NCBI GenBank assembly: GCA_040390065.1
Contig: JAZJZE010000002.1
Location: 32,931 to 96,930, forward strand
Direction of reading: 5' to 3'
DNA: 64,000 nucleotides
Origin: a bacterium
GTDB lineage: Archaea; Thermoplasmatota; E2; JACPAO01; JAHFTW01
Shown: positions 1 to 64,000 of the stretch, piece by piece
How positions within the stretch are numbered: the first letter of the stretch is position 1
Layout: every line of letters starts with the position of its first letter
Program-made: the position numbers and the translations under genes
Notes under the pieces: generated by a model
Database searches by the model: none
Told to the model about the DNA's origin: nothing
Seen by the model: the letters and a program-made list of their open reading frames with translations, nothing else

Positions 1-479
1 GCGGCGCGGGCTACGAGGTGGCCGCGTGGCTGAGTGTGGGAGGCCCGGGAGAACAGGAATCAAGTGGAGAGAAGGGGAATGGGTTCCTGTTCTCCGTTCG
101 GCTCCTGTTCTTCCCGGCCGTCGTTGTCAGACGGACGGCGAAGTCTCCGAAGACTGGCAAGGTCGCTTTCCCGTTTTTTCCGTGGCTTCCTGGTCTTTCA
201 GGCGCCCGGCGGCCCTCGCGCGACTTTCAGAAAGGTCGATCATCAAGCAGTGAGGCCTTGGCCTTTGCAAGGCTCCGGCCCCACGGCGCGGACGCTTGCG
301 GAATTCATGTTCGGCGCCGCGCCTGGGGCGCGCGACCGCAGCCCTGACCGGGGGCTCACGTTCGTCGGTTGCAGCGGTTGCTTCTGCGTTCGCCGCGTCT
401 TCTTGCCATTCCTTCACCTCGGCGCCGCCGTCGGAGCATGCTTGGAATGGTTCGCTGGCTTGGACAAGCAGGTCGACCG

Positions 480-1043
480 TTACGCGTCCCCTTCGTCGTC
501 GCCCGCCACGGCGCCCGCCTGGCCTTCCGGGTCATCGCCGGTGCCTTCGCCTTCCTCGAGTTCCGGCCCCGGGTGGTAGCCGATGGGCAGGTCGGGATCT
601 TGCGGGCCCTGGTCGAAGTCGTACGGGAACTTGTTCCAGTACGGCGAGTCGTCGAGGACCGTGTACAGGCCGGTCTCCGCGTTGATGCCGCGGATCAGGT
701 GGCTGCCGATGCGGTCGACGTGGTACAGAAGCGTGCCTTGGAACACCTTGTCGCCGATCTGCTTGAAGAAGCGGCCGCACACGGTGATGCCGATGGTGCG
801 CTCCGTCACGAATTCGTCGAGGTAGTGCGCCATGTGGTACGCCGACGGCAACTCGATGTGGGGCCGGATGGTGACCTCTTCGCGCAGGCCGTGCAGGATC
901 ATAAGCGGCGTCGGGACGCCATCCTCACCGGAGGTGGAGTCGTGGTAGGCCTGCAACAGGCCGCGGACGGTCTGGTCGTCCAGCATCTTGGTCCCACGCC
1001 AGGGGCATCCCGCCCTGACGGCTGCGCCCAGGTGTGCACCCAT
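480..1043 (-). CDS. hypothetical protein with acidic Gly/Glu/Asp-rich C-terminal tail; probable start at Met near 986
   Basis: The minus-strand ORF has a balanced composition (K, Y, H, F, W present), unlike the Arg/Ala-rich ORFs overlapping it in other frames. It lies just downstream of the giant surface-protein gene on the same strand. No family recognised. Confidence 0.4.
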   Translation of the reverse strand: MGAHLGAAVRAGCPWRGTKMLDDQTVRGLLQAYHDSTSGEDGVPTPLMILHGLREEVTIRPHIELPSAYHMAHYLDEFVTERTIGITVCGRFFKQIGDKVFQGTLLYHVDRIGSHLIRGINAETGLYTVLDDSPYWNKFPYDFDQGPQDPDLPIGYHPGPELEEGEGTGDDPEGQAGAVAGDDEGDA

Positions 1044-1067
1044 TTGAGCTTATTCGTCGCCGCCCTT

Positions 1068-4000
1068 CTAGGAGGGGCGTCCGGTCGGCGTGTGTCGCCG
1101 GCGCCACAACGCGAAGAACAGGACGCCGGCCACCGCCAACGTGCCGAGGGCCGCGATGAGGATGATGGGCAGCGCTGATCCCGCGCTCGACGTTGGCGTT
1201 GCGCCGGCGTTGCCGAAGGCACCCGTGGCGCCAGCCGGCACCGAGCGGCCGGACGAACCGAGGCGTTGGCAGGCGTCGCCGACGCCGTCGCCGTTGGCGT
1301 CCGCTTGGTCCTTGTTGGGCAGGGCCGGGCAGTTGTCGCGCAACGCGCCCGTGGGGCCGTCGTCCGGCACCGCGTCGCCGTCGACGTCCGTGTCGCAGGC
1401 GTCGCCGACGCCGTCACGGTCCAGGTCGGCCTGGTCGCGGTTCGGGATGTCCGGGCAGTCGTCCGCGCGGTCGATGATGCCGTCGCTGTCCCAGTCCCCG
1501 GGTTGCGATTCATTGGGGATGACGGGCTCGGGGCCGGGCTGCGGCGGTGCGGGCGCGTCCGTCTCGCAGGCGTCGCCGATGCCGTCGTGGTCCGAATCCG
1601 TCTGGTCGTGGTTGGAGATGGACGGACAGTTGTCCGCGGCTTCCTCGATGCCGTCGTTGTCGTTGTCCGTGTGCGGCCCGCTGTCGCGCGCGTTGGGGTC
1701 GCGCCTGACCCAGATGGTGAACGTGTCGCAGGTCGTGTCGACGCCACCGTTGGCATTGCCACCGTCGTCCCTGAGGCAGACCTTGACATCGGCTGTTCCG
1801 TACGTGCCCTTCTTGACCTCGTACGTGAGGTCGCCCCAGCCATTGGCCGCATCGTAGGGACCGTTGCAGCCCGCCATCGGGCACGACCACTTGACGACCG
1901 ACGGGGGCGTCGTGAAGGTCAGGCCCGCGGACGTTCCCGTCACCGTCGTCGTGAACACGAGGTGCTGCTGCGTCGCAGCGCCCCACAATTCATCGGTCGC
2001 CGTGGCGCGCGCCGGCGCGATGCCGGTCGCCCAGGCGGCGACGAGCTGCGGCCCTGCGTCCTGGGTAAGCTCCTGGTCCAAGCCTACGAAGACCGGCGCG
2101 TCGTTGACGCAGGTGGCCGTGATGGCGAAATCGGCAGGCGTGTAGAGATTGACGGCCGGCGCGACGTTCATACCGCTGTCCGTGAGCGTGACGCGGAAGC
2201 GCGCCGTGCCGCACTGGTCCTGCGCCAGCGTGTAGGTGAGGTCACCCCAGGTGCCGCCGCTGAACGGCGACGCCGTAAAGAGCGTCGGGGACACGGCGGG
2301 AGGCATGGCAAACAGGCCTGGATTCGTGACGACGGTGACGGTGAACTTGACGGTCTGTGTGGCGTCCTCACCGGCGTTGCCTGCCGTGATTCCGGTGGCC
2401 CAGCCCGCGACGGTCACAGGGCCGGCGCCGGGCAGGTTGTCCTCGCGCACCGTTGGCGGGTTGGCTGCGTTGAAGTGCGGCGCCTGGTTGACGCACGCCA
2501 CCGAAATGGCCAGGCTGTGGTCGATGCTCGTCGCCGGCTGCGAGTCGGGCGGCGGCGTCATGGTGCCGTCATCGATGAGGGTGATGGTGTACGTGGCCAA
2601 TCCGCATTCGTTGGCCGCGATGGTGTAGCTCAGGTCGCCCCAACCGTTTGCAGCCGTGAACGGACCCGGACAGTAGCTGGGGGACACCATTGTGCAGCCT
2701 GGCTCGCCGCCCTTCTTGCTGACGATTGGATCCGCCATGAGAAGCGTGGAACTGCCCGAGGCAAAGACGACCTTGAAGCGCATCTGCTGGTTCGCCTCGC
2801 TCGCCGGCACGCCCGTCTTGATGTTGTACGCCCAGGCCGGCGTGGAGACGACGGTGCTCGTTCCGGACTGCGAGATGGCGGCCGGGCTGCCGTTGTCGTC
2901 GAACGTCGGCTTGTCGTTGGGGCACGAGACGGTGAGCGTGAAGTCCGTCGCTGGCGTATAGGAGTTGACGTCGGGTGCGACGCTTGCGCCGTTGTCCGTG
3001 AGGGTGACGCGGAACGTGGCTTGGCCGCACAACCCCGTGGCGGACGTGTACGTGAGGTCGCCCCACGGGACGGCGGTGAACGGCCCGGCCGTTGACGTCG
3101 TCTGGGCGACCGACGGCGCCACAGCAAAGAGCGCCGCGTTCGTGATGACGGCGGTCGAGAAGACGAGCTGCTGCGACGATTCGTCGCCCGGGTCGCCTGC
3201 GATGGCGGGGCCGGGCGAGATTGCCGAGGCCCAGCCGATGACCGTCTGCGCGCCGGCGTCCTGCGCCACCGACGGCGGGTCGGCCGCAACGAAGGAGGGC
3301 GCGTCGTTGACGCACGTGACCTTCAACGTGACCGATCTCTGGTCCGTCTTGGCGCCGCCGGTCCCGGTGTTGCCGAGGTCGTCGACGTTGGCGGTCAGCG
3401 TGGTGAAGGTGCCGACGGCGCACTTGTCGGCCGCCGGCGTGAACTGCATGCCATCCAGCGCCGCATCGATGTCGGCCTGCTTGCCTTCGAAGATCATCGT
3501 GGCGTCGGCCGTGCCGTCGCCGACGCAGGCCGCAATGGACGGTGTGCCGGGCGATGCGCCGCCGCAGGCGAAGGACAGACCGGTGACCGTGGCCAGCGTC
3601 AAGGTCCCCTTGCCGACGGCCAAGCGCATGCGCAGCGGGCTCGGGTCGGAGTCAGCGTCGGCAACCGAAATGAGGTTGGAGTTGGCTGTCGAGAAGGTGA
3701 CCGCGTTGTCTTCGAGCATGGTCTGCGCGGCGGCCGGCACCGTGATGACCGGGGCGGAGTTGGCGCTCGTCAGGGTAATGGATACTTCGTTGCTCAGGAC
3801 GGAATCGCCCACACAGTTGCGGGCAAGCACGCGGTAGTAGTTGGTTCCGGATGTCGGGCTGTGCGTGTAGGTGAGGATGCCGGGCAGGGTCGTGCCCAGA
3901 AGCGTGTCCGCCGTGGTGACGCCGGCCGAGGCCTTCCAGTAGATCTTGTACACGAAGCCATACAACGCATCGCCCTTGAGGCCGCAGCCGCCGGGGCGGT

Positions 4001-6512
4001 CGATGCCGCCGGGGGTGTTGATGGGGGCCGTCCAGTCCAGCTTGACGGAGGAGGGCGTCAGCTGGCTGGCCGTCAGCGCGGTCGGCGCCTGCGGCTTCTT
4101 CACTTCGGCGTAAAAGTAGCCCGACTTCAGCCCCTCGCCGAAGCACGTGACGGCCGTGACTTGGTAGTAGTAGTCATTCTCGCCGGCCACGGACAAGTCG
4201 TCGGTGAAGAAATCGGTAATCGCGGTCGCGGACGGCGGCGTCGCACCGCGCCACACGCCGACTTGGCTCGTGACGGGAGTGCCGGCGCCGCCCGACGCGC
4301 CCGTGCCGCGGTAGACGCGGTAGTCGATGATGGGTAGCCCGCCGTCCGTCGGGACGTTCCAGGCCAGCTTGGCCTGCACGAGCGGCGTCGTCGTGTCGCC
4401 ACCCGGGGACGCCTTGCTCGTGGCGAAGGCCCAGGGCGCGACCGTGTTGAACGCCGTGGGCGTGGTGAAGCTCGGAGGCGAGGGCAGTACAGCGTTGGTG
4501 CCCTTGAAGGCGGCAAGCGAACCGTTGTCCATGCCGACCAGCAGCTCGGGGCGACAGTCGCCGTTCAGGTCGCCAAGTGCCATCGGCGAGGTGCCCGCCC
4601 CGGACGTGACGGGCGGCGTGGCCCAGAATGCCGTGGGAGGCGTGGCCCCGCGCGACACCGCGAGGGTCTTGTCCAGCGAACCGAAGGCGAATTCCAGGGT
4701 CGGGGTCGCGCCTTGCACGTAATTGAGGTCGGCAAGCGCGCCGCCGCCGGGGGACTCCGTGTTCGTCGCGGGAGGGGCCGGCACACGGGCCAGGGTCCCC
4801 TTGTCGACGATTGACCCCGTGTAGCCGCGGATTGTGACGTCGCCCTGCTTGGCGCTGTCGGCCGAGTCGGCGGAAGCCTTCACGTTCGCGATGTCCGGCT
4901 TGCCGTCGCCGTCGACGTCGCCGAGGGCCGGCGCGTTCCAGAGGTACGAGTCGGCGGCAGGGGACGTCACAAGCGACGCGCCCGACAGGGCGGCAGCGGT
5001 CTTGACCACGAACAGGGATGGTGTCTGCGTTGGCGTCCCGCTGCGGAAACCGGCGTTCACGGCGATTTCCTGCACGCCATCGCCATCGAGGTCGGCGACG
5101 GCCAGACCTTTCACTTGGTCGCCGGTTCCGGCCTGCTGGTTGCCGGGCAGGGAGACGACCTCACCGAATGTGATGGTCGAACCCACGACGGTGACGATGT
5201 AGACGCGCCCGTTGGGTGGGGCGGGGATGTCGGGGGAGTCGTCGGTGCCCAGGACGATCTCGAGGCCATCGTGGGCGCTGCGCAGTTCGGCAAGGGCCGG
5301 GGCGGCGGACGCGAACTGGTTGTACGTCCCGGTGAGGACACCCGTGGTCACGGCCACCTGGGGGAACTTGGCGTTGGCGACGATGGAGATTGCGCCCGCA
5401 GCATAGTCGAGAACGTACAGGGCCGCAGCCTCCGGCCCATAGCCCCCCGACGTCGCATCCATGGTCAGGACCACGATGTCGTTCTTGCCGTCGCCGTTGA
5501 CGTCGCCGATTGTCGGCGCGATGGGCGTGGTCAGCATGAACGGGGGCGCCCAAGCCGCCAACTGGGCTCCAGTCTGGCCGTTCAGGACCCGGATTTGGTC
5601 GGCAGGGCCGAGGAAACCGCCGGCACCGCCGTCCGTGAAGTCAGCAAAATAGAGGACCACTTCCGGCCACTGGTCTCCGTCCAGGTCGCCGGCTGCCAGT
5701 GTAGCGTGCCCGTCCTTGACGTTCGTGAAGCCTGCAATTCCCGACGACAGCCACAGGGTCGTGAACGCGCCCGCCGGGGACTGGCGCATGGCGCGCACGC
5801 CTGGCGTGCCGGATGCCGTGTTAGAAAAGTCCGTGACGGCGACGATGTCCATGAGGCCGTCGCGGTCGAGGTCGACGATAAGCGGGCTTGATCCGATGGC
5901 TCGCGTTGCGCCGGCGCCCGGCGTCGTCACCACGAGGTCCGCCATCGCCGTCGGGGTCGTCATGGCCGCAGAGAACACGGTCGCCGCCGTGTGGCGACTG
6001 TCCTTGTGGAACTGGGGCCACGCCGCGCCGCTTTGCACGTCGAACGGTGCGCTGGCCACCGACGTCAGGCCGGCGGCGGTCGCCGTCAGGACGTATCCTT
6101 TGCCGATGGTGTCGATGCGCACGTTGCTAAACGTCGCGATGCCGCTTACGAGGCTGGCCGTGACCGTGCTCTGTTTCCCGGCGACGGGGCCCTGCAGAAG
6201 GACGCCGCATGGGCGCGCCGGCGGGCCGGCGGTGGGACACGGGGGCCACGTCGTGATGGCGAGCGTCACGGTGCCGGAGGCGCCGGCGTCGACCGCGTTG
6301 GAACCATCGACGGCTGCGACCTGGATGGCGGGCGTGAAGGCTTCGCCGGCACCGACGTTGGCGGGGGGGACTGTGAACTTGAGGCTGACGGCCCCTGCGG
6401 CCTGCGCGGGCGGAACGGCGAAGAGGCCGGCGACGAAGAGGACTGCGAGGAGCAGGGACGCCGTGCGCGAGCGAGACCTTGGACTACCTTGACCGTCGAA
6501 CGCGACCACCAT
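1068..6512 (-). CDS. giant (1814 aa) secreted surface protein: signal peptide, Ig-like/cadherin-like repeats, six FG-GAP-type Ca-binding repeats, fibronectin type III-like domains, C-terminal TSP3 repeats, single C-terminal TM helix with basic tail
   Basis: N-terminal signal peptide (LLLAVLFVAGLFAVPPAQA). FG-GAP motifs DLDRDGLMDIVAV, GDLDGDQWPEVV, GDVNGDGKNDIVV, ADLDGDGVQEIAV, GDVDGDGKPDIA, GDLNGDCRPELLVG. TSP3 repeats DNDNDGIEEAADNCPSISNHDQTDSDHDGIGDACE ... DNCPALPNKDQADANGDGVGDACQ. C-terminal LPIILIAALGTLAVAGVLFFALWRRRH. Confidence 0.8.
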   Translation of the reverse strand: MVVAFDGQGSPRSRSRTASLLLAVLFVAGLFAVPPAQAAGAVSLKFTVPPANVGAGEAFTPAIQVAAVDGSNAVDAGASGTVTLAITTWPPCPTAGPPARPCGVLLQGPVAGKQSTVTASLVSGIATFSNVRIDTIGKGYVLTATAAGLTSVASAPFDVQSGAAWPQFHKDSRHTAATVFSAAMTTPTAMADLVVTTPGAGATRAIGSSPLIVDLDRDGLMDIVAVTDFSNTASGTPGVRAMRQSPAGAFTTLWLSSGIAGFTNVKDGHATLAAGDLDGDQWPEVVLYFADFTDGGAGGFLGPADQIRVLNGQTGAQLAAWAPPFMLTTPIAPTIGDVNGDGKNDIVVLTMDATSGGYGPEAAALYVLDYAAGAISIVANAKFPQVAVTTGVLTGTYNQFASAAPALAELRSAHDGLEIVLGTDDSPDIPAPPNGRVYIVTVVGSTITFGEVVSLPGNQQAGTGDQVKGLAVADLDGDGVQEIAVNAGFRSGTPTQTPSLFVVKTAAALSGASLVTSPAADSYLWNAPALGDVDGDGKPDIANVKASADSADSAKQGDVTIRGYTGSIVDKGTLARVPAPPATNTESPGGGALADLNYVQGATPTLEFAFGSLDKTLAVSRGATPPTAFWATPPVTSGAGTSPMALGDLNGDCRPELLVGMDNGSLAAFKGTNAVLPSPPSFTTPTAFNTVAPWAFATSKASPGGDTTTPLVQAKLAWNVPTDGGLPIIDYRVYRGTGASGGAGTPVTSQVGVWRGATPPSATAITDFFTDDLSVAGENDYYYQVTAVTCFGEGLKSGYFYAEVKKPQAPTALTASQLTPSSVKLDWTAPINTPGGIDRPGGCGLKGDALYGFVYKIYWKASAGVTTADTLLGTTLPGILTYTHSPTSGTNYYRVLARNCVGDSVLSNEVSITLTSANSAPVITVPAAAQTMLEDNAVTFSTANSNLISVADADSDPSPLRMRLAVGKGTLTLATVTGLSFACGGASPGTPSIAACVGDGTADATMIFEGKQADIDAALDGMQFTPAADKCAVGTFTTLTANVDDLGNTGTGGAKTDQRSVTLKVTCVNDAPSFVAADPPSVAQDAGAQTVIGWASAISPGPAIAGDPGDESSQQLVFSTAVITNAALFAVAPSVAQTTSTAGPFTAVPWGDLTYTSATGLCGQATFRVTLTDNGASVAPDVNSYTPATDFTLTVSCPNDKPTFDDNGSPAAISQSGTSTVVSTPAWAYNIKTGVPASEANQQMRFKVVFASGSSTLLMADPIVSKKGGEPGCTMVSPSYCPGPFTAANGWGDLSYTIAANECGLATYTITLIDDGTMTPPPDSQPATSIDHSLAISVACVNQAPHFNAANPPTVREDNLPGAGPVTVAGWATGITAGNAGEDATQTVKFTVTVVTNPGLFAMPPAVSPTLFTASPFSGGTWGDLTYTLAQDQCGTARFRVTLTDSGMNVAPAVNLYTPADFAITATCVNDAPVFVGLDQELTQDAGPQLVAAWATGIAPARATATDELWGAATQQHLVFTTTVTGTSAGLTFTTPPSVVKWSCPMAGCNGPYDAANGWGDLTYEVKKGTYGTADVKVCLRDDGGNANGGVDTTCDTFTIWVRRDPNARDSGPHTDNDNDGIEEAADNCPSISNHDQTDSDHDGIGDACETDAPAPPQPGPEPVIPNESQPGDWDSDGIIDRADDCPDIPNRDQADLDRDGVGDACDTDVDGDAVPDDGPTGALRDNCPALPNKDQADANGDGVGDACQRLGSSGRSVPAGATGAFGNAGATPTSSAGSALPIILIAALGTLAVAGVLFFALWRRRHTPTGRPS

Positions 6513-6561
6513 TGGATGCCACCGAGCCCTTCCGGGGAAGGGTACCTCGGACCTAGTTTGG

Positions 6562-6572
6562 CCCTACTTAGG
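6562..6572 (-). promoter_or_regulatory. promoter-like CCTAAGTAGGG element about 55 nt upstream of the giant surface-protein gene; related copies at 10493-10504 and 13044-13055
   Basis: Minus-strand reads GCCTAAGTAGGGCC (6562-6572), CCGTAAATAGGGACC (10493-10504), CCGCAAATAGGCGCC (13044-13055). Each lies 35-60 nt upstream of a surface-protein start codon. TATA-box-like with G/C-rich flanks. Confidence 0.4.
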
Positions 6573-6608
6573 CTTTCCGGCCATTGCGTCGCTCGAATCG
6601 CATCGAAA

Positions 6609-7961
6609 CTATTGCGGTCGCACGGGCGGCTTGGGGCGCATGGCCAAGGCCACGACTGCGACCAGGGCCGCGATGGCGAGGGCTCCGACGAGGACGCCGA
6701 CTCCCCACAGCATGTTGGTGGCGGCCGTGTTTGGCGCCGGCGCGGGTTGGTTGCCCCCGGCCGCGCTCGTATCCCTTACGTGGCCGGCGCCGCCAGCCGA
6801 TGCAGGCGTGCCGTAGATATTGTCGAAGTCGCACGCGTCGCCGATGCCGTCCTTGTCGGAGTCCGCCTGGTCCGGATTGGACACGGATGGGCAGTTGTCC
6901 GTGTAGGTGCTGGAGATGCCGTCGTCGGCGATGGCCTGGTTGGGCACGCCGTCGCCGTCGATGTCGTCGTCGCACAGGTCGCCGTGGGTGTCCTCGTCGA
7001 CGTTCGTCTGGGCGTTGTTGGCCTTGTCGGGGCAGTTGTCCGAGGCGTCCGGCACGCCGTCGAAGTCGCGGTCCGGCTGTTGCTGCGGCGGTGGCGTCGG
7101 GGGCGGCGTCTCGCCAGCGGGCGGAGCGGCCGTGTCGTCGTCGCACGCGTCGCCCACGTTGTCACGGTCGGCATCGTCCTGGTCGTGGTTCGGCATGGCG
7201 GGGCAGTTGTCGGCGACGTCGATGACGCCGTCCTGGTCGGTGTCCTGGCCGTCGGCGCCGTCGAAGGGCGTGCAGGAGATGTTGATGTCGTCGAGGAGCG
7301 GGCCCTTGTTGTCGCTGCTGGACGGTGGCTGCGGCGCCGCCTGGAATCCGAGATAGTACGTGCCTTGGTCCGTGACCGTGTACACCGGCGTCTTGAACGT
7401 GGTCCAGACGGTGTTGGAGCTCACGGCCTGGCTGAAGGGCGAGGGCCCCCAGCTGTTGGTGGGCAACGGCCGCGTCAAGGTCGTCGGGGCCGGGATTAGA
7501 TAGGCAAGGACAGTGTCCGCCGTTGCCGAGCGCTGCGGACCCGCAAGCGAGAAGGTGAGCGTGTAGTTGCCCGGCGACAGGAACATCGTGTGGTAGAAGA
7601 AGCCGGCCCGGAACGTCTGGCCGTCGAGCTCGACGAAGGAGCCCATGGTCTTGGTGGCAAACCCTGCGCCCGGGGCCGTGAAGACCGGGTCGTTGGGGCT
7701 GGTGAAGAAGTCGACGGTGCCGTCGAAGACCTTCCAGTTGCGCCACGTCGTGGCCTTGTTCACTTCGCTGGTCTGCGACGTGCCGCTCTGGATGCGGTCG
7801 CCATCGAAATTGTCGTGGAACGTGGCGAAGCCTTCGCAGCCGCGCGCCTGCGCGACGGCGCCGTGCGGCACGACCAGCATGCCGATGGCCAGCACCGCCA
7901 CGACGAGGCACGAACGGGAGAGAGACAGTCCACCCACGCCCTTCACATTTCGGCCAGGCAT
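6609..7961 (-). CDS. secreted surface protein: N-terminal beta-rich domain plus TSP3 repeats plus C-terminal TM anchor with basic tail
   Basis: Signal peptide MPGRNVKGVGGLSLSRSCLVVAVLAIGMLVVPHGAVAQA; start taken at the Met at 7961 rather than the most upstream start of the ORF. TSP3 repeats DQDGVIDVADNCPAMPNHDQDDADRDNVGDACDDD, DNCPDKANNAQTNVDEDTHGDLCDDDIDGDG, DNCPSVSNPDQADSDKDGIGDACD. C-terminal hydrophobic helix then RPKPPVRPQ. Only 41 bp downstream of the preceding gene, so likely co-transcribed with it. Confidence 0.7.
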   Translation of the reverse strand: MPGRNVKGVGGLSLSRSCLVVAVLAIGMLVVPHGAVAQARGCEGFATFHDNFDGDRIQSGTSQTSEVNKATTWRNWKVFDGTVDFFTSPNDPVFTAPGAGFATKTMGSFVELDGQTFRAGFFYHTMFLSPGNYTLTFSLAGPQRSATADTVLAYLIPAPTTLTRPLPTNSWGPSPFSQAVSSNTVWTTFKTPVYTVTDQGTYYLGFQAAPQPPSSSDNKGPLLDDINISCTPFDGADGQDTDQDGVIDVADNCPAMPNHDQDDADRDNVGDACDDDTAAPPAGETPPPTPPPQQQPDRDFDGVPDASDNCPDKANNAQTNVDEDTHGDLCDDDIDGDGVPNQAIADDGISSTYTDNCPSVSNPDQADSDKDGIGDACDFDNIYGTPASAGGAGHVRDTSAAGGNQPAPAPNTAATNMLWGVGVLVGALAIAALVAVVALAMRPKPPVRPQ

Positions 7962-8002
7962 ATGAGGCTTGTCTGCGGACCCCTGGAGGGCCGCGGTGCT
8001 CG

Positions 8003-10459
8003 CTACTCGGGGCGCATGCGGCGCCGCAGCAGCAGCATCAGGAGGCCAACCGTCAGGACGGCTCCGACGACCGCCATCGTTGCGGCCGTCGTCCAGGACA
8101 TGCCGGCGACACCTTGCGTGGCCGATGCGCCCACCGGGGAAGCATCGCGCGCCGAGCCACCGGAGGACAAGTAGGAGCACTCGTCACCGACGCCGTCGTT
8201 GTTGGAGTCGAGTTGATCCGGGTTGGCGTACCATGGGCAGTTGTCGAGGAAGGCCCCTGTCGGGCCCGAGTTGCGGACCCCGTCGCCATCGATGTCGATG
8301 TCGCAGACGTCGCCCTTGCGGTCGGCGTCCATGTCAGCCTGATCGTGGTTGGGCGTGCTCTGGCAGTCGTCGGCCACGTCGGGGACACCGTCATGGTCCG
8401 CATCCGGCAGGGGCACGACCACGGGCGTCTCGGTGACTGGGGCCCATTCTGTGACCGGGGCCTCGACCGTGCATGCATCGCCCATGCCATCGCCGTTCGT
8501 GTCGGCCTGGTCGAAGTTGGCAACGGACGGGCAGTTGTCGGACAAGTCAGGGATGCCGTCGAGGTCGCTGTCGAGCGACACGCCGAAGGGCCAGCGGAGG
8601 GACGGGTCGTTGTGCTTCGTGCCCGTGAAGCCGTCGCACGAAGAGTCCTGGCGGATGGGCACGATGGCCGTCGCCGTCGACTGCAGGCCGGAATTGTAGT
8701 AGCTGCTGAGGCCGTTGAAGTCGGTGACGGTCACGGTGACCGTGTAGATGCCTTCCTTGGAGAAGACGTGCGGCACGAAGGCGTACTGGTTGTACCAGTC
8801 ATAGGGATGCGCAAACCAGCGGCCCTGCACGACGTTGAGGGCACCACTGCCCGGGTCGCCGAAGTTCCACTTGGCCCACTTGAAGTCCGCTTCGCCCACG
8901 ATGGAGTCGCGAGCGTCGAACCAGATGGGGTAGTTGGGACACGTGAAGGCGTACGTCGGCTGCAGGACGGCTTGCGGCTTGCACTTGCCGAACCACGTGA
9001 TCTTGTCCGAGATGGGGCCGTCCGGGGGCGCAGTCACGGGGATGCCGTCGACGAGTCCGCCGAAGAGGTATGCGCTGCATCCCGTCGAGATGGCGGTTGT
9101 GCCGACGAAGCCGCCGCGGCTGTAGTCGTCGGCCTTGGTCGGGCTGCCGGCTCCCGTCGGCATTCCGGAGGCGAAGACCGGCGCAACGGTCGGCGTCGTG
9201 GGATCGTAGCGGTAGACCAGGTTCTTGAACGGCCCGCCGTTGAAGATGAAGATGTAGCGGCCGTCGTAGACGGCGGAAAGCGAACCGCACAGTGGCGTGA
9301 AGTTCTGCTGGTAGATCGTGGTCACTCCCGTGGACGGGGTGAACTTCATGATGGAGCACTCCGGAACGGGGCAGGGGCCGACCGTGGGGCAGAGCGGGCT
9401 GTAGACGCAGGCGCCGTTCGAGACCTCGGTCGGCGTGCTGCAGGCGACGTCGTCGAGCCAGGTGCCGCCGAAGAGGTAGATGTCGGAGCCCACCGTGACG
9501 GCCTCCATGTCGTAGCGCTTGCCTTCCGGTGTGATGGAGCCGGCGGTGTTGGGCGGCAGCGGGTTCGGGTTCAACGACACGGTGCAGGATGCCGGGTCGA
9601 AGCGGTAGATCTCGTTGGACGTGTGCAGGCTGAACGGGACCAGGTTGCCGTCGCCTTCCAGGTAGCGGCCGCCGAAGACGTAGGCGGCACCTTCGGCCCA
9701 GGCCCCGGCCATGTAGTCGAACTGCCGCGGCAGGACGCAGTTCATCGTGGTGACCAACTGCGATGGCGGGTAGAAACTGTAGATTTCGTTGTTGAGGGCG
9801 CCGCCATTCGTGCCAGCGAACGTGTACGCCATGTCGAGGTCGGGGTCGTACGCGAGGGCCTGGCGACCGAGGGGCTTCGGCAGGCTGTTGGCCGGGTTGA
9901 TCTCGCCGCCCGGGGCGTTGGGGGTGTACGGGATGCCCGGCGAGGGACCGAACGTTGGGCCTTGGGGCATGCCGCGGCTGAACTTGGTGATGCTGGAGAG
10001 TTCCGTGCCGCCCAGGTCCTTGACACCGCCCAACACGTAGGCGTCCGTGCCGTCCCAGAATGACGTCGCCTCCATGACTTGGTCGGGGAGCACGACGGGG
10101 ATGGGCGTCGGCGTGTCAGGCGTCGGCCCAGGGCCGGGCGGGCCGCAGAGGTCCAGGTTGGGAGCGGTGACGGGGTCGGGTGAGATGATGGTGGGCTCGA
10201 CCGGGCCCGGCATGCCGATCATTTGGTCGCAGTATTCCTGGTGGACGACGAGTTGCACGCCGTACGTGGGCGACGTGTTCCAGAAGCCGCTCCATGGGTT
10301 GGACGGGGGGAAGCCTTGCTGGGTGGGGACGCACCCTGGGTTGGCGTACGTGCACGGGTCGATGACGGCCTGGCCCGGGATGGGGACGAGAGCGACAAGC
10401 AGGACTGCGGCGGCGAGTTTCAACGTCAGGGCTGGAACGGACATCAGGAGGACTCCCAC
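8003..10459 (-). CDS. secreted surface protein: Kelch-type beta-propeller plus PKD domain plus TSP3 repeats plus C-terminal TM anchor (paralog A)
   Basis: Signal peptide. Kelch-like blades (YTFAGTNGGALNNEIYSFYPPS, AAYVFGGRYLEGDGN..EIYRFDP, DIYLFGGTWLDD, YIFIFNGGPFKNLVYRYDP, AYLFGGLVDGIPV). PKD-like module (FDARDSIVGEADFKWAKWNFGD...YTVTVTVTDFNGLSS). TSP3 repeats (DSDLDGIPDLSDNCPSVANFDQADTNGDGMGDAC ...). C-terminal TM plus RRRMRPE. Confidence 0.75.
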   Translation of the reverse strand: MGVLLMSVPALTLKLAAAVLLVALVPIPGQAVIDPCTYANPGCVPTQQGFPPSNPWSGFWNTSPTYGVQLVVHQEYCDQMIGMPGPVEPTIISPDPVTAPNLDLCGPPGPGPTPDTPTPIPVVLPDQVMEATSFWDGTDAYVLGGVKDLGGTELSSITKFSRGMPQGPTFGPSPGIPYTPNAPGGEINPANSLPKPLGRQALAYDPDLDMAYTFAGTNGGALNNEIYSFYPPSQLVTTMNCVLPRQFDYMAGAWAEGAAYVFGGRYLEGDGNLVPFSLHTSNEIYRFDPASCTVSLNPNPLPPNTAGSITPEGKRYDMEAVTVGSDIYLFGGTWLDDVACSTPTEVSNGACVYSPLCPTVGPCPVPECSIMKFTPSTGVTTIYQQNFTPLCGSLSAVYDGRYIFIFNGGPFKNLVYRYDPTTPTVAPVFASGMPTGAGSPTKADDYSRGGFVGTTAISTGCSAYLFGGLVDGIPVTAPPDGPISDKITWFGKCKPQAVLQPTYAFTCPNYPIWFDARDSIVGEADFKWAKWNFGDPGSGALNVVQGRWFAHPYDWYNQYAFVPHVFSKEGIYTVTVTVTDFNGLSSYYNSGLQSTATAIVPIRQDSSCDGFTGTKHNDPSLRWPFGVSLDSDLDGIPDLSDNCPSVANFDQADTNGDGMGDACTVEAPVTEWAPVTETPVVVPLPDADHDGVPDVADDCQSTPNHDQADMDADRKGDVCDIDIDGDGVRNSGPTGAFLDNCPWYANPDQLDSNNDGVGDECSYLSSGGSARDASPVGASATQGVAGMSWTTAATMAVVGAVLTVGLLMLLLRRRMRPE

Positions 10460-10533
10460 CGGCGATTCTCGCCAGAGAAGGACCGCCCAGGTCCCTATTT
10501 ACGGTTTTTGGGCCGTCTCCTTCGGGCGCGTCC

Positions 10534-12999
10534 CTACGTCTTGCCCTTGTCGCCCTTCATCGGGCGGCGCAGCACCAGGAGCAGGAGCGCCGCCGTTCCG
10601 AGCGCAGCCAGCACCGCCATCGTGGCCGCCGACGACCATGGCAGGCCGCCGGCCCGCTCGGCCGCATTGCCTGCGGCGGAGCCCGCGCGCACGGCACTGC
10701 CGGGCGAGTCGATGTACGAGCATTCGTTGCCGACGCCGTCGTTGTTGGAGTCGAGCTGGTCGGGGTTCGGGTACCATGGGCAGTTGTCCAGGAACGCCCC
10801 CGCGGGGCCCGAATTGCGAACGCCGTCGCCATCGATGTCGATGTCGCAGACGTCGCCCTTGCGGTCCGTGTCCATGTCGGCTTGGTCGTGGTTGGGCGTG
10901 CTTGCGCAGTCGTCGGCCACGTCGGGGATGCCGTCATGGTCGGCGTCCGGTAGCGGGATGACTTGCTCCTCCGGCGCCGTGGTGACGACCGGCGGCGGCA
11001 CGGTTTCGGCAGTGCACGCGTCGCCCATGCCGTCGCCGTTGCCGTCGGCTTGGTCGTTGTTGGCAACGGAGGGGCAATCGTCGGAAAGGTCCGGGATGCC
11101 GTCGAGGTCGCTGTCGAGCGACACGCCGAAGGGCCAGGTCAGAAGCGGGTCGTGGTGCTTGGTGCCCGTGAATCCGTCGCACGTTGAGTCCTGAACGATT
11201 GGCACGGTGGCGGTCGCCGTCGCCTTGAAGCCGGAGGTCAGCACGCTGCTCAGGCCGTTGAGGTCCGTGATGGTCACGGTGACGGTGTAGATGCCGGGGT
11301 TCGCGTAGACGTGCGAGACGAAGGCGTACTGGTTGTACCAGTCGTACGGGTGGTCGAACCAGCGGCCCTGGATCGGGTTCGTGGCGCTCGGGCCATCGCC
11401 GAAGTCCCATTTTGCCCACTTGAAGTCGGCTTCGCCCACGATGGAGTCGCGAGCGTCGAACCAGATGGGATAGTTGGGGCACGTGAAGGCGTAGGTCGGC
11501 TGCAGGATGGCTTGCGGCTTGCACTTGCCGAACCACGTGATCTTGTCCGAGATGGGGCCGTCCGGCGGGGCGGTCACGGGGATGCCGTCGACCAAGCCGC
11601 CAAACAGGTAGCCGCTGCAGCCGGTGCTGATGGCCGAGACGCCGACGAAGCCGCCGCGCATGTAGTCGTTCGTCTTGAGCGGGTTGCCGGTGCCAACGGG
11701 GAGGCCGGCGATGAAGGTGGGATTGACAAACGGCGTCGTCGGGTCGTACCGGTACGCGCTGCCGCCGGCGAAGACGTAGATGTAGCGGCCATCGTAGATG
11801 CTCGAGAGCGAACCGCACAACTGCGGGAAGTACGGGTTGATCATGGTCGTGACGCCCGTCGACGGCGTGAACTTCATGATTGAGCACTGCGGCACGGGGC
11901 ACGGCACGTTGGGCGCCGACGTCGGGCACAGCGGGTTGTAGATGCACGCGCCGCTCGAGATCTCCGTGGGCGTGCTGCACGCCACGTCCTCCAAGTACGT
12001 CCCGCCGAAGAGGAAGATGTCGCTGCCGGTGCTTTGCGCCTCCAGGTCGTAGCGCTTTCCTTCCGTCGTCGGGTTGGGGGTCGGCGCCACCGTCGGCGGC
12101 AACGGGTTCGGGCTGAGGGACACCGTGCACGTGGCCGGGTCGAACCGGTAGATTTCGTTTGACGTGTGCAGGCTGAAGGGCACGGTGTTGCCGTCGCCTT
12201 CGAGGTAGCGGCCGCCGAAGAGATAGGCCGCACCGTCGGCCCACGCGCCGGCCATGTAGTCGAACTGCCGCGGCAGCACGCAGTTCATGGTCGAGACGAG
12301 AAGCGATGGCGGGTAGAAGCTGTAGATTTCGTTGTTGAGTGCGCCGGCGTTCGTGCCGCCGAAGGTGTACACTGTGTCCAGGTTGGGATCGTACGCCAGG
12401 GCCTGGCGACCGAGGGGATGGGGCAACGAGGCCACCGTCTGAATCTCGCCGCCTGGCGCATTCGGGACCCAGGGTCCGCCGTTGGGGCCGAACGGTCCCA
12501 GGGGCATGCCTTGGCTGAAGCGGGTAATGTCGGACACTTCCGTGCCGGCCAGATCCTTGACGCCACCGATCACGTAGGCGTCCTTGCCGTCCCAGAACGC
12601 GGTCGTCTCCATCAGCTGGCTCGGCAGCAGGACCGGCAGCGGCTCCGGCGTGTCAGGGCAGATGCACGGAGGGCTCGGGATGCCGCTCGGTGCGGCGCAT
12701 GCGACATAGTTCGGGTCGGTGATGGGATCGGGCGACAGGATGAGCGGCTCGGCGCCGGGCGTCATGCCGAGCATCTGGTCGCAGATGTCCTGGTGCACGA
12801 CGAGCTGCGTGCCGTAGGTTGGCGACCTGTTCCAGAAGCCGGCCCAGCCGTTGGATGGGGCAAAGCCGTTGTTGCCGGCGGGCACGCAGCCGGAGCTGTC
12901 GATGGTGCAGCGGTCGATGATGGCCGACGCCGGCATCGGCACGAGGAGGCCCACGAGAAGGGCGATGGCGGCTTTGGACGCAAGCGATTGGACGGACAT
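10534..12999 (-). CDS. secreted surface protein: Kelch-type beta-propeller plus PKD plus TSP3 repeats plus C-terminal TM anchor (paralog B; tandem duplicate of 8003-10459)
   Basis: Collinear similarity to the upstream neighbour along the full length (same Kelch blades, PKD module, TSP3 repeats, C-terminal TM plus basic tail). Start taken at MSVQSLASKAAIALLVGLLVPMPASA (12999). Confidence 0.75.
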   Translation of the reverse strand: MSVQSLASKAAIALLVGLLVPMPASAIIDRCTIDSSGCVPAGNNGFAPSNGWAGFWNRSPTYGTQLVVHQDICDQMLGMTPGAEPLILSPDPITDPNYVACAAPSGIPSPPCICPDTPEPLPVLLPSQLMETTAFWDGKDAYVIGGVKDLAGTEVSDITRFSQGMPLGPFGPNGGPWVPNAPGGEIQTVASLPHPLGRQALAYDPNLDTVYTFGGTNAGALNNEIYSFYPPSLLVSTMNCVLPRQFDYMAGAWADGAAYLFGGRYLEGDGNTVPFSLHTSNEIYRFDPATCTVSLSPNPLPPTVAPTPNPTTEGKRYDLEAQSTGSDIFLFGGTYLEDVACSTPTEISSGACIYNPLCPTSAPNVPCPVPQCSIMKFTPSTGVTTMINPYFPQLCGSLSSIYDGRYIYVFAGGSAYRYDPTTPFVNPTFIAGLPVGTGNPLKTNDYMRGGFVGVSAISTGCSGYLFGGLVDGIPVTAPPDGPISDKITWFGKCKPQAILQPTYAFTCPNYPIWFDARDSIVGEADFKWAKWDFGDGPSATNPIQGRWFDHPYDWYNQYAFVSHVYANPGIYTVTVTITDLNGLSSVLTSGFKATATATVPIVQDSTCDGFTGTKHHDPLLTWPFGVSLDSDLDGIPDLSDDCPSVANNDQADGNGDGMGDACTAETVPPPVVTTAPEEQVIPLPDADHDGIPDVADDCASTPNHDQADMDTDRKGDVCDIDIDGDGVRNSGPAGAFLDNCPWYPNPDQLDSNNDGVGNECSYIDSPGSAVRAGSAAGNAAERAGGLPWSSAATMAVLAALGTAALLLLVLRRPMKGDKGKT

Positions 13000-13155
13000 G
13001 GCGGACCCCGGTGGCACGTTGGCCTAGTTGGCAACCCCCTGGCGCCTATTTGCGGTTTCTGGACCGAACACTGAGCCGCCAAGCCGCCTCCCGGCCCCGC
13101 CCATATTCGTTATCTAGGGGGTGGCTCTGGCGCGAAACATCCTGGTGACTGGACC

Positions 13156-14205
13156 ATGAGCGAGCCCACCGCAGTGGCCTCGGTCGCGCACGACGGTGCG
13201 CCCCCGGAGCCCGCCCCGAACCCCCCGATGGACGCCCCCGAGCCCGAGATGCAGGCCCCGGCCGTCCCCGAAGGCGCCTCCCCCGTGGATGCCGATGCCC
13301 CCGCCGAGCTCGCCCCGGCACCGCCCGTGCCGAACCCGAACGGCCCCAAGCCCGGCATGAAGAAGGAAGAGTTGCAGAACCGCGCCAACCTCCTGCGCCG
13401 CGAACGCGACCGCCTCAACGACGACGCCCGCAAGCACGCGGAAGAGCGCGACGGATTCAACGCGCAAGTGCGCGGACTCGTCAACGAAGCCAACGAGCAC
13501 AAGAAGCGCCGCGACGAACTGAACGAAGGCGTCAAGCGCGCGAAGGAGGCCCGCGACGAGGCCAACCGCATCGCGGACGAGGCGGGCAAGGGCGCCGACC
13601 AACTGCGCCGCGAGCGCATGCCGGAAGGCGACGCAACCCTCACGGTCGCGAAACTCAAGAAGGAGGCCAAGCAGCTGGAATTCCAGCAGATGACCTCCGT
13701 CCTCACCGTCACCAAGGAGAAGGCCCTCATGGAGCGCCTCAAGGAGATCGGCAAGCAGATCCGCGAGAAGGAGAAGACGCTGCGCGCCGACCCCGAACTC
13801 AAGGCCGCGCTCGAAAAGGCCGAGGAACTGAAGGAGAAGGCAGAGAAGTCGCACGCCAAGGTCGGCGAGATGGCCGAGAAGGCGCAAGGCGAACACGACG
13901 CCATGATCAAGCTCTACAAGCAGTCTGACAAACTGCGAAAGACTGCGGACAAGCTGCAGGAACGCTTCGTCATCAGCAAGATGGAAGCGGACAAGATCCA
14001 CAAGACGTACATCGAGTTCGTGAACGCCATCCACGAGATCGAAGACCAGGCCGCCACGTCAGGCGCCCCCCCGGGCTCGAGCCGCGCCGAGGCCAACCAA
14101 GCCCGCAGCGAGGCCGCCGCAGAACTCGTGTTCCAGAAGTTCAAAGCCGGCGAGAAGTTGTCGACCGAGGACTTGCTGACACTGCAGAAGGCTGGGCTCC
14201 TCTAG
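13156..14205 (+). CDS. coiled-coil protein (COG1340-like archaeal coiled-coil family)
   Basis: 349 aa, long heptad-like K/E/R/A-rich stretch (EELQNRANLLRRERDRLNDDARKHAEERDG ... KEKAEKSHAKVGEMAEKAQGEHDAMIKLYKQ). Good GC3. No catalytic motifs. Confidence 0.55.
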   Translation: MSEPTAVASVAHDGAPPEPAPNPPMDAPEPEMQAPAVPEGASPVDADAPAELAPAPPVPNPNGPKPGMKKEELQNRANLLRRERDRLNDDARKHAEERDGFNAQVRGLVNEANEHKKRRDELNEGVKRAKEARDEANRIADEAGKGADQLRRERMPEGDATLTVAKLKKEAKQLEFQQMTSVLTVTKEKALMERLKEIGKQIREKEKTLRADPELKAALEKAEELKEKAEKSHAKVGEMAEKAQGEHDAMIKLYKQSDKLRKTADKLQERFVISKMEADKIHKTYIEFVNAIHEIEDQAATSGAPPGSSRAEANQARSEAAAELVFQKFKAGEKLSTEDLLTLQKAGLL

Positions 14206-14563
14206 GGCAGCGCGACGCCATCGACCTGGGCGGCCGGGCCGAACGGGAGTCGGGCGGAGAAGACGAAACGATTCATCTTCGCGCCACGTGGTTCCGGTAC
14301 TCCCTCGCATCCCGAGCGCGCCAACCCACGGGACGCACTGAGGTCACGGACAACGCCGTACCGGCCGCATCGGCGCACTCGGCGGCTTGGGACGAGCCGA
14401 AACCAACCACGCGGCCATCTCCTTGCCGTAGCCGTGCGACGCGACCTCACTGCCCCGCATTGGCTCGCCTTGACCGATGCCGTTCGCGCGCCGCCACGAA
14501 CCGCCGATGGCGCGGATGCCGCGGATCGACGCAGCATTTGGCTGGTCGCATGCCGTCGCTTGA

Positions 14564-17500
14564 CTACGCCTTGCGGCGCGCCAGCAGCCCGACGGCCGCC
14601 AAGCCGACCAGCAGGCCGACCAATTCGAAGCCCGGCGAGCCCTTGCCCGTCGTCGACGAGCCCGACGGAGTCGGGGTGGGCGTCGCTTCGCCTGTCACTT
14701 GCAGGAGCGTGAAGCCAGTGACGCCGTCCTTGAAGACCGTGACCGTGTGCGTGCCCGGCGCCGTCGCCGTGCAGGTCGATCCGGAGCAGGTGCCGTCGGG
14801 CATCATGTCGAACCGGGCGCCCGACTGGGCGCTGGCCAACGGATTGTCGAAGGCGTCGAAGCCGCTGACGCTGAAGGTCTTGGGCACGCCGACCCCCACG
14901 GTGGCGCCGGCGGGCGTGACCTCGAGGCGACCGAGCGGTCCAGCGATCGTGGTGGCCGTCGTGGTTCCCGACAAGCTACCGGAGCGCGCCGTGATGGTCG
15001 CCGTGCCGATGGACCTGCTCGAGAACGTGACGGTCGCCTGCCCGTTGGCGTCAGTCGTCGACAGTTGCGCCGAAAGGCTGCCGTCCGTGGCCGACCACGT
15101 GAGCGTCGCTCCCGTGATGCCCTTGCCGTTGGCGTCCTTCAGGGTCGCCTGCAACGGCCGTGATCCGCCGGCGCCGAAGGTGAAGGTGCCGGGCGTGATG
15201 GTCAAGGCCGAGGGTGTGGCCGACGTGACCGTGAACGTCACCGGGCTGTTCGTGAGACCTGCGGCTGCCGCGGTCACCGTGTTTGCGCCCGCCGTCGTGC
15301 CCGTCGTCACGGTCGCTGATGCCAGCCCTGACGAGGAGCTTGGACCGGAGGTCGGGGCGATGGAGCCTCCCCCGCTTGTCACAGCCCACGTCACGGTGAC
15401 GCCCGGCACGCCGTTCTCGAACGCGTCGCTGACCTTGGCCTGCAGCGCCTGCGACGTCCCTGGAGCGTTGTTGGCCGCCGTGAAGGGATGCGCCGTGATC
15501 TTCTTCGCGACACCCGGCGTGACCGTCAGACTGAATTTGCCGGTGATGCCCAGGTTGTTGCCTGTCACGTTATGCACGCCGGCCTTGGTGAGCCCGTTGC
15601 ACACGTTGCCCGTGGCGCAGGCGCCGCCGTTGTCGACCGTGAACGTCGTCGTCGACGTGACGTCGCCGAGGCTGCGACCGAGATCGTCGAAGGCGACAGC
15701 CGACAGCGTCACCTGGCCGACGTCGGCGCTCACGGTGGCGGGCGTGGCCGTCACGTTGAGACGCGCGATGACGGGGCCACCGTTGCCGGAGACGCCAAGC
15801 GGATTGACCTTGAAGATGATGGGACTGTTCGTGAGCGCCGCGCCTTGCGCGTTGTTCGCCGATGCCGTGACCGTGAGGGCCGGCGCCGTGGCCGACGCGG
15901 GTCCGTCCGTCGTGATCTGCGCGGTCGCGATGCCGGAGTCGTCCGTGACCGACGTCGTCGCGCCAAGGATGCCGGCGCCGCTGGTCTTCGCCCACGTGAC
16001 TGTCCGCCCGGCAACACCGTTGCCTGACGCGTCGCGGATCTTGACCTGCAGGACGAGGCTGCGGTTGCCCGGGACGCCGACAAAGGTCGATGCGGGGGAG
16101 ACGATGTCGCTTGCCGGCTGGCTGATGAAGACGGAGCCGAAGTGCTCCTCGAGGACGACGCCGGGTGCGATGAGGCGCACTTCGATCATGCCTGTTCGCC
16201 CGGTGCCAGACGGGTTGACGATGCCGGACAACTGCGCGGTGATGGTGCCCGGCGGGCACGGGGCGCCGTCGCCCGCGCGCATGATCAGCATCTCGTAGTA
16301 GAAGGACGTGACATAGTAGGTGCCAGAGCAGCCCGTGACGATGGCCACTGGGGGCGCGGCCCAGATGGTCACTCCTCCGGCCGATGCGAAGGGCAACGTG
16401 CTCTGCGATAGCGTGATGGAGCCGCCGCCTGCCGCCACCGCGGCGACCGTCGTGCCGGTCGGGACATTCCAGCCCGTGACGGGCTTGCCGACATCGGAGT
16501 CGAGGAACAGGTTCAGCGCGCTCGTCACGGTGGTCGTTCCTCCGGTGACGAAGGCGCTGTCGCTGACCCAACGCGGGCTCGCATACGGGCCGGGTGGGGT
16601 TTTCTCGAAGAAGGAGATGCCGAGCGACCCGGTGGCCGGCCACGTCGATGTCGACCCGATGAGGAACGTGTACGTTGCGGCGACGCCGGGGTCCAGGTGG
16701 TCGGCGCCGATGACGACTGGCGTCGCCGGGCCGGTCGTGATGGCCACGCCACCGGTGTCGATGATGCCGCCGGACGAGGTCGTGGTCTGGAACGGGATGA
16801 AGCTGGACTGCGGCCCTGCCGGGTTCGTGATGCCGGCGGTGATCGTGACCGTGAGCGACGTCCCGGCCAGGCATTTGGCCCCGGCCGCGCGGTCGAACAA
16901 CGCCGTTCCGCCCGCACTTCCACTGCCCGTCGACAGGGCGTCCATGAGGAACGTGTCGCCCGTGGTGCAAGGGTTTCCGGACAGGGTCGCCGCGAGGGAG
17001 CCGGGGCCGGCCACGACGACGCCGTAGCCCGCGGGAAAGGTTGCGGTGAACAGGCCGTTGTTCGGCCAGTCGTTCGCGAGCGTGAACTGGAACGTGTACG
17101 ACGACGTCACGCCGGCGGCCGGAGTGCTCGGCGACAGGGATACGGACGTGAGCGCCGAAGGCAGGATGGACACCGTCACGGGGGACGCGGCGGCTGGGCC
17201 TTGGTCCACCTTCACGGATGGCCCGGGTGTGGCCGAGGTCCACGTCGAGAAGGCGGTCGGCGACGTGAAGGTCTGTACGCCGGCGACGCCGGGGTTCTTG
17301 ACACCAGTCAAGGTCATCGTGACCGTCGTGCCGGCTGCGCAGGCGGTGCCTCCGGAGCGCGTGATGGTGGCCACGGTCGTCGTGTGCGTCACGGCAAAGG
17401 TTCCGTCACAGCCTGTGACCGTGGCAATCGTGCCGAGCGCGCCCAAGTCAAAAGTGCCCGGAGTCGTGCCGAAGTCGACCTTGAAAAGGCCGCCAATCGG

Positions 17501-20107
17501 CCAGGGGTTCGTGAGCTTGAACTGGATCGAGTACGTCGTGGTCGCTCCGTCGAAGACCGAGGTCGGCGTTGCCGAAATTCCCGTCAGCGCGGCGACCGTG
17601 ATGCTTGCGGTTTGGCCGACTTGCGGCGGCGTCGTCAGGGCAGGCGTCGCATCGATTGCAGCGCCGGTGGACGTCTCGGTCTCCCACAGGAGGCCGTAGT
17701 TGCCCGGCACGGGGGGATTCTTGACGCCCGAAATGGTCAGGATGGCGCTGGAGCCGGGCGCGCAGTCCGACGCGGCTCCGCTGCGCTGGATGGTGACGAC
17801 CTGGGTCGTGCCGACGCGCGTCGCTGTGAACGTCCCCGAGAAACAGGTCGCCCCCGTCGTGCCCACGCTGGGCGACATGCCGGCGAGGTCGACTTGGGAC
17901 GGGAACGTGACCTTCGCCATGCCCGTGGACGGCCATTGGTTGACCAACGTGAATGCGATGCTGTACGCCGCCGTGGATCCTGCCGTCGACGGGATCGGCA
18001 CGACCGAGGAGGGCCCGTCCGAGAAGGTTGCTGCAACGTACGTGATGGCCGCCGCCGTGCCGACGTCAATATCCGCGCCGAGAGCGGTGCGCGTGCGTAG
18101 CGTGAAGGGGCCTGCAACGCCGGAGAACGGCTGGTTGGTGACGCCCGAGATTTCCACCGCCAGGGGCGTGCCAGCGACACAACCGGTGCCGCCCGTGCGG
18201 GCCGCCATCTTGACGGTGCCCGGGGCAACGAGGCTGAAGATGGTGGCGCCGTTCGTCACGCCGTTCAGGCATCCCGAGGCCGGCACGATGAGGGCGGCGC
18301 CGGAGACGCCAAGCGACGTCGGCAAGCCCGAGATCCAGAGTTCATCCGTCGTGGTCCACAAGTTGGCGGGCGTGAATTCGAGGCGGTAGGTGACCGGGTT
18401 CTTCCCCGCCGTGTAATCCGAGAGCCACGCGGCAGTCGCCGTGAGCACCCCCGGGTTAATCGTGATCGTGCCGGTCCCGTAGTCGATTTCGGGGACGCCG
18501 GCGGTCATCGTCTTGATGTTGCCCGACGTCAACGCTCCGAAGTCCTGGAGGCCGCCGTAACGGGGATTGCGGATGCCTCCCAGCGTCAACGTCCATGCGC
18601 CCCGGGAGCAGACTGCGGGGACGTTCGTGCCGCTCGTAGCGCGCGTCACCGTGATGACGTGGAGGCTGGTGATGGTAACAGGGAACACGCCGGTCGTGCA
18701 GCCGGTCACCGTGGCCGGCGTAGTCACGCCCGACAGGATGACGTCATCGGGGAAGGTGAACTGGATGCGGCCGTCCATCGGCAGGGCGTTTGCGCTCGTC
18801 CAGGCGAATTCCCAGGAAGAAAGGACGCCTGCGACGGCCGGGGTGGGCGTCGTCGTGATGGTGACCCCCGACAGCGTGCCGACGGTCATCAGCGGCGAGA
18901 CCCCCGCCACATTGGTGTCCACGAGGCCGTCGAGGATCGTGATGACGCTGCCAGCCGCCTGGGCGCCGGTCGCGCTCTGCGACATGGTGACGCTCGAGGC
19001 GCTCGTGAACGAGATGATCGTCGTGCCAGAAGGGATGTTCGGGCCCATGACGAGGCGACCGACGTCCGCGGCGGTGAAGACGGCGCCTGCGGCGCTGCCG
19101 AGGGCGGGCGACAGGTTCGCGGTGGTGCCGTCGACGAAGCCGCGCTGCGACCCCGTCGAGGTGAAGGTGCGGATGGTGAAGGCTCCAGGTTGGGCCGCAA
19201 CGCCCGGATTCGTGACACCACTGACGGTCACGGACAGAACCTGGCCGGGGGTGCAGGCGCCGCCGGGGACGCGCGTCAAGGTGATGGTCGGAACCGTCAA
19301 GACGGCCGGTCCGGCGGGCGTCGGGCTGATGTTGGCGCCCACTGCGCTCAACGTGCCAGTCACGCAGCTGCCGCCGCTTGCCGTCGGCGTCGCGGCCAAG
19401 GCGTAGGGCTGCGGCGTGTAGTCGTTGGGGAATTGGATGACCATCTTGCCATTGGCAGGCCACGTCCCGGCCCCGGTTTCGGTGAAGGTGTAGGTCGTGA
19501 CCGCCCCGGCAACCGGCGTCGCCGGGAGGGTCGAGATGCTGCCAGAGGAGAACGCACCGTTGATCACGATGCTCGCCGTCGCCGAGTCGATCGTGGCGCC
19601 GCCGGCGTTGCGCGTGCGCATGTCGATGACGTACGGGCCCGATGCGGCAGGGTTGTCGAGTCCACCGAAGCCGATGGTGGCGATGGCGCCGGCCGGACAG
19701 GCACCGCCGTCGTTGGAACGCGTAAGGAGGATGCGGCCCGGCAGCGAGAAGTCGGGGGCTGCCAGGGTGCCCGCGCCAGGGGCGGCGCATGCCGTGCCCG
19801 ACATTGCGAAGGAGACGGCGCCGGATGCAGTGTCCGCCCAGGCGGCCGGGAATTGGATGAGCAAGTCGCCGTTGGCGTCCCAGCTGCTTGCGAGCTTGAG
19901 CGAGAAGAGGTGCGTCGGAGTCGCGCCCGCGGCCAGGTTGCTGGGGACGTCGAACGGCTGCGTGCCCGACTGCGCAAGCGCGCCGGCTTGGGCGCCAGGG
20001 GCGGTCAGGACGAGGACGGCCAAGGTGGCCACGACGGCCAGTCCGAGGACGGCGAACAGGCCAGTGCGTTCATTCGACATGACGTCGGGGGGCGACCCGG
20101 ACCACAT
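14564..20107 (-). CDS. giant (about 1840 aa) surface protein with many tandem Ig-like/Big modules and a PGF-CTERM archaeal sorting signal
   Basis: Signal peptide (LFAVLGLAVVATLAVLVLTAPGAQA). About 90-100-aa repeated modules ending in ...SGVTNP.../...GVKNP... Big-like domains (VTWAKTSGAGILGATTSVTDDSGIATAQITT). C-terminus TPTPTPSGSSTTGKGSPGFELVGLLVGLAAVGLLARRKA: a Thr/Pro linker then PGF, hydrophobic helix and basic tail (archaeosortase ArtA-type signal). Confidence 0.8.
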   Translation of the reverse strand: MWSGSPPDVMSNERTGLFAVLGLAVVATLAVLVLTAPGAQAGALAQSGTQPFDVPSNLAAGATPTHLFSLKLASSWDANGDLLIQFPAAWADTASGAVSFAMSGTACAAPGAGTLAAPDFSLPGRILLTRSNDGGACPAGAIATIGFGGLDNPAASGPYVIDMRTRNAGGATIDSATASIVINGAFSSGSISTLPATPVAGAVTTYTFTETGAGTWPANGKMVIQFPNDYTPQPYALAATPTASGGSCVTGTLSAVGANISPTPAGPAVLTVPTITLTRVPGGACTPGQVLSVTVSGVTNPGVAAQPGAFTIRTFTSTGSQRGFVDGTTANLSPALGSAAGAVFTAADVGRLVMGPNIPSGTTIISFTSASSVTMSQSATGAQAAGSVITILDGLVDTNVAGVSPLMTVGTLSGVTITTTPTPAVAGVLSSWEFAWTSANALPMDGRIQFTFPDDVILSGVTTPATVTGCTTGVFPVTITSLHVITVTRATSGTNVPAVCSRGAWTLTLGGIRNPRYGGLQDFGALTSGNIKTMTAGVPEIDYGTGTITINPGVLTATAAWLSDYTAGKNPVTYRLEFTPANLWTTTDELWISGLPTSLGVSGAALIVPASGCLNGVTNGATIFSLVAPGTVKMAARTGGTGCVAGTPLAVEISGVTNQPFSGVAGPFTLRTRTALGADIDVGTAAAITYVAATFSDGPSSVVPIPSTAGSTAAYSIAFTLVNQWPSTGMAKVTFPSQVDLAGMSPSVGTTGATCFSGTFTATRVGTTQVVTIQRSGAASDCAPGSSAILTISGVKNPPVPGNYGLLWETETSTGAAIDATPALTTPPQVGQTASITVAALTGISATPTSVFDGATTTYSIQFKLTNPWPIGGLFKVDFGTTPGTFDLGALGTIATVTGCDGTFAVTHTTTVATITRSGGTACAAGTTVTMTLTGVKNPGVAGVQTFTSPTAFSTWTSATPGPSVKVDQGPAAASPVTVSILPSALTSVSLSPSTPAAGVTSSYTFQFTLANDWPNNGLFTATFPAGYGVVVAGPGSLAATLSGNPCTTGDTFLMDALSTGSGSAGGTALFDRAAGAKCLAGTSLTVTITAGITNPAGPQSSFIPFQTTTSSGGIIDTGGVAITTGPATPVVIGADHLDPGVAATYTFLIGSTSTWPATGSLGISFFEKTPPGPYASPRWVSDSAFVTGGTTTVTSALNLFLDSDVGKPVTGWNVPTGTTVAAVAAGGGSITLSQSTLPFASAGGVTIWAAPPVAIVTGCSGTYYVTSFYYEMLIMRAGDGAPCPPGTITAQLSGIVNPSGTGRTGMIEVRLIAPGVVLEEHFGSVFISQPASDIVSPASTFVGVPGNRSLVLQVKIRDASGNGVAGRTVTWAKTSGAGILGATTSVTDDSGIATAQITTDGPASATAPALTVTASANNAQGAALTNSPIIFKVNPLGVSGNGGPVIARLNVTATPATVSADVGQVTLSAVAFDDLGRSLGDVTSTTTFTVDNGGACATGNVCNGLTKAGVHNVTGNNLGITGKFSLTVTPGVAKKITAHPFTAANNAPGTSQALQAKVSDAFENGVPGVTVTWAVTSGGGSIAPTSGPSSSSGLASATVTTGTTAGANTVTAAAAGLTNSPVTFTVTSATPSALTITPGTFTFGAGGSRPLQATLKDANGKGITGATLTWSATDGSLSAQLSTTDANGQATVTFSSRSIGTATITARSGSLSGTTTATTIAGPLGRLEVTPAGATVGVGVPKTFSVSGFDAFDNPLASAQSGARFDMMPDGTCSGSTCTATAPGTHTVTVFKDGVTGFTLLQVTGEATPTPTPSGSSTTGKGSPGFELVGLLVGLAAVGLLARRKA

Positions 20108-20286
20108 GGGTCAAACGACTCGCGCGCCCCTACTTAAGGTCTTATGGAGGATTCGGTGGCTGCCTGGACAGGGGAAATCCTCGGGTTTTTCCGGCCTGGA
20201 AATTCTATTGGCCGGCTGGATGGGGTTGCGGCCGCGGTCAGGGCCCCGGCCTGAAACGCTTTCTCGGGGCCGGGCGTCCGAAGGGC

Positions 20287-21225
20287 GTGTCCGTTTGCTC
20301 GAAGTGCCGCTCGCCGAGCGTCATCTTCCTGCGTTATGCCGGGACGCACTTGTGTCGCGAGCACTTCCTCGAATTCTTCGCGCGGCGCGCCAAACTCGAG
20401 ATCGCTCGGCAAGGCCGTCTGCCCGAAGGGACAGTCGCCGTCGCGCTGTCGGGCGGCAAGGATTCCGTCTCGGTCCTGCACTTCCTGCACCAGATGCTCG
20501 GCGGCCGCCCCGGCATCCGGCTCGTCGCCGTCACCGTCGATGAGGGGATCGCGGGCTACCGCGACTCGGCCCTGGACATCTGCCGCGAGGTGACGAAGCG
20601 TCTTGGCGTCCCATGGACACTCGTGAAGACGGAGGAGCTTGCGGGCTACTCCATCGACCAGTACGCGGCAGGAACGCACGGACCCGGGGGCGAGTCGCAC
20701 ACGAATGCCCCGCGGGCGGCGTGTGGCCCTTGCGGTGTCTTCCGGCGCGTTGGCATGAACCGACTTGCACGCGACGCGGGGGCATCCGCCATCGTGACCG
20801 GCCACAACCTTGACGACCAGGCGCAGACCATCCTGATGAACCACCTCAAGGGCGACCTGGACCGGGCCTCGCGGATGGCGCCCCATGACCAAGGCGATCG
20901 CCATGATGGCCTTGTGCCGCGACTCATGCCGTTTCGGACGATCCCCGAGAAGGAAGTCCTCCTGTACGCCGTGCTGAACGACTTGCCACTGCACCATGAG
21001 GCGGAGTGTCCCTACGCCGAGCGCAGCCAGCGCTTCGCCTTGCGCGATGTCTTGACCAGCCTGGAAGAAAGGACGCCCGGGACGCGACATGCGCTCGTGC
21101 GTGGGCAGGACCGGTTGCAACCGATTCTCCTGGCGGCGCTGCCGAAGACTCCGCTTGCGTCATGCCCGGAGTGCGGCGAGGCGACGAGCGGGGAGCGCTG
21201 CATGGCATGCGCCCTACGCGCCTGA
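20287..21225 (+). CDS. ncsA: tRNA 2-thiolation PP-loop ATPase, NcsA/TtuA (Ncs6/Ctu1) family
   Basis: PP-loop SGGKDS. N-terminal CxxC...CxxH and C-terminal CPECG...CMAC zinc fingers. Central CGPCG cysteines typical of the Fe-S-binding TtuA/NcsA architecture. Confidence 0.75.
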   Translation: MSVCSKCRSPSVIFLRYAGTHLCREHFLEFFARRAKLEIARQGRLPEGTVAVALSGGKDSVSVLHFLHQMLGGRPGIRLVAVTVDEGIAGYRDSALDICREVTKRLGVPWTLVKTEELAGYSIDQYAAGTHGPGGESHTNAPRAACGPCGVFRRVGMNRLARDAGASAIVTGHNLDDQAQTILMNHLKGDLDRASRMAPHDQGDRHDGLVPRLMPFRTIPEKEVLLYAVLNDLPLHHEAECPYAERSQRFALRDVLTSLEERTPGTRHALVRGQDRLQPILLAALPKTPLASCPECGEATSGERCMACALRA

Positions 21226-21322
21226 GCGGCCCATCAAACGAAACAACCGACGCAACAGACGGCCCGCTGATTCGGTTGCCTCAGGTACATCGGTTGATGG
21301 ACCGGGCGATGCGATGAGGGGG

Positions 21323-22504
21323 CTACTGCGTGGCCGCCGTCGTGGCACCCATCTTCCCCGTGCACGGGTTGAGGTGGTGGCCCGAGTTGGGGCCAGGAAG
21401 GACGCAGCCGCTGGGCAGGTCGACGTCGATGGAGTGGTACCCGATGCCTTCGGTCAGGACGAGGCCGGGCCCGATGGCTTGGTGGTCGAGTTTCCAGGTT
21501 CCGGTGGGGTCGCCCGTGCCGAAGAAGACGATCTTGAGGCCGCTCTCGCCCGCGCCGGAATGGACGGAGTACACAGTGCCGTTGGGCGAGGTCACCGTCT
21601 CCGTGTAGTCACCGACGCCGGGGGATTGTGCGGGCAGGCCGGGCACGATGAAGTTGGTGAGGTCGCCGACGAGGATGGTGAACGCGAGGTGGTCGTAGCC
21701 GGGCTGGACGTCGACGGTTTCGCTTGCGGCCGCTGGCTTGGGGTCCTGCGTGGGGCTGGTCTGCGCGTTCCATGGTCCGAGGCGGCCGTTCTGGAACACG
21801 AGGTCATGCGCATGGGGGACACGCACGACGCCGTGGTAGCCGTAGCCGTGTGCCGCGACTTCGACGGTTGCGTAGTTGGGGTCGTCGAGGCGCACGACTT
21901 CGCCGGTCTCGGCGTCGTACGTCGCGGTCCAGTTGAAGGAGCCGTTGGCGGTGTCCTCGAAGTGGATCGTGGCCTTTCCGTCGGCTGCGGCAGTGACGAG
22001 GGCATGGCCGGGCCGGCCTTCGAAGGCGGAGTCCCAGCGCTTGCCGGTCGCCAGGGGGAAGTCGAGGATCTTCATGCCGACGTCGTGCACTTCGAAGGAG
22101 AGGTCCTTCTGGTCGATGTCGCCATAGCCGGGCACGTGCAGGACGAGTGCGTCGTTGGAGAAGCCGTCGATGGGGAAGCCGACGAGATACTGGGTGCCGA
22201 AGGTGCCGGCGACGACGCGCTTGATGTGCAGCACGTGTCCCGCGAAGTGGTCCGTGACCGTGTACTCCCACCATTCGCCGAGGCGCCATTGCGGCGGCGC
22301 CTGAAGCGTGCGCTCTCCCGGTGCGGGCGGTGTGGCGTTGAGGATGGGGATGTCCACCTTGTTGGCGCCGCCGTCGTCGTACTGCAGCAGGACGCCTCCC
22401 GTGTTGGACTGCTCCGTCGTCCCGCCGGTGCATCCGGCGACGAGGAGGACGACAAGGGCAAGGATTGCGCCGCGCACAGCCGGCAAGGCCGGGCGTTCGT
22501 TCAT
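21323..22504 (-). CDS. secreted lipoprotein, unknown function
   Basis: N-terminal signal with lipobox-like LLVAGC. No recognisable catalytic motifs. Confidence 0.5.
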   Translation of the reverse strand: MNERPALPAVRGAILALVVLLVAGCTGGTTEQSNTGGVLLQYDDGGANKVDIPILNATPPAPGERTLQAPPQWRLGEWWEYTVTDHFAGHVLHIKRVVAGTFGTQYLVGFPIDGFSNDALVLHVPGYGDIDQKDLSFEVHDVGMKILDFPLATGKRWDSAFEGRPGHALVTAAADGKATIHFEDTANGSFNWTATYDAETGEVVRLDDPNYATVEVAAHGYGYHGVVRVPHAHDLVFQNGRLGPWNAQTSPTQDPKPAAASETVDVQPGYDHLAFTILVGDLTNFIVPGLPAQSPGVGDYTETVTSPNGTVYSVHSGAGESGLKIVFFGTGDPTGTWKLDHQAIGPGLVLTEGIGYHSIDVDLPSGCVLPGPNSGHHLNPCTGKMGATTAATQ

Positions 22505-22530
22505 GAGCGTTGCGTCTGCGGAGCGAAGCC

Positions 22531-23583
22531 CTAGGTCCGTGAAGGCTGGACCAGGAAGAAGACTTGGAGGTAGTAGTGTGCGGGGAGGCCGGACCCGTCG
22601 TCGACGACTGCCATGAAGGTGCGGCCGGTGGCGTTGAGGTTGGGGTCGTAGAATCGCAGTGCCTCGCGCTCGTACGGCGAGTTGGACTCAGCGAGGAACG
22701 CCCCACTCGCGTCGAGGAGTTGCAAATCAAGGTCGGTGGGGACGCCATTGGTGCCGTTGGCGGACACGACGACGACCATGCCGCGCGCGTCGGCGGGGAC
22801 GAGGATTGGAATTGGCGGGCTCGAGCTGGCCGAACCGCCGCCCACCGCGACTCCGGGCCCGAGTGAGCCTTCCTGGTGGGGGCCGGCCAGGATGGAGTTG
22901 GTCGTGCGGTTCCACGGGGCGACGACGGGGTGGACGTGCGAATTCTTGTCGCCGCCGACGTCGAGGTAGAGTGGCGCCGCCGCGGACTGCGAGCCTTGCA
23001 CGGCAACGAGGAAAACGGGACGGGCTCCTGCGGGGATGCCGACGCCTCCTGGCGTGAGGGCCGTGTCGTTGATGCGGACGTCGAAGCGCGTCCCGGCCTG
23101 CTGCAAGGCGACGCGGGCTTGGCCGTTGACGGGGAAGGATGGCGCGGCGGCTGCGTCGTCGGGCAAGTCGTAGCCGAACCAGACCTCGACGCCGCCGAAG
23201 TCCTGCAAGTCACCGGTCCACGCCTGGCTGGTCTCGAAGATGAGGTGGACGGTGAAGTTGGACATCCAGACCGCTGTCGCGACCGGCTGGCCCGTGAAGC
23301 GCAGGAGGTCGCGCTCGTGCGTCGGGTCGCTGCCGCCGGAGATGGCAATCTGGCCGGAGGTCACGTTCGCGGCGACGAGGCCGTAGGACGTATCCAGGTT
23401 CCACGTGAGGCGGACGGGGGCGATGGGAGCCGTTGCGTTGCTGATTGCGCCGTGCAGGGGAGGTCCCGTCGCGGACGTGGACGCATCCTGCGTCGGCGAC
23501 GACGATGAGCAGCCGGCAAGCAGCAGGCCCAAGAGCAGTCCGACGACGGCCTTCACGCGGCTGGAGGCGGCAGCGAGGGTCAT
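22531..23583 (-). CDS. secreted lipoprotein, unknown function, rich in N-glycosylation sequons
   Basis: Start taken at MTLAAASSRVKAVVGLLLGLLLAGC (lipobox), not the most upstream start of the ORF. Ser-rich linker follows. At least seven N-x-S/T sequons (NATAP, NVTSG, NFTVH, NDTAL, NRTTN, NGTNG, NATGR). Confidence 0.5.
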   Translation of the reverse strand: MTLAAASSRVKAVVGLLLGLLLAGCSSSSPTQDASTSATGPPLHGAISNATAPIAPVRLTWNLDTSYGLVAANVTSGQIAISGGSDPTHERDLLRFTGQPVATAVWMSNFTVHLIFETSQAWTGDLQDFGGVEVWFGYDLPDDAAAAPSFPVNGQARVALQQAGTRFDVRINDTALTPGGVGIPAGARPVFLVAVQGSQSAAAPLYLDVGGDKNSHVHPVVAPWNRTTNSILAGPHQEGSLGPGVAVGGGSASSSPPIPILVPADARGMVVVVSANGTNGVPTDLDLQLLDASGAFLAESNSPYEREALRFYDPNLNATGRTFMAVVDDGSGLPAHYYLQVFFLVQPSRT

Positions 23584-23914
23584 GAGGATTCCGCCGAGGC
23601 CGGGGGCAACACACGCACACGGAAACAGGATACATCGCACCCGGCGAGGGGCCGAGCCCGCCGGAGCGAAGCGAACGGCGGGCGAGTGGGGTTGGGCTCA
23701 AGCGGGCCCAAGCGAAGCGCGGGCAAGCGTGGGCCGCCGGGGGCGCGTTGCGGAACGCCCTGGACAAGCCCCTGCGAGCGCAGGTGCGCGAGCCCTTGGG
23801 GGCCGTGGGGGCCGAAATGCCCTCCGCCGGGGGGAAACGCGCGGGGGGCGGGAAGCCCCCCGCCGCTATGTGGTGTCGAGCGCAGCGAGACATCACGAAG
23901 AAAATGATCGACCT

Positions 23915-23935
23915 GGTTGCAGGTCGAGTGCAACC
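23915..23935 (-). terminator. hairpin (GGTTGCA-n7-TGCAACC) followed on the minus strand by a T-rich tract (ATCATTTTCTTCG), about 120 nt downstream of ftsZ stop
   Basis: Inverted repeat read directly. On the transcribed (minus) strand the T-rich run immediately follows it. Archaeal intrinsic-terminator-like. Confidence 0.35.
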
Positions 23936-24052
23936 CCCGCCCCCGCCGTTGGGAGGAGCCGATGACCGTGGGAGGACAGCCATCAACGCGGCGGGGGCGG
24001 GTGTGCGGGGAGGAGGGAGGAGGAGAGGGAAGAGGGAGGCATCACGATGATT

Positions 24053-25252
24053 CTACTGCACGAAGTCGATGCCGCCGGTCGAGGGCGGGGCTTGTCCCCG
24101 GCCGCTGCGGCTGCCCATGCTGGTCGGGCGGTCGAACTTGAAGCCCTCGGGCTTGGCCGGTCCGCCGCTCGGGGTGCGAGCCGCGGCGCCCTTGCCGTTG
24201 GCCGTCTGCACCGCGTGCAGTTGCACGGGGGCGTTGGCCTGCTGCAGGTTCGGGGCGACTTCGATGGTGCTGATGCCGGTCATGATGGCCATGACGCGGC
24301 AGCGGCCCTCGAACTGGGGCAGCACGCGGGCGCCCCAGATGACGTTGGCCTGGGAGTCGAGTTCGTAGGTGAGTCCTTCGGCGACTTCCTCGGCGTGCTT
24401 GAGGGTGAGGTCGGGGCCGCCGGTGATGTGGATGAGGGCGCCGGTCGCGCCGCGGTAGTCCACGTCCAGAAGCGGGTGGTTGAGTGCCTCGGAGACGACC
24501 GACGAGGGGCCGTCGGAGACCTTGGATTCGCCCCAGAGCATGACGGCGACGCCGCCTTCGCCCATGATGGCCTTCACGTCGGCGTAGTCCAGGTTGATGA
24601 GGGACGGCTGGGTGATGGTCTCGCTGATGCCCTTGACGGTCTCCGCGATGAGTTGGTCCATGACCGAGAAGGCCTGGTCGATCGGGAGGTTGGGGACGTA
24701 GTTCAGCAGGCGGTTGTTGTCGAGGACGATGACCGAGTCGGCGCGGCTGCGCAGCTTCTGCAGGCCTTCGTCGCCGCGGATGATGCGGGCGCGCTCGACG
24801 TTGAACGGCGTCGACACCATGCCGACGACGATGGCGCCCATCTTCTTCGCGACGTCCGCGACGACGGGGGCGGTGCCGGTGCCCGTGCCGCCGCCCATGC
24901 CGGCCGTGATGAAGACGAGGTCCGCGCCCTTCAGCATCTCTTCGAGCTTGCCGCGGGCCTGTTCGGCGCAGCGCTCTGCGACCTCAGGGTAGCCGCCGGC
25001 GCCAAGTCCGCGGGTGATGGTCTTGCCGACCAGGAGCTTCTTGTCCGCCTCGACGAGGTCAAGCGCTTGCTTGTCCGTGTTGATGGCGATGGTCTCGGCG
25101 CCCTTCACGCCCACCTTGTGCAGGCGGTTGATCGTGTTGCCGCCTGCGCCGCCGCAGCCGACAATCACGATCTTCGGTTCGCCGAAGTTCTCGTACTCTT
25201 TGAGTTCCTGCTCTTGGGCGTACCCAACAGCGACTCCAATCAGGCTTTGCAT
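24053..25252 (-). CDS. ftsZ: cell division GTPase FtsZ (probably FtsZ2-type given the CdrS-like gene immediately upstream)
   Basis: [41 protein letters not shown] tubulin signature, NVERARI, DNNRLL. Start taken at MQSLIGV (25252) rather than the most upstream start of the ORF. Confidence 0.9.
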
Positions 25253-25387
25253 GGTGTGTTCAGCTCCTCCACTTGTTGACGCCGGTATGGCCGGACCTTG
25301 CCGGCATAGGGAATGAGGGGCCGGCGTCGGCCCCCCATCCCCCGAGTGCATCCCATCCCAGCCTTGTGAGGCGAGGACCGTGAAACC

Positions 25388-25648
25388 CTACTCGAGGCCA
25401 AGCTTCTGCTTGGTGGCCTTCTGGCGCGCCAGCTCTTGCTGGAGTTCCAGGACGCCCCGGCTCGACTCCATGATCTTCATCGCCTCCGAGCCCTTGGTGA
25501 ACAGGAGCTCCTTGATGGCGTTGTAGACCAGGTCGGTCGTGTTGCGGTACATGCCGGCGTGGACCAGGGCTTCCATTTGCTGGATCTGGTTCACGGGCAG
25601 GCGCACCGTGACGCGGTCGGACGGGTTCTTGGCGTGTTTTGCGGCCAT
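25388..25648 (-). CDS. cdrS: ribbon-helix-helix (CopG-like) DNA-binding protein, CdrS-like, immediately upstream of ftsZ
   Basis: 86 aa from MAAKHAKNP. RHH-compatible RVTVRLPVNQIQQMEALVHAGMYRNTTDLVYNAIKELL. Position directly upstream of and co-oriented with ftsZ matches the conserved euryarchaeal cdrS-ftsZ2 arrangement (established knowledge). Confidence 0.6.
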   Translation of the reverse strand: MAAKHAKNPSDRVTVRLPVNQIQQMEALVHAGMYRNTTDLVYNAIKELLFTKGSEAMKIMESSRGVLELQQELARQKATKQKLGLE

Positions 25649-25674
25649 TGTTTGACCTCTTGGGGCGCCGCAGT

Positions 25675-25747
25675 TGTCAGACAACTGTGGCTGGCAAAGG
25701 TCCACCCGCAGACCCATTCGGGCCTGTTTGTGGTCATTTGTCTGACA
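25675..25747 (-). promoter_or_regulatory. two TGTC-N-GACA palindromes (25675-25683 within the 17-bp palindrome CAGTTGTCAGACAACTG, and 25739-25747) upstream of cdrS; TTTAAATA-like A/T box at 25766-25773
   Basis: Read directly. The palindromes lie 27 and 91 nt upstream of the cdrS start and are spaced 64 bp apart. Candidate operator sites for an RHH dimer. Confidence 0.4.
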
Positions 25748-26039
25748 GTCCCATTGTCCCTGTGGTATTTAATGACTTGGGAAAAAACCGGGCGGCGAAA
25801 AGGCGCCGCCTCCTGTTGGATGCCCAACCATGGCCTTGCCTTGAACCTTCGTTTCCGATGGAGTCCATCGGAAATGGTGGTCCGCCGAGCTGCCGAATGG
25901 AGGCGTCTGAGGGAAGGCCGGCCCGCCAAGAACTGACCCATTGTGGGAGGGGGGAGCTGCAATCACGGAGCGGGCCGGACTTCCGACGACGAGGCCAAAG
26001 CCCGCCAAGCCGAAACCTTTGCCGCCAGGTCAGTGAAAC

Positions 26040-26891
26040 CTAGGGGCCCGCCGGCGGCAAGGGGACGCCAGGCGCCGCTGCACCCGACCGCAGCCACGCA
26101 CCGAACTCCGTCCAGTGCCGCAGGTAGTCGTCGCGCCACTTCTGCCGGTAGATGACCGCCGCCGGGTGCAGGCTGACGAAGATGGGCACGCCATCAGGGC
26201 CGGCCAGGAAGGTCCCGGCCAGGGCGGAGAAGGCCTCCGGGACGTGGCCGATCAAGCCCGACAGGCCGTGCCGGCCGAGCGCCACGATGACACGCGGGCG
26301 CAGCGCGGCGACTTGCGCCAGGAGGTACGGCCGGCACGCGCCTTTCTCGTCGTCCTTCGGATCGCGGTTGGCCGGCGGGCGGCACTTGACGATGCTCGTG
26401 ACGAAGCAGGCGCTTCGGTCGATGCCGGCAGCTGCGAGGGCGAGGTCCAGTTTCTTCCCGGCGGCGCCGCAGAAAGGCCGCCCCGTCTCGTCCTCGTTGC
26501 GGCCCGGCGCCTCGCCGACCAGCATGACGCCGCTTGCCCCCGTGCCTTCTCCCGGGACCGCATTCGTCCGCGTCTCGCAGAGCCGGCAAAGGCGGCAGGC
26601 CCGCACCGCGTCGGCCAGGCGCAGGAGGGCTGCGTCGTCGGGCACGCATCTCGCACAAGCGGACCCACCGATAACTTGGATGGACCCGTTGGACGACCGA
26701 TTCCGTCGGCAAAAGCCGGCCAAGGCACGCCCAGGTGGAAGGCGGGGCGACGGCGTAGCCGGGTCATGCAAAACCTTAGGCGACGGGCCGGCGGTCGGGA
26801 CGCGTGCGTCGCGCCGCCGGCTTGGCTCTCCTTCTGATCCTTCTGCCCGCGTGCTTGGGACCTGCCACCACCACCTCGACCAGCACGTCAC
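26040..26891 (-). CDS. udg: uracil-DNA glycosylase, family 4 (Fe-S type); true start probably internal (GTG/TTG) downstream of 26804
   Basis: Motifs CRLCRLCETRTNAVPGEGTGASGVMLVGEAPGRNEDETGRPFCGAAG, HPAAVIY. The N-terminal about 80 aa of the ORF overlap the divergent metallophosphatase gene and are likely not translated. Confidence 0.7.
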   Translation of the reverse strand: MTCWSRWWWQVPSTRAEGSEGEPSRRRDARVPTAGPSPKVLHDPATPSPRLPPGRALAGFCRRNRSSNGSIQVIGGSACARCVPDDAALLRLADAVRACRLCRLCETRTNAVPGEGTGASGVMLVGEAPGRNEDETGRPFCGAAGKKLDLALAAAGIDRSACFVTSIVKCRPPANRDPKDDEKGACRPYLLAQVAALRPRVIVALGRHGLSGLIGHVPEAFSALAGTFLAGPDGVPIFVSLHPAAVIYRQKWRDDYLRHWTEFGAWLRSGAAAPGVPLPPAGP

Positions 26892-27835
26892 CCGTTCTGT
26901 CGAACCCGATCGTTCGCTTCGTCGCTCTGGGTGACGCCGGCACGGGCGAAGCCGACCAGTTCACCGTCGCGGCCGCCATCGCCAAGGTCTGCGCCGAGCG
27001 CGGCTGCGACTTCGCCGTCGGCCTCGGCGACAACATCTACGACGCGGGCGCCAGCTCGGACCGCGACCCGCAGTTCGACAGCAAGTTCGAGGTCCCCTAC
27101 GCGAACTTGGCGATGCCGTTCTGGATGGTCCTCGGCAACCACGACAACTCGCAAGACCCGGCGGCAAGCGGCGCAACGGGGGGCCTTGGTCTGTGGTACT
27201 CGGCCGGCAACAACGAGGTCGCGTACGGCAAGCGCACGGACACGTCGGGCAAGTGGCACATGCCGGCGCGATACTACACCTTCACGCAGGGACCCGCCGC
27301 CTTCGTCGCCCTCGACACGAACACGCTCTTGTTCGACGATGTTCCGGTGCCGCCTGGCCAGGCCGCAGAGGTGCAGGCGCAGACGAAGTGGGTCGACGGC
27401 GCCATCGCGGCTCTGCCGGCCAACACCACTTGGCGCATCGCCATCGGCCACCACGGCTACCTCTCGAACGGCCCGCACGGCAACGCGGGGGCCTACGACG
27501 GGCGCGCCGGCGTGCCGGGCCAATCGGGCGACTACACGAAGCAGTTCTTCGAAGCGCACGTCTGCGACAAGGTGGACCTGTACCTCTTCGGCCACGACCA
27601 CGACTTGCAATGGCTCGACGCAGTGGCGCCTTGCGGAAGGACGCAGTTCATCGGCTCCGGAGCGGGCGGCGCCGGCACGTACGAGTTGGTGGGCACGAAC
27701 GCCGGCCGTTTCCAGGCCAGCGAGCACGGCTTCTGGTACTTCGAAGTCGACGCCAAGAATGTCTACGCGACCGCCTACGATGCCGACGGCAAGATCCTGT
27801 ACACGGGCGTCATCTCGAAGCACCTTGCCGCGTGA
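26804..27835 (+). CDS. secreted calcineurin-like metallophosphoesterase (purple-acid-phosphatase/PhoD-like)
   Basis: Signal/lipobox LLLILLPACLG. Metallophosphatase motifs GDAGTG, GDNIY, GNHDN, GHHG, GHDHDLQ. Confidence 0.7.
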   Translation: MRRAAGLALLLILLPACLGPATTTSTSTSPVLSNPIVRFVALGDAGTGEADQFTVAAAIAKVCAERGCDFAVGLGDNIYDAGASSDRDPQFDSKFEVPYANLAMPFWMVLGNHDNSQDPAASGATGGLGLWYSAGNNEVAYGKRTDTSGKWHMPARYYTFTQGPAAFVALDTNTLLFDDVPVPPGQAAEVQAQTKWVDGAIAALPANTTWRIAIGHHGYLSNGPHGNAGAYDGRAGVPGQSGDYTKQFFEAHVCDKVDLYLFGHDHDLQWLDAVAPCGRTQFIGSGAGGAGTYELVGTNAGRFQASEHGFWYFEVDAKNVYATAYDADGKILYTGVISKHLAA

Positions 27836-27999
27836 CGCCTCGAGCCATCCCGCCGCCACCCGTTCCGCTTAAGTGGGACACTCCCGTCGTCGCAATCCCG
27901 CCACCGCACTGCGATGGCGGCCCGGCGCAAGGCGGGGACTAGGTGAGGGAGTAGGCGCCCCTCTTCGTGCAAGTCTACATGGCGCGACCGAACCCCTGT

Positions 28000-28345
28000 C
28001 GTGGCGCCCGGGGTCCGCTGCAAGCCCTCGTCTTACGGTGAAACCTCGTCCCCCGAGGTCGGCGGTGGCAGGAAACGTCCCGGAAGGGACGCCGAATGCC
28101 TTCGCTGCGGGGACCGGGTCAGGCCCGGAAGGGAGCAGCCTTACCGCAAACGACCGACGTTTGGGGGGGCGCGGGGTGGAGAACAACGAGGGATCCAAAC
28201 TTGCACGGGTTCCGTGGCCGTCGCGGCAGGATCGTCCCCGCCCGCTAAAGGGCCTGCCGGGGAATGTAAACCCCTCACGGAGTATCGAACATGTTCATGC
28301 TGGGCGAATACGCGCCGGTGGACAATGCCGCCCCGCGCCGCAACG
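28000..28345 (+). ncRNA. ffs: signal recognition particle RNA (7S/SRP RNA), archaeal type with helix 6 and helix 8
   Basis: Helix-8 signature GGUCAGGCCCGGAAGGGAGCAGCC at 28116-28140 (compare universal GUCAGGUCCGGAAGGAAGCAGC). Perfect GGAA-tetraloop hairpin ACGUCCCGGAAGGGACG at 28075-28091 in the helix-6 position. Alu-like 5-prime part with GGUGAAAC and UCCCCCGAGG loops. 5-prime GUGGCGC..GGGG can pair with 3-prime CCCCGCGCCGC at 28331-28341. Lies in a 557-bp gene-free gap. Ends are approximate. Confidence 0.6.
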
Positions 28346-28392
28346 CTTAACATAGCACGCAGGCTAAAGTCAATTCCTCCCTGGCGATTTCC

Positions 28393-28629
28393 ATGGTCCT
28401 CCTCCGCTGTGCAAAGTGTGGTTCCGATGCCGGTTTCCTCATCGAGACGTCCGACCGCAAGACGCTCGAAGTGAAGGGCAAGCTCCCCATGGAGCGCATC
28501 CTCAAGACCGTCCTCGTCACCTGCGTCTACTGCAACAACCGCTGGGACCACGTCCCGGTCATCGTGACCGACCCCTCCATCGACGAGAAGGTCAGCGCCC
28601 CTCGCAAAGACCGCGAACTGCTCAACTGA
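28393..28629 (+). CDS. small zinc-ribbon protein (CxxC...CxxC)
   Basis: 78 aa. CAKCG ... CVYCNNRW. Good GC3. Follows a TTAACATA-like A/T element about 40 nt upstream. Confidence 0.45.
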   Translation: MVLLRCAKCGSDAGFLIETSDRKTLEVKGKLPMERILKTVLVTCVYCNNRWDHVPVIVTDPSIDEKVSAPRKDRELLN

Positions 28630-28631
28630 GT

Positions 28632-28760
28632 GGGTATTCCGCAGAATCCCTCCGGTCGGTCATCCATCTGGAGACTCGCAGATTGACTTCACCCGCTTAG
28701 TCAGTCGGCGGAATCTGCTCCCAGTCCGTGCCATTGCAAGACGTGCAAGCGTTCACCAGG
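28632..28760. repeat. left copy of about 125-bp inverted repeat (35-bp core GGGTATTCCGCAGAATCCCTCCGGTCGGTCATCCA perfect); partner at 34205-34328
   Basis: Reverse complement of 28632-28666 is identical to 34294-34328. Flanking about 90 bp match imperfectly (GGAGCAGATTCCGCCGA, TCAATCTGCG). Confidence 0.8.
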
Positions 28761-28817
28761 ACGATGCCGGGGATGTCGGCGAAATCCGCGGATGAGTCGT
28801 CGCGACGAGCGCCCACC

Positions 28818-29897
28818 TCAACGGGCAAGCGCCAGTTCGTCCCCGAACTCCTTCAGCATCTTGATGCCGTGCACGTCGCGGCGCCGTAGCGGCACGAGCA
28901 CCTGCGGCACCTTCGGCAGGCGGCGTTCGAGTTCGGCGATGTGTTCAAGGTTCATGGCGCGGCGCACGCGCCCGAATTCCGTTGCGGCGACGAGGGCCTC
29001 GACGAATTCCGGCTTGGTCTGCGTCGCCGCCGAAGCGGACTTGGCAAAGGCTGCCCTTGCCTCGGCGTCGCCGGCCAAATGCGTGAAGGCTCCATCGAAC
29101 CCGGCGACGGGATCCGGTTGCACCTTGTTGACGACGACGAGGCGGACGTGCATGCCGAGTCCGGTGACCGCCGCGTGCAGTTCGCAGGTCTCCTCGACCG
29201 GCAGTTTCTCGGGCAGGCACACGAGGACGAGGGCCGAGTGCTTGGGATCCGTCAGGAAGGCGCGGATGCGCTTTGCCTCCTCGGCGATGTCCCCGAACAC
29301 CTTCTCGAAGTCGACGTCGGGTGGTGGCGCCCGCTTGGCCTCGCGCTTCACGACGTTTTGCATGCGGCGTGCGGCTCCCGACAGTTTCTGCCAGACCGCG
29401 TAGCCCTTCACGGCCCACTTGAGCAGGCTTCGATCGGAGACGAGTTCCTCGATGGCCGCCGGTGCGGACAGGAACGACAGCGCGTGGCCCGTCGGCGCCG
29501 TGTCGACGACGATGACGTCGTAGGCGTTCTCGCGGCGCAGGTCGTTGAGCTTGCCGATGGCCATGAGTTCGTTGAGGCCAGGCAGGGCGCGCGTCGCCTG
29601 CTTGAACAACGGGTGGTCGGTCACCTGGACGCCCGGGAGTTCGCGCGCGAAGTGCTCTCGTACCACGGATTCGGGGTCGAGCATCAGCGCAGTGAGGTTG
29701 GGCTGCACCGGCGTGGCCACGAAACCGACCGGGACGCCCAGCGAGTCCTGTAGCCGCTTGGCGGGGTCGACCGTGACGAGCATGGTCTTGCGGCCGTCGC
29801 GGGCAAACCGCAGGGCCAGGGCCGCAGAACACGTGGTCTTGCCCACGCCCCCCTTGCCAGCCACGATGACGAGGTTGCGGCCGTCCAGCTCCTTCAC
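28818..29897 (-). CDS. arsA: ArsA/GET3-family P-loop ATPase
   Basis: GKGGVGKTT P-loop, DTAPTGHALSFL signature. 359 aa. Confidence 0.85.
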   Translation of the reverse strand: MKELDGRNLVIVAGKGGVGKTTCSAALALRFARDGRKTMLVTVDPAKRLQDSLGVPVGFVATPVQPNLTALMLDPESVVREHFARELPGVQVTDHPLFKQATRALPGLNELMAIGKLNDLRRENAYDVIVVDTAPTGHALSFLSAPAAIEELVSDRSLLKWAVKGYAVWQKLSGAARRMQNVVKREAKRAPPPDVDFEKVFGDIAEEAKRIRAFLTDPKHSALVLVCLPEKLPVEETCELHAAVTGLGMHVRLVVVNKVQPDPVAGFDGAFTHLAGDAEARAAFAKSASAATQTKPEFVEALVAATEFGRVRRAMNLEHIAELERRLPKVPQVLVPLRRRDVHGIKMLKEFGDELALAR

Positions 29898-29939
29898 GGC
29901 GCCGCGATGGGCACCGACCGGATAGCAATGACGGCGACG

Positions 29940-31817
29940 TCAGGCCCGCCGACGCATGACGGCGACGACGACTCCGGCTCCGGCGAGAAGACCGACGCCC
30001 GATGCCAGCAGGATGCCGGCAAGGCTGCCGGTCGCCGCCTGGGCGGCCGGGCTGCCCGCAACAGTCTTGTCGAGCGGGCGGGCGCCTTCGCTTGGCGCCG
30101 CGCCGTCGCGGTACGTGAAGATGCTGCAGGCGTCGCCGGCGGCGTCGAGGTCCGAGTTCTCCTGCAGCGGGTTGCGGATTTGCGGGCAGTTGTCCGTCGC
30201 GTCGGGCACGAGGTCCCCGTCCCGATCGTCGTCGCACGCGTCGCCCATGGCGTCCCCGTCGAGGTTCTCCTGGTCTGCGTTGGAAACGGCCGCACAGTCG
30301 TCCGCGGCGTTCACGATGCCGTCGTTGTCGGCGTCCGCATCGCACGCGTCGCCCAGCAAGTCGTCGTCGGCGTCCGTCTGTGATGGGTTGGCATCCAGCG
30401 GGCAGTTGTCGACACGGTCGATCCAGCCGTCGCCGTCGGAGTCGGCGCCGGCCACTTGGTCGTCCACGCCGTCATGCGGCGGACGCGGCGCTTGGCCATT
30501 GTCCTGGGAGATGGTTCTCGGGATGCACATGGTTCCCTCCGTCGCGACCACTTGCGACGTGTGCGTCGAGGTCATTCCGTTCTCGACCGTGACGGTCTCC
30601 GTGACTGTGTATTGGCCCGGCTGCGCGTACTGGTGCGTCGGGCTCGGGTCCGTGCTCGTGGCACCGTCGCCGAAGTCCCACGCCCAGCCCGTGATGTTGT
30701 ACGTGCCGCCTGCGGACTGGTCCGCAAAGGAGACCGGATGCGGGCCACACGTCCCCGAGGAACTCGTCGCCTTGAAGCGAGCCGCCGGCGGGATGGGGGG
30801 CGGCGGGGGCGGCGGGACCCCGAGTTGCGAGAAGCGCGTGTTGTGCGCGGCGTAGACCGATTCATGGGCCGGGATGCTGAAACTCCAGCTCAACCCCGCG
30901 CCGGAGTCGAGGTTGGTCGAACACGTGCACGTGTCGGGGAAGGGCAGGTGCAGGCCGATCTGGCGCCAGACGGTGCTGTAGAAGTCCTCCATGTAGTTCG
31001 AGCCGGCCGTGAGCGGCACCCATTGTTCGATGCGGCCGTTGGGCGTATTGTCGACGTTGACGCTGCAGCCGATTGCGCCCTTGGGTTGGCCTTTGAAGCC
31101 GTTGCTTGCATCGCTTACCTGGAGGAAGCAGTCGCCGGCGCGGTACAGGATGATGGTCCGGGCGCTGTCCGTCGGGTTGTCGACCGTCACGTTCGTGGTG
31201 TAGAAGTCGTTGCCCGAGACGTACGTGTCGACCTCGGTGACGACCATGCCCGTGCTGCCCACCGCGACAACCGTCGTGGCCGAATTGGTGACCGGCGCAG
31301 TCCCCGAGGACGGGCCGCCGAGGCCGCCGAGGCTGTCGGAGGTCTGCGACTGCGAGATGGGAGTAAACGCGCGGTAGCCACCGATGGACCACGTGGCCGA
31401 CGAGTGACTTGCCTCGTTCGGGGCGTACAGCGTCGTCCCATCCCAGAGGAACGTGCCGCAATCGCCGGGCTTGACGGTCGGCGAGTACATCTCGAACTGG
31501 TTGTCGCCCTGGCGCGCAATCTGGCAGCCGAGTTCGTTGCCGATCCAGACGTCGATCAGCGGCCCGGCGCCGGGGAGCGTCGGCAGTTGATTGGAGTTGA
31601 TCATCTGCGGGCCTTGGTAGCCGATGTCGACGCAGGGCACCGAGCAGCATGGGTTCATGCAACTCGTCACGTTGGCCTGGGCGGGGGGCGTCCCGTTGAA
31701 CGAGGCGGTCAACGCGGCGAGGCAGACGACGGCGAGGAGGGCGCGCGTGAAGCGTTGTGCGTCCCAGCTCGTCGGAGCGTCCGCCGCCTCATCCACCCAA
31801 CCAACCCAATCCCGCAC
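29940..31817 (-). CDS. secreted surface protein: N-terminal domain plus PKD domain plus TSP3 repeats plus C-terminal TM anchor with basic tail
   Basis: Signal (RALLAVVCLAALTASFNGTPPAQA). PKD (WDFGDGATSTDPSPTHQYAQPGQYTVTETV). TSP3 repeats (DSDGDGWIDRVDNCPLDANPSQTDADDDLLGDACDADADNDGIVNAADDCAAVSNADQENLDGDAMGDACDDDRDGDLVPDATDNCPQIRNPLQENSDLDAAGDAC). C-terminal TM plus MRRRA. Track start is GTG. A TATA-like CTTATAC lies about 27 nt upstream, so the transcript may be leaderless. Confidence 0.7.
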   Translation of the reverse strand: MRDWVGWVDEAADAPTSWDAQRFTRALLAVVCLAALTASFNGTPPAQANVTSCMNPCCSVPCVDIGYQGPQMINSNQLPTLPGAGPLIDVWIGNELGCQIARQGDNQFEMYSPTVKPGDCGTFLWDGTTLYAPNEASHSSATWSIGGYRAFTPISQSQTSDSLGGLGGPSSGTAPVTNSATTVVAVGSTGMVVTEVDTYVSGNDFYTTNVTVDNPTDSARTIILYRAGDCFLQVSDASNGFKGQPKGAIGCSVNVDNTPNGRIEQWVPLTAGSNYMEDFYSTVWRQIGLHLPFPDTCTCSTNLDSGAGLSWSFSIPAHESVYAAHNTRFSQLGVPPPPPPPIPPAARFKATSSSGTCGPHPVSFADQSAGGTYNITGWAWDFGDGATSTDPSPTHQYAQPGQYTVTETVTVENGMTSTHTSQVVATEGTMCIPRTISQDNGQAPRPPHDGVDDQVAGADSDGDGWIDRVDNCPLDANPSQTDADDDLLGDACDADADNDGIVNAADDCAAVSNADQENLDGDAMGDACDDDRDGDLVPDATDNCPQIRNPLQENSDLDAAGDACSIFTYRDGAAPSEGARPLDKTVAGSPAAQAATGSLAGILLASGVGLLAGAGVVVAVMRRRA

Positions 31818-31849
31818 ACTGCGCCCACGGGTTTGCGGGTATAAGAGTC

Positions 31850-32599
31850 ATGGCCCGCGATGCCCACCTGTCGAGCGGCGAGACCGGAGAGTTCGCGCGA
31901 CGGGCCAAGGCGCACTTCCATCAACGCGGACCGGCTCACAAGGGTGTGCCGCGTTCCCAACACGCCGTCTGGGAGGTGATTGCGGCATCGTTCGACCGGA
32001 GCCGGACGCGCACCTGGCCGCATGTCCACGCATTCGTGGCAGGCCTGCCGGCCGAATCTCGTGTCCTGGACCTCATGGCCGGCAACGGCCGCCACACCAC
32101 CGTCATCACGGCCGCCGGCCACCAAGCGACTTGGCTCGACTGGAGCCGGCCCGCCGCGCGCATCGCAGCGGCAAGGAACCGCCCAGCCCACATCGTCGTC
32201 GGCGACGCGGCGGCGCTCCCCTTTGCCGACCATTCCTTCGATGCCGCCATCGTCGTCGCCGGCCTGCACTCGCTGCCGTCTGCCGCGGGGCGCCTCCAGG
32301 CCTTGCAGGAACTCGGCCGCGTCCTTGCCCCGCAAGGCACGGCGCAAGTGACCGTCTGGAGCCGGGACGCGCCGCGGTTTTCCACGCTGGGCGCTCCCGG
32401 CGATGAACTCGACGTCGAGCTTCCTTGGCGTAGCGACGGTCACGACGAGACCCGTTCGTACCACTTGTACACCGACGGTGCGCTGCGCCGCGATTGCACG
32501 GCCGCGGGACTCGTCGTGCGCAGCATGGCGGACGTCACGATCCTGGGACGTGGCGGCCCCGACAACCTCGTCGCCGTCGTTGCGCCTGCCCCGTCGTGA
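31850..32599 (+). CDS. class I SAM-dependent methyltransferase
   Basis: Motif I VLDLMAGNGRHT. Post-I acidic residue. IVVGDAAALPF, AIVVAGLHSL. Start taken at the first ATG (31850), with the upstream extension assumed to be a high-GC artefact. Confidence 0.65.
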   Translation: MARDAHLSSGETGEFARRAKAHFHQRGPAHKGVPRSQHAVWEVIAASFDRSRTRTWPHVHAFVAGLPAESRVLDLMAGNGRHTTVITAAGHQATWLDWSRPAARIAAARNRPAHIVVGDAAALPFADHSFDAAIVVAGLHSLPSAAGRLQALQELGRVLAPQGTAQVTVWSRDAPRFSTLGAPGDELDVELPWRSDGHDETRSYHLYTDGALRRDCTAAGLVVRSMADVTILGRGGPDNLVAVVAPAPS

Positions 32600-32656
32600 G
32601 ACCCCCTCAGGCCGTCGCCGACAAGAGTTATCCGGCGCCCGCCGTGTCGCCGCGGC

Positions 32657-34141
32657 ATGCGCGCAGTTTCGGCCGTCGCCCTGCTTGCCCTCATGACCCT
32701 GGCCGGATGCACGAGCACCGAGGCGCCGCCGTCGCAGCCGCCCACGGCGCCCATGCCGACCGAGCATGGCGGGATGCTACGCACCTTCGCCGGCAACGAC
32801 ACCGTCGTGACACCTGCAGAATTCGCCGGCCTCGGCCTTGCGGTCCGGTCGACGCACCACCGCGGCGGCGAACCCAACATCGGCATCACCTCGGACGGCG
32901 CCATGTACGTCACGGCCGGCCCCGGCGTCGAGCGCTCCAACGACCTGGGGCTCACCTGGACCGAGGTGTTCAACCTCACGACGTTCTGGGGACCTGCGTA
33001 CAACCCCGAGCCGACGGGAACCGTATACGGCCTGGAGCGCTCGAGCGACGACATGCTATGGGTCGACACCGACACGGACCGGATCTTTGCCGACTTCATG
33101 ACCGGGCTGTACTGCAGCAAGCTGTACTACTCGGACGACGGCGGCGCGTCCTGGATTCCCAGCCCAATCGACTGCGGCGTGCCCGTCAACGACCACCAGA
33201 AGGTCGCCACAGGACATTATGGGCCCGACGTGCCCGTGCCCCTCAACCCGGTGTACCCGAATCTGGTCTACTACTGCTACAACAAGCTCGCGGCCTCCAG
33301 TTGCGCGGTCAGCCACGATGGCGGCCTCACCTTCAACTACGACCGCGCCGCGACCATCGCGACGACCCCGCAGCCCGATGATCCCCTGACGGTCCAGGGT
33401 CCATGCGGCGGCATCAACGGCCACCCCGCAGCCGCGCCGGACGGCACGTTGTACCTCCCGCTGAACCTGGGCTGCCCCGGCCCCGTCGTCGCCGTGTCCA
33501 CCAACAACGGCCTGTCCTACGTCAACCGCGTCGGCCCCACCGAGCACGGCGCCGAGGAAATCGACCCCGATGTCACGGTAACGCCGGACGGCACGGCCTA
33601 CATGCAATACCGTGGCTCCGACCACCTGCAGTATCTCGTGCGCAGCAAGGACCGCTTCCAGAGCTTCCAGGGACCTTGGCGAGTCTCGCCGCCCGACCTG
33701 CGCTCCACCGTCTTTGCCGGCATCACCTCGGGCGACGACGGGCGCATCGCCATGGCTTACCTTGGCACGCGCGACACGGACAAGGAGCCCTCCCTGGCAC
33801 CCAACGAGACGCGCTGGCACCTGTTCGAGACGTTGAGCTTCGACGCCGGCAACGCGACGCCGACCTTCACCACCGTGCAAGCCACGATGGACGACAGCCC
33901 CGTGCAGATCGGATGCGTTTGGCTCAATGGCGGCGGCAATCCGTGCCGCAACATGCTGGACTTCATCGACATGACGCACACTCCGGACGGGCGCCCCGTC
34001 GTGGTCTTCAGCGACGGCTGCACGGCGGGCTGCGACGGCAACCTCAACGCCACCAACAAGGACAGCCGTGGCCGGACCATCACGGTCGCGGCACTGCAGT
34101 CGGGGCCCAGCCTGCTGGCGTCGAAGGGCCGCTTCGACTGA
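32657..34141 (+). CDS. secreted BNR/Asp-box repeat (sialidase-like beta-propeller) lipoprotein
   Basis: Lipobox LALMTLAGC. BNR motifs YYSDDGGASW, SHDGGLTF, STNNGLSY. Multiple NxS/T sequons. Confidence 0.6.
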   Translation: MRAVSAVALLALMTLAGCTSTEAPPSQPPTAPMPTEHGGMLRTFAGNDTVVTPAEFAGLGLAVRSTHHRGGEPNIGITSDGAMYVTAGPGVERSNDLGLTWTEVFNLTTFWGPAYNPEPTGTVYGLERSSDDMLWVDTDTDRIFADFMTGLYCSKLYYSDDGGASWIPSPIDCGVPVNDHQKVATGHYGPDVPVPLNPVYPNLVYYCYNKLAASSCAVSHDGGLTFNYDRAATIATTPQPDDPLTVQGPCGGINGHPAAAPDGTLYLPLNLGCPGPVVAVSTNNGLSYVNRVGPTEHGAEEIDPDVTVTPDGTAYMQYRGSDHLQYLVRSKDRFQSFQGPWRVSPPDLRSTVFAGITSGDDGRIAMAYLGTRDTDKEPSLAPNETRWHLFETLSFDAGNATPTFTTVQATMDDSPVQIGCVWLNGGGNPCRNMLDFIDMTHTPDGRPVVVFSDGCTAGCDGNLNATNKDSRGRTITVAALQSGPSLLASKGRFD

Positions 34142-34204
34142 CTGGCGGCGCCTCCCCGCGACCAATCCACAGATTCCACTGAGGGGACTGACAATCTTGT
34201 CGGT

Positions 34205-34328
34205 CCAACGCATCAAACGTTGCAAACGCGCGGACGGGGAGCAGATTCCGCCGATTGGGTCAGCGGCTGTGGTCAATCTGCGGGGCATCCGGGTGGATGA
34301 CCGACCGGAGGGATTCTGCGGAATACCC
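34205..34328. repeat. right copy of about 125-bp inverted repeat (partner 28632-28760)
   Basis: See left copy. Lies between the BNR gene 3-prime end and the prs start. Confidence 0.8.
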
Positions 34329-34366
34329 GCCCAAACCCATTTCACGCCGGGGGGCCTGGCCCCATC

Positions 34367-35257
34367 GTGCCCTTCGTGCTTGCTGGCTCTGGCTCCCGGG
34401 TTTTCGCCGAGAGCCTCGCCCGCGAACTTGGCACGCCGTTGGCGCGCGCCGAAACCAAGCGGTTCCCGGACGGCGAAGGCCATGTCCGCATCCTCGACCC
34501 CGCCAAAGGCCGCGATGTGGTCATCGTCCAGGCGACGGCGCCGGACACCAACCTCGTCGAACTGCTGCTGTGGCAGGACGCGGCGCGCGAAGCCGGGGCC
34601 TCCAGCATCACGACGGTCATCCCCTACCTCGGGTACGCCCGCCAGGACCGCGTCTTCCTTCCCGGGGAGGCGGTCTCGAGCCGGGCTGCGGCGCGGGCCA
34701 TCGCGGGCAGCAGCGACCGCATCATCACCATCGACCCGCACAAGGAAGAATCCATGGCCTTCTTCGGCGGCAAGGCTGCCTCCGTTTCGGCCGTGCCGCA
34801 GCTTGCCGCCGTCTTGGCCTCTTGGGGCGTCGACACGGTGCTGGCCCCCGACAAGGGGGCTCGGGCCCGAGCCGAGTCCGCGGCGCACATCATGCATGCC
34901 CGCGTCGACCACCTCGAGAAGACCCGGCTGTCGGCGACGGAGGTCGTCATGCAGGCCAAAGACCTCGACGTGCGCGGTGCCCGCGTCGCCATCGTCGACG
35001 ACCTAATTGCATCGGGCGCCACCATGCTCACGGCCGCCCGGCAACTCAAGCAGGCGGGGGCCAAGGCGGTCTACGCCGCGTGCACGCACGGGCTGTTCAC
35101 CGGCGGCTCTCCGGCCAACCTCCTGTCGGATGGCATCGATCGCCTCCTCGTCACGGACACGGTGCCGGTCGCTTCGCCGCGGCCGACCGGCCTGGACATC
35201 GTGAGCGCAGCGCCGGCCGTCGCCCGCCTGCTGAAGGTCGCGCCTACGCCCGCGTAA
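34367..35257 (+). CDS. prs: ribose-phosphate pyrophosphokinase (PRPP synthetase)
   Basis: FSGSGSRVFAESLARELG, DGEGHVRI, VIVQAT, PYLGYARQDR, VAIVDDLIASGATM PRPP-binding loop. Confidence 0.85.
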   Translation: MPFVLAGSGSRVFAESLARELGTPLARAETKRFPDGEGHVRILDPAKGRDVVIVQATAPDTNLVELLLWQDAAREAGASSITTVIPYLGYARQDRVFLPGEAVSSRAAARAIAGSSDRIITIDPHKEESMAFFGGKAASVSAVPQLAAVLASWGVDTVLAPDKGARARAESAAHIMHARVDHLEKTRLSATEVVMQAKDLDVRGARVAIVDDLIASGATMLTAARQLKQAGAKAVYAACTHGLFTGGSPANLLSDGIDRLLVTDTVPVASPRPTGLDIVSAAPAVARLLKVAPTPA

Positions 35258-35750
35258 GCGTGCCGGCAACGACGGGGAAGTCCTGCTTGACGGGTTTTGC
35301 GTCGCCGGTCTTCACTCCGCCCATGCCCTTGCCCTCGAATGCGGCGTGGCCCTGGCCATCACCGACAACCGTGCCGCGGACCATGACGCGCATGCCGCCG
35401 CCTGCATCGCGGTGGCGGCATTCCATCGCCATCTTGGCGCCGCCGTCCGTCGCCGCGGGGTGCCCGTGCATTTTGGCGCGGCACATGGCGTCACCATCGT
35501 AGAGCGTGTTGCCCGAGGCGTCCTTCATCGTGACGTGCAGGGGGCTGCCGCGGGACTGGTCGCCCGTGATGGACAGGCGCCCATCCGGCGCCGACAGGTC
35601 GACGTGGTGGCCGGCCTGGCCGCCGGGGGCCGCATGTTGGCCGTCGCCACGGGGGCCACCGGGGGCACCGAGCGCAGGAGCCGCGAAGACGGCAAGGACA
35701 AGGATGGCGGCGGACAGGGCGCGAATCACGGTAGACACCTGCGCGGCCAT
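35244..35750 (-). CDS. small secreted His/Met-rich protein (possible metal/copper-binding)
   Basis: Signal peptide MAAQVSTVIRALSAAILVLAVFAAPALGA. Clusters MCRAKMHGHP, KMAMECRHRD, MRVMVRG. No family assigned. Confidence 0.4.
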   Translation of the reverse strand: MAAQVSTVIRALSAAILVLAVFAAPALGAPGGPRGDGQHAAPGGQAGHHVDLSAPDGRLSITGDQSRGSPLHVTMKDASGNTLYDGDAMCRAKMHGHPAATDGGAKMAMECRHRDAGGGMRVMVRGTVVGDGQGHAAFEGKGMGGVKTGDAKPVKQDFPVVAGTLTRA

Positions 35751-35845
35751 CTTTTCCCGACTATAAAGCCCTGGTCGGACGATGTTCGAACGGACGCGGG
35801 GCCGTCGCGACGAACCTCTTTACGGCAGGCCCGCGGTCCGGCCGC

Positions 35846-36322
35846 GTGGACCTGTCGGAAGTCCTTCCCTTTGGCCAGTTGAACTGGGTCGCCATCCTCG
35901 GCTGCGTGGTCGTGAGCATGCTCCTGGGCTACGCCTGGTATGCCCCGTTCGGCTTCGGCAAGATCTGGATGCGCGAGGAAGGCGTCACGGCGGCGGACGC
36001 AAGACGGCACATGGCGCGCGCCATCGGGGTCAGTGCCCTCGGCGCCGTGTTCGCCTCGGTCGCCATGGCGGTCGTCCTCTACCACATGAGCTTCATCGTG
36101 GACCAGTTCTTCTACGCCGACGAGTACCTGTTCAACGCCGCAGTGCTGGGCCTTGTCATCGGCCTCGGCTTCGCCGTTCCCCTGGTCATGGCCGAGGTGG
36201 GCTTTGCCGGTCGAAGCATCCGGCTGGCCGCCGTCCACGGCGGATACCGCCTCGTCCAATTCATGCTCATCGCCATCATCCTCGCGCAGTGGCCCGGCCC
36301 GCAGGACACGTTCTCCCCGTAG
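35846..36322 (+). CDS. small integral membrane protein (4 predicted TM), unknown function
   Basis: Hydrophobic segments (VAILGCVVVSMLLGYAWYAPFGF, VSALGAVFASVAMAVVLY, VLGLVIGLGFAVPLVMA, FMLIAIILAQW). Good GC3. Confidence 0.5.
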   Translation: MDLSEVLPFGQLNWVAILGCVVVSMLLGYAWYAPFGFGKIWMREEGVTAADARRHMARAIGVSALGAVFASVAMAVVLYHMSFIVDQFFYADEYLFNAAVLGLVIGLGFAVPLVMAEVGFAGRSIRLAAVHGGYRLVQFMLIAIILAQWPGPQDTFSP

Positions 36323-36628
36323 GCGAAGCCCCCGGCCGTCGCCGCCCCGAAGGGTTTTATGAGGGTCCAATGTCGCCCGCTTTGCCCCCAGTGGGCAGTT
36401 GACGCTCATGAAGCGAAGTTCCCGCGCCTGGAAGAAGCCAGGCAAGCAGCGCTGGAAATGGCGCAAGAAGAAGATGCGCCGCCGAAAGCGCGCGCAGAAG
36501 CTGCGCAAGGCGTAGGCGCATTTCCGCCTCCGCGGCGGCGTTCGCTTCCTCATCCCTTCTTCCCAACTGGATCTGTCCGCCGGCGCGGCGCAACCTTGAA
36601 GGGCCGCATCTTTGTGCGCGGACCCATC

Positions 36629-36701
36629 GGGGACTTAGGCTAACCTGGTAGACTGGCGGCCTCCAGAGCCGCTGATATGCGTTCAAATCGCATAGTCCCC
36701 A
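36629..36701 (+). tRNA. tRNA-Trp (anticodon CCA), intronless, no encoded CCA
   Basis: Folded by hand. Acceptor GGGGACU/AGUCCCC (7/7). U8. D-loop AACCUGGUA with G18G19. Anticodon stem GCGGC/GCCGC (5/5), loop CUCCAGA (U33, CCA). T-arm AUGCG/CGCAU with loop UUCAAAU. Discriminator A. D-stem is weak (one WC, two GU, one mismatch). Confidence 0.7.
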
Positions 36702-36706
36702 TTTCT

Positions 36707-37273
36707 CTAGCGCGGTCGTGGCACGGACTGAAACGTGTCGTCCCTCACGGCCGCCACATCCTGGCCTTCCGCGTCGGCGCGGGGCAAGGAACGCGGTCTT
36801 GCTGGGCGCCGCATCGTCCCTTCCGCATGACCCACCGCCACCGCGGGCACCTCGGCTGTGCGGCGCCGAACGGCGACGAGCGCCAGCGCGACCGACGTCG
36901 CCGTGACGAAGGCAACGATTGGGGCGGGCCGGAACATGCCGGGCACCAACGCAAGCGCAAGGGCGCAGAGCGCGGCGACCGCCGGGCCAAGCCCGAGGGC
37001 GACGACCACGTGGACCAGACGTTCGCGCCGGCTCGACTGCGGCAGTGACGCTTGCAACAGAAGGTAGCCGGGGGCAACGAGGGCCACGGCGCCGGCCGCC
37101 ATGCGCAGCAAGGAGCCGGGGGGCAGTGCGAATGCGGCAAGGGCACCGGCCAGGCAGACTCCGGCCGCAGCCACCACGTCCGCGTTGTGCGGCGCGGGGG
37201 CCCGGCCCCTTGGCGCGTCAGGCAATGGATCGTCGAGAGGCGCCGCAGCCCGCATGGGAAAACCTGCCCCCAT
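36707..37273 (-). CDS. hypothetical membrane protein (low confidence; may be non-coding)
   Basis: Only candidate ORF in an otherwise 680-bp gap. Divergent from the glycan operon. Hydrophobic stretches present but composition is Ala/Arg/Pro-rich and GC3 only moderate. Confidence 0.25.
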   Translation of the reverse strand: MGAGFPMRAAAPLDDPLPDAPRGRAPAPHNADVVAAAGVCLAGALAAFALPPGSLLRMAAGAVALVAPGYLLLQASLPQSSRRERLVHVVVALGLGPAVAALCALALALVPGMFRPAPIVAFVTATSVALALVAVRRRTAEVPAVAVGHAEGTMRRPARPRSLPRADAEGQDVAAVRDDTFQSVPRPR

Positions 37274-37387
37274 CGGGGGAAGATGCTTGCGCCAATCTTG
37301 TTCCGTTTGCCGCGATTGCGCGCTTGTCCCACAAACGACATGCCGCAGGGGCGTCAGACCGGTTTTGCCCCAAGGGGCGATTGCGCC

Positions 37388-39103
37388 ATGGCCGGACGAC
37401 GCTCGATTGGGCTATCCCTTCTGTGCGGGTTGATGGCCGTGGGCGCGGTGGCGCTCGGCCTATCGCTGCGGCTACGCGACCCGTTGTCGTCTCCCGTGAT
37501 GGCCGCCGAGGACCCGTTTACGCACATGGCCTTGGTGCGCAATGACCTCGACCGCGGCTCGTTTGCCCCCCTCAACGCGGGCGAAGGCCTGTATCCGCCC
37601 GGCCTGCACGCGATGGTCGCGGTCGCCGCGTCGTTCCTCGGCACGGACCTGTACACGCTTATGGTGCTGGCGCCAGCCGTCCTAGGAGCCATCGGCGTGG
37701 CCGGCGTCGCGGTCCTGTTGTGGCGCCACGAAGGCCCAGTCGCAGCGGTGGCCGGTGCGGCGGCGTGCGCCGTTGCGCCCGAGATCATCTTCCGCTCCGG
37801 CATGATGAGCCCGACCGCCATCGACCTTGCCCTGCTGCCGTGGTTCCTCCTGGCGCTTCTCGAGGTCGTGCGCGGGCGGTTCGGCTGGCTGCTCCCCGCC
37901 ACCACCCTGGCCGTGTTCACCTTGTTCGCGCATCCGTGGCTGCTCACGGTCCTAGCCATCACGGGCGTGGCCTTCGCCGTGTTCGTTGCGACGGCACCGT
38001 GGCCTCAGGGTCGCGCACCGCTTTCCAGCCGCGGTCTTGCCGCCGCCTGCTGCATCGTCGGCGTCCCCGTGGCCCTCATGCTTTGGGGTTGCGCGGGCAC
38101 CTGCGGGGCGGGCTTTCGCGACATCTTCCCCGGCGGCGACCAGTTGCGCTTCGCGGCACCGGCGGTTGCAGCCATCACCCTCGCCGTCGCAGCGGTCCTT
38201 TGGCTGGCGGCCCGCCGGCTCGATCCCCTGCTCGCTGCCCGGCGGCCGCGGCCGACGTGGGTCCGACTCATTGCTTGCGTTGGGCTTGCGGCCGCGCTGG
38301 TCGCAATCGTCGTGCCCGCCGTCCAAGACGGCATGCCGGAATTCGTCAACCTGCCACGCATGATTGGCTGGCCCATCCTCATCCTGGCGGGAGCAGCCCT
38401 CGTGGCCTTGCCCTTTGCCGCGACACCAGTTCGCACCGCGGGCGCCGCACTGGCGGCTGCGACCCTCCCGTTCGTCCTGTACAATCCCTTTCACAGTCCA
38501 TTCTGGCCACATCGCACCGCCGTGTACCTCGCCGTGGCCGCCGCGATCCTGGCTGGCGCGGCGGTCGGCCAGGCATCCAAGGCCGCCGGGGCAGCTGTCC
38601 AGCATTGGCTGCGTCGACCGCGCCGCGCGTCGAGGCTGGCCGTGGCGCCCCTTGCGCTTGCCGCGGTCGTGCTTGTCGGCGTAGCCGGCACGGCCGACGT
38701 CGTCGCCGCCACGCCCGATCCCTATGCGTGGTATCGGCTGTACAAACCCTGCGAATTCGCCGCCCTGCAGGACATCGCAACACGCCTGGCCACGGACCGG
38801 CGTACCATTGCCGTGACCGGAGATTGGCAAGCCAAACTTGTCCTTGCAGCACTGGCGCCAAACGCGTCGCGTATCTGGTTTTCCCCGTCCTTCTTCACGT
38901 CGCCTGCCCAGCGGGATGGCCTCGTTGCCACGATGCGCCATGCCGGGACCCCGCTCGTTGCCGTGGACGACCCGCTCTTGAAGATGGGGACACCCAAGGC
39001 GGACATGCATGGCTTTGCGCCGCCGGCGTGGATGGTCCTGGGGACTTGGTGCCCCGCTCCTTCACGGCCCGCCAGCGTGACCCTGTACGGGATGACTCAA
39101 TGA
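37388..39103 (+). CDS. polytopic membrane protein with C-terminal extracytoplasmic domain; candidate GT-C-fold lipid-linked-sugar transferase (ArnT/PMT/Gtr-like role, by context)
   Basis: Start at MAGRRSIGLSLLCGLMAVGAVALG (37388). Upstream part of the track ORF is Arg/Gly-rich artefact. About 11-13 hydrophobic helices over about 400 aa. First loop carries acidic EDPFTHMALVRNDLDRG. C-terminal about 150-aa soluble domain. Stop overlaps the next start (ATGA at 39100-39103). Confidence 0.55.
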   Translation: MAGRRSIGLSLLCGLMAVGAVALGLSLRLRDPLSSPVMAAEDPFTHMALVRNDLDRGSFAPLNAGEGLYPPGLHAMVAVAASFLGTDLYTLMVLAPAVLGAIGVAGVAVLLWRHEGPVAAVAGAAACAVAPEIIFRSGMMSPTAIDLALLPWFLLALLEVVRGRFGWLLPATTLAVFTLFAHPWLLTVLAITGVAFAVFVATAPWPQGRAPLSSRGLAAACCIVGVPVALMLWGCAGTCGAGFRDIFPGGDQLRFAAPAVAAITLAVAAVLWLAARRLDPLLAARRPRPTWVRLIACVGLAAALVAIVVPAVQDGMPEFVNLPRMIGWPILILAGAALVALPFAATPVRTAGAALAAATLPFVLYNPFHSPFWPHRTAVYLAVAAAILAGAAVGQASKAAGAAVQHWLRRPRRASRLAVAPLALAAVVLVGVAGTADVVAATPDPYAWYRLYKPCEFAALQDIATRLATDRRTIAVTGDWQAKLVLAALAPNASRIWFSPSFFTSPAQRDGLVATMRHAGTPLVAVDDPLLKMGTPKADMHGFAPPAWMVLGTWCPAPSRPASVTLYGMTQ

Positions 39104-39879
39104 CACCAGCACGCCCGCCTGCCTCCCACGTCACTCTCGTGGTCCCGGCCCGCAACGAGGAGGCCGCCATCCTCGACACGCTGCGAAGCCTCCCCCTCGC
39201 AACGCTACGAGCCATGGGGTTCTCCTGTGACGTCGTCGTCCTCGACGGCCACAGCCACGACCGGACCGCCGCAATCGCGGCAGCCTGGGGCGCCACCGTG
39301 GTGCCCGACCGCGAACGCGGGAAAGGGGCCGCCCTTCGCCAAGCTCGTGGCCAACTCCAGGGAGACCTCATCGTCATGCTCGACGCCGACGGCACGTACG
39401 CCGCGGACGCCGTTCCCCGCATCGTGGCGCGCCTTGCCTGGGGCTCCGCCGACGTCGTCATGGGCCGGCGCGTTCCACAGCCGGGCTCCATGAGCGCGAC
39501 GCACCGAGCTGGGAACCGACTGCTCTCCCTTGCGGCCACCGTCCTGTACGGCCGCCGCGTGCACGACGTCTGCACGGGACTGTGGGGTCTGCGCGCCCCA
39601 GTGCTTCGCCAGCTTCCGCTGCGCAGCACCGGCTTCGGCCTCGAGGCCGAACTCTTTGGCCTGTGCGTGCGCACGGGCTGCACCATCGCAGAGGTGCGCG
39701 TCGACTACCTGCCCCGGCGCGGTGTTGCAAAACTGACCCTCGGCCGCGACGGCATGCGCATCGCCCGACGGCTCGTCCGGACGCGCCTTGCACGCCTCCC
39801 GAGGCCAGATGCTGCGGCGCCCCAAGCGGCGCTCGACGCCGCCCGGCCAGCCATCCGCGTCGGGCAGGAGGGACCGTGA
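39100..39879 (+). CDS. GT2 glycosyltransferase, polyprenyl/dolichyl-phosphate sugar synthase family (Dpm1/ArnC/GtrB-like)
   Basis: VTLVVPARNEE, VVVLDGHSHDRT, LIVMLDADGTY (DAD motif), GRRV..., VCTGLWGLR. 259 aa. Start overlaps previous stop. Stop overlaps next start (GTGA at 39876-39879). Confidence 0.75.
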   Translation: MTPARPPASHVTLVVPARNEEAAILDTLRSLPLATLRAMGFSCDVVVLDGHSHDRTAAIAAAWGATVVPDRERGKGAALRQARGQLQGDLIVMLDADGTYAADAVPRIVARLAWGSADVVMGRRVPQPGSMSATHRAGNRLLSLAATVLYGRRVHDVCTGLWGLRAPVLRQLPLRSTGFGLEAELFGLCVRTGCTIAEVRVDYLPRRGVAKLTLGRDGMRIARRLVRTRLARLPRPDAAAPQAALDAARPAIRVGQEGP

Positions 39880-41363
39880 GCCCCCGCCTGGCGGCCATGG
39901 CCTTGGCCGCGGTCCTTGCCGCTGGCTGCGTGATCGGCCCTCGCGGCAGCGCATCGCGGCCGCCGTTTGCGCCGACCGTCGAATCCTGGGACTGGAACGC
40001 GACGGGTCGCGAACCGTCCCTGACACAATCGTTTGGCGCTGGCACTATGCTCGCCAACGTCGGTCGCGGCGAACTCTTCGACGTGACGCCGACGACGTAC
40101 GACATCGATGGCGATGGCGTCGACGAAGTAATCGCGCAGGGCAACGACACGCATGTGCACGTCTTCCGGCTCGATTCGGGCCGCGACGTGGCCGACCTGC
40201 CGACGACCATCCCGTCGCATTGGTACGTCGAACGCGTCCTCAACGTCGTGGCCGCCGGCGTCCTGGCACCCGGTGAGCCGCCCTCCCTTGTCGTCGCGAA
40301 CCATGCCGCGTACGTGGCCGCCTGGCGCTTCGACCGCGCCGCAAGCACGACGGATCACTTTGCTTTCCAGCGCACGTGGGAGCACAGGATGGACGGCTGC
40401 TATCCGACACCCAGCATGGACGCCGGCGTCGCCCTCGCCGATGACGGCGCAGGCCGCAAGACCATCCTCGTGCAGACGGAAGAGACCGGAATCTACGGGC
40501 TTGCGCCCGACGGCACGACCCTCTGGCACCAATGCATCGGCGGCGGCAACGCCGCGCCCGCCGTGGACGACCTCGACGGCGACGGCCGACAGGAAGCCAT
40601 CTTCGGCTCCGACGAAGGCATCCTGACCGTCGTCGATGCCGCGAGCGGCCAGCCGCGATGGGCCGTCAACGTGGCGACCGCGTACAAGACGTGGCCCGGC
40701 TCGATGAGTGTGACGCCCACGACCGCCGAACTCGACGGGCAGCCGCCGCGCGAGGTCCTGTTCACGGCCCGGCATGCCTGGAGCGCCGACGCGGCCGTCC
40801 TGCCGCAGGAGCACATGGGCATCTTCGCGGTGCACGGCGACGACAAGGGCGCCGCGACCGTGCTGTGGCACCTCGAACCGTCCTGGGCGAACCCGACGAG
40901 TTACACGCGCCTGGTCGCCACCGATTCCGACAGTGACGGCCGCATGGACATCTTCGGCATGGACTGGAACACCATCGGGCACTACCCCGGGGACTGGGAG
41001 CGCCTGAACCGTTCGCACATCTTCCGCCTCGACACCGCGGGCAACCAGGTGTGGGTGCGGACCATCGAGGCCTGGTGGTCCAACAAGGATATCGCCGTCG
41101 GGGACTTCGATGGCGACGGCCGGGCGGAAGTCCTTGCCAACGCGCCACGCCTCGGCTCCGATGGATTCTGGCGCCTCGACGCCGCGACGGGCACGACGGA
41201 AGGCACCCTGTCATTCGGCGACTGGAAGGTCCTGCGCGGCCCCGCCTTTGCGGACCTTCGCCACGACGGCCATGCCACGATGCTTGTGGCCCTCGAATCG
41301 CTTGCGACACCGGGCCGCGGCGCCCTCGTCGACGTCGACTTGGGGGGCGGGGTCGCCGCATGA
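39876..41363 (+). CDS. FG-GAP repeat beta-propeller lipoprotein
   Basis: GTG start at 39876, or ATG at 39897. Lipobox LAAVLAAGC. FG-GAP Ca-binding repeats YDIDGDGVDEVIAQG, DDLDGDGRQEAIFGSD, TDSDSDGRMDIFGMD, GDFDGDGRAEVLANA, ADLRHDGHATMLVA. Confidence 0.65.
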   Translation: MSPRLAAMALAAVLAAGCVIGPRGSASRPPFAPTVESWDWNATGREPSLTQSFGAGTMLANVGRGELFDVTPTTYDIDGDGVDEVIAQGNDTHVHVFRLDSGRDVADLPTTIPSHWYVERVLNVVAAGVLAPGEPPSLVVANHAAYVAAWRFDRAASTTDHFAFQRTWEHRMDGCYPTPSMDAGVALADDGAGRKTILVQTEETGIYGLAPDGTTLWHQCIGGGNAAPAVDDLDGDGRQEAIFGSDEGILTVVDAASGQPRWAVNVATAYKTWPGSMSVTPTTAELDGQPPREVLFTARHAWSADAAVLPQEHMGIFAVHGDDKGAATVLWHLEPSWANPTSYTRLVATDSDSDGRMDIFGMDWNTIGHYPGDWERLNRSHIFRLDTAGNQVWVRTIEAWWSNKDIAVGDFDGDGRAEVLANAPRLGSDGFWRLDAATGTTEGTLSFGDWKVLRGPAFADLRHDGHATMLVALESLATPGRGALVDVDLGGGVAA

Positions 41364-43405
41364 AACCATTCTGGGCAACTCGCCTCGTGCAAGTTGCATG
41401 CGTCCTTGCCCTCGCCGCGCCGCTGTCCATCCCGACGCCGGCTGCCGCGGCACCCACGCGCGCCCTGGCCATCACGAACGCAAGCGCGCACCCGACCGTT
41501 CCGTTTGCGGGCTTCGACGGCAACCCGCCCAAGGTCTTCGACGTCAACGGCGACGGCCGCCTCGAGATCATCGCCCAGAACGACAACCAATGGGTGTACG
41601 TCTTCGACTCGGCGTCAGGGGCCATCCTGTTCCAGGCGACGACGACGCTGCCGCCGGGCTGGGGGGCGCGTAGCTTCAATGGCCCCGAGGTGGCCCTCAT
41701 GACGCAAGGCGGCGCAGTCCACCTCGTGGTCGCCAACTCGGCGGCCACCGTCACGATGTTCCGCTTCGATGCCGTCGCGAGCACCAGCACGCACTTCGCC
41801 TTCGTGAAGGAGTGGGAACGCCGACTGTCAGACTGCTTCTCCACGCCGGGGATGGACGCCAAGCCTGTCCTGGCCGACCTCGACGGCGACGGCACGTTCG
41901 AGATCATCGCCGCCACGGAGGAGCAAGGCATCTATGCGCTGCGAGCCAACGGCCAGGTCTTGTGGAAGAACTGCATGGGCGGCGGCAACGCGGAGCCCGG
42001 CATCGGCGACTTGAACCGCGATGGCACACCCGACATCGTGTACGGCTCCGACGGTGGCATCGTCTCCGCCCTGGACGGCCGCACCGGGTCGTTCCTCTGG
42101 ACCTACAACGTGCTTGCCCACTTCAACCTGGGTTCAGGCAGCATGCCCGTGGGGCCCGCCGTTGCGCAGTTGGATGGGTTGGCAGGCCCGGACGTCGTGG
42201 TCGGCGCACGCGACAGCCACGACGCGTCGAACTGGTCGAACGACCACGCCTTGCTTCTCGCCCTCGACTCGAGCGGCCGCCTGCTGTGGGGCCGCCAGGA
42301 CCCGCAAGGCAACCCACTGACGTACAGCCATGCCGTCGTGGCCGACGCAGCAGGCGACGGCGTACCCGAGGTGTATTGGGGCGACTGGAACACGATCGGC
42401 CACAAGCCGCCGTTCGACGAGTCGCAGGCCTGGAAAGGCACGGGCCCCGCGCACTTCTACCGATATGACCGCTCGGGGAACCTGGTTTGGCGCCAGACTC
42501 TCGGCACCTGGTGGAGCAACAAGGACGTCCCACTGGCCGACGTCGACGGGGACGGGGTCCAGGACATGATCGCCAATGGCCCGAATGCAGGCGGCCACGA
42601 CGGCTTGTGGTCCCTCGACTCGCGCACCGGCGCCAAGGAATCCTTCGTCGACCTCTGGCCGTGGAAGCTCGCCCGTGCCCCCGTCGTCGCCGACCTGGCC
42701 GGAAACGGCATGATGCAACTCGTCGCCGAAGTGGGCCAGCTCGACCCGTCTGCCGGCGGCGCGGCCATCCTCGTCTACGACACCGGCAAGCCCTACAGTT
42801 CGGCGTGGCCACACCTGCCGTACCCGACTGTCGGCCCAGCGCCCCCGCCATCCGGCTTCTTCAACGCGACGTTCACCATCAAGGCCCCGAATGCGTGGTG
42901 GCAGGAACTCACCGTCACGCCGCAGACGCCGCGCACCATCACGCAGGCGCAAGTCCGCGTGTCCGGCGGCGCGTGGCTCCCAATGTCCAAGAGCTCCTGG
43001 GGGGCGTGGACGTCGTCCTACCATACCGTGGCTGGGACGAAGGTGGAATTCCTCGCCACCTCATCGGACGGCGCGCAGTCGCAGAGCCAGCCGTTTACGT
43101 GGCTCGACGGCAACCTGTCCCATGGAAGTGTCCCGCCCGGCTCGCCGCCGCCGTCCTCCTTTTCGGCGACGTTCTCGCCCTCATCCAACATCAACGAGTG
43201 GTGGGTCGAGGTGGCCGTCACCGCATCCGACCCGCTTGCCAAGGTGGAGGCCAACGTCAACGGCGGCCCGTGGACCGGCCTCGACGCAACGAGTTGGGGG
43301 ACTTGGGCCAAGAGCTTCCACGTCGCAAGCGGCTCCGCCGTGCAGTTCCGTGCAACGAGCACCTCGGGCGACGCGGCGACAAGCAGCACGTACACCTGGC
43401 CGTGA
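41360..43405 (+). CDS. FG-GAP repeat beta-propeller secreted protein with C-terminal beta-sandwich (carbohydrate-binding-like) domains
   Basis: ATG overlaps previous stop (ATGA). Signal peptide. FG-GAP repeats FDVNGDGRLEIIAQND, ADLDGDGTFEIIAAT, GDLNRDGTPDIVYGSD, ADAAGDGVPEVYWGD, ADVDGDGVQDMIANG, ADLAGNGMMQLVA. Two C-terminal about 100-aa repeats (..WWQELTVTPQ..VRVSGGAW.. / ..WWVEVAVTASD..VNGGPW..). Confidence 0.65.
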   Translation: MKPFWATRLVQVACVLALAAPLSIPTPAAAAPTRALAITNASAHPTVPFAGFDGNPPKVFDVNGDGRLEIIAQNDNQWVYVFDSASGAILFQATTTLPPGWGARSFNGPEVALMTQGGAVHLVVANSAATVTMFRFDAVASTSTHFAFVKEWERRLSDCFSTPGMDAKPVLADLDGDGTFEIIAATEEQGIYALRANGQVLWKNCMGGGNAEPGIGDLNRDGTPDIVYGSDGGIVSALDGRTGSFLWTYNVLAHFNLGSGSMPVGPAVAQLDGLAGPDVVVGARDSHDASNWSNDHALLLALDSSGRLLWGRQDPQGNPLTYSHAVVADAAGDGVPEVYWGDWNTIGHKPPFDESQAWKGTGPAHFYRYDRSGNLVWRQTLGTWWSNKDVPLADVDGDGVQDMIANGPNAGGHDGLWSLDSRTGAKESFVDLWPWKLARAPVVADLAGNGMMQLVAEVGQLDPSAGGAAILVYDTGKPYSSAWPHLPYPTVGPAPPPSGFFNATFTIKAPNAWWQELTVTPQTPRTITQAQVRVSGGAWLPMSKSSWGAWTSSYHTVAGTKVEFLATSSDGAQSQSQPFTWLDGNLSHGSVPPGSPPPSSFSATFSPSSNINEWWVEVAVTASDPLAKVEANVNGGPWTGLDATSWGTWAKSFHVASGSAVQFRATSTSGDAATSSTYTWP

Positions 43406-43409
43406 TGCC

Positions 43410-44597
43410 ATGGAGCCGTTGCGCCTGACCCTCGTCTCCCCATTCGACCCGAGCCCGCCGGAACGCGCCGACCGCCGAGCCCACGTCGGCGGCGTCGAAC
43501 GCGCCTACCTTGAGACCGCCCGCCTGCTTGCGGCGCGGGGCCATGACGTCACCCTCGTCTGCTCGAGTGCCGGTCGCCACAACGTGGCCGTGGAGCACGG
43601 CGTCCTCATGGTGCGTCGGCCGCGACGCATGACAATCCTTCGCGCCCCCGTGGCGAGCCTCGCCAAGGAAATCGGCCGCGACGGCGGCCTCGTCCAGGTC
43701 GCGGCAACGTACCCGTTCACGACGGGCCCGGTGCTGCGCCGTGCGCGCCGCCTCGGGCTTCCAGCAGTGCTGGACTTCCACTTCGAACCCGTGCCCGGGA
43801 GCGTGCTTGGCCGCCTCGGAGCCGCCGCCTTCCGCCGCGCAGGGCCGCGCGCCTATTCCCTGGCCGACGCCGTCATCGTACGCTCCCTTGGCTATGCGCA
43901 GAGCGCCCCGAGCCTGGCGAACGTGCCGCCGTCGGCCCTCCGCGTCGTTCCCAACGGCATCGCCACCGAACGCTTCCGGCCCGCCTCGGACGCAACCCGC
44001 GAAGGCCACATCCTCTTCGTCGGGCGGCTGGTCCCATACAAGGGCCTCGACGTCCTGCTGGACGCCCTGCACGGCCTGCGAGCCCGCGTTCCGCTGGTGG
44101 TGGCCGGGGACGGGCCGCTGCGCCGCCGACTGGAAGGCAGAGCCCGACGGCTTGGCCTCCCCGTGCGATTCCTCGGGCGGGTGCCAGACGACGCCCTACC
44201 TCGCCTCTACCAACAGGCGGAAGCCACCGTCCTGCCCAGCGTCAACAGCCAGGAAGCGTTCGGCATCACGCTGCTCGAGAGCATGGCATGCGGGACGCCC
44301 GTCATCGCGTCGGACCTTCCGGGCGTCGGCATGGTTGCCCGCCTGGGCGGCGTCGTCGCCCGCCCCGCAGATGCGCGCAGCCTCGCGGGCGCCATCCGGG
44401 CCGCACTCTCTGGCCCGCCGCTTCCGCGGGGCCGAGCGCTCGCCGACCGCATCCACGCCGACTTCTCGTGGTCTGCCGTGACGGACCGCCTCGAAAGCGT
44501 GTACAAGGAGGTCCTTGCCGCCCATGCGGACCGGGGTCGCTCGGGCGGCCGGGAGGTGACAAGCCATGCGCATCCTCGCGGCCAGCCCGTACTATGA
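43410..44597 (+). CDS. GT4-family glycosyltransferase
   Basis: N-terminal GT-B domain. C-terminal ILFVGRLVPYKGLDVLLDA, ...EAFGITLLESMACGTPVIASDLPGV. Starts 5 nt after the previous stop. Confidence 0.75.
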   Translation: MEPLRLTLVSPFDPSPPERADRRAHVGGVERAYLETARLLAARGHDVTLVCSSAGRHNVAVEHGVLMVRRPRRMTILRAPVASLAKEIGRDGGLVQVAATYPFTTGPVLRRARRLGLPAVLDFHFEPVPGSVLGRLGAAAFRRAGPRAYSLADAVIVRSLGYAQSAPSLANVPPSALRVVPNGIATERFRPASDATREGHILFVGRLVPYKGLDVLLDALHGLRARVPLVVAGDGPLRRRLEGRARRLGLPVRFLGRVPDDALPRLYQQAEATVLPSVNSQEAFGITLLESMACGTPVIASDLPGVGMVARLGGVVARPADARSLAGAIRAALSGPPLPRGRALADRIHADFSWSAVTDRLESVYKEVLAAHADRGRSGGREVTSHAHPRGQPVL

Positions 44598-45693
44598 ACC
44601 GGAGGGTGGCGGCCTCGAACGGTACGAGCACGAGATCCTCAAGCGCCTTGCCGCACGCGGCCACGACGTGCACGCCGTCGCCTTCACGCGCCGCAGCTTG
44701 CCGGACCGCCTGCGCGACGGCGTGGCGGTGCAACGCATGGCTCCCGCTTTCACCGTAGGCAACACGCCAATCCACCCGCGCCTTGCCTCACACCTTACGC
44801 GCATGGTGCGCCGCATCGAGCCGGACGTCATCGTGGGCCACACTCCCGTGCCGTACACTGCGGAACGTGCAAGCCGTGTTGCCCAGCGCATGGGGCGTCC
44901 CTTCGTCGCCACGTACCACGCAGGGCGGCTGCATGGCAGCTCGCGGACCCTCGAAGCCCTCGCCGCACTCGACCGCGCCACCGCCGAGCGTCGCATGCTG
45001 GGCACAAGCGCCGGCCTCATCGCCGTCAGCCCCTTCGTGCGGGACCATGCCCTGGCGCGCCATCGTGACCGGGTGACGGTTGTCCGACCTGGCGTCGATA
45101 CCAATCGCTTCTGTCCAAACGGACTCCGCGTGACGCACGACATCCTGTTCGTCGGCCCGCTCTCCTCCCGCTACCGCTGGAAGGGCGTCGACGTCCTGTG
45201 GCGCGCCTTCCAACTCGTGCGGACACGCATGCCCGAGGCGGGCTTGGTCCTGGTGGGGAGAGGCGACCGTCTGGCGGAGTTCCGGCGCCGAGCGGCGCAT
45301 GACGGAGACCGCATCCGCCTGCCGGGCCACGTCACCGAGAACGACCTCGTCGAGGAGTACCGGCGTGCGGCCATGCTCGTGCTGCCGAGCACGACGGACG
45401 CGGAGGCGTTCGGTCTGGTGCTCGCGGAGGCGAACGCCTGCGGCCGCCCTGTCATCGGCTCACGCGTCGGCGGCATCCCCGACTTCGTGCGGCACGGCGA
45501 CAACGGGTTGCTCTGCGACATCGGCGACCCAAGCGACCTGGCGGACCGAATCGTCGAAGTGCTGGCCGACCCCCAGCGGGCGACGGCGATGGGAGCCAAC
45601 GGCCGTGCCCGCGTCGTCGCCGAGCACGATTGGGACAAGGCTGCTGACGCGACCGAGACCGTCCTCGAGCGGGCCCGCAGCTCGCCAGGCTAG
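44566..45693 (+). CDS. GT4-family glycosyltransferase
   Basis: ILFVGPLSSRYRWKGVDVL, EAFGLVLAEANACGRPVIGSRVGGIPDFV (E-x7-E-type motif). Overlaps previous gene by 32 nt. Confidence 0.75.
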   Translation: MRILAASPYYEPEGGGLERYEHEILKRLAARGHDVHAVAFTRRSLPDRLRDGVAVQRMAPAFTVGNTPIHPRLASHLTRMVRRIEPDVIVGHTPVPYTAERASRVAQRMGRPFVATYHAGRLHGSSRTLEALAALDRATAERRMLGTSAGLIAVSPFVRDHALARHRDRVTVVRPGVDTNRFCPNGLRVTHDILFVGPLSSRYRWKGVDVLWRAFQLVRTRMPEAGLVLVGRGDRLAEFRRRAAHDGDRIRLPGHVTENDLVEEYRRAAMLVLPSTTDAEAFGLVLAEANACGRPVIGSRVGGIPDFVRHGDNGLLCDIGDPSDLADRIVEVLADPQRATAMGANGRARVVAEHDWDKAADATETVLERARSSPG

Positions 45694-45700
45694 CGAAGAC

Positions 45701-46735
45701 TCACTGCAAGGTGGCGTGACGCAACGCCTCGAGGGTGCGGATGGGGCGGGCACCGGGCGCCGCCACCTCACGGAGGAGTTTGTGGGCCTCGGCGGCAGGA
45801 ATCTTGCCGTCGCGAGCCGCGCGCAGCAGTTTGAGCGTCGCGACACGGATTTGCCCGGTGGGATGCGGCGCCATGCGATGGGCCCCAGGGACCAGCGGGG
45901 CTCGCCACATGTACCAAAGCCGCTCGGCCAGGCCGTCGCGGCGACCATACGCATCCAGGGTCGGCAGGCCCGCGTGGCGCAATGCGGCGGGGACGGCGTC
46001 GAGGACCGCAGCGCGTGCGCTGCGCCATGCGGCCCACGGGTCGGCGATGCGCGCCTGAGCGGGGTCGACCTTGCGCACGTAGGCCCAGCGCAGGGCGTCG
46101 CCAAACGGCACGAGGGCGGCCGGCGCGGCACCGTCGGCCACCAAGCCATTGTAGATTGCCCAACGCTCGGTCTGGCTAGGGGCAAAGCGCCCCAAGGCAA
46201 GCAGGTGCGCGTCCAACGCCGCAAGCAGGGCCTTGCTGGACTGGATCTGCAGGTCGTGCGGGTGTCCCTCCTCGGCGGCAATCAGCAAGCCCGCGGCGCG
46301 GTTGACGAGCAGCCGAAGACCTTCGCGGCGGTCGAGTTGCGAGGGCGTCCGCACGCGGATGCGCCCCAACAGGTTGTCCCCCCACAGCACGCGGCCCCGG
46401 GCGCGCGTCTCGTACCAGAAGATGGAACGGGACACAAAGCGCAGGCGGGCGACTCCGACGGGCGCGAGGTCGACGTGCATGCGCAGTCGGTCCTCGAGCG
46501 TCAACCGCATGCGGCGGTACGAGACGCGCGCCGGGCCGATGCCGCGCAATGCGACGAGGTCGTAGTCGTTCTGCGGCTGCCCATCCAACACGGCCCCCTC
46601 GCCGCGGGCAAACGCACCGGTCAGAACAAGCGAACGCAGGGCGGGGTCGCCGGCGCGTACGATCCGGACCGCGGCCGCCAGGTCGGTCTCCACGCGCGCG
46701 ACAAGGGCCGGCGTGTCGTGCACCGTGTAAGCCAT
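45701..46735 (-). CDS. nucleotidyltransferase-domain (Pol-beta superfamily) protein
   Basis: Start at MAYTVHDTPALV (46735). LVLTGAFARGEG...DYDLV resembles the hG[GS]xxxGxx...[DE]h[DE]h NTase motif. About 250-aa C-terminal helical region. Confidence 0.45.
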   Translation of the reverse strand: MAYTVHDTPALVARVETDLAAAVRIVRAGDPALRSLVLTGAFARGEGAVLDGQPQNDYDLVALRGIGPARVSYRRMRLTLEDRLRMHVDLAPVGVARLRFVSRSIFWYETRARGRVLWGDNLLGRIRVRTPSQLDRREGLRLLVNRAAGLLIAAEEGHPHDLQIQSSKALLAALDAHLLALGRFAPSQTERWAIYNGLVADGAAPAALVPFGDALRWAYVRKVDPAQARIADPWAAWRSARAAVLDAVPAALRHAGLPTLDAYGRRDGLAERLWYMWRAPLVPGAHRMAPHPTGQIRVATLKLLRAARDGKIPAAEAHKLLREVAAPGARPIRTLEALRHATLQ

Positions 46736-46737
46736 GG

Positions 46738-48021
46738 TTACGGCCTTGCCTTCGGGGGCGCGGCGGCCACGCGCAGGCCGGGCCGTTCGCGCACGACGTC
46801 GCCAAGCAGGCTGTGCCCTTCCTGGCCGTCGGGCGTGGGCACGGCGAGGAGTGCGCACAAGGTCGGGAATACGTCGACCAGCGGTCGCCGGCCAACGTCC
46901 TTCGGACCTGCCAGGCCGTCGCTGGACAGCAAGGCCATCATGCCGTGCGTCTCGTCCGCCTTGTCGAGGTAGCCGTGCATGCCGCGGATGACCGAGTCCT
47001 TGACGTGGAAGTAGTCGGGCCAGAACAACACGCCTCGGTCTGCTGCGAGCATGCGGTCCCCCCACCGACGGTCCATGGGGATGCGCAGGTGGCGACGTTC
47101 GTCGTCAGGCAGGACGCGTGTGCCTGGGATGGTAGGCAAGACAGCCTCGACTTCGCGCCGGCCCGCATCAGTCAGATACCAGAAGACGGCAAGGGTGCTG
47201 TTGACGAAGACGACGTAGTCCTTGGCAGGCCGCGCGTGGCATTTGCGCAAGGCATGCAGCAGGTCCACCCGGCGTTCGACTTGCCCCATGCCGTGGTCGC
47301 CGCACACGAACAGGTCCCAGGAATCGTAGCCGGCCCCGAGTGCTGCGTGGATGCTGGCGAGCCGACGGTCGAGACGGCGCAGGAACCCATCGCGCATTGC
47401 GGCTGCGTGCGGCCCGTGCTTGTGGCCTTGCTGGTCGGTCACGCTGAACTGCGCCACGTACAGGTCATACGGGGCGCCGGCCCGCAAGTCGCGCACCAGG
47501 AGGTCGTGCACTTCGTCGTCGTCGCCGCTCACGGGATGGGCCAGGTAGCGGAAATTCAGTCCATGGGCACGGCACAAGTCGAAGATGCTCGTTGCCCGGA
47601 GTGCACCCGGCTCGTAGATTGGCCGCATGTCCTCGCACATGGCAAAGAACGGGAGGAAGCGCGGGGGGATCCACGCGGGGTCGGTGTGGAAGGCGCCCGT
47701 GCGCCACTTGGTGATGCGTTGGATGGCCATGCGCGCCGGGAACATCAGCTTGCGCGGGCGGACCAGGTTCCCGACGGGCCCGAGGCCGCGCACCCAACGG
47801 AACGGCGAGCCGTCGGGATCGAAGACGAACTGGCTGAAGTTGCCGGACGTGTCGGGGTACTGCCCGGAGAACATCACGGTGCGCTGCGCGAAGCCGGGCG
47901 GACTCTCGAACGATCCCGTGACGGCGTCCCGCGACAGGCGGTGCAGGAACGGCATGGACGATTCGCTGACGTAGTCGAATCGTCCGGCATCGATGATGAG
48001 GAAGACGGTTGCGTGGGTCAT
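46738..48021 (-). CDS. alkaline-phosphatase-superfamily enzyme (type I phosphodiesterase/nucleotide pyrophosphatase-like)
   Basis: FLIIDAGRFDY N-terminal metal-site motif, CGDHGM metal-binding DHG. 427 aa. Confidence 0.65.
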   Translation of the reverse strand: MTHATVFLIIDAGRFDYVSESSMPFLHRLSRDAVTGSFESPPGFAQRTVMFSGQYPDTSGNFSQFVFDPDGSPFRWVRGLGPVGNLVRPRKLMFPARMAIQRITKWRTGAFHTDPAWIPPRFLPFFAMCEDMRPIYEPGALRATSIFDLCRAHGLNFRYLAHPVSGDDDEVHDLLVRDLRAGAPYDLYVAQFSVTDQQGHKHGPHAAAMRDGFLRRLDRRLASIHAALGAGYDSWDLFVCGDHGMGQVERRVDLLHALRKCHARPAKDYVVFVNSTLAVFWYLTDAGRREVEAVLPTIPGTRVLPDDERRHLRIPMDRRWGDRMLAADRGVLFWPDYFHVKDSVIRGMHGYLDKADETHGMMALLSSDGLAGPKDVGRRPLVDVFPTLCALLAVPTPDGQEGHSLLGDVVRERPGLRVAAAPPKARP

Positions 48022-48030
48022 GGGGGCACT

Positions 48031-48990
48031 TCAGTGGCCGGGCTCCGGCCCGGGTGTTTCTTGCGGACCCCCTGGGGCCCGCGACGTTGCGCCGGCGACG
48101 AGTCCGGCAAGGAATACGAGGTCGAAGATGGGACTTAGAAGGACGCCCAGCACGCGGGCCATGGCGGGCATTCCCTTGTGCGGACGCAGGGCGCGTCGCA
48201 GGGTCGGAAGCCATAGGAGAACCATGAGGGCAAGGAGGGCGGCGGGCGTCGGAAAGGCGACGACAAGGAGGAGCAGGGCGGCAAGGGCAATGCCCCACGA
48301 GGCGTGCGCGGGCCAGCCGATTGTGCTTGCATACATGGCGCATCCAATTCCTTCACGGAGGTTCTTGCGCAGTTCGGCGCGGGCCGATCCGACGTCGTGG
48401 TGGTGGACGACGAGGGCCGGGTCGTACGTCGCAGACGCCCCATCCCGCACGGCGCGCCGGGCCAGCAGGAGGTCCTCGGCGGCATTGGCCCAAGGGTCGA
48501 ACGGGTGCTGCAGGAGGATGTTCTTGCGGTAGGCCGCCGCGACGTTCGAGGCGTAGCGCAGCGGCTGCTCGACCCGGGATTCGGGGAAGGCGTACCGCAG
48601 ACCGCGCACGGCGGCGCCGACTCCCCATCGGCGCGGGGCGTGCACCTGGCGGCTGAACGCCATGTCGTGTCCCTCGAGTGCTTGCAGCGCACGGGCGGCC
48701 CAGTTAGGGTCCAGTTCTGCATCCGCACTGAGGAAGGCGACTGCGTCGGCCCGTGCAACGGCGACGCCGAGATTGCGGGCCTCGCCGATGGGCAGACGGT
48801 GCGGCGCATCGACGAGGCGCAGCGGGACGGGGAAGGACCGTTGGGCCGCGCGCACCGCGGCGACCGTGCCATCGGTGCTGGCGGCATCCACGACGATGAC
48901 CTCGATGAGCTGCTCCGACTGCGCCGCAAGCGATCCGAGGCAAGCGGCAATGGAGCGTTCCTCATTCCATGTGAGCACGACCACCGACAT
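48031..48990 (-). CDS. GT2-family glycosyltransferase with C-terminal membrane segments
   Basis: Start at MSVVVLTWNEE (48990). VIVVDAASTDGT, AFLSADAE (DxD-like). Hydrophobic C-terminus. Confidence 0.7.
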   Translation of the reverse strand: MSVVVLTWNEERSIAACLGSLAAQSEQLIEVIVVDAASTDGTVAAVRAAQRSFPVPLRLVDAPHRLPIGEARNLGVAVARADAVAFLSADAELDPNWAARALQALEGHDMAFSRQVHAPRRWGVGAAVRGLRYAFPESRVEQPLRYASNVAAAYRKNILLQHPFDPWANAAEDLLLARRAVRDGASATYDPALVVHHHDVGSARAELRKNLREGIGCAMYASTIGWPAHASWGIALAALLLLVVAFPTPAALLALMVLLWLPTLRRALRPHKGMPAMARVLGVLLSPIFDLVFLAGLVAGATSRAPGGPQETPGPEPGH

Positions 48991-50260
48991 GCGGGGCTGG
49001 GGCAAGGCGCGACACCTCCGGATGCGAAGACCACAGGCGGAGGGCCGCGTAGATCCCGAAAGGCGCGTTCGCAAGCAGCCACGCCCAGGCAACGCCAGCG
49101 AGGCCGAATCGGCTGGCCATCGGGGGCACGGCAAGGGCGAGGGCGAGGATCATAAGGAGCGGCAGGACGACGAGAGCCGTGGAACGTTCGCGGGCGCGAA
49201 GGACGGCAAGGTAGAGGTACGTCGGGCCGACGAAGACCACGCTTGCCGCCAGGACTGCGAGGGCGGGGGCGGCGGCAGCGTACGGGGGCCCGAACAACTG
49301 CAGCAGGGGCGTCGACGACGCGGCGGCCAAGACCGCGGCGGGGACCACTACAAACAGCATGTGGCGGGCGGCGCGACGGACCGCAACCGTCGTGGTGCCG
49401 GGGCCGCCGCGTACCATCTCGGACAAGGCGCTGCGGCTGATGGCGGCTGCGGCGAGGAACAGCAGGGATGCCGCCGTCCACGCCATGCCGAAATAGGCGG
49501 CGGCAGCCGGACCACGCAGCGCCAGGACGATTGGCACCAGAATGAGGCCCGGAAGGAATTCGGCGGCGGAACCGGACACGTTGCGTAGCGCGCTTGCGAC
49601 GACCTCGCGCCGTGGCACGCTCCGGCCGGCGCGTTCCGGGATGTGCCGGGTGAAGGCCCAGGCGGCAAGCACAGAGGCGACCAGCGCCAGCGCCCATGCG
49701 AGTGCCACGGGTTGCGGGGCCGCCAGCCAGACGAGGGGAAGCGGAAGGGCAATGCGGACGACGCACAGGACGAGGTTGCGCTGGAACGCAAGACGGGCGT
49801 CGCCTTCTGCGAGGAAGTAGGCGTCCTGCAGCCAAGTCACGACGAGGGCGACGGCCGTGAGGCCCGCCAGGAACCATGCCGTATCGTCGAACGCGGCAAA
49901 GGCGGCGCTGCCGTGGGCGGCGACTGCAAGGATGGCCACGAGGGCCGCGGCCAGCGAGCCCCCCAAGACGATGGCGAAGCGGACGACGCGACCGGCTGCC
50001 TGACTGCTCGCGCCGGGGACGCAGCGCAGCACTGCCGTGTCCAGACCGCCCTTTGCCAGCACGGCGGCCAGCGTGGCAAGGGCAACGACGCCATACCCGA
50101 CGCCGACGGCGGACGGTGGCAGGCCCGACCAGCGCGCGAAGAGCATCCAGAAGAGGAGACCGGCTGCGGCTCCTGCCACGCCGTTCAGCATCAGGTACGC
50201 AGCGTTCTGGCCCTGAGACCGCCATCCGCGGCCCCCGTGCGAGGCGGCGTCGTCGTCCAT
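48962..50260 (-). CDS. polysaccharide biosynthesis protein / Wzx-like MOP-superfamily flippase
   Basis: 432 aa, about 12 hydrophobic helices. Typical layout of oligosaccharide-unit flippases. Overlaps downstream GT2 start by about 29 nt. Confidence 0.6.
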   Translation of the reverse strand: MDDDAASHGGRGWRSQGQNAAYLMLNGVAGAAAGLLFWMLFARWSGLPPSAVGVGYGVVALATLAAVLAKGGLDTAVLRCVPGASSQAAGRVVRFAIVLGGSLAAALVAILAVAAHGSAAFAAFDDTAWFLAGLTAVALVVTWLQDAYFLAEGDARLAFQRNLVLCVVRIALPLPLVWLAAPQPVALAWALALVASVLAAWAFTRHIPERAGRSVPRREVVASALRNVSGSAAEFLPGLILVPIVLALRGPAAAAYFGMAWTAASLLFLAAAAISRSALSEMVRGGPGTTTVAVRRAARHMLFVVVPAAVLAAASSTPLLQLFGPPYAAAAPALAVLAASVVFVGPTYLYLAVLRARERSTALVVLPLLMILALALAVPPMASRFGLAGVAWAWLLANAPFGIYAALRLWSSHPEVSRLAPAPHVGGRAHME

Positions 50261-50270
50261 CGCCCACCGC

Positions 50271-50984
50271 CTAGGCGGCCGCGGGTGCTTGGTCGCTCGC
50301 GGGTGCGCCTGCGTCGGGCCCGTCCGGGGGCGATGGAACTGTCAAGGGGTGCTCGGCCTGGGCAGCAAGCACACGCCGCACGAAATCCTCGTTGGCAAGC
50401 GCGTACCACGTCCCGTCACGGCCCCGCTCCTTGCGCAGGTCTCCGGAGCGCACCATGCGGTGGAGGTGGTATCCGAGCGTCGAGTCGGCGCAGCCCAGGC
50501 GCCGCCGCAATTCCGTGCGACCGAGGGGACCCGTCATGAGGATGCGACCGATGCGGCGCGGCACGGCCCGCGAGAAGCGGGCAAGTCCCGGGCGCAGGTC
50601 CGGAGTATGGTCGGCGGCCGCGAAGAAGCGGCGGTAGCGCCCGTCCTCCACTTCGACGACGGCCCCTTGCCGTTCCAGGCGGTCCAGATGGTGCCGCAAT
50701 TGGCCGGCCGACGAGAGGAGTGCAGCGCGTCCAAGGCCGCGGAAATGGATGCCCGGATTGTCCCTCACGATGCCGTAGATTCGGTGGCCAACGTCGCCGG
50801 CAGGGGGCACGTTTGCGCTGGCCGGGGAGATGGGGCGCGGCCGGGGAGGGCGGGCGAGGCGCGACGGAGCCGGGAAGGACACCGATGGCTCGGCGCGGGC
50901 CGGCAGTCCAACGTCGTTGCCAAGGGGCACTTGCCCCGGCAACACGGGTGCTGCGGTCTCTGGTTCAAGCGTGTCGTCGGCCAT
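50271..50984 (-). CDS. transcription regulator with tandem winged-helix domains
   Basis: Start at MADDTLEPE (50984). Two wHTH-like segments (HRIYGIVRDNPGIHFRGLGRAALLSSAGQLRHHLDRLERQGAVVEVEDGRYRRFF ; LGRTELRRRLGCADSTLGYHLHRMVRSGDLRKERGRDGTWYAL). Confidence 0.5.
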   Translation of the reverse strand: MADDTLEPETAAPVLPGQVPLGNDVGLPARAEPSVSFPAPSRLARPPRPRPISPASANVPPAGDVGHRIYGIVRDNPGIHFRGLGRAALLSSAGQLRHHLDRLERQGAVVEVEDGRYRRFFAAADHTPDLRPGLARFSRAVPRRIGRILMTGPLGRTELRRRLGCADSTLGYHLHRMVRSGDLRKERGRDGTWYALANEDFVRRVLAAQAEHPLTVPSPPDGPDAGAPASDQAPAAA

Positions 50985-51137
50985 GCGCGTCCTCTTTGAA
51001 GGCGAGGGAGCATAACCGCTTGGCCGGCGGCAAGAAGGCAATCGCATTCGTTCGGGTCGCGGCCACCGACATGGCGCGGGCCGCCGGGCGGCGCCGTTTG
51101 CGCAACAACCAAAAACCCCCCCCTCGTCGGCCAAGGC

Positions 51138-51335
51138 ATGCGCAGTGGGAAATTCCTGGCCGTGGCGTCGCTGGCCGTCGGGGTCGTGTTCTACCTCGGA
51201 TCCGTCGGCGGCATGCTTTGGGGCAAGGCCAGCCCGCCCGCCGACGTCGGGGTCGTGTCGACGTCGGCCGTCTTCGTCCTCTTCGGCGTCCTCGGCCTCA
51301 TGTTGAAGGACGACCAGGCTCCCCAGGCGCCGTAG
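51138..51335 (+). CDS. possible small membrane protein (65 aa)
   Basis: Two hydrophobic helices. Sits in a 350-bp gap. Weak. Confidence 0.25.
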   Translation: MRSGKFLAVASLAVGVVFYLGSVGGMLWGKASPPADVGVVSTSAVFVLFGVLGLMLKDDQAPQAP

Positions 51336-51336
51336 G

Positions 51337-52089
51337 TCAGACCACGCCGCTCGTGGCGGCAACGTAGATTGCTGCGAGCGTGAGCGCCGCCGCGAACAGG
51401 CGGGCGAGGGGCTGTGCACGGAGTCCATGAGCGGCCCGCGTGCCAAAGGTGGCGGCGCACACGGCTCCGAGGGCGATGGGGACCGCTGGATGCCAGTCTA
51501 GGCCCTTGCTCAGGCTCACGGCGGATGCCAATGCAGCGTTCGTGAAGACCGCCACGAGGCTCGACCCCACGGCGGCATGCATGCGGGTCCCAAGGAAGGC
51601 CAGCATGGGCACGCTCACCAGCCCGCCGCCGATGCCGAACAGGCGGGAGGCTGCGCCGGCGACGACGCCCAAAGCCACGACGCCGAGGGCGGGGTGTGGC
51701 TCCTCGTGCACCCGAGGCGGCTTGGCGACAAGGCGCCATGCTGCGCCGACCATGATGAGGGCGAACAGGAATTTCAGCCAGGACGTCCCGACGTGCCCCT
51801 CGATGACGATCCCGGCGGGAACGCCGACGGCCCCGCCGGCCACCAGAAGGCCCGCAAGGCGCCAATCGACGGCGCCGCGGCGCGCGTGCTGGTACACGCC
51901 GAGCGGTGGATGGGCCAGCATGGCGGCAAGCGATGTCGCGGTCGCGACGTGGAAGTCGACGCCGAGCCCGTACACGAGGACGGGCACGATGACGACGCCG
52001 CCGCCGATGCCAAACAGCGTCGAGAGGAAACCGGCCCCGGCGCCGAGCGCGACGAGCCCGGCGAAGGTCGACGGCTGCGCCGGGTCCAC
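51337..52089 (-). CDS. TauE/SafE-family sulfite/anion exporter
   Basis: 250 aa. Repeated GxGGG motifs (LFGIGGGVVIVPVLVY ; LFGIGGGLVSVPMLAF) in two internal repeats. 7-8 TM. Confidence 0.75.
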   Translation of the reverse strand: MDPAQPSTFAGLVALGAGAGFLSTLFGIGGGVVIVPVLVYGLGVDFHVATATSLAAMLAHPPLGVYQHARRGAVDWRLAGLLVAGGAVGVPAGIVIEGHVGTSWLKFLFALIMVGAAWRLVAKPPRVHEEPHPALGVVALGVVAGAASRLFGIGGGLVSVPMLAFLGTRMHAAVGSSLVAVFTNAALASAVSLSKGLDWHPAVPIALGAVCAATFGTRAAHGLRAQPLARLFAAALTLAAIYVAATSGVV

Positions 52090-52504
52090 ACGGCGGCCAC
52101 GCGGTCATGCCGTACAACGTTTGCCAAGCGGAGCCGCGGTCTACGCGCTGCGCGCGTCCAGAAAAGTGGGGGGGCCGCGCGGAGCGCAGGTTTGCAGGCC
52201 TGGACGGCCGAGCGAAGCGAGCTCCATCCAGCCACCATGCCTCGCAGCCGGTCCGCGCAGCCCCCTGCCGAAACCTACCCTTGGCTGCCTCTCAAATGGG
52301 TCGTCTGCCCGGGCGCGCGCAGCGCCGCCCGAAGCGGTGAGGACCCATTTGGGAGAGGGGAAGGGGCGGCCCAAAAAGTGCCGCATCACTTGGAGGAAGT
52401 GACAGCCTGTTGGCCACCCACCGGGCGGCCGGTCAGCATCCCCTTCCAGACCCCGCCTCCGGCGTCCGCGTTCTTACGGTTTGCGGTGGCGGCTTTGCGA
52501 AGAT

Positions 52505-52936
52505 TCAAGGTTCCATCGTCGCGCCGTCGTCGTCCTTGCTCTTGCGCTCTTCGACCTTGCGGATGAACTTGCGCCCCTCGTTGACGGCGGTGTCCCAAAG
52601 GAGCTCTTCCGTGGCGATGGATTCGTCATGCAGTTTGCGGGCGATCATGCGGATGGCCATCTCGCGGGCGTTGGCAGGGTAGCCCATGTCGATGAGGCGC
52701 ACGACGGACCTGGCGCGAAGCGGCAAGCCGGCGAGGACGACGAGGAGGATGAGCGGCACGACGAGGAAGACGGTGGCGACGGCGTAGGCGTACGGGAAGT
52801 ACTTCGGCCAGAACAGGCCCACGATGGCCGAGCCGAGGATGGCGAGGATGCCGACGACGAGGAGGAAACGGGCAAGACGCAGGAGGCGAACGATGCGTTG
52901 CAGGCGCTCGGACCAGCGCCGCATCGACTCGTCCAT
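52505..52936 (-). CDS. small membrane protein, unknown function
   Basis: Start taken at MDESMRRW to avoid overlap with rnhA. Two to three TM helices (FLLVVGILAILGSAIVGLFW, VATVFLVVPLILLVVLAGLPL). Confidence 0.4.
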   Translation of the reverse strand: MDESMRRWSERLQRIVRLLRLARFLLVVGILAILGSAIVGLFWPKYFPYAYAVATVFLVVPLILLVVLAGLPLRARSVVRLIDMGYPANAREMAIRMIARKLHDESIATEELLWDTAVNEGRKFIRKVEERKSKDDDGATMEP

Positions 52937-53018
52937 GAGGTGCCAGATGGCGCGGTACCAGGGCTTTGCGTCCACGCCGCAACACCCGCCCTGACTGCCA
53001 TGAAGGTTGCTAGACGAA

Positions 53019-53414
53019 TCAAGCCAGCCCAATCGCCTTCTTGGAAGCCTCATCGGCCATCAGGTTCTGCTCGCGCGGCACCCATTCGAGTCTGTGCGAG
53101 GCGAAGCGCGACAGCAGCTTGGCGGCCTCGGCGTGCAGGGGGGCCAGCTCCGCCTTGCGGACCTTGTACTGCCCGGAGAGTTGGCGCAGGATCAATTGCG
53201 AATCGCCGTGCACGACGATGTCGGTCGCGCCTACGGCGAGGGCGTGGCGGAGACCGAGGATGAGGGCGTGGTATTCGGCGAGGTTGTTCGTGCCATGACC
53301 CTTCGCCATCGACAAGATGTGCGGCTTTGCACCCTCGACGTCGACGACAGCGCCCAGACCCATGGGACCCGGGTTGCCGGAGCAGGCGCCGTCGAACCAA
53401 ATGGTGGCCTTCAA
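53019..53414 (-). CDS. rnhA: ribonuclease HI (type 1 RNase H)
   Basis: MKATIWFDGACSGNPGPMGLGAVV, NNLAEYHALILGL, VHGDSQLI, EWVPREQNLMADEASKKAI. Catalytic D/E/D/D positions present. Confidence 0.8.
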   Translation of the reverse strand: MKATIWFDGACSGNPGPMGLGAVVDVEGAKPHILSMAKGHGTNNLAEYHALILGLRHALAVGATDIVVHGDSQLILRQLSGQYKVRKAELAPLHAEAAKLLSRFASHRLEWVPREQNLMADEASKKAIGLA

Positions 53415-53452
53415 CGCGGTAGGTACTGGTTGTGCGGTTCTTGGCCTTGCCC

Positions 53453-53700
53453 CCGGCCAGTCAACCGATGTAACAGATGCAACCGACGAAGGGCGCGATT
53501 TCTGTTGCTTCGGTTGCGTCGGTTGATGACGTAGGTGTCGGTTTCATCGGTTTCATGGCTTGCTGGAGCTGCCCCCGCCGGCCAACTGGTCAACCGATAC
53601 AACCGAAGCAACCGATGAGGGACCGCGGATCGGCAGTTTGGGTTGCGTCGGTTGATGACGTAGGTATCGGTTTCATCGATTTCATCTGTTGACCAGGGGA
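53453..53700. repeat. tandem duplication (2 x about 124 bp) of an imperfectly palindromic element rich in AACCGA/TCGGTT motifs
   Basis: A-arms at 53453-53492 and 53574-53620 (..GTCAACCGATGTAACAGATGCAACCGACGAAGG / ..GGTCAACCGATACAACCGAAGCAACCGATGAGG). B-arms at 53508-53556 and 53636-53690 (TTGCGTCGGTTGATGACGTAGGTRTCGGTTTCATCGRTTTCAT). A and B are largely reverse complements. ORFs called here only mirror the repeat. Confidence 0.7.
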
Positions 53701-53709
53701 GACGGGGCG

Positions 53710-55848
53710 TCACGTTTCCTTGTCGTCCTTCCCCTTCATCGCCCCAGATTTTTCGAAAATCCGCCTTGCTACCTGCGCCGGCTGCTTGCGCGGCCCGACG
53801 CGTTCCTCGACGTCGTGCTCGGCCTTGACCACGCGCTCGGACTTCGCGTCCTTCGGCAGCTGCCCCGACTTGAGTTCCATGATCTCGTCGCGAAGCAACG
53901 CAGCGCGCTCGAAATCCCAGGCCTTTGCAGCCGACTGCATCTCCTTCTCGAGGCTGACGATGAGTTTGTCGAAGCCCGTCTTGTCCAGCGTCGCAATCGT
54001 CTCCTTGGGGATGAGGACGGGCTTTTCGCCAAGCCGGCGGCCGTCGATCTCGATGCCTTTCATGGAGCGGACGGCGCTGACAGGGTTGATGCCGTGTTCC
54101 TTGTTGTAAGCGATCTGGCGGGTGCGGCGCTGGGCCGTTGCGTCGAGGGCGGCCTTCATCGCGTCGCTCATCCGGTCGGCGTACATGATGACCCGGCCGT
54201 TCACGTTGCGGGCGGCGCGCCCGATCGTCTGCACGAGACTCGTTTCGCTGCGCAGGAAGCCGATCTTGTCGGCGTCGAAGATGGCCACGAGTGACACTTC
54301 GGGAAGGTCGAGGCCTTCGCGCAGGAGGTTGATGCCGACGAGCACGTCGAACTCGCCCTTTCGCAGTTTCTCCAGGATGATGATGCGCTCCAGCGTGTCG
54401 ATGTCGGAGTGCAGGTACGTGACCTTGAGCCCGAGTCCTTGGTAGTACTTCGTGAGCTCCTCCGCCATCTTCTTGGTGAGCGTCGTGACGAGGATGCGTT
54501 CGCCGCGTTTGGCCGTCTTCACGATCTCGCCGTACAGGTCGTCGACTTGGCCCGCGATGGGGCGGACGGTGACCTCTGGATCGATTAGCCCCGTGGGGCG
54601 CACGACGGCTTGGACGCGCAATTCCTCGTGCTCGGCCTCGTAGGGTCCGGGGGTGGCACTCGTGAAGACGCACTGCTTGAACTTGCGTTCGAACTCGGGG
54701 AACTTGAGGGGCCGGTTGTCGAGGGCGGACGGCAGGCGGAAGCCGTAGTTGATGAGGGTCTCCTTGCGCATGCGGTCGCCGTTGTACATGCCGCGCACTT
54801 GCGGGACGCTGACGTGTGACTCGTCGACGATGAGCAAGTAGTCCTCGGGAAAGTAGTCCATGAGGCACGAGCCGGGGTCGCCGCGCGGCCGGCCCGACAG
54901 CGGCTGGCTGTAGTTCTCGATGCCATTGCAGTAACCGATCTCCCGCAGCATCTCGACGTCGAAGCGCGTTCGCTGCTCCAGGCGTGCCGCCTCCAAGATC
55001 TTGCCTTGCGTCCGCAGCTCCGACAAGCGGTCCTTCAGTTGCTCCTGGATCCGACCGATGGCGGCCTCCAACTCGTCGGGCGGAAGGACGAAGTGCTTGG
55101 CGGGAAAGATGGTGATCGCATTGTACGTCGCCATCGGTTCGCCGGTCACGGTGTGGATGCGCTTCACCGCCTCGATCTCGTCACCCCACATCTCGATGCG
55201 CAGCGGGTGCTCGTCGCCTGGCGGCAGGACGTCGACGGTGTCGCCCCGCACGCGGAAGGTGCCCGGCTTCAGGTCGGCGTCGTTGCGTTCATAGTAGATG
55301 TCGACGAGGCGGCCCACGAGCGTTCGCCGTTCCATGGTCTGCCCGGCCTGCAGCAGAAGGTTTGCGCTGCGGTAATCCTCCGGCGAGCCGAGGCCGTAGA
55401 TGCACGACACCGACGCCACGACCACGACGTCGCGGCGCGTCATGAGCGCCTGCGTGGTCGCATGCCGCAGCTTCTCAATCTCCTTGTTAACGTCCGATTC
55501 CTTGGCGATGTAGGTGTCCGATTGCGGCACGTACGCCTCGGGCTGGTAGTAGTCGTAGTAGGAGACGAAGTACTCCACCGCGTTCTTCGGGAAGAAGGCC
55601 CGCATCTCCTCGAAGAGCTGCGCAGCCAGGGTCTTGTTGTGCGAGATGATGAGCGTCGGTTTTTGCAGCCGCGTGATGGCTTGCGCCATGATGTACGTCT
55701 TGCCGACTCCAGTCACGCCCTGCAACGTGACGAAGCGCTTGCCATCCTTCAGCGCCTGGACGACAGCCTCGATGGCGGGCCCCTGGTCGCCGGCCGGGGC
55801 GAATGGCGCCTCCAGGGCAAAGCGGACATCCGTCACGGCCCTTCGCAC
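53710..55848 (-). CDS. uvrB: excinuclease ABC subunit B
   Basis: GVTGVGKTY Walker A, helicase motifs, YYDYYQPEAY beta-hairpin, C-terminal UVR domain (ERAALLRDEIMELK). Confidence 0.9.
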   Translation of the reverse strand: MRRAVTDVRFALEAPFAPAGDQGPAIEAVVQALKDGKRFVTLQGVTGVGKTYIMAQAITRLQKPTLIISHNKTLAAQLFEEMRAFFPKNAVEYFVSYYDYYQPEAYVPQSDTYIAKESDVNKEIEKLRHATTQALMTRRDVVVVASVSCIYGLGSPEDYRSANLLLQAGQTMERRTLVGRLVDIYYERNDADLKPGTFRVRGDTVDVLPPGDEHPLRIEMWGDEIEAVKRIHTVTGEPMATYNAITIFPAKHFVLPPDELEAAIGRIQEQLKDRLSELRTQGKILEAARLEQRTRFDVEMLREIGYCNGIENYSQPLSGRPRGDPGSCLMDYFPEDYLLIVDESHVSVPQVRGMYNGDRMRKETLINYGFRLPSALDNRPLKFPEFERKFKQCVFTSATPGPYEAEHEELRVQAVVRPTGLIDPEVTVRPIAGQVDDLYGEIVKTAKRGERILVTTLTKKMAEELTKYYQGLGLKVTYLHSDIDTLERIIILEKLRKGEFDVLVGINLLREGLDLPEVSLVAIFDADKIGFLRSETSLVQTIGRAARNVNGRVIMYADRMSDAMKAALDATAQRRTRQIAYNKEHGINPVSAVRSMKGIEIDGRRLGEKPVLIPKETIATLDKTGFDKLIVSLEKEMQSAAKAWDFERAALLRDEIMELKSGQLPKDAKSERVVKAEHDVEERVGPRKQPAQVARRIFEKSGAMKGKDDKET

Positions 55849-55891
55849 CCGGCGGACACGGAAAAGGCCAGGGGTGGGGGAACTGAACGCT

Positions 55892-56218
55892 TCAGCGCTT
55901 CTTCTTTCGCAACGCGGGCTTCGCCTTCGCCTTGCCGGCCTTTGCGGGCTTTGCGCGCTTGGCAGCCTTGGGTCTTGCGGCCTTCTTCGCTGGCTTGGCC
56001 GACCGCTTGGCCTTTGGCGCCTTGCGGACCGGCTTCGCCTTCTTCGCCCGCGCAGGCTTGGCCTTCTTGGCTTTCACCGGTTTGGCCCGGCGTTTCGGGG
56101 CCCCGACGGCGACGGGGATTGCAAACGTGGTGGCCGCAGCGCCATGCGGCGCCTCGACCCATTGGCCCGCAGGCGGCGTGTTCGGCACCGGCTTGCGGCG
56201 GAAGAGACGAAGCACCAT
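55892..56218 (-). CDS. small Lys/Ala/Pro-rich basic protein (histone H1 C-terminal-tail-like KAKP repeats); candidate nucleoid protein
   Basis: 108 aa. PKRRAKPVKAKKAKPARAKKAKPVRKAPKAKRSAKPAKKAARPKAAKRAKPAKAGKAKAKPALRKKKR. Codon third positions strongly G/C and lysines encoded AAG, consistent with genuine coding in this genome. Confidence 0.45.
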   Translation of the reverse strand: MVLRLFRRKPVPNTPPAGQWVEAPHGAAATTFAIPVAVGAPKRRAKPVKAKKAKPARAKKAKPVRKAPKAKRSAKPAKKAARPKAAKRAKPAKAGKAKAKPALRKKKR

Positions 56219-56543
56219 GGGCCCGCCCAGCGGCGCCCTGCGATATCATCGCTTCGAAGCATCGGGCCCGGTTTCCGATGGAAAAAATGGGTGGCGGTCC
56301 GGAGCACTCGCTTCCGTCCCGCATGCGCGGGACATCAGTGGGTGGTGGTCGGTGGTCGCAAGAAATCCGGCAAGAGCCGAATCATGCCCCGGGCCGCCTG
56401 AGGCAGAGCCTCGAATCCCATCCCTACAGTTGGCTGCCGCCAGTTATAGACCTGGCCGTTTGGGGACGGACATTCGTGGGGTCTGCAACGCGCCGACGAG
56501 GCCGGGGCCTCGCGGTGGCCGCAACCGGCGCCCCCAGGAGGAC

Positions 56544-56580
56544 GTTCTTAAAGAACAGCCACAAAGGGTAAATCGAATCC
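56544..56580 (+). promoter_or_regulatory. 13-bp palindrome GTTCTTAAAGAAC (56544-56556) plus TATA-like GGTAAATCG (56566-56575) upstream of the wHTH gene
   Basis: Read directly. TATA-like element about 27-36 nt upstream of ATG at 56602 (leaderless-compatible). The palindrome abuts it in a BRE/operator position. Confidence 0.35.
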
Positions 56581-56595
56581 ACGACCCAATGGAGC

Positions 56596-56847
56596 TTGTC
56601 CATGAACGACCCGAACCAAGGTGCCCACCCGGTGCCGGCCTCCGTGCAGGCGGTCCTCAACACCCTGAACCACCACAAGCCCATGACGGGCAAGGAACTG
56701 CGCGAGGCCACCGGGCTGCCCCGCCGCACCATCTACACCGCCCTGCGCCGCCTGCGCGAGATGGGCCTGCTCGAGGAACAAGCAAGCCTGCGCGATACGC
56801 GCCAGACCTACTTCTGGGTCCACGAAGCCAAGCCGCAGGGAAATTGA
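56596..56847 (+). CDS. small winged-helix DNA-binding protein
   Basis: KPMTGKELREATGLPRRTIYTALRRLREMGLLEE helix-turn-helix. Probable ATG start at 56602. Confidence 0.5.
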   Translation: MSMNDPNQGAHPVPASVQAVLNTLNHHKPMTGKELREATGLPRRTIYTALRRLREMGLLEEQASLRDTRQTYFWVHEAKPQGN

Positions 56848-56929
56848 CAGCGGCGGGCCACGACCCGCGCGCCACACATCCCGGTGACGAATCGGCCGTC
56901 GGCGAGCACGCCTGATTCGTGGCGCCACG

Positions 56930-57190
56930 CCGGACCCCCTCAGGCTTTCTTGGCCGAGGGGCTCGCCAGGCCCGGCGCGATGATCTGGCACATCGTCGGT
57001 GACATGCGACCTTGAGAAAGGTCGATCATCTGCGTCGTGGGGCCTGCGGCCCCACCCTGCTGCGGGGGGCCTTGCCCCCCGCCCCTATCCCCCCACCGGG
57101 GGCGCTCGCGCCCCCGGACCCCCTGAGGCTTTCTTTGCCAAGAGGCTCGCCAGGCCCGGCGCGATGATCTGGCACATCGTCGGTGACATG
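56930..57190. repeat. two 77-bp direct repeats (56930-57006 and 57114-57190), 184 bp apart, separated by GC-rich hairpins and the palindrome CGACCTTGAGAAAGGTCG
   Basis: Copies differ at 6 positions (CCGGACCCCCTSAGGCTTTCTTKGCCRAGRGGCTCGCCAGGCCCGGCGCGATGATCTGGCACATCGTCGGTGACATG). On the minus strand each encodes MSPTMCQIIAPGLAS... The 24-mer around GAAAGGTCGATCATC recurs at 221-244. Confidence 0.75.
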
Positions 57191-57290
57191 TGATCATATT
57201 GGACTTTGGTGAGCGCCGCCCTTTCCCACCGAGCCCCGAGTCGAGAACCGGTCCCACGAGGACCCGGTCCCGCAACGATGCCGGACGAAC

Positions 57291-57902
57291 CTAGGCCTTC
57301 TGCGCCGCCGGCGCCGGCGGCTTCCATGGCTTTGACTTGACGGGGGAGCCGCAGACGATGCACTCTTCCTTCTTGGGCATGACTTCGTACCAGCGGCCGC
57401 AGCCGATGCAGCGTGGCCGGAAGTCGAGTTGCGAACTGAGGCCCGTCGTGTTGACGGTCTGCGTCGGGATGTGGAGACGGTTGGCGACGTCGAGCAGCGT
57501 GTAGTCGTCGGTGACCAGGGTCGCAGACAGGTCCAAGGCGAGGGCGGCGAGACTGACGTCGGCGACACTCAGGCGACCCAGGTTGCCGGCACCCATGGCC
57601 GTCGTCTCGACGCGGTCGACGGATTCCTGGCGGGCGCTGCGCACCTGCAGCCCCTGGGTGATCCAGCCCTCGTAGCGGCGCGCGTCCTTGCCGCCGGGCG
57701 AGACTTCGGCGGCGGCCTCCGGTGTCGTCGCCCACGAAGAGGAGCGCGGGGGATCCTTGCCACCGAGCAGCAGGGACGTATCGAGGACCAGCCAGGCCAC
57801 AGCGTCGCAAAGTGGGCGCAGCCGTAAGGCTTGTGGGTTGCCCTCCAGGGCTTTTCGGCAGCCGTGCCGCGCCTCGGCAGGCCCATATCGCCCCCCCGGC
57901 AT
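57291..57902 (-). CDS. nob1: Nob1-like endonuclease (PIN domain plus C-terminal zinc ribbon), ribosome biogenesis
   Basis: PIN start WLVLDTSLLLGG, later acidic residues LVTDDYTLLDVA. C-terminal CIGCGRWYEV...CIVCGSPV zinc ribbon. Real start may be the internal GTG near 57800 because the track start lies only 11 bp from the divergent prsW ATG. Confidence 0.65.
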   Translation of the reverse strand: MPGGRYGPAEARHGCRKALEGNPQALRLRPLCDAVAWLVLDTSLLLGGKDPPRSSSWATTPEAAAEVSPGGKDARRYEGWITQGLQVRSARQESVDRVETTAMGAGNLGRLSVADVSLAALALDLSATLVTDDYTLLDVANRLHIPTQTVNTTGLSSQLDFRPRCIGCGRWYEVMPKKEECIVCGSPVKSKPWKPPAPAAQKA

Positions 57903-57913
57903 CGTGCGCTGCG

Positions 57914-58648
57914 ATGGCCTTGGACCGCACCGGCGCCCTGGTGGTGCTGGCCATCCTGAGTTTTCTGCCGGCGGTGGCGTACGCCCTGTGGCTGCGCAAC
58001 CAGGAGCGCTTCGAGCGCGAACCGGTGCGCGCCGTGCTTGGCGCCCTGTTCTACGGGTCCACCGCCGGCGTCGCCGTCGCGGCCGTCCTCGAGTCGCTCG
58101 TCCACTTTGACGGTGTGCGCGACGCGTCGACTTTGGCCATCCTGGCGTTCGTGGTCGTGAGCCCGCCCATCGAGGAGTTTGCCAAGGCCCTCGGCCTGCC
58201 CCTCGTTCGGCGCCAGATGGACGAGTTGGAGGACGGCATCGTCTACGGCACGGCCATCGGCCTCGGCTTTGCCGCCACGGAGACGGTCGTGTACGCCAAC
58301 GCCGCCCTGTCCGGTTCGGGGGCAGGGCTTGCCTTCGAGACGATTGCCATCCGCACCGTCTCCAGTCTGCTCTTGCATGCCGCCGCCGCGGCCGTCGTCG
58401 GCTTCGGGTACGGGTATTGCCGCCTGACGGGTCGCTCCATGCTGCACTTGGTGCCGTACTTCGTCGTCGCGGTCGGCCTGCATGCGGGCTTCAACCTGCT
58501 CGTGCTGCTGTCCGACGTGTGGGGGCTCGTGGCCGACATCGGGTTGGTCGTCGGGTTGGGACTTGCGCTGCGGTTCCGGCTGCGGCAATTGGATGGGAAG
58601 GCACCCATGACCGAGGCTGCGCTTGCCGCGCCCGCTGGCGACCCATAA
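57914..58648 (+). CDS. PrsW-family intramembrane metalloprotease (CPBP-like)
   Basis: Start at MALDRTGALVVLAIL (57914). Conserved EEFAKAL (EExxK), FAATETVVYA (FxxxE), HAGFNLL (HxxxN). Multiple TM helices. Confidence 0.7.
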   Translation: MALDRTGALVVLAILSFLPAVAYALWLRNQERFEREPVRAVLGALFYGSTAGVAVAAVLESLVHFDGVRDASTLAILAFVVVSPPIEEFAKALGLPLVRRQMDELEDGIVYGTAIGLGFAATETVVYANAALSGSGAGLAFETIAIRTVSSLLLHAAAAAVVGFGYGYCRLTGRSMLHLVPYFVVAVGLHAGFNLLVLLSDVWGLVADIGLVVGLGLALRFRLRQLDGKAPMTEAALAAPAGDP

Positions 58649-58678
58649 GTTTTGAAGGGCCTCCCCGTCGCCGCGCCC

Positions 58679-59635
58679 ATGTCCACGAAAGTCGGATTCG
58701 TGGGCGCCGGCACCATCGGCGCCAACTCCATCTTTGCGACCCTCGCCATGACGGACCGCATCGACGAGATTGCCGTCGTGGACATCGCCGAGCCCGCCGC
58801 AGTCGGCCGCGCCCTCGACCTCAACACGGCCAGCGTCGCCTTCGGGCGGCGCACGCGCGTGCACGGCGGCACCGACTACGCGTTGCTGAAAGGCAGCGCC
58901 ATCGTCGTCGTCTCCGCCGGCATGCCCCGCAAACCGGGAATGACGCGCGCCGACCTCTTGGGCATCAACATCAAGATCCTGAAGAACGTCTGCGCCGAGG
59001 TCAAGAAGAACGCGCCCGACTGCATCTTCCTACTGGTCACGAACCCGGTCGACATCCTGCAGTACGTCTGCTGGAAGGAACTCGGCTTCCCCTCCAACCG
59101 CGTGATCGGCATGACGAGCCTGCACGACTCCGCCCGCTTCACCGACATCGTGCGCGACGCCACCGGCGACCGCGAAGTCCGCGCCACCATCCTCGGCGAG
59201 CACGGCGAGACCATGTTCGTCGCCCCGACGCTGTCCAGCCCGAGCCTCAAGGGAGGCAACTGGGACGCGTGGGAGAAGACGACGCGTGGCCGCGCCATGG
59301 AGATCATCGAACGTGTGGGTGCAACGGCCTACGCCCCCGGCGCCTGCACCGGCCGCATGGTGAAGGCCATCCTGGAAGACACGCACGAGGAGATCCCGAC
59401 GGGCTGCATCCTGAACGGCGAGTACGGCCACAAGGACGTCGCGATCGGCGTCCCCGCAGTCCTCGGTCGTGGCGGCCTCGTGCGCATCGTGCAGTACGAC
59501 CTCACGCCGACCGAGAAGGCCAAGATGGACGTCACCGTGAAGGCCGTCAAGGAAAAAATCGCCGAGGGCTTGCAGATTCTCGCGAACCCGCCGGCGCCGG
59601 CCGCGACGCCTGCAGCTCCGGCGAAGACGGCGTAG
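58679..59635 (+). CDS. mdh: malate dehydrogenase (LDH-like MDH family)
   Basis: KVGFVGAGTIG Rossmann motif, VVVSAGMPRKPGMTRADLL substrate loop (R-containing), LLVTNPVD, catalytic H in GEHGE. Confidence 0.85.
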   Translation: MSTKVGFVGAGTIGANSIFATLAMTDRIDEIAVVDIAEPAAVGRALDLNTASVAFGRRTRVHGGTDYALLKGSAIVVVSAGMPRKPGMTRADLLGINIKILKNVCAEVKKNAPDCIFLLVTNPVDILQYVCWKELGFPSNRVIGMTSLHDSARFTDIVRDATGDREVRATILGEHGETMFVAPTLSSPSLKGGNWDAWEKTTRGRAMEIIERVGATAYAPGACTGRMVKAILEDTHEEIPTGCILNGEYGHKDVAIGVPAVLGRGGLVRIVQYDLTPTEKAKMDVTVKAVKEKIAEGLQILANPPAPAATPAAPAKTA

Positions 59636-60315
59636 GTCGCCGTCGGGATCCATGGGGGGCGTCCTGCGCGGCGGCAGGGAGGGCTGAAAGCCGCCGCGAG
59701 GACAAGGATGCGGACAATCCCTGATGCCCGGCCGGCCCGCAAACCCCTTGCGGCACACTCGTCGAAAGGTGGCAACCGTGCCACAAAGGGAGAGCTCAAG
59801 GCCAGGCAGCGCCCAGCGGCACAGTCGTGCTATGGATGTTGCCCGATTGGGCCCTGCGCCTCATCGGCCGGATCAGGTGTCCGTGTTGCGGGACGATCTT
59901 CAAGCCGGAGCCGGAAGCCGCCGCCTGACGACGACTGGTCAACCGATGCAAGAGATACAACAGACTTGACGGCTGTCCTTCAGACCACCCTGGGGCCGGC
60001 GCCACTTCGCGTCGACCTCCCTGCGCGGCTGGGCTCGGCGGCCGGCTTGCCATCGCGGACCCGGAGGGTAGGAGCCGAGCGCCCTCCGCGAGCAACGTGC
60101 GAATCAGCCGCCTGGCCGGCCTGGGCGGCCGCCGCGAGCGAAGCGAGCGCCCGCCGATGCGCGGCGAGGCCGGGAAAGGAACGGCGCGCCGACGAGGCGC
60201 GCCGCGTGAGCGGCCGCCCTTTCCTCCGAGGGGTCTGGGGCCTGGAAGGCCCCAGAGTCGGGCGTCCCTTGCCCTCGGTCAAACGGCCGAGCTTAGCGAG
60301 CGCCGTTTGGCCGGT

Positions 60316-61074
60316 TCAGATAAAGGTTTGATCCGGCGCCTTCACGTTCGCCACCATCTCGGTGCGGCTCTGCGCGTTCTTGATTTCCTTCTCGAGCGCC
60401 ATGGCTTCCTTCAGGAGCGGCTTCGCGTCGACGGCGACGTCGGGCACCATGCGCGCGACGGCTTCGATGAGGGCTGCTGCTGCTCGGCCGTCGGGGTGGT
60501 CGCGGCTTGCTTCGACGAGGAGGCCGCCGGCTTTGACACCGCGGGCGGGGGCTTCGAGGAGGATCTGCGCGGTGATGCCGGCGATGAGGGCGCGTTCCAT
60601 GGGCGGGATGCCGGCCTTGACGAGCATCTTGAGGACCTTCGCGTCGGCGGCCGCGGCGAAGACGTCGGGGATGTCGTCGCCCTCTGCTCGTCCCACGCCT
60701 TCGAGGACCAGGAGCATGTGCGCTTCGCCGCGGGCGGCCCAATGCATCACGGCTTCAGCGAGGTGGTTGAGGACGGGCGGCGGCAGCGCGAGTTCCGTGG
60801 TGACGACGTAGATGGACGGGCACTCCTTGCCGATCTTGCAGACGACTTCGCCGCCGAAGATGCGCACCGCGGATGTCACGATTCCGTCCTGGATGGCGAC
60901 GAGTCCGACGAGGTCAGGCAGGCGCAGGTGGCCGACGAGCGGCAGGCTGAGGTTGCGGATGAGGTACTGCGCCGCGATGGAGCCCGCCGAGCCCGTCGTG
61001 GGGAACGCGACGATGACGACGGAGCCCTTCAGGTTCACGTCGGCGAAGACCTCGACGGGTGATTCGGAGGGCAT
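60316..61074 (-). CDS. PAC2-family proteasome assembly chaperone
   Basis: 252 aa. N-terminal VVIVAFPTTGSAGSIAAQYLI typical of the PAC2/COG1938 family. Archaeal PbaA/B-like. Confidence 0.65.
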   Translation of the reverse strand: MPSESPVEVFADVNLKGSVVIVAFPTTGSAGSIAAQYLIRNLSLPLVGHLRLPDLVGLVAIQDGIVTSAVRIFGGEVVCKIGKECPSIYVVTTELALPPPVLNHLAEAVMHWAARGEAHMLLVLEGVGRAEGDDIPDVFAAAADAKVLKMLVKAGIPPMERALIAGITAQILLEAPARGVKAGGLLVEASRDHPDGRAAAALIEAVARMVPDVAVDAKPLLKEAMALEKEIKNAQSRTEMVANVKAPDQTFI

Positions 61075-61285
61075 TGCCTGGCGGAGGCGGCCCTTGGTCT
61101 TGAGGGTGATGGCCGTGGCTGGCTGCGCAAGTTCCGTCCGTCAAGCTTGATGTAGATGCCGCCACGACGTCGTCGTGATGCCGGAACTCCCGCCTGCGAG
61201 CGACACCGCTCGGACCACCCGCCGGCCGCGTCCCGCCTTGCGCAGCCCGCGCCCTGCCGTCGGCCACGGGCGCCGGCCTTCGGCC

Positions 61286-61804
61286 ATGGACCGAGCAGGC
61301 CAGCCGGGCGTGCGTCCGGACGCGGCGCGACACTTCCACGCACAACTGCGTGCAGCGCTTGCTGCTGGAGCCAAACTCACGGCTGCAACCCTCGTCAAGG
61401 CGTTGCGCCAGGCGTACAGGGCATCGACGGATCCCGGTCGTGACCCGTTCGGCAAGGCGCTGCCCGACGCGCGCGCGTTGGCCAGCATCTACGCCGCATG
61501 GATGGAGACCATGGACCCTGACTTGTATTCGCAGGACACGCGCATCCTGAAGCACTTGGGCGACGCGGGATGGATCGAGGCCCTCATGATTGTCTCGGCG
61601 CAGCCGGCGGGACCTGGCCGGGCCGGCTTCTTCCAGCGCGGCACGATGGAGGCAACGGATTTCGTCATCGGCGACGGCACCTCCGTGCCGCAGCGCAACG
61701 ACCTGGCCTGGCTGGGCGGTTTCGCGGCGGGGCTGCAAGGCCTGTCCGTCGGGCACGGGGCGCCCGTTGCGCCAGTGCCGCCGAGTTCGCGCCGCATCCG
61801 TTGA
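61286..61804 (+). CDS. hypothetical protein
   Basis: Balanced composition with strong GC3 in the C-terminal 140 codons (…IYAAWMETMDPDLYSQDTRILKHLGDAGWIEALMIV…). Start uncertain; MDRAGQPG at 61286 chosen. Divergent from the PAC2 gene. Confidence 0.35.
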   Translation: MDRAGQPGVRPDAARHFHAQLRAALAAGAKLTAATLVKALRQAYRASTDPGRDPFGKALPDARALASIYAAWMETMDPDLYSQDTRILKHLGDAGWIEALMIVSAQPAGPGRAGFFQRGTMEATDFVIGDGTSVPQRNDLAWLGGFAAGLQGLSVGHGAPVAPVPPSSRRIR

Positions 61805-61860
61805 ACCTGCGACGGACAACAATGCGCTTGCCCAAGGAATGCCCAACGTTGGCCGGACGA

Positions 61861-63054
61861 CTATGTCCGAAGCATGCGCTCGGCCTTGCCCTGCAGGTCG
61901 TCGAGGGCGTTCTTGTAATTGATGAACGCAAGGTAGGGACTCGTGTACGGGGAGAAGTACGAGTGGATGTCCTGGTCGTTCAGGTTCTTGGTCGAGCAGT
62001 AGTACAGGTGGTCGCTCGTCTGGAGGCGCCGCCACGCCGTCGTCAAGGCCGGGTCGCGTGCCTGCCGGACGAGGTTGCCGATGCCTGCGAGCTGGTCGAA
62101 GCAGTGGTGCTGCATGCGATTGTGCAGCCAGGCGGAGACGTCACGCTCCGTGTCGGCCCACGAGATGGCGCGCGGCACTTCCAGCGTGTCGACGGGCACA
62201 TGGCGGGCGGCCACCTCGCGAGGCAGGGCGTACGACAGGTGGCCGTGCCGCGCCGTCTCCTTCGGGAGGTGTTCGAGGAACTGGAAGATGCCGGTCTCGG
62301 GCCATTGGTGTTCGCCGAAGGTCTCGTAGTCCATGAAGAGATTCACGGTCTCCCCCGGCGCTTTGGCGAGCCACGCGGCGTACTTGTCGGCCGTCAGGGG
62401 GAAATCAGCCCAGCCGTGCGACGAGAAGCGGAAGGCCACGTCGTCGCTCAGGCGGTAGTTCTTGAGCAGGACGCGCAGGTTGCTGCCGGGCCGCGCGGGC
62501 CGGTACACATGGTTTGGCGAGCGCGCGCCGAGGATGTGGTCGGCGCCCTCCGTCAGCATGGCCGTGTAGCCGAGGGATTCGACGGTGTCGGCGATGCGGT
62601 TGTCGTAGATGAGTTCCGTGTTGCGGAAGCTCGTGGGACGTTGCCCGAAGTGCCGCTCGATGGCACGGCGGTGCTCGGCCACCTGTTCCTTCATCTCCTG
62701 CTGGTCGCCCCACAGGCCGGCCAACGAGTGGTAATGCGTCTCGTCGAGGAATTCGACATGACCCGTGCGCGCCAAGTCGCGGAAGGAGTCGAGGACGTCG
62801 GGCCGCTGCTCTTCGAGTTGGTCAAGAAGGACGCCGCTCAGGCTGTACGCGACGCGGAAGGCGCCATCGCTCTTGCGCACCATCTCGGCGATGGCCGCGT
62901 TGGTGGGCAGGTAGCATTTCGTCGAGGCGCGGTCGAGGATCTCGCGGTTCTTCGCGTCGTCCCAATAATCCAATCCTTGGCGCGGGGAAAACGGGCGCAG
63001 CCGCCGCAATCGGTAAGGCTGGTGGACTTGGAAGTAGAGGCAGATGTCGGTCAT
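61861..63054 (-). CDS. glycoside hydrolase family 57 protein (alpha-glucan-acting)
   Basis: N-terminal ICLYFQVHQPYRL (GH57 signature HQP), EFLDETHYHS, catalytic-region EWDY-type motifs. ATGA overlap with upstream gene. Confidence 0.75.
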   Translation of the reverse strand: MTDICLYFQVHQPYRLRRLRPFSPRQGLDYWDDAKNREILDRASTKCYLPTNAAIAEMVRKSDGAFRVAYSLSGVLLDQLEEQRPDVLDSFRDLARTGHVEFLDETHYHSLAGLWGDQQEMKEQVAEHRRAIERHFGQRPTSFRNTELIYDNRIADTVESLGYTAMLTEGADHILGARSPNHVYRPARPGSNLRVLLKNYRLSDDVAFRFSSHGWADFPLTADKYAAWLAKAPGETVNLFMDYETFGEHQWPETGIFQFLEHLPKETARHGHLSYALPREVAARHVPVDTLEVPRAISWADTERDVSAWLHNRMQHHCFDQLAGIGNLVRQARDPALTTAWRRLQTSDHLYYCSTKNLNDQDIHSYFSPYTSPYLAFINYKNALDDLQGKAERMLRT

Positions 63055-64000
63055 GCTGCCACCTCGAGGATGGCGGCCGGCCCGGGAGCGTGCAACGCCA
63101 AGTGCGCGGCGACGGCCCCGAGCGGTGCCGGCGCCAACGGGGCTAGGCGGGTATACAGGTCCTTCGTGCGGGCGGCGCAGAGAGCCCAGGTGAAGCCCAC
63201 GGCCTCCTTGGCACCGTTGCGGCCCATCTCTTCGCGCAGCGCGGCGTTGTCGACCAGGGCGATGATCATGCGGGCCATCTCGTCGACATCGTCATGGTCG
63301 GAGCGCAGGACGTGGTGCAGGGCTTCGCCGACGCCGCAGGAATGGCTGACGATGGTGGGCAAGCCCGTGGCCATCGCTTCGAGGACGCTGATGCCAAAGG
63401 GCTCGCTCACGCTAGGCAGGACGTACAAGCCGTGGTGTGCGTAGACGTCGGCCAAGTCGGCGTTGCCGACGAACCCCGTGAACTGCACGCGATTGCCCAT
63501 GCCGTGCTCGAGGGCATACTCGATGCATTCCCCCAGCATTTCGCCAGTGCCCGCCATGACGAACCGGGTGTCGGGGCGAATCTCCAGGACACGGCGGGCG
63601 GCGCGCAGGAACGACAGCGGGCCTTTCTGGCGGCTGAGGCGGCTCAGGAACAGGACGGGGCCCGGCGCCGTCGCGTAGTCGCGGTGGTCGGCGCTGCGGA
63701 ACTTGCTTGCGTCGATGCCGTTGTGGATGGCCACGACCTTGCCGGGATCGATGCCATACTGCTGGACCAGCGCCTGCTTCGTGTAGCGGCTGACCGCGAT
63801 GACCAGGTCGGCTTCTCGGACGCCCCGCCGTTCGATGTCGGCGATCCATTGCTGCGGGTGGAAGCCGGCGCTGCGGTCGGACTCCATGCTGTGCATCGTC
63901 ACGACGAGTGGCTTTCCCGTGCGCTCCTTGATGGCCAATGCGGCGGGGATTGTGATCCAGTCGTGGGCGTGCAGGACGTCGGCGTCGTGCGAGTCGAACG
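63051..64000 (-). CDS. glgA: glycogen-synthase-like GT-B glycosyltransferase (GT4/GT5), 5-prime end beyond window
   Basis: C-terminal domain VLFLSRLSRQKG, EPFGISVLEAMATGLPTIVSHSCGVGE. Upstream continues in frame to the window edge (…HAHDWITIP…). Stop overlaps GH57 start. Confidence 0.7.
   Translation of the reverse strand, partial: FDSHDADVLHAHDWITIPAALAIKERTGKPLVVTMHSMESDRSAGFHPQQWIADIERRGVREADLVIAVSRYTKQALVQQYGIDPGKVVAIHNGIDASKFRSADHRDYATAPGPVLFLSRLSRQKGPLSFLRAARRVLEIRPDTRFVMAGTGEMLGECIEYALEHGMGNRVQFTGFVGNADLADVYAHHGLYVLPSVSEPFGISVLEAMATGLPTIVSHSCGVGEALHHVLRSDHDDVDEMARMIIALVDNAALREEMGRNGAKEAVGFTWALCAARTKDLYTRLAPLAPAPLGAVAAHLALHAPGPAAILEVAA

Follow-up and report, generated by a model that had tools for sequence, protein, structure and literature searches.

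The stretch of DNA analyzed here (the window, 64 kb) contains five genes, all present as open reading frames on the minus strand, that encode surface proteins with thrombospondin type-3 (TSP3) repeats close to their C-termini. The proteins, named A to E, are listed in Table 1 together with the parts of their C-terminal cassettes and the neighboring genes. Judged by eye from the translations, the N-termini of all five resemble Sec signal peptides ending in AxA. The database copy of protein C (P0121) starts five codons later than the reading frame given here, and that of protein E (P0128) starts at codon 8.

The domain parse of the five proteins is established. For the N-terminal domain of B, no family match was found in Pfam and no sequence relative in the PDB; that of E has close relatives in soil Actinobacteria. 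Over their full length, C and D are paralogous (72% identity in an alignment of 825 columns), which brings the number of ectodomain types down from five to four. The first-pass annotation had described five unrelated ectodomains, which is correct in that the N-terminal domains of the four types are dissimilar, but not for the C/D pair. It had also included a PKD domain in the cassette common to all five proteins. Pfam detected PKD only in C, D and E, and the domain is therefore not part of the common cassette. The tail of protein F, which had been assigned to PGF-CTERM, is PGF-CTERM-like: it contains a literal PGF motif and reached 22.3 bits with model TIGR04126, just below the cutoff of 24.5.

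The gene encoding the DUF7121 protein also neighbors TSP3 genes, in synteny, in three related contigs (L081, L083 and L084). A metagenome scan with this neighbor yielded seven short contigs, of which L084 adds a divergent Kelch/PKD/TSP3/transmembrane gene. The flat GC content and a gene order that is syntenic in relatives speak against the region being a mobile "island". The archaeal origin of the DNA is supported by an archaeal SRP RNA in the window (141 bits). Metagenome-assembled genomes of this lineage are GC-rich and non-halophilic, and have been deposited as "bacterium", "Halobacteriales archaeon" or "Thermoplasmatota archaeon".

Table 1. Genes and cassette segments in the window (TM, transmembrane helix).
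Feature	Coordinates	Strand	Description
Conserved cytoplasmic protein, 187 aa	480..1043	-	other end of the cluster; ortholog of a 167-aa gene in L081
Protein A, 1814 aa	1068..6512	-	signal peptide, FG-GAP propeller, repeated Ig/cadherin-like modules, TSP3 cassette (Pfam FG-GAP_3, FG-GAP, TSP_3)
A cassette	1071..1664	-	unit 1 1566-1664; Pro-rich spacer 1494-1565; unit 2 (two repeats) 1269-1493; G/A/S linker 1173-1268; TM 1104-1172; tail RRRHTPTGRPS 1071-1103
Protein B, 450 aa	6609..7961	-	signal peptide, beta-rich domain, TSP3 cassette
B cassette	6612..7241	-	unit 1 7143-7241; Pro-rich spacer 7071-7142; unit 2 6831-7070; linker 6708-6830; TM, Trp first, 6639-6707; tail RPKPPVRPQ 6612-6638
Protein C, 818 aa	8003..10459	-	signal peptide, Kelch-type propeller, PKD (8702-8953), TSP3 cassette
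C cassette	8006..8569	-	unit 1 8471-8569; spacer 8402-8470; unit 2 8177-8401; linker 8096-8176; TM, Trp first, 8027-8095; tail RRRMRPE 8006-8026
Protein D, 821 aa	10534..12999	-	C paralog: Kelch, PKD (11242-11484), TSP3 cassette
D cassette	10537..11112	-	unit 1 11014-11112; spacer 10945-11013; unit 2 10720-10944; linker 10639-10719; TM, Trp first, 10570-10638; tail RRPMKGDKGKT 10537-10569
DUF7121 coiled-coil protein	13156..14205	+	divergently transcribed; 155 bits
Protein F, 1847 aa	14564..20107	-	Big_1 domains, PGF-CTERM-like tail (SPGFELVGLLVGLAAVGLLARRKA), no TSP3; hydrophobic stretch of 15 residues
Protein E, 625 aa	29940..31817	-	signal peptide, galactose-mutarotase-like supersandwich domain, PKD (30549-30770), TSP3 cassette
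E cassette	29943..30440	-	three contiguous TSP3 repeats 30126-30440; linker 30024-30125; TM 29955-30023; tail RRRA 29943-29954

Anatomy and reuse of the C-terminal cassette

All five proteins end in TSP3 repeats, as originally annotated: Pfam TSP_3 (PF02412) scored 55.7-75.5 bits in A-E, with a gathering cutoff of 25 bits, and each protein contains exactly three full repeats (C-x19-C) of the form CPxxxNxxQxDxDxDxxGDxC, together with one or two extra short loops (DxDxDGxxDxxDxC). In A-D, one repeat is separated from the other two by a Pro-rich spacer of 23-24 residues, and in E the three repeats are contiguous. The Asp and Asn residues that serve as Ca ligands and the Cys pairs are invariant in the alignment of the cassettes. 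The hydrophobic helix and basic tail noted at the C-terminus are present in each protein as a 23-residue hydrophobic stretch and an Arg-rich tail of the RR(R) type. The helix does not directly follow the repeats, as had been stated, because a linker of 27-41 residues rich in G, A, S and P intervenes in A-E. AlphaFold (AF2) modeling of the 210-residue A cassette gave pLDDT values of 70-80 for the TSP3 units, without regular secondary structure, and values below 50 for the spacer and the linker, the latter being regarded as disordered; the C-terminal helix was predicted at residues 178-202.

BLASTP comparisons between the non-paralogous members of A-E revealed similarity only in the C-terminal ~200 residues and, when E was compared with C or D, also in the PKD domain. 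At the DNA level, the cassettes of A-D are colinear over ~400 nt with 66-67% identity (A versus B: 66% over 418 nt, E=6e-28). The anticipated alignment of the C-terminal segments was thus obtained for A-D, where it runs through the Pro-rich spacer, but the E cassette could be aligned with the others only repeat by repeat. The colinearity of A-D at this level of identity, spacer included, points to descent of their cassettes from an old duplication. The mere 66-67% DNA identity also rules out recent gene conversion between the cassettes.

The same module was found on other ectodomains in related archaeal contigs. A gene of contig L081 (12601-13881) encodes a cassette of the B type on an unrelated N-terminal domain. 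In protein P0009, yet another ectodomain is followed by a single repeat, the Pro-rich spacer, a pair of repeats, the linker, a transmembrane helix and RRR, and ectodomains similar to that of E are combined with either cassette subtype (P0129, P0131, P0134, P0141, P0156, P0157, P0195 and P0217). Contig L092 contains three tandem paralogs. Because these related contigs bear the cassette on other ectodomains, its reuse on unrelated ectodomains is real within this lineage, in agreement with the first-pass annotation.

We also analyzed how often TSP3 proteins end in such a tail. Of 75 complete TSP3 proteins sampled across diverse GTDB genomes, seven clearly ended in a transmembrane helix plus basic tail, and about five further endings were borderline and MYXO-CTERM-like. 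This ending is present in each of the four independent TSP3 families of the window, for which a rough estimate of the chance probability is (12/75)^4 ~ 7e-4. On this estimate, the combination of TSP3 and transmembrane tail in all four families is more than chance.

The TSP3 portion of the cassette is a generic and very widespread repeat, as judged from its PDB and database matches. In the PDB, the cassette profile matched COMP (3fby, E=9.2e-54), and further matches were TSP-2, TSP-1 and the bacterial OmpA-family TSP3 structure 5wtl. An exhaustive profile search retrieved 64,144 protein clusters at E<=1e-3, with matches spanning only profile positions ~14-150; this search was dominated by giant multi-repeat proteins and is uninformative on the tail. 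Matches in a scan of GTDB genomes with the cassette alignment were likewise restricted to the repeats and rarely reached into the tail. A homolog search with the cassette alone retrieved nothing but short proteins (<=355 aa) and generic TSP3 matches, and among the latter, bacterial proteins often ended in MYXO-CTERM- or PEF-CTERM-like tails.

Retained anchor, adhesive module or sorting signal

Most likely, the tails shared by the five surface proteins are an ordinary membrane anchor that was reused via domain shuffling, and not a new protein-sorting system. A-E would be exported via Sec and cross the membrane once, in type-I orientation, in a high-GC archaeon that is not halophilic. In these proteins, different ectodomains (an FG-GAP propeller in A, a beta domain without family in B, Kelch plus PKD in C and D, and a carbohydrate-binding-like supersandwich plus PKD in E) are placed on the same membrane-proximal module. 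This module would consist of three canonical TSP3 repeats (about six Asp-rich Ca2+ loops, one Cys pair per repeat), a disordered G/A/S/P linker, a transmembrane helix of ~22 residues that is kept as anchor, and a short Arg-rich cytoplasmic tail that obeys the positive-inside rule. With Ca2+ and intact disulfides, the TSP3 segment may compact into a "wire" and serve as a stalk or spacer, with a possible further role as a surface for Ca-dependent adhesion. Inside the lineage, the module would have spread through duplication and domain shuffling, with no part played by recent gene conversion.

Everything seen in A-E can be accounted for by a simple type-I transmembrane anchor that stays in the protein. 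The C-terminal helix and Arg tail are present, and putative signal peptides were recognized by eye. We infer the topology of the proteins and the retention of their helix, and regard it as probable that A-E are retained type-I anchors under a Ca-binding juxtamembrane TSP3 stalk. The Ca-binding stalk beside the membrane proposed in the first-pass annotation is a reasonable reading, in which the binding and dependence on Ca2+ and the stalk geometry and role are deduced from homology. If the retained-anchor reading is right, one uncultured archaeal lineage builds its surface by pasting a single Ca-binding stalk-plus-anchor under many ectodomains. No new mechanism is opened by this, as TSP3 beside anchors and archaeal C-terminal transmembrane anchoring are both already known.

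Alternatively, the TSP3 repeats might function mainly as a Ca2+-dependent adhesion or matrix-binding module (cell-cell, cell-particle or S-layer/glycocalyx) instead of as a passive stalk, with the transmembrane helix as a plain anchor. The best NCBIfam match for all of A-E was the cell-cell cohesion protein MtsC (NF047638), at 86-98 bits over the repeat region only and below the equivalog cutoff of 350. In TraB, TSP3 links the barrel to the OmpA domain (PMC12045341). Moreover, thrombospondin genes have been reported in marine Thermoplasmatota, where those of MGII were interpreted as serving adhesion (PMC6461757). Ammonia-oxidising archaea induce TT3R proteins in their surface matrix (PMC6593220), and the ectodomains of A-E look ligand-binding (propellers, PKD and a carbohydrate-binding-like fold). 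However, the repeats are always nearest to the membrane, beneath the ectodomain, a position that fits a spacer better than an exposed adhesin. We consider a mainly adhesive role unlikely; it overlaps, and is compatible, with a retained anchor plus stalk.

The first-pass annotation had instead proposed an undescribed sorting cassette. The tail, with or without TSP3, would then be a new tripartite C-terminal sorting signal served by a dedicated enzyme, in parallel to PGF-CTERM and archaeosortase A. A low-complexity linker, a hydrophobic helix and a basic cluster is indeed also the shape of sortase-type signals, and bacterial TSP3 arrays often precede true sorting signals (MYXO-CTERM-like, PEF-CTERM; MtsC NF047638). 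In addition, 10 of the 23 lineage tails, drawn from three ectodomain families, have a Trp at a distance of exactly 23 residues ahead of the RR cluster, in many cases as PW, GW or SW. This residue might serve as a weak recognition motif instead of being an aromatic at the membrane interface. This Trp is absent from A, E, P0009, P0131, P0141 and P0157, however, and no motif is common to all TSP3-tail families.

None of the NCBIfam C-terminal sorting models reached its threshold for A-E or the tails of relatives, and the absence of any known sorting signal is therefore established. MYXO-CTERM models (TIGR03901 and TIGR03382) did not match A-E even at E<=10, no Cys precedes the helix, and one relative reached 8.4 bits (cutoff 15.85). 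The PGF-CTERM model did not match A-E, and PEF-CTERM, GlyGly-CTERM and the other sorting models stayed far below their cutoffs. The best remaining model was LPXTG, with 12-14 bits versus a cutoff of 15.9 and without an LPXTG motif.

The TSP3 tails and the Pro-motif tails form two separate classes within the same genomes, which would also be compatible with a second signal. The uncharged segment measures 25-35 residues in A-E and in most relatives examined, with shorter segments in P0156 (21), P0217 (23) and P0131 of contig L091 (17); the Pro-motif tails without TSP3 (F, L081_993 and L092_462) contain 15-18 hydrophobic residues. The claim that the module is distinct from the PGF-CTERM/archaeosortase tail holds. 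Its helix of ~22 residues has the length needed for stable anchoring. If the retained-anchor reading is right, these lengths provide a sequence rule for two kinds of tails in these genomes: the long transmembrane tails below TSP3 probably remain in the protein, and processing is probable for the short ones that bear a Pro motif.

The expected linkage to a sortase-like gene was not observed either. The 64-kb window, the part of the genome covered here, contains no sortase, archaeosortase or rhomboid gene, and no candidate processing enzyme adjoins the cluster in the window or in contigs L081, L083, L091 and L092. A gene for a PrsW-family protease (57722-58648) was rejected as a candidate processing enzyme, its distance being ~26 kb to E and ~45 kb to the cluster. 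An ArsA/Get3 ATPase encoded directly downstream of E was rejected as a tail-insertion factor, because its gene is not adjacent to E-like genes in L091 and L092 and the topology of A-E is not that of tail-anchored proteins. With no sorting-model match, cross-family motif or sortase-like gene in the window, and a generic TSP3 part, a new sorting signal is improbable. We hold equally little confidence in a second surface-display system parallel to PGF-CTERM/archaeosortase, whether based on the Trp-x22-RR helix as a sorting or retention signal for a membrane enzyme, or on Ca-loaded TSP3 stalks that pack laterally into a Ca-dependent juxtamembrane layer organising many ectodomains.

Finally, a mere coincidence of generic TSP3 and generic transmembrane anchors in secreted proteins, which would fit the wide distribution of the repeat and the GTDB matches that rarely reach the tail, is very improbable given the colinearity of A-D through the spacer, the GPxGAxxDNCP insertion relative to COMP common to A, C and D, the tails in four of four families against a background of 10-17%, and the further ectodomains bearing the cassette in relatives.

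Comparison with known systems

Bacteria provide known precedents for TSP3 beside membrane or sorting anchors (MtsC, TraB and the OmpA family). MtsC and the MYXO-CTERM TSP3 proteins (NF047638, TIGR03901) share with A-E a TSP3 array that closely precedes a C-terminal helix with an Arg cluster. A-E differ from them in lacking the Cys-containing MYXO-CTERM motif, in their single-membrane archaeal host and in a longer helix that is probably retained. The OmpA-family/TraB proteins (PDB 5wtl; Dai et al. 2017, cited in PMC12045341) also contain short, disulfide-bearing TSP3 arrays as a Ca-binding connector beside a membrane element. Folding of the OmpA-family TSP3 repeats is reported to depend on Ca2+ and disulfides (PDB 5wtl; Dai et al. 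2017). In these bacterial proteins, TSP3 connects a periplasmic, peptidoglycan-binding OmpA domain with a beta-barrel, whereas in A-E it lies between an ectodomain outside the cell and one alpha-helical anchor. No OmpA domain was found in A-E with Pfam or NCBIfam.

Eukaryotic thrombospondins and COMP follow the same repeat grammar of C-type repeat, N-type loop and C-type repeat, but A-E have only three repeats, no EGF repeats and no lectin-like TSP C-terminal domain. Accordingly, PDB alignments of the cassette profile to thrombospondins cover the type-3 region only, and TSP_3 is the sole thrombospondin-type Pfam domain. Compared with COMP, A, C and D contain a six-residue GPxGAx insertion, and A-D the Pro-rich spacer.

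Among archaeal systems, substrates of PGF-CTERM/archaeosortase A resemble A-E in their overall build, from the signal peptide through the low-complexity linker to the C-terminal helix with its basic cluster; A-E lack the PGF motif, and their uncharged segment is longer (25-35 residues versus 15 for F). The MGII/Poseidoniales proteins (PMC6461757) and the Nitrosopumilus TT3R proteins (PMC6593220) are archaeal surface proteins with TSP3 that were read as adhesion or matrix proteins. They are set apart from A-E by their descriptions only, as these two papers do not describe a fixed TSP3-linker-transmembrane module across several ectodomains. Crenarchaeal S-layer proteins (PMC8559796) have no TSP3 stalk and belong to another lineage with other ectodomains, but they use a retained C-terminal transmembrane helix as anchor, as we propose for A-E.

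The five proteins and their C-terminal cassette

The five minus-strand surface proteins named A to E lie in a window of flat composition (66-71% GC), and all of them pass the Pfam model for thrombospondin type-3 (TSP3) repeats with 55.7-75.5 bits (cutoff 25). Pfam detects FG-GAP in A, Kelch in C and D, and PKD in C, D and E only, and the N-terminal domain of B has no Pfam match. C and D are full-length paralogs (72% identity), so the "five unrelated ectodomains" of the first-pass annotation are better described as four types, and the PKD domain that it assigned to all five is detected in three only. Read by eye, the N-termini of A to E combine a basic n-region and hydrophobic core with an AxA-type end and so resemble Sec signal peptides.

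Positions of the features of the window and of related contigs
Feature	Positions	Strand	Remarks
Conserved protein	480-1043	minus	187 aa, acidic-tailed
A	1068-6512	minus	long ORF; one of four adjacent
B	6609-7961	minus	long ORF; one of four adjacent
C	8003-10459	minus	long ORF; one of four adjacent
D	10534-12999	minus	long ORF; one of four adjacent
DUF7121 protein	13156-14205	plus	Lys/Glu-rich coiled coil
F	14564-20107	minus	1847 aa; many ~110-aa repeats, Big_1 domains
Lipobox-like protein	21323-22504	minus	secreted; LVAGC
Lipobox-like protein	22531-23640	minus	secreted; LLAGC
ftsZ	24053-25351	minus	
Ribbon-helix-helix gene	25388-25768	minus	directly upstream of ftsZ
SRP RNA	27932-28241	plus	archaeal type
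ArsA/Get3-type ATPase	28818-29897	minus	immediately downstream of E
E	29940-31817	minus	long ORF; ~17 kb from the other four
Lipobox-like protein	32657-34141	plus	secreted; TLAGC; BNR/sialidase-type repeats
Glycosylation-type cluster	37049-50341		DUF6541 multi-TM protein, GT4, GT2, type I phosphodiesterase
FG-GAP protein	41051-43405		secreted, unanchored
PrsW-family protein	57722-58648	plus	intramembrane metalloprotease; ~26 kb from E, directly upstream of malate dehydrogenase
L081 gene	12601-13881		at B position
L081 gene	14054-17035		993 aa; at A position; tail without TSP3
L083 gene	12710-13633		B ortholog, 307 aa (ENA contig)
L092 gene	16116-17504		462 aa; tail without TSP3

A regular-expression scan of A to E found in each exactly three full repeats of the C type (C-P-x3-N-x2-Q-x-D-x-D-x-D-x2-G-D-x-C, with a Cys-Cys distance of 19), together with one or two short loops of the N type (DxDxDGxxDxxDxC). 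This amounts to about six Asp-rich Ca loops in each protein, so that the earlier figure of 3-6 repeats is a fair one. In A to D, one repeat is followed by a Pro-rich spacer of 23-24 residues and then by two repeats linked by an N-type loop, and in E the three repeats are contiguous. In all five, the last repeat gives way to a Gly-, Ala-, Ser- and Pro-rich linker of 27-41 residues, which leads to a hydrophobic stretch of 23 residues and a short tail starting with RR, RRR or RP. The helix was said to follow the repeats directly, but this linker intervenes and is predicted to be disordered. In an AlphaFold2 model of the A cassette, built with an alignment of five sequences (mean pLDDT 61.9), both TSP3 units (pLDDT 70-80) are virtually without regular secondary structure, as expected if they form Ca-wrapped 'wires'; pLDDT falls below 50 in the Pro-rich spacer (residues 49-65) and in the linker (149-178), and a helix is predicted at residues 178-202.

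Homology and reuse of the cassette

Between non-paralogous pairs, BLASTP similarity does not extend beyond the last ~200 residues, except for PKD when E is compared with C and D. In DNA, the cassettes of A to D are colinear over ~400 nt (66-67% identity, E values of about 1e-23 to 1e-28), including the Pro-rich spacer, whereas E matches them repeat by repeat only. Such DNA identity speaks for duplication and shuffling long ago and against recent gene conversion between the cassettes. The repeat portion alone is generic. A cassette profile searched against 1.84 billion representatives matched 64,144 protein clusters (E<=1e-3), nearly always at profile positions ~14-150, which correspond to the repeat region and not to the tail; in GTDB species genomes, 461 relatives were confirmed, from a wide range of bacterial phyla and from a few archaea, with matches mostly confined to the repeats.

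That one C-terminal module is carried by different ectodomains, as first proposed for the window, is borne out there and in its relatives. The L081 gene at the B position encodes the same cassette behind an N-domain without similarity to that of B, and in the database protein P0009 yet another ectodomain is followed by one repeat and a Pro-rich spacer, then by two more repeats, the linker, the TM helix and RRRSQR. E-like ectodomains occur with either layout (P0129, P0131, P0134, P0141, P0156, P0157, P0195 and P0217), L092 contains three paralogs in tandem, in which IgGFc-binding-like and PKD domains are joined to the cassette, and L084 contains a more divergent Kelch/PKD gene with it. The L083 B ortholog loses frame inside the cassette, probably through an assembly frameshift, because the version on two Logan contigs is 429 aa long.

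Gene order is also conserved: DUF7121 is transcribed divergently from one or two Kelch/PKD/TSP3/TM genes, followed by a small TSP3/TM gene, a large propeller protein and the ortholog of the conserved 187-aa protein gene. The TSP3 cluster is therefore a conserved chromosomal cluster, and a mobile island is ruled out. The DUF7121 and 187-aa proteins flank its two sides both here and in L081, and DUF7121 also adjoins it in L083 and L084. C is identical to P0121, whose contig of 107 kb was deposited as '[bacterium]', and the closest relatives of C (47-55% identity) are on L081 ('uncultured Halobacteriales archaeon') and L083; P0131 is labelled 'Thermoplasmatota archaeon'. The archaeal-type SRP RNA (141 bits, gathering score 96.5) proves the archaeal origin of the window, and the '[bacterium]' label is probably a taxonomic mislabel. 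The window also encodes an HVO_0163-type HTH domain, a GH57 enzyme and a PAC2 family (PF09754) protein, and its ribbon-helix-helix and ftsZ pair resembles the cdrS-ftsZ2 arrangement of Haloarchaea. To judge by its cytoplasmic proteins, which are non-acidic (pI 5-10) with normal Lys content, the host is not a salt-in halophile. A multi-TM protein of the glycosylation-type cluster without a Pfam match is, judged by eye, possibly a Wzx-type flippase.

Two classes of C-terminal tails

None of the tails of A to E and of four relatives reached threshold on the NCBIfam C-terminal sorting models, which cover PGF-, PEF-, MYXO-, LPXTG-, GlyGly-type and other signals. When tails were aligned on the basic cluster, 10 of the 23 from this lineage showed a Trp exactly 23 residues upstream of it, often within PW, SW or GW, and about 15 had one between -18 and -25; it is absent at this site from A, E, P0009, P0131, P0141 and P0157. 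It looks like an interfacial aromatic residue flanking a 22-residue helix, not like a strict motif.

Uncharged length divides the tails of this lineage into two classes. Those without TSP3, found in the sixth surface protein F and in the 993-aa and 462-aa proteins of L081 and L092, carry a Pro motif (PGF, PDLP or PSPMP) ahead of only 15-18 uncharged residues, and TSP3 tails have 25-35 in the window and most relatives, the exceptions being P0156 (21), P0217 (23) and L091/P0131 (17). The long tails are long enough for stable anchors, and the short ones resemble archaeosortase substrates. The assignment of F to PGF-CTERM holds for the literal motif, but its score on TIGR04126 (22.3 bits) is just below the cutoff of 24.5. 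F itself may be an S-layer protein or a major surface glycoprotein. The L081 and L092 tails, in which PDLP or PSPMP precedes and RKRRR or KRRA follows, reached threshold on no C-terminal sorting model and may be variant archaeosortase-type signals. Three secreted proteins with lipobox-like signals would add a third way of anchoring to this region.

Probable membrane anchoring and comparison with known systems

We consider it likely that A to E are type-I membrane proteins that are retained by their helix. The ectodomain would reach the outside of the cell by Sec export, the 22-residue helix would stay embedded in the membrane, and the Arg cluster would face the cytoplasm. In the presence of Ca2+, and with the disulfides within the repeats intact, the TSP3 units would fold into a compact acidic segment that, together with two flexible spacers, would lift the ectodomain off the membrane and might also add Ca-dependent contacts. 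Thrombospondin genes of MGII Thermoplasmatota have been reported as widespread adhesion genes (PMC6461757) and Nitrosopumilus TT3R proteins as surface-matrix components (PMC6593220); that TSP3 is chiefly an adhesion or matrix module here is a rather unlikely reading, although compatible with a retained anchor.

It is still less probable that the tails are a new sorting signal with an enzyme yet to be named, as the first-pass annotation had suggested. We found no support for such a system: the tails carry no known sorting signal, the Trp does not look like a strict motif, and Pfam identified no sortase, archaeosortase/exosortase, rhomboid or signal peptidase among the other genes of the 64-kb window, nor did the cluster neighbours in L081, L083, L091 and L092 include a candidate processing enzyme. 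The PrsW-family protein is the sole membrane protease seen in the window. The adjacency of the ArsA/Get3-type ATPase to E looks coincidental, because the E-like genes of L091 and L092 do not have this neighbour. Pure coincidence of TSP3 and TM anchor is very improbable: all four independent window families have the tail, which is unlikely by chance (roughly 1e-4 to 1e-3) because, of 75 complete TSP3 proteins taken from diverse genomes, only 7 have a clear C-terminal TM helix with a basic tail, and about five more have borderline, Cys-containing MYXO-CTERM-like tails.

TSP3 arrays beside anchors are established in bacteria, for example in MtsC and other MYXO-CTERM proteins, and TSP3 serves as a Ca-binding connector in TraB and OmpA-family proteins (PMC6372800, PMC12045341; PDB 5wtl). 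The best NCBIfam match of A to E is the MtsC model NF047638, of which they are not members because their scores (86-98 bits) are below its cutoff of 350 bits. In the PDB, the cassette profile matches the repeat region of human COMP (3fby, E=9.2e-54), TSP-2, TSP-1 and the bacterial OmpA-family protein 5wtl, but COMP lacks the GPxGAxxDNCP insertion common to A, C and D. Our literature search found no description of a fixed TSP3-spacer-TSP3-linker-TM module under many ectodomains in one archaeal lineage, or of its separation from short Pro-motif tails. The cassette gives no support for a new sorting system. C-terminal TM anchoring is known for crenarchaeal S-layer proteins, and the PGF-CTERM/ArtA lipid anchor is the known euryarchaeal mode (PMC8559796); the lineage-specific reuse of a Ca-binding stalk with a plain membrane anchor is real.

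Follow-up and report, generated by a model that had tools for sequence, protein, structure and literature searches.

Genes and spacers of the locus

The window, by which we mean the entire 64-kb stretch of DNA that was analyzed, comes from a Thermoplasmatota-like archaeal metagenome-assembled genome (MAG) with a GC content of 68%; its SRP RNA marks it as archaeal. It contains two divergent gene pairs bracketed by an inverted repeat (Table 1). The minus-strand pair runs from a TSP3-repeat/PKD-domain gene into arsA and the plus-strand pair from a methyltransferase gene into a BNR lipoprotein gene; from this gene arrangement, the promoters of both pairs are predicted to lie between them, in the divergent region at 31817-31950. 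The two arms of the repeat are non-coding and inverted relative to each other and lie about 5.6 kb apart, the left one after the SRP RNA and the zinc-ribbon gene and the right one between the BNR gene and prs, where the original prediction had placed them. Its statement that neither arm overlaps a gene also held, as the arms fill intergenic spacers, and Pfam together with the lipobox LAGC bore out its naming of the enclosed genes as arsA, TSP3, methyltransferase, and BNR lipoprotein.

Each repeat copy completely fills the spacer that follows the terminal gene of its divergent pair. On the left, the spacer is adjoined by the stop codon of the zinc-ribbon gene, for which Pfam gave no match and which has a stop at the equivalent position in the related MAGs L026 and L027. 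ArsA shows 80% amino acid identity to its ortholog in L016, with an alignment that extends to 29930, and the homology of the methyltransferase to relatives spans 31952-32590. On the right, a BRE/TATA-like element lies directly outside the repeat, and a TATA-like box was found at the same distance from prs in relatives (GCTTATC, GCTTATG, GCTTAAG, and GCTATCA in L024, L026, L025, and L023, respectively), where L023 reads CCCAAATCGCTATCACGCC versus CCCAAACCCATTTCACGCC in the window. This element is probably the prs promoter.

Table 1. Features of the repeat-bracketed locus (window coordinates)
Feature	Position	Strand	Evidence and remarks
SRP RNA, archaeal	27932-28241	+	Rfam RF01857, 141 bits; same arrangement in L026
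Zinc-ribbon-type gene, 78 aa, CxxC...CxxC	28393-28629	+	Downstream of SRP RNA; ortholog is the 77-aa gene after SRP RNA in L026/L027
Left copy	28630-28817	-	Whole 188-nt spacer, from zinc-ribbon TGA (28627-28629) to arsA stop (28818-28820); strand is the arsA operon sense
Left core	28632-28666		GGGTATTCCGCAGAATCCCTCCGGTCGGTCATCCA; perfect 35 nt
ArsA/Get3-type ATPase	28818-29897	-	Pfam ArsA_ATPase, 1.1e-53; last of minus-strand pair
TSP3-repeat/PKD-domain secreted protein	29940-31817	-	Pfam TSP_3 and PKD
Class I SAM methyltransferase	31757-32599	+	Pfam Methyltransf_11/25/23; tblastn to L016
BNR/sialidase-like lipoprotein	32657-34141	+	Pfam BNR_2; lipobox LAGC; N-terminus MRAVSAVALLALMTLAGC; last of plus-strand pair
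Right copy	34142-34330	+	Whole 189-nt spacer, from BNR stop (34139-34141) to the conserved prs core promoter
Right core	34294-34328		Exact reverse complement of 28632-28666; dyad at 34313-34324
prs core promoter, putative	34331-34346	+	BRE/TATA-like CCCAAACCCATTTCAC, ~27 nt upstream of GTG 34367; directly outside repeat
prs, ribose-phosphate diphosphokinase	34367-35257	+	Pfam; 100% identical to P0001 (NCBI MAG); outer neighbor of right copy

Extent of the repeat and its core dyad

The exact inverted match that had been claimed was confirmed: the plus strand of the left core and the minus strand of the right core are identical 35-mers, with two matches in the window versus none in 100 shuffles. 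The arms were also recovered as inverted repeats I1 and I2, and nhmmer gave an E value of about 1e-40 for each of the two copies. Around the cores, a repeat of about 125 bp had been described, with some 90 bp of further similarity on each side. The inward similarity was real and runs imperfectly to ~28745 and ~34215 (85% over 109 nt by blastn; the main unit of the left copy is 28627-28745), but the true length is 188/189 nt, and outward of the perfect core just 2 to 5 more positions match. The 72 and 73 nt that separate the arsA and BNR stop codons from the main unit (28746-28817 on the left) still carry residual homology, as measured by global alignment against dinucleotide shuffles (z = 4.8, 0/1,000), while the last 72 nt of the arsA and BNR coding sequences show none to each other (z = 0.0). 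No homology was found beyond the outer ends of the arms either (z = 0.8), and the outer flanks are unrelated. The copies differ by a 1-nt indel, have stops in most frames, and are too short for a transposase.

Arm identity climbs from ~58% through ~80% to 100% toward the outer ends and then stops abruptly. Given the divergence elsewhere in the arms, the perfect 35-nt run is nonrandom (P = 0.004 to 0.012), although recent gene conversion, and not constraint, could have produced it. The near-palindrome noted within the core is present as the dyad ATTCCGCAGAAT (ATTC-N4-GAAT). In the left core it reads ATTC-CGCA-GAAT (28636-28647) and lies within a 7-bp stem, GGG(T)ATTC/GAATCCC, of about -8 kcal/mol, beyond which there is no stable hairpin. 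This outer dyad stops 2 to 3 nt from the module boundary, and the inner end has just a weak 3- to 4-bp dyad (ATCCGCGGAT / AATCCACAGATT, read off the aligned sequences) at 23 to 24 nt from the boundary; the likeness between the outer and inner palindromes is not significant. The folds are no more stable than those of shuffled sequence (whole-gap z = -1.6 and +0.35), and fold stability does not account for core conservation (z ~0), which therefore favors sequence-specific recognition.

Such recognition would also be expected if the repeats were DNA operators, with the dyad and related GATTCYGC motifs along the module bound by a transcription factor or architectural protein that regulates prs and perhaps the whole neighborhood. 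The dyad is confined to the two cores within 64 kb, the two modules account for all but one of the window's five GCAGAWTC matches, sequence rather than fold is conserved, and the right core, at approximately -39 to -73, closely precedes BRE/TATA in a copy that abuts the prs promoter. However, the left copy abuts the 3' end of the zinc-ribbon gene and has no outer gene or promoter to regulate, the window holds no other sites and no visible regulon, and relatives have the same prs promoter without the module. We therefore consider the operator reading unlikely.

A role at the RNA level in the plus sense of the left copy, as two small RNA genes or as a cis/trans-antisense pair, is less likely still. 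The left copy would then be the zinc-ribbon 3' UTR and the right one the complement of the BNR 3' UTR, so that the RNAs could pair. In the consensus fold for that sense, the seven differences within the third hairpin all fall in loops and one pair is compensatory (AU to GC), and the unit z is -2.0 for the left copy; against this, the structure was derived from the same two sequences (n = 2), the right copy reaches a z of only -1.07, and no promoter-like sequence is shared upstream in that sense, where the flanks are unrelated (z = 0.8). Additionally, Rfam 15 gave no match to the repeat, either across the window at the gathering threshold or, even at an E value of ≤10, on 28300-29000, and a covariance model of the module retrieved nothing beyond the two known copies. 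A hairpin with a T-run, as in an intrinsic terminator, is absent in or beside either copy. Runs of four or more T's occur within 200 nt after just 5 of 36 gene ends in the window, and the oligo-T terminator signal may not apply to this organism.

Relatives, copy number, and mobility

The order and orientation SRP RNA, zinc-ribbon gene, arsA (-), methyltransferase (+), BNR (+, where present), and prs (+) is common to the repeat-free related MAGs L016, L024, L025, and L026/L027; the BNR gene is also at this position in L024 and L025. The TSP3/PKD gene is absent between arsA and the methyltransferase gene in all five of these relatives and is the only gene of the bracketed segment without a counterpart in them. 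In these genomes the spacers are short, with 40 nt at the left-equivalent position in L026/L027 and 42 to 43 nt, promoter included, at the right-equivalent position in L024/L026, and neither nhmmer nor the covariance model found the module in the orthologous spacers. The conserved stop-codon position marks the start of the left copy, and the right copy runs up to the conserved prs promoter. Synteny in repeat-free relatives with 40- to 43-nt spacers shows that the bracketed segment is ancestral core genome and not cargo; apart from the TSP3/PKD gene, its genes are long-standing residents of the site.

The site upstream of prs carries a different insert in each lineage: L016 has CGGTT arrays there, L023 has CCTGGAAA arrays, and L025 has an 87-nt hairpin, an arm of which recurs in L024. 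Other small dispersed intergenic repeats occur in the clade as well.

The original prediction had considered the arms as possible termini of a non-autonomous composite element, for which arsA, TSP3/PKD, methyltransferase, and BNR would be the cargo, and the outermost 35 bp of the arms are indeed the best conserved, as in transposon ends. This is now hardly credible, and we regard it as refuted: the enclosed genes and both flanks keep their order in relatives without the arms, the base composition and GC content of the segment equal those of its flanks, and no target-site duplication lies outside the arms. Pfam searches of the window's ORFs, apart from four large TSP3-repeat ORFs at 1 to 20 kb, found no transposase, TnpA, TnpB, recombinase, integrase, or invertase.

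An invertible segment had also been suggested; the cores would then be recombination sites at which either homologous recombination or an unlinked site-specific recombinase flips the 5.6 kb. Invertons, shufflons, and the Hin/Gin/Cin systems have a segment flanked by perfectly conserved, inverted core sites some 30 bp long, and here too the 35-bp cores are perfect, inverted, and sharply bounded on the outside. Logan contig L028 (run SRR26324623) matches window positions 24885-28661 with 100% identity and stops at 28661, where its last 31-mer is still unique before the shared core. The Logan assembly graph uses a k of 31 and must branch at a repeat longer than k, which explains why an independent assembly breaks exactly at the core edge, a break that corroborates the repeat; its contigs therefore give no orientation information on the 5.6-kb block, and short-read assemblies alone cannot fix it. 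Nonetheless, the sole orientation observed is the ancestral one, the scanned ORFs across 64 kb include no recombinase, adjacent or otherwise, and the segment differs from the invertible systems in consisting of housekeeping and surface-protein genes with predicted internal promoters. The arms follow stop codons, and a flip would reconnect no promoter or coding segment and just swap 3' neighbors. Inversion is unsupported and very improbable. We give equally little credence to the broader idea that the cores are orientation-dependent sites for an unlinked protein, for example, a trans-acting recombinase inverting the 5.6 kb, or else the paired functional ends of a nascent composite element that could mobilize arsA, TSP3/PKD, methyltransferase, and BNR; it is entertained because sites of this kind would be expected to look as the cores do, perfectly conserved over 35 bp at the outermost edge, sharply bounded on the outside, and inverted.

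Dispersed copies would have marked the repeat as a generic MITE, but just two copies were found, both in the 64-kb window. No third copy was detected in the window or the relatives' loci by blastn, nhmmer, or the covariance model, nor in the genome, metagenome, viral, plasmid, and phage collections scanned, and a six-frame search of module peptides against 5.8 billion proteins yielded no further copy. Target-site duplications, likewise proposed as a check, were not seen: no direct repeat is consistent between the copies, only chance 5-mers at differing offsets. The best candidate for terminal inverted repeats matches at 11 to 12 of 16 positions and is internal, and the inverted similarity of the outer and inner ends is not significant (P ~0.12). 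Both copies begin directly after a TGA (GTTGA and ACTGA) in the same relative orientation (n = 2), but this apparent target is not independent evidence because these TGAs are the arsA and BNR stop codons. In its terminal repeats and target sites, the module does not look like a classical MITE. Nor does the locus look like an archaeal replication origin with ORB repeats: genes take up the 5.6 kb between the arms, the sequence has no AT-rich stretch, the skew tracks gene orientation, and the scanned window ORFs contain no Orc1/Cdc6.

A more serious competitor, possible but doubtful, is a selfish or decaying small mobile repeat of the MITE/PATE/SMR kind, without host function, that inserted twice by chance 5.6 kb apart in opposite orientations, with the core as a recent gene-conversion tract. 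Its absence from the orthologous spacers of relatives, the other small dispersed repeats of the clade, and the lack of any thermodynamic or Rfam sign of a structured RNA would all fit, and by calculation there is a chance of about 17% that two random points in 64 kb lie no more than 5.7 kb apart. However, the genome, metagenome, and protein searches produced no further copy, a conversion tract at the very edge of homology with none beyond is mechanistically awkward, and the rise from 58% to 100% identity resembles graded constraint.

Comparison with known elements and the preferred reading

Several described families share features with the module. The palindrome-associated transposable elements (PATEs), which derive from IS200/IS605, and the small mobile repeats (SMRs) of Haloquadratum walsbyi have no terminal inverted repeats and no target duplication (PMC3119063). 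The module, also too short for a transposase, agrees with them in these respects and in being short, non-coding, intergenic, lineage specific, and archaeal, with a palindrome near one terminus and heterogeneous sequence beyond it. In contrast, PATE/SMR families are multicopy, with totals of 109 to 194 per category and strain (PMC3119063), whereas the module has just two detectable copies, its inner palindrome is weak, and its end palindromes are not significantly alike; a PATE would be expected to have mutually similar palindromes near both ends and to lie 3' of a fixed tetra- or pentanucleotide in a constant orientation. Elements of the IS200/IS605 family integrate on the 3' side of a short, fixed target and leave no duplication, and in IS608 the hairpins lie 10 and 19 nt from the ends (PMC3201880), which the 2 to 3 nt (outer) and 23 to 24 nt (inner) of the module resemble only loosely. 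IS200/IS605 is also the most common IS family among archaea, and all 27 annotated IS families occur in Thermoplasmatota (PMC13343696).

Classical MITEs, including gene-flanking pairs (PMC10969869), are likewise non-coding intergenic units of ~100 to 200 nt with internal dyads, two copies of which can bracket genes; the module differs in having no significant terminal inverted repeats, target-site duplication, related transposon, or multicopy spread, and in bracketing ancestral genes. REP/BIME and ERIC sequences are palindromic intergenic units found after the last genes of operons and between convergent genes, and they have been proposed to shape 3' ends and mRNA stability, with BIMEs holding paired inverted units (PMC3333891, PMC8266576, PMC10969869). 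They are, however, bacterial and high copy, with close-paired units of 20 to 40 nt and an associated RAYT/TnpA-REP, unlike two archaeal copies 5.6 kb apart. The module is a small intergenic repeat specific to its lineage rather than a transposon or a proven DNA switch. Of the readings first raised, that of a duplicated intergenic element, for instance a MITE or a terminator, came nearest to the evidence, but terminal inverted repeats, target-site duplications, multiple copies in the sequences searched, and a hairpin with a T-run all failed to appear.

The reading we prefer, at a probability of roughly 45%, is that the arms are the sole detectable copies of one lineage-specific non-coding module that was added twice and whose 35-nt end may serve to mark a 3' end or a boundary. 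The module would have been added twice in the lineage. In each case it would have landed directly between a TGA stop and the adjoining functional element, bounded by the zinc-ribbon stop at the left site and by the prs BRE/TATA at the right one. Two routes seem likeliest. One would be a small non-autonomous repeat of the PATE/SMR kind, without terminal inverted repeats or target-site duplications, inserting as single-stranded DNA 3' of a short target in the manner of IS200/IS605; under the second, an ectopic copy of one spacer would have entered the other.

With inverted copies and divergent operons, the module would be read in the same sense from either side. Along this sense, identity ends abruptly 2 to 3 nt past the 7-bp dyad GGGATTC-TGCG-GAAT(A)CCC. 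Any retained function would probably sit in the terminal 35 nt, with a protein reading the sequence rather than a stable hairpin, and the 35-nt end may be a 3'-end or boundary element that parts each operon from its outer neighbor. Several points weigh against the preferred reading, among them the weak inner dyad, the lack of a transposase in the scanned window ORFs, the coincidence of the TGA target with stop codons, the missing hairpin with a T-run, the unremarkable whole-gap folds, and the possibility of gene conversion at the core. In addition, the same-sense reading is automatic for an inverted repeat around divergent operons, and a count of two, which covers the window, the relatives, and the collections, speaks against a mobile family, as these are normally multicopy.

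The significance of the finding is modest. For users of this MAG, it matters that the 35-bp inverted core fragments assemblies made with a k of 31 and that short reads cannot settle the orientation of the 5.6-kb block. For the organisms, the repeat indicates that compact genomes of uncultured Thermoplasmatota still gain small lineage-specific intergenic modules and that the spacer upstream of prs is permissive, with a different insert in each related lineage. Overall, if the 35-nt core is a protein-recognized 3'-end or boundary signal, it would offer a handle on how transcript ends are defined in a high-GC archaeon in which oligo-T signals appear to be scarce.

Extent and anatomy of the inverted repeat

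The inverted 35-nt core reported in the original prediction, GGGTATTCCGCAGAATCCCTCCGGTCGGTCATCCA, was present at 28632-28666 (+) and 34294-34328 (-) with no mismatches, and no such pair was expected in shuffled sequence. Past each core, the similarity ran inward and was imperfect (pairs I1 and I2 of the inverted-repeat search), with the two copies being 85% identical over 109 nt in blastn and both reaching an E value of about 1e-40 in nhmmer. No other inverted repeat in the 64-kb window came close to this pair of arms in strength; the rest were coding TSP3-type repeats or weak matches. The repeat is independently supported by another assembly: a Logan contig of run SRR26324623 (L028) matched window positions 24885-28661 at 100% identity and stopped exactly at the last still-unique 31-mer before the shared core. 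A graph with k = 31, which we assume to underlie this contig, must branch where L028 ends, because the repeat is longer than k.

In a first local-alignment test the inner 72 nt were not significantly similar (44/500), and the unit appeared to be about 119 nt, but global alignment against dinucleotide shuffles, run with controls, reversed this result. The stretches between the stop codons and the ~119-nt unit (72 nt on the arsA side, 73 nt on the BNR side) aligned globally with a z score of 4.8 (0/1000 shuffles as high), and the first 36 nt 3' of the two stop codons were 61% identical (z 4.0). The controls were clean, with z scores of 0.0 for the final 72 nt of the arsA and BNR coding sequences, 0.8 for the 72 nt outside the outer ends, and -0.9 to 2.0 for six control regions. 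Thus, the inner stretches are homologous and the repeat comprises the complete spacer on each side; the similarity originally described over about 125 bp held, but its extent had to be enlarged slightly to 188/189 nt.

The outer end of the left copy adjoined the zinc-ribbon stop codon, whose position equals that of the orthologue in the related locus L026, and the outer end of the right copy adjoined the putative prs core promoter. In the sense of the arsA and BNR operons, identity rose from ~58% through ~80% to 100% in the final 35 nt, and the repeat broke off 2 to 3 nt past a 7-bp dyad, GGGATTC-TGCG-GAAT(A)CCC. Given the divergence elsewhere in the repeat, the perfect 35-nt run was non-random (P 0.004-0.012), which would reflect either sequence constraint or recent homogenisation.

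Features of the window and of inserts upstream of prs in related loci
Feature	Position	Strand	Length	Remarks
Repeat, left copy	28630-28817		188 nt	Full spacer, zinc-ribbon stop to arsA stop
Repeat, right copy	34142-34330		189 nt	Full spacer, BNR stop to putative prs core promoter
SRP RNA, archaeal type	27932-28241			
Zinc-ribbon gene	28393-28629		78 aa	Two CxxC pairs; no Pfam match
ArsA/Get3-type ATPase	28818-29897	-		Pfam
TSP3/PKD protein	29940-31817	-		Pfam
Class I methyltransferase	31757-32599	+		Pfam
BNR protein	32657-34141	+		Pfam; lipobox LAGC
prs	34367-35257	+		Pfam
Large surface-protein ORFs	1068-6512, 8003-10459, 10534-13017, 14564-20107			TSP3-type repeats
ATCGGTT array, direct copies	53460-53556, 53589-53685		97 nt each	79-82% identity; between RNase H/RVT_3 gene and uvrB
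ATCGGTT array, partial inverted copy	21232-21306			
Direct repeat	56923-57009, 57107-57193		87 nt each	91% identity; 184-nt spacing
L016 insert upstream of prs			621 nt	ATCGGTT arrays
L023 insert upstream of prs	L023 1-259		at least 259 nt	Array of CCTGGAAA/TTTCCAGG motifs
L025 insert upstream of prs	L025 4321-4407 (hairpin)		173-nt gap	Near-perfect 87-nt hairpin; fold of gap -77.9 kcal/mol, z -3.4

Gene order around the repeat

Pfam confirmed the gene content first read from the sequence (arsA, TSP3, methyltransferase, BNR, and prs), and orthologous loci from related genomes were collected via prs homologues. Two of them (L026 and L027) carried the SRP RNA, a 77-aa zinc-ribbon orthologue (+), a 40-nt gap, arsA (-), the methyltransferase (+), a 43-nt gap, and prs (+). 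The order in L024 and L025 was arsA (-), methyltransferase (+), BNR (+), and prs (+), and in L016 it was arsA (-), methyltransferase (+), and prs (+), with synteny continuing downstream to uvrB. The window and L026 also had TtuA, FtsZ, and an RHH gene in common farther upstream. The TSP3/PKD gene was the sole exception to the shared arrangement and was missing in 5/5 relatives. This agreement in order and orientation indicates that the genes in and around the bracket keep their ancestral arrangement and, TSP3/PKD excepted, are by this comparison ancestral genes and not cargo.

The GC content of the bracketed segment equalled that of its flanks, and no transposase, integrase, invertase, TnpA/TnpB, or Orc1/Cdc6 was found among the ORFs scanned in the window. 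Together with the synteny, these results refute the proposal that the repeats are the termini of a composite element. A switch in which the arms flip the bracketed segment is not contradicted in this way, but it has no support and seems unlikely: judged by the relatives' gene order, the assembly has the ancestral orientation, and the scanned ORFs include no invertase or integrase.

Several other features of this neighborhood were observed. The window has 68% GC, and its prs protein is identical to an NCBI protein labelled "MAG: ... [bacterium]", whereas the next-best homologues (73-78% identity) come from MAGs of Thermoplasmatota, a few of which carry the label Halobacteriales; with the archaeal SRP RNA, this makes the bacterial label look wrong. 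The SRP RNA, the small zinc-ribbon protein, and the convergent ArsA/Get3-type ATPase form a conserved cluster (window 27932-29930; L026 7455-9265) that places parts of two membrane-protein targeting routes side by side. The first canonical start codon of arsA lies at 29897, but homology with the relatives extends past it to 29930, a hint of a non-canonical start. The TSP3/PKD gene shares Asp-rich TSP3-type repeats with the very large upstream surface-protein ORFs, which include a tandem paralogue pair (period 2543 nt, 76-87% identity), and these sequences suggest a lineage-specific expansion of putative calcium-binding surface proteins. About 9 kb directly after a tRNA (36629-36701), at ~36700-45700, is missing from L016, where synteny resumes directly; its genes, for DUF6541, two FG-GAP beta-propeller proteins, and a GT4 glycosyltransferase, suggest a surface or glycan island beside the tRNA, and no integrase was seen there.

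The prs-upstream spacer and other intergenic repeats

In all relatives a TATA-like box preceded the prs start by ~27 nt, with the box of L023, CCCAAATCGCTATCACGCC, matching that of the window, CCCAAACCCATTTCACGCC. The non-coding inserts in the spacer upstream of prs differed from lineage to lineage, and L024 and L026 had none. One arm of the L025 hairpin was also found at another site in L024 (8140-8168). The ATCGGTT arrays were dispersed, occurring in the window at 53460-53685 and once more, and in L016 at 1697-1726 and 9642-9670. This variety of inserts and the dispersed arrays make a small repeat, mobile or intergenic, more likely a priori.

The ATCGGTT/AACCGAT heptamers, found in both orientations (e.g., ATCGGTTTCATCGGTTGATG), constitute a second small intergenic repeat family; as the array occurs twice in L016, a different genus-level lineage, it is more widely conserved than the two-copy module. 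Each copy of the 87-nt direct repeat contains, on the minus strand, an apparent 21-aa mini-ORF, MSPTMCQIIAPGLASPSAKKA, read by eye, and the pair (56923-57193) may represent tandem small-peptide genes.

Copy number, kind, and possible role of the module

Blastn, a profile HMM (nhmmer), and a covariance model all failed to find a third copy in the window, and nhmmer and the covariance model detected no copy in any relative's locus. An analogous repeat pair around arsA-methyltransferase of L016 was sought and was absent. An 18-mer of the core gave 15 matches in 185,579 species genomes, a collection that excludes the source MAG; all were bacterial, extended only 18 to 21 nt, and were attributed to chance, as were 5 matches to a two-anchor pattern in JGI metagenomes (contigs of 41-50% GC, anchors only). 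There was no match in viral contigs (two scans), plasmids or phages (blastn), or Rfam (even at E <= 10). Open frames of the unit, as a six-frame peptide concatenate, were compared with 5.8 billion predicted proteins for spurious ORFs called over other copies, and none matched; exact-protein look-ups of prs and BNR for strain variants returned nothing on record. Only two copies are thus detectable, and the DNA collections searched do not hold the rest of the source MAG.

Comparison of both copies revealed no significant terminal inverted repeats, no consistent target duplication, and no significant similarity between the two internal palindromes. By published definitions of classical MITEs, PATEs, and SMRs (PMC3119063), this excludes a classical MITE and leaves classes without terminal inverted repeats or target duplications (PATE and SMR) as the nearest architecture. 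IS200/IS605 elements, the commonest IS family of archaea (PMC13343696), insert on the 3' side of a fixed tetranucleotide and create no duplication (PMC3201880); the module loosely resembles their ends, since both of its ends have a near-terminal dyad and both copies start directly 3' of TGA. However, its "target" consists of stop codons, its inner dyad is weak, there are only two copies, and IS608-style guide/cleavage tetranucleotide pairing, assessed by eye, showed no consistent pattern between them.

A terminator scan of the repeat found no hairpin followed by a T-run; T-runs after genes were scarce in the window (5/36 gene ends), and the scan and this census were uninformative. In the "+" sense the units folded with z scores of -2.0 and -1.07, and read the other way with -1.6 and -0.9; the values were -1.6 and +0.35 for the whole gaps and ~0 for sub-hairpins. 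Consensus folds of the two sequences gave one or two compensatory pairs, with differences mostly in loops, but as the structure was derived from just these two sequences, the evidence is weak. Conservation in the core thus concerns sequence and not stability. Readings as a C/D-box RNA (candidate CUGA and GAUGA boxes differ between copies, by eye), a coding sequence (1-nt indel and stop codons), and a replication origin with ORBs (no Orc1/Cdc6 in the scanned ORFs) were rejected. Another idea is that the core dyad could serve as an operator at the DNA level, as ATTC-N4-GAAT occurs in the window only in the two cores and 4/5 GCAGAWTC matches lie inside the modules, but beyond the outer end of the left copy there is nothing for it to regulate.

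Our tentative working reading, with a probability of roughly 0.45 for the statement as a whole, is that the module is a 3'-end or boundary element which a protein recognises and which both divergent operons would read in the same sense. Two minimal spacers within a conserved core-genome neighborhood would have received the module, most likely as a PATE/SMR-like small repeat or as an ectopic copy of one spacer. Overall, the feature is a real, lineage-specific module with two detectable copies.

Follow-up and report, generated by a model that had tools for sequence, protein, structure and literature searches.

We find a conserved gene module in uncultured Thermoplasmatota, represented in a stretch of 64,000 nt of DNA that was analysed as a whole (the window), and with somewhat better than even confidence we read it as a three-component-type system for extracytoplasmic glycosylation that is specific to this lineage and whose propeller partners bind glycan. 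The module probably makes or decorates a cell-surface glycan. A sequence-only reading of the window had also proposed an extracytoplasmic glycosylation system, and its GT2/GT-C logic and its linkage to propeller proteins are retained here, but not the ArnT/PMT fold of the membrane enzyme or the acceptor role of the propellers. A literature search found no paper describing the system, and we regard the module as previously undescribed.

In the window, six genes, g1 to g6, form a chain on the + strand (37388–45693). All six frames are open and have the pattern of coding DNA (GC3 of 0.80–0.87, GC at position 1 above position 2, in DNA of 68% GC). The overlapping chain read from the letters was borne out: g1/g2 share an ATGA overlap at 39100, g2/g3 a GTGA overlap at 39876 with GGAGG 6–10 nt upstream, g3/g4 an ATGA overlap at 41360, and g5/g6 overlap by 32 nt, with the ribosome-binding site GGAGGTGA upstream of the g6 ATG; the gap between g4 and g5 is 4 nt instead of 5 nt. 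No terminator-like site was found on the + strand within the g1–g6 cluster. The g5/g6 overlap is also present in two related loci (L024, L029). Across the related loci the sole junction that is always tight is g1/g2: wherever else genes have been called, the two overlap by 1–4 nt or stand a few nt apart. The g2–g3 and g3–g4 spacing ranges from a 4-nt overlap up to about 275 nt, and the stoichiometric expression proposed for all six genes would hold for some loci only.

The g1 gene (37388–39103, + strand) encodes a protein of 571 aa, modelled with its N-terminus inside, 13 TM helices and an extracytoplasmic C-terminal alpha/beta domain at about aa 454–571. Its one Pfam match is marginal (DUF6541, 30.6 bits, cut-off 29), with no match to Pfam STT3, PMT_2 or PMT and none to any PDB sequence. 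All 20 significant Foldseek matches are GT-C proteins, of which the top 12 are oligosaccharyltransferase (OST) catalytic subunits, and a sister subfamily of g1 clears the Pfam PMT_2 cut-off (41 bits), which links g1 to GT-C at the sequence level. These two independent methods agree in showing that g1 is a GT-C enzyme by fold, as had been supposed; ArnT and PMT are not its closest relatives, since the AglB/STT3/PglB (GT66) fold is nearer and the best structural match to an OST includes the C-terminal domain. Although g1 shares the architecture and fold of these enzymes, it lacks their motifs: WWDYG, DGGK and DK/MI are missing from 41 of 41 members of the g1 family and TIXE is not conserved. An invariant W448-Y449-R450 occupies the WWDYG site. 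The putative active-site residues are the invariant acidic pair E41-D42, in the first outer loop just after TM1, and E132, R136, D146 and R376. Compared with AfAglB, g1 is shorter (571 against 868 aa) and its EL5 has about 13 residues against 44; unlike AglB/STT3/PglB, it always has a Dpm1-like GT2 and propeller proteins as partners. Members of the sister subfamily are either coupled with or fused to GT2s of the cellulose-synthase-like kind and adjoin a GH26 gene, a context that points to a putative role in polysaccharide synthesis.

The adjoining g2 (39100–39879, + strand, 259 aa), found next to g1 in every locus with downstream sequence, is a GT2 of the polyprenyl/dolichyl-phosphate hexose synthase type (Pfam Glycos_transf_2, 74.4 bits). 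AglJ is its best NCBIfam match (150.6 bits), then a Dol-P-hexose transferase (109 bits), with scores under every NCBIfam equivalog cut-off. The nearest solved structures are ArnC and the Dol-P-Man synthase of P. furiosus (PfDPMS), in keeping with the earlier call of a Dpm1-like lipid-phosphate-sugar synthase. Hydropathy revealed no TM segment in g2, whereas GtrB, ArnC and PfDPMS have TM helices at the C-terminus. Both g5 (43410–44597, + strand; Glycos_transf_1 121 bits, Glyco_transf_4 62.6 bits), which is cytoplasmic, and g6 (44566–45693, + strand; same two families) are GT4 glycosyltransferases; the previous domain calls of a GT2, two FG-GAP propellers and two GT4s were thus right by Pfam and NCBIfam. 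Orthologs of g5 with 55–62% identity come immediately after g4 in L015, L018, L024, L029, L031, L038 and L039; in L001 and L025 they are found close by.

Divergent from g1 is a gene for a small membrane protein of 188 aa with four hydrophobic segments, or about 4 TM helices (36707–37273, − strand; Pfam DUF1616, 32.3 bits, cut-off 31.6). Its orthologs immediately precede g1 in almost every locus and share the invariant residues D32, R57, P68-G69, R85 and F114-R115, and the gene belongs to the module in addition to the six read before. Similarity to GtrA or SMR flippases was not detectable, and the protein is a candidate flippase or accessory subunit. Convergent with g6 are four genes on the − strand. 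The d1 product (45701–46738, about 345 aa), a conserved accessory protein, has a nucleotidyltransferase-like G-x-G...DxD motif and no Pfam or NCBIfam match; it is 57% identical to a gene of L004 (20243–21346) and also neighbors the module in L015, L018, L019, L024, L031, L038 and L039. An alkaline-phosphatase-superfamily phosphodiesterase, d2 (46738–48021; Phosphodiest 64.7 bits), has no signal peptide and occurs near the module in L005, L018, L019, L031, L037 and L038. The GT2 encoded by d3 (48031–48993; Glycos_transf_2 83 bits) has two C-terminal TM helices (aa 274–351 of the long ORF), a GtrB/ArnC-like topology, and likewise occurs near the module in L005, L018, L019, L031 and L037. Finally, d4 (48962–50260) encodes a membrane protein of 432 aa with about 12 TM helices by hydropathy and no Pfam, NCBIfam or PDB sequence match, with orthologs in L005, L023 and L037; it is a candidate flippase or polymerase. 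With the DUF1616-like protein and d4 as flippase candidates, the earlier notion that propellers stand in where a flippase would normally be encoded is not established.

Both g3 (39876–41363, + strand, 495 aa) and g4 (41360–43405, + strand, 681 aa) exceed the cut-off for FG-GAP_3 (44.6 and 67.9 bits), and they are paralogs, with 36–44% identity in cross-matches between the two types. Of the two lipoproteins proposed before, g3 stands as a candidate, since it has a lipobox, which would tether it to the membrane, but the signal peptide of g4 is a plain Sec one. The propeller fold search gave generic 8-bladed matches (BamB, WD40), with no carbohydrate-active enzyme near the top. The 8-bladed propeller of g3 resembles BamB and the Vibrio cholerae protein Bap1, but g3 and g4 lack the beta-prism domain of Bap1/RbmC and have invariant motifs of their own (C-x-GGGN, DWNTIGH, WWSNKD) that matched no family here; to our knowledge, archaea have no outer membrane or BAM complex. 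In g4 the propeller extends to about 42830 and is followed by two tandem CBM63/expansin-D2-like modules (42830–43402) of about 85 aa each with conserved aromatic residues. A profile search with this C-terminus matched EXLX1 (E 7.5e-4) and four more chains of the expansin or Phl p 2 type, and the matches comprise YoaJ, other bacterial expansins and Phl p 2, but the CBM63 similarity is weak (Pfam Expansin_C 20.5 bits, under the cut-off of 24.6), and in contrast to expansins the modules lack expansin domain 1, are tandem and are joined to a propeller. CBM63-like modules also sit on S8 proteases in related loci.

The module core, that is the divergent DUF1616-like gene followed by the GT-C, GT2 and propeller genes, is present in about 30 Thermoplasmatota loci; the 28 GTDB loci belong to Thermoplasmatota without exception. 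Propeller genes follow g2 in 21 of the 25 loci with enough downstream DNA and are absent beside g1–g2 in the other four, while a reverse look-up recovered the linkage in three of three cases; the survey suggested earlier thus shows conserved linkage of GT2/GT-C pairs to FG-GAP genes. The module has been duplicated as a unit within single genomes (L008/L016, L014/L024), and the pairwise identities of g1, g2 and g3 correlate (r = 0.71–0.84). Several loci keep g1–g2–g3–g4 without adjacent GT4 or d genes, among them the archaeosortase-linked L001, L002, L004, L013, L016 and L030, which makes the GT2 the only constant transferase partner.

The logic of a polyprenyl-phosphate sugar synthase, a GT-C transferase and a small multi-TM protein is that of known three-component systems (PMC11127046). 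The module resembles the GtrB/GtrA/GtrC, ArnC/ArnE-F/ArnT, CsbB/GtcA/YfhO and GT136 systems in having a GT2 synthase gene adjoining a GT-C gene with a small multi-TM protein alongside. It differs from them in being archaeal, in a g2 without TM helices, in a small membrane protein that is DUF1616-like rather than GtrA, SMR or MATE, in a GT-C enzyme with an STT3-type C-terminal domain, and in the two beta-propeller proteins as constant extras. Since the host is an archaeon and not a bacterium, dolichyl phosphate is the expected lipid carrier, and the systems to compare with are AglJ, AglD/AglR/AglS and AglB. In Haloferax volcanii, AglD/AglR/AglS are a Dol-P-hexose synthase, a flippase and an outward-facing Dol-P-hexose-dependent transferase, which form the Dol-P-mannose route to the terminal mannose of the N-glycan, and aglD lies apart from the other agl genes (PMC3871713). 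The acceptor there is a protein-bound tetrasaccharide, and the likeness to our module would be one of pathway logic. The actinobacterial Ppm1 with Pmt, MptA-B or Emb-Aft are from another domain of life, and the structural scores of g1 to these GT-C enzymes are lower than to OSTs. We know of no propeller partners of AglD/AglR/AglS.

We suggest the following route, in which the sugar donated, its acceptor and the protein that flips it are inferred. As a peripheral protein, g2 would transfer a hexose from a nucleotide sugar to dolichyl phosphate at the cytoplasmic face, as its family membership suggests, and the DUF1616-like protein or d4 may flip the lipid-linked sugar across the membrane. Outside the cell, g1 would move the sugar onto an acceptor other than an Asn-X-Ser/Thr sequon. 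As dedicated extracytoplasmic partners, g3 and g4 would most likely have a part in binding, positioning or processing the glycan that is made. This product could be a polysaccharide of the surface, a lipoglycan or the glycan of a glycoprotein. In the version found in the window, g5, g6 and the convergent d1–d4 may contribute further steps in the cytoplasm, either to this glycan pathway or to one coupled with it.

Alternatively, the module could serve dedicated protein glycosylation, in which an STT3-derived g1 that has lost sequon recognition O-glycosylates (or otherwise modifies outside sequons) specific secreted proteins with a Dol-P-hexose from g2, as in Dpm1/PMT; the acceptors would be either g3 and g4 themselves or linkers rich in Ser/Thr/Pro in surface proteins that are CBM63-bearing and TM-anchored. 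We consider this unlikely. The best structural match of g1 is a protein glycosyltransferase, W448-Y449-R450 could form an altered acceptor pocket, and g1 has been inherited and duplicated together with particular secreted proteins; moreover, g4 orthologs have poly-Ser/Thr or poly-Pro linkers, Ser/Thr/Ala/Gly-rich stalks precede the membrane anchors of the window's surface proteins, and the archaeal O-glycosylation machinery is unknown (PMC8241124). However, the mean column identity of the g3 family exceeds that of g1 (54% against 46%), and g3 and g4 share invariant, non-structural W/H/N/D-rich loop motifs, neither of which is expected of passive substrates; together with the CBM63-like modules of g4, this makes such a role less likely, and we do not favor the previous suggestion of the propellers as acceptors. 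The linker of the window's own g4 is short, no conserved acceptor motif was identified, and the sister subfamily context speaks for polysaccharide synthesis. Nothing supports the earlier suggestion that a large FG-GAP/TSP_3 surface protein (1068–6563, − strand, 1831 aa) is a target.

An oligosaccharide donor is conceivable, since the fold of g1 is nearest to OSTs and its operon here includes two GT4 genes. A complete second Agl-type pathway, with g2 as an AglJ-like primer, g5 and g6 (and d3) extending, d4 flipping and g1 as a non-canonical oligosaccharyltransferase acting en bloc, would agree with the match of g2 to AglJ, with AglB being closest to g1 in fold, with d4 as a 12-TM protein without known family and with the recurrence of the six-gene order with GT4s, d1 and d2 nearby in L015, L024, L029, L038 and L039. 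It is nevertheless improbable in our view, given the loci without adjacent GT4 or d genes, the confinement of strict translational coupling to g1–g2, and a g1 without the long EL5 loop and without DGGK, which is implicated in binding of lipid-linked oligosaccharide (PMC8342417). Part of the linkage may reflect shared descent, as the loci all belong to a single archaeal lineage and flanking housekeeping genes are partly syntenic (HSP20, HTH regulators and malate synthase among the closest loci). That the propellers are neighbors by descent only, being independent adhesins, matrix proteins or BamB-like scaffolds for another machine while g1 and g2 perform a general Dol-P-sugar-dependent decoration of glycans, for example by capping N-glycans with a terminal sugar in the manner of AglS, would also fit the loci lacking propellers and the g2–g3 and g3–g4 spacers of 230–275 nt, which allow separate promoters in some loci. 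We find this very improbable, since the linkage is kept despite a changed upstream context (L006, L038 and L039 against L001–L004), at 40–47% g1 identity and through two ancient events in which the entire module was duplicated within a genome, and was found again by the reverse look-up.

In conclusion, we favor an extracytoplasmic glycosylation module with glycan-binding propeller partners. Its conserved genes pair an OST-shaped enzyme without N-glycosylation motifs with a lipid-sugar synthase and two dedicated propellers, in what is probably a route to a cell-surface glycan in these archaea.

The membrane protein encoded by g1 (37388-39103, + strand) had been described as GT-C-like in the sequence-only reading, and both its modelled fold and a structure search support that assignment. 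An AF2 model built from an alignment of 41 sequences (pLDDT 85.4, pTM 0.87) has 13 TM helices followed by a C-terminal alpha/beta domain, which is the architecture of STT3, AglB and PglB, the catalytic subunits of oligosaccharyltransferases (OSTs, family GT66). In a Foldseek search with this model, 20/20 significant matches were GT-C enzymes and the best 12 were all OST catalytic subunits; g1 shares the polytopic membrane fold of the solved GT-C enzymes. The motif A-E41-D42-P-[YF]-T-H46, which lies 11 residues after TM1, is invariant in 41/41 members of the g1 family, and further invariant residues are E132, R136, D146, H182, R376 and W448-Y449-R450. The topology of the model, with the basic N-terminus predicted to lie inside, would place E41-D42 in the first extracytoplasmic loop.

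The OST-defining motifs (listed in PMC8342417) are not conserved on this scaffold. WWDYG is found in 0/41 family members, a six-frame translation of the whole window lacks it as well, and the equivalent position in g1 is occupied by the invariant W448-Y449-R450. Strings of the form [TS][IV]xE, corresponding to TIXE/SVSE, occur in two of the 41 members, at non-conserved columns; DGGK and DK occur in none of the 41, and MI-like strings occur in two, their column conservation being unchecked. Whereas external loop 5 (EL5) comprises 44 residues in the OST AfAglB, it is reduced to about 13 in g1 (315-327), without an invariant acidic residue. Pfam STT3 does not match g1 at E <= 0.1, nor does Pfam PMT_2, and a g1-family profile run against PDB sequences retrieved nothing relevant, the GT-C relationship being seen only by fold comparison. 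The motif tests thus rule out a canonical OST and, because these motifs are not conserved, we regard g1 as a GT-C enzyme that has an STT3-like architecture yet is not a canonical OST.

Pfam DUF6541 (PF20176) gives a marginal match of 30.6 bits to g1 (cut-off 29), covering aa 10-233 of the protein and model positions 93-334 of 646, and many g1 homologs have no precomputed match to it. An exhaustive search of 1.84 billion representative proteins found only 262 relatives. A sister subfamily (E ~1e-58 to the g1 profile) matches STT3 weakly, and as its member P0244 (E 1e-58) reaches 41 bits with PMT_2, above the cut-off of 26.1, g1 is tied to the GT-C clan, by transitivity only. The sister proteins are shorter g1-like proteins whose genes lie directly after, overlap and are translationally coupled to a gene for a cellulose-synthase-like GT2 of ~790 aa, and in P0246 (1174 aa) a GT2 of this kind and a g1-like domain are naturally fused into one protein. 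A GH26 glycanase gene lies near the pair, and LEA_2 and V4R genes lie upstream (L036:5644-9584 and the locus of P0343). This setting suggests that the ancestral context of the wider family was polysaccharide biosynthesis, and the sister protein and its GT2 may form an undescribed archaeal exopolysaccharide synthase complex.

Searches of Pfam and NCBIfam confirmed the earlier domain calls for the genes that follow, namely GT2 for g2, FG-GAP for g3 and g4, and GT4 for g5 and g6. The product of g2 (39100-39879) scores 74.4 bits with Pfam Glycos_transf_2 and contains a DxD motif (D95-A-D97), and its top matches among PDB sequences are ArnC and the Dol-P-Man synthase of P. furiosus (PfDPMS). In NCBIfam the best match is AglJ (150.6 bits, equivalog cut-off 325), and the Dol-P-hexose transferase model gives 109 bits (equivalog cut-off 375). 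By its catalytic domain and closest similarity, g2 is a GT2 of the lipid-phosphate hexose synthase type. No TM segment was found in g2, in contrast to GtrB, ArnC and PfDPMS with their typical membrane anchor; human DPM1 is also without a TM helix, so that this absence is compatible with synthase activity. The invariable adjacency of a Dpm1/AglJ/ArnC-like GT2 suggests that the donor used by g1 may be a lipid-phosphate-linked sugar. The GT4 enzymes at the end of the cluster, g5 (43410-44597) and g6 (44566-45693), score 62.6 and 87.8 bits with Glyco_transf_4 and 121 and 115.4 bits with Glycos_transf_1, respectively, both being domains of the GT-B fold, and neither protein reaches an equivalog cut-off in NCBIfam.

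The two propeller proteins, g3 (39876-41363) and g4 (41360-43405), reach 44.6 and 67.9 bits with FG-GAP_3 (Pfam cut-off 26.9), and DxDxDG-type loops are visible in both sequences. The model of g3 is an 8-bladed propeller (pLDDT 88.8). The g3 family has more than 140 members, of which the taxon-named ones come from Thermoplasmatota or other archaeal MAGs, and it is marked by the invariant non-structural motifs C-x-GGGN, GMDWNTIGH and WWSNKD; g4 is a paralog of g3 with the same motifs. Both had been described as lipoproteins, which holds for g3 to the extent of a candidate lipobox read from its sequence, but not for g4, where a plain Sec signal peptide (...AEA/ATT type) without a lipobox is found. 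The lipobox consensus of the g3 family is LLAGC in most orthologs and reads AAGC in the window copy, and in a few orthologs an N-terminal TM anchor takes its place. The C-terminus of g4 consists of two modules of ~85 aa each (42830-43402), which score 20.5 bits with Pfam Expansin_C, below the cut-off of 24.6. A profile of these CBM63/expansin-like modules matched EXLX1 among PDB sequences (E 7.5e-4), followed by four chains of the expansin/Phl p 2 type (E 0.009-0.08), namely YoaJ, Phl p 2 and two further expansin-type proteins from bacteria. In several g4 orthologs (L007, L008, L017 and L024) the modules are joined by poly-Ser/Thr linkers of up to ~40 residues or by poly-Pro linkers; linkers of these kinds are often O-glycosylated in secreted carbohydrate-binding proteins. 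In related loci (L001:18290-20383, L002:16968-18854, L004:16438-18510) S8 proteases and a 697-aa protein carry the same type of module at their C-termini. It is present on other secreted proteins there as well, and it may be a lineage-wide module that attaches proteins to a surface glycan.

All six ORFs are open, and GC is distributed over their codon positions as in genuine genes, with a GC3 of 0.80-0.87 in DNA of 68% GC. The chain of overlapping junctions described from the sequence stands for the ATGA, GTGA and ATGA overlaps and for the 32-nt overlap of g5 and g6, but the gap between g4 and g5 is 4 nt and not 5. Ribosome-binding sites of the GGAGG type precede g3 and g6, and no terminator-like site was found on the + strand inside g1-g6. 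The scan used, one for bacterial promoters and terminators whose scope does not extend to archaeal promoters, was uninformative in the window, with 0 promoters and one terminator-like site on the minus strand, and no AT-rich box is obvious in the 114-nt spacer that separates g1 from the gene divergent to it.

That divergent gene (36707-37273, - strand) encodes a DUF1616-like 4-TM protein, which universally adjoins g1/g2 and is conserved across loci. Gene calls made around four of the g1 homologs, together with tblastn mapping of every locus, show a common core in which this gene is followed by g1, g2 and then g3 and/or g4. The GT2 gene adjoins g1 in every locus with downstream sequence, the two genes overlapping by 1-4 nt or lying a few nt apart in the gene calls of other loci. 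The association of propellers with GT2/GT-C pairs is conserved across genomes, as propellers come after g2 in 21/25 loci with enough downstream DNA. In the exceptions (L005, L012, L019 and L023) g2 is followed by an HTH_10 regulator in L019 and L023 and by a sensor-kinase-like gene in L012, and genes of the d type described below are also present in L005, L019 and L023. Two types of locus can be distinguished. In one, an archaeosortase gene lies upstream and, in most cases, an S8 protease gene lies downstream; the other, to which the window belongs, has the GT4 pair and then the genes d1-d4. The six-gene order of the window together with a convergent d1 is reproduced in L038 and L039, in L038 also with d2.

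The d1-d4 set (45701-50260, - strand) lies convergent to g6 and encodes an NTase-like protein (d1), a Phosphodiest protein (d2), a GT2 with two C-terminal TM helices (d3) and a 12-TM protein that fits no known family (d4). Neither d4 nor the DUF1616-like protein matches the GtrA, SMR, MATE or MOP families, and no relatives of d1 or d4 were found in Pfam, NCBIfam or PDB sequences even at E <= 10. The set recurs beside the module in many loci, and also beside a distant g1 paralog in L005. A PRPP synthetase gene at 34367-35257 was considered as a clue to a pentofuranose donor and set aside, since it scores as an ordinary ribose-phosphate diphosphokinase and lies outside the conserved module. A link to archaeosortase was likewise rejected: Exosortase_EpsH genes adjoin the module upstream in L001, L002, L004, L013, L016 and L030, but no such gene is present in the window, and a C-terminal sorting signal is missing from both g3 and g4. 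Elsewhere in the window, five large secreted proteins with thrombospondin type-3 repeats and FG-GAP, Kelch or PKD domains (1068-6563, 6609-8183, 8003-10498, 10534-13023 and 29940-31847, all on the - strand) have at their C-termini a stalk rich in Ser, Thr, Ala and Gly, then a single TM helix and a basic tail; exosortase/archaeosortase sorting signals show this tripartite layout. Upstream of the module are a BNR/sialidase-like propeller gene (32657-34141, +) and a class-I methyltransferase gene (31751-32599), and there are further BNR_2 genes close to the module in L001 and to the sister gene in L035. Unrelated to the module are an FtsZ that is extended N-terminally by ~70 aa ahead of its tubulin domain (24053-25387, -), an ArsA/Get3-type ATPase (28818-29939, -) and a GH57 enzyme that weakly matches polysaccharide deacetylases (61861-63291, -).

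The source of the DNA had been given as a bacterium, which does not agree with the distribution of the module. Among 59 g1 homologs of 40-51% identity, all that are taxon-named belong to Thermoplasmatota/Thermoplasmata archaea, a few of them labelled Halobacteriales, and the 28 loci found by scanning a single genome for each GTDB species all derive from Thermoplasmatota/Thermoplasmata MAGs; on these grounds we assign the window to an archaeon. The proteins of the source MAG (P0001, P0060) carry the NCBI label "[bacterium]", which is probably too coarse or wrong. Other window genes, an HTH_HVO_0163-type regulator (~50355-50792) and a DUF7121 gene (13075-14205), point to a high-GC Thermoplasmatota archaeon. 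In an archaeal host one would expect dolichyl phosphate as the lipid carrier, and the Agl pathways are the appropriate systems for comparison.

We propose that g2 would make Dol-P-hexose, that a flippase, which could be the DUF1616-like protein or d4, would expose it on the outer face of the membrane, and that g1 would transfer the sugar outside the cell to a non-sequon acceptor, while g3 and g4 would bind, position or process the glycan product. The donor logic is that of the three-component systems (PMC11127046), from which the present arrangement differs in having the propellers as extra dedicated partners, and it also matches the logic of AglD/AglR/AglS (PMC3871713).

Alternatively, the propellers or other surface proteins could themselves be the protein acceptors of an O-glycosylation-type system, which we consider less likely than the proposed route. 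The density of N-glycosylation sequons in the surface proteins of the window is low and uninformative. A full Agl-like oligosaccharide route in which g1 serves as an atypical OST is a second alternative, to which we give a somewhat lower probability still. The propellers could also be linked to g1 and g2 by descent only. Two pairs of loci, L008/L016 and L014/L024, represent genomes with two complete modules each, whose parts have diverged in parallel (g1 41-42% and g2-g4 55-63% identical within the pairs), and across loci the pairwise identities of g1, g2 and g3 correlate (r = 0.71-0.84). In a reverse test with three g3-family proteins that lie on long contigs and are absent from the g1 match list, 3/3 directly follow a DUF1616 gene, a membrane protein gene and a GT2 gene. 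Because of the duplications and the reverse test, linkage by descent only is judged unlikely.

Going beyond the proposed transfer by g1 of a Dol-P-linked sugar to a non-sequon acceptor, one could imagine that g1 founds a new GT-C family, descended from or sister to the OSTs and with sequon recognition exchanged for a different acceptor, that together with g2 it constitutes the missing archaeal machinery for O-linked or otherwise non-sequon protein glycosylation, and that the tethered g3 and the CBM-bearing g4 are obligate extracytoplasmic subunits which present substrates or hold the product. We hold this extended scenario to be rather doubtful; if true, g1 would to our knowledge be the first known case of a GT-C enzyme that has propeller subunits of its own. 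The pathway of archaeal O-glycosylation has not been identified (PMC8241124).

In literature searches on DUF6541, DUF1616, GT-C enzymes with FG-GAP proteins in archaea and AglB paralogs, no account of this system was found: no paper mentions DUF6541, none combines GT-C and FG-GAP in archaea, and the sole occurrence of DUF1616 is as a glycoprotein name in a glycoproteomics study of Haloferax. The superfamilies of the components and the donor logic are already known, and what is new is a GT-C family of OST architecture without OST motifs, its fixed association with two propellers, and the archaeal setting.

The module is confined to uncultured lineages, and archaeal surface glycobiology is largely unexplored beyond a few model organisms. 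In g1 we see the shape of the N-glycosylation catalyst minus every sequon and lipid-linked-oligosaccharide motif, with the putative catalytic acidic pair retained. The sister proteins, fused or coupled to cellulose-synthase-like GT2s, suggest a broader unrecognised role of these GT-C proteins in archaeal exopolysaccharide synthesis. Characterisation of the module would establish a new GT-C family and reveal a way of retargeting the STT3 scaffold, and the partners of g1 would be a new class of accessory subunits for extracytoplasmic glycosylation systems, propellers with or without CBM63-like modules. The system could also account for envelope construction in Thermoplasmatota that are widespread in soil and sediment.
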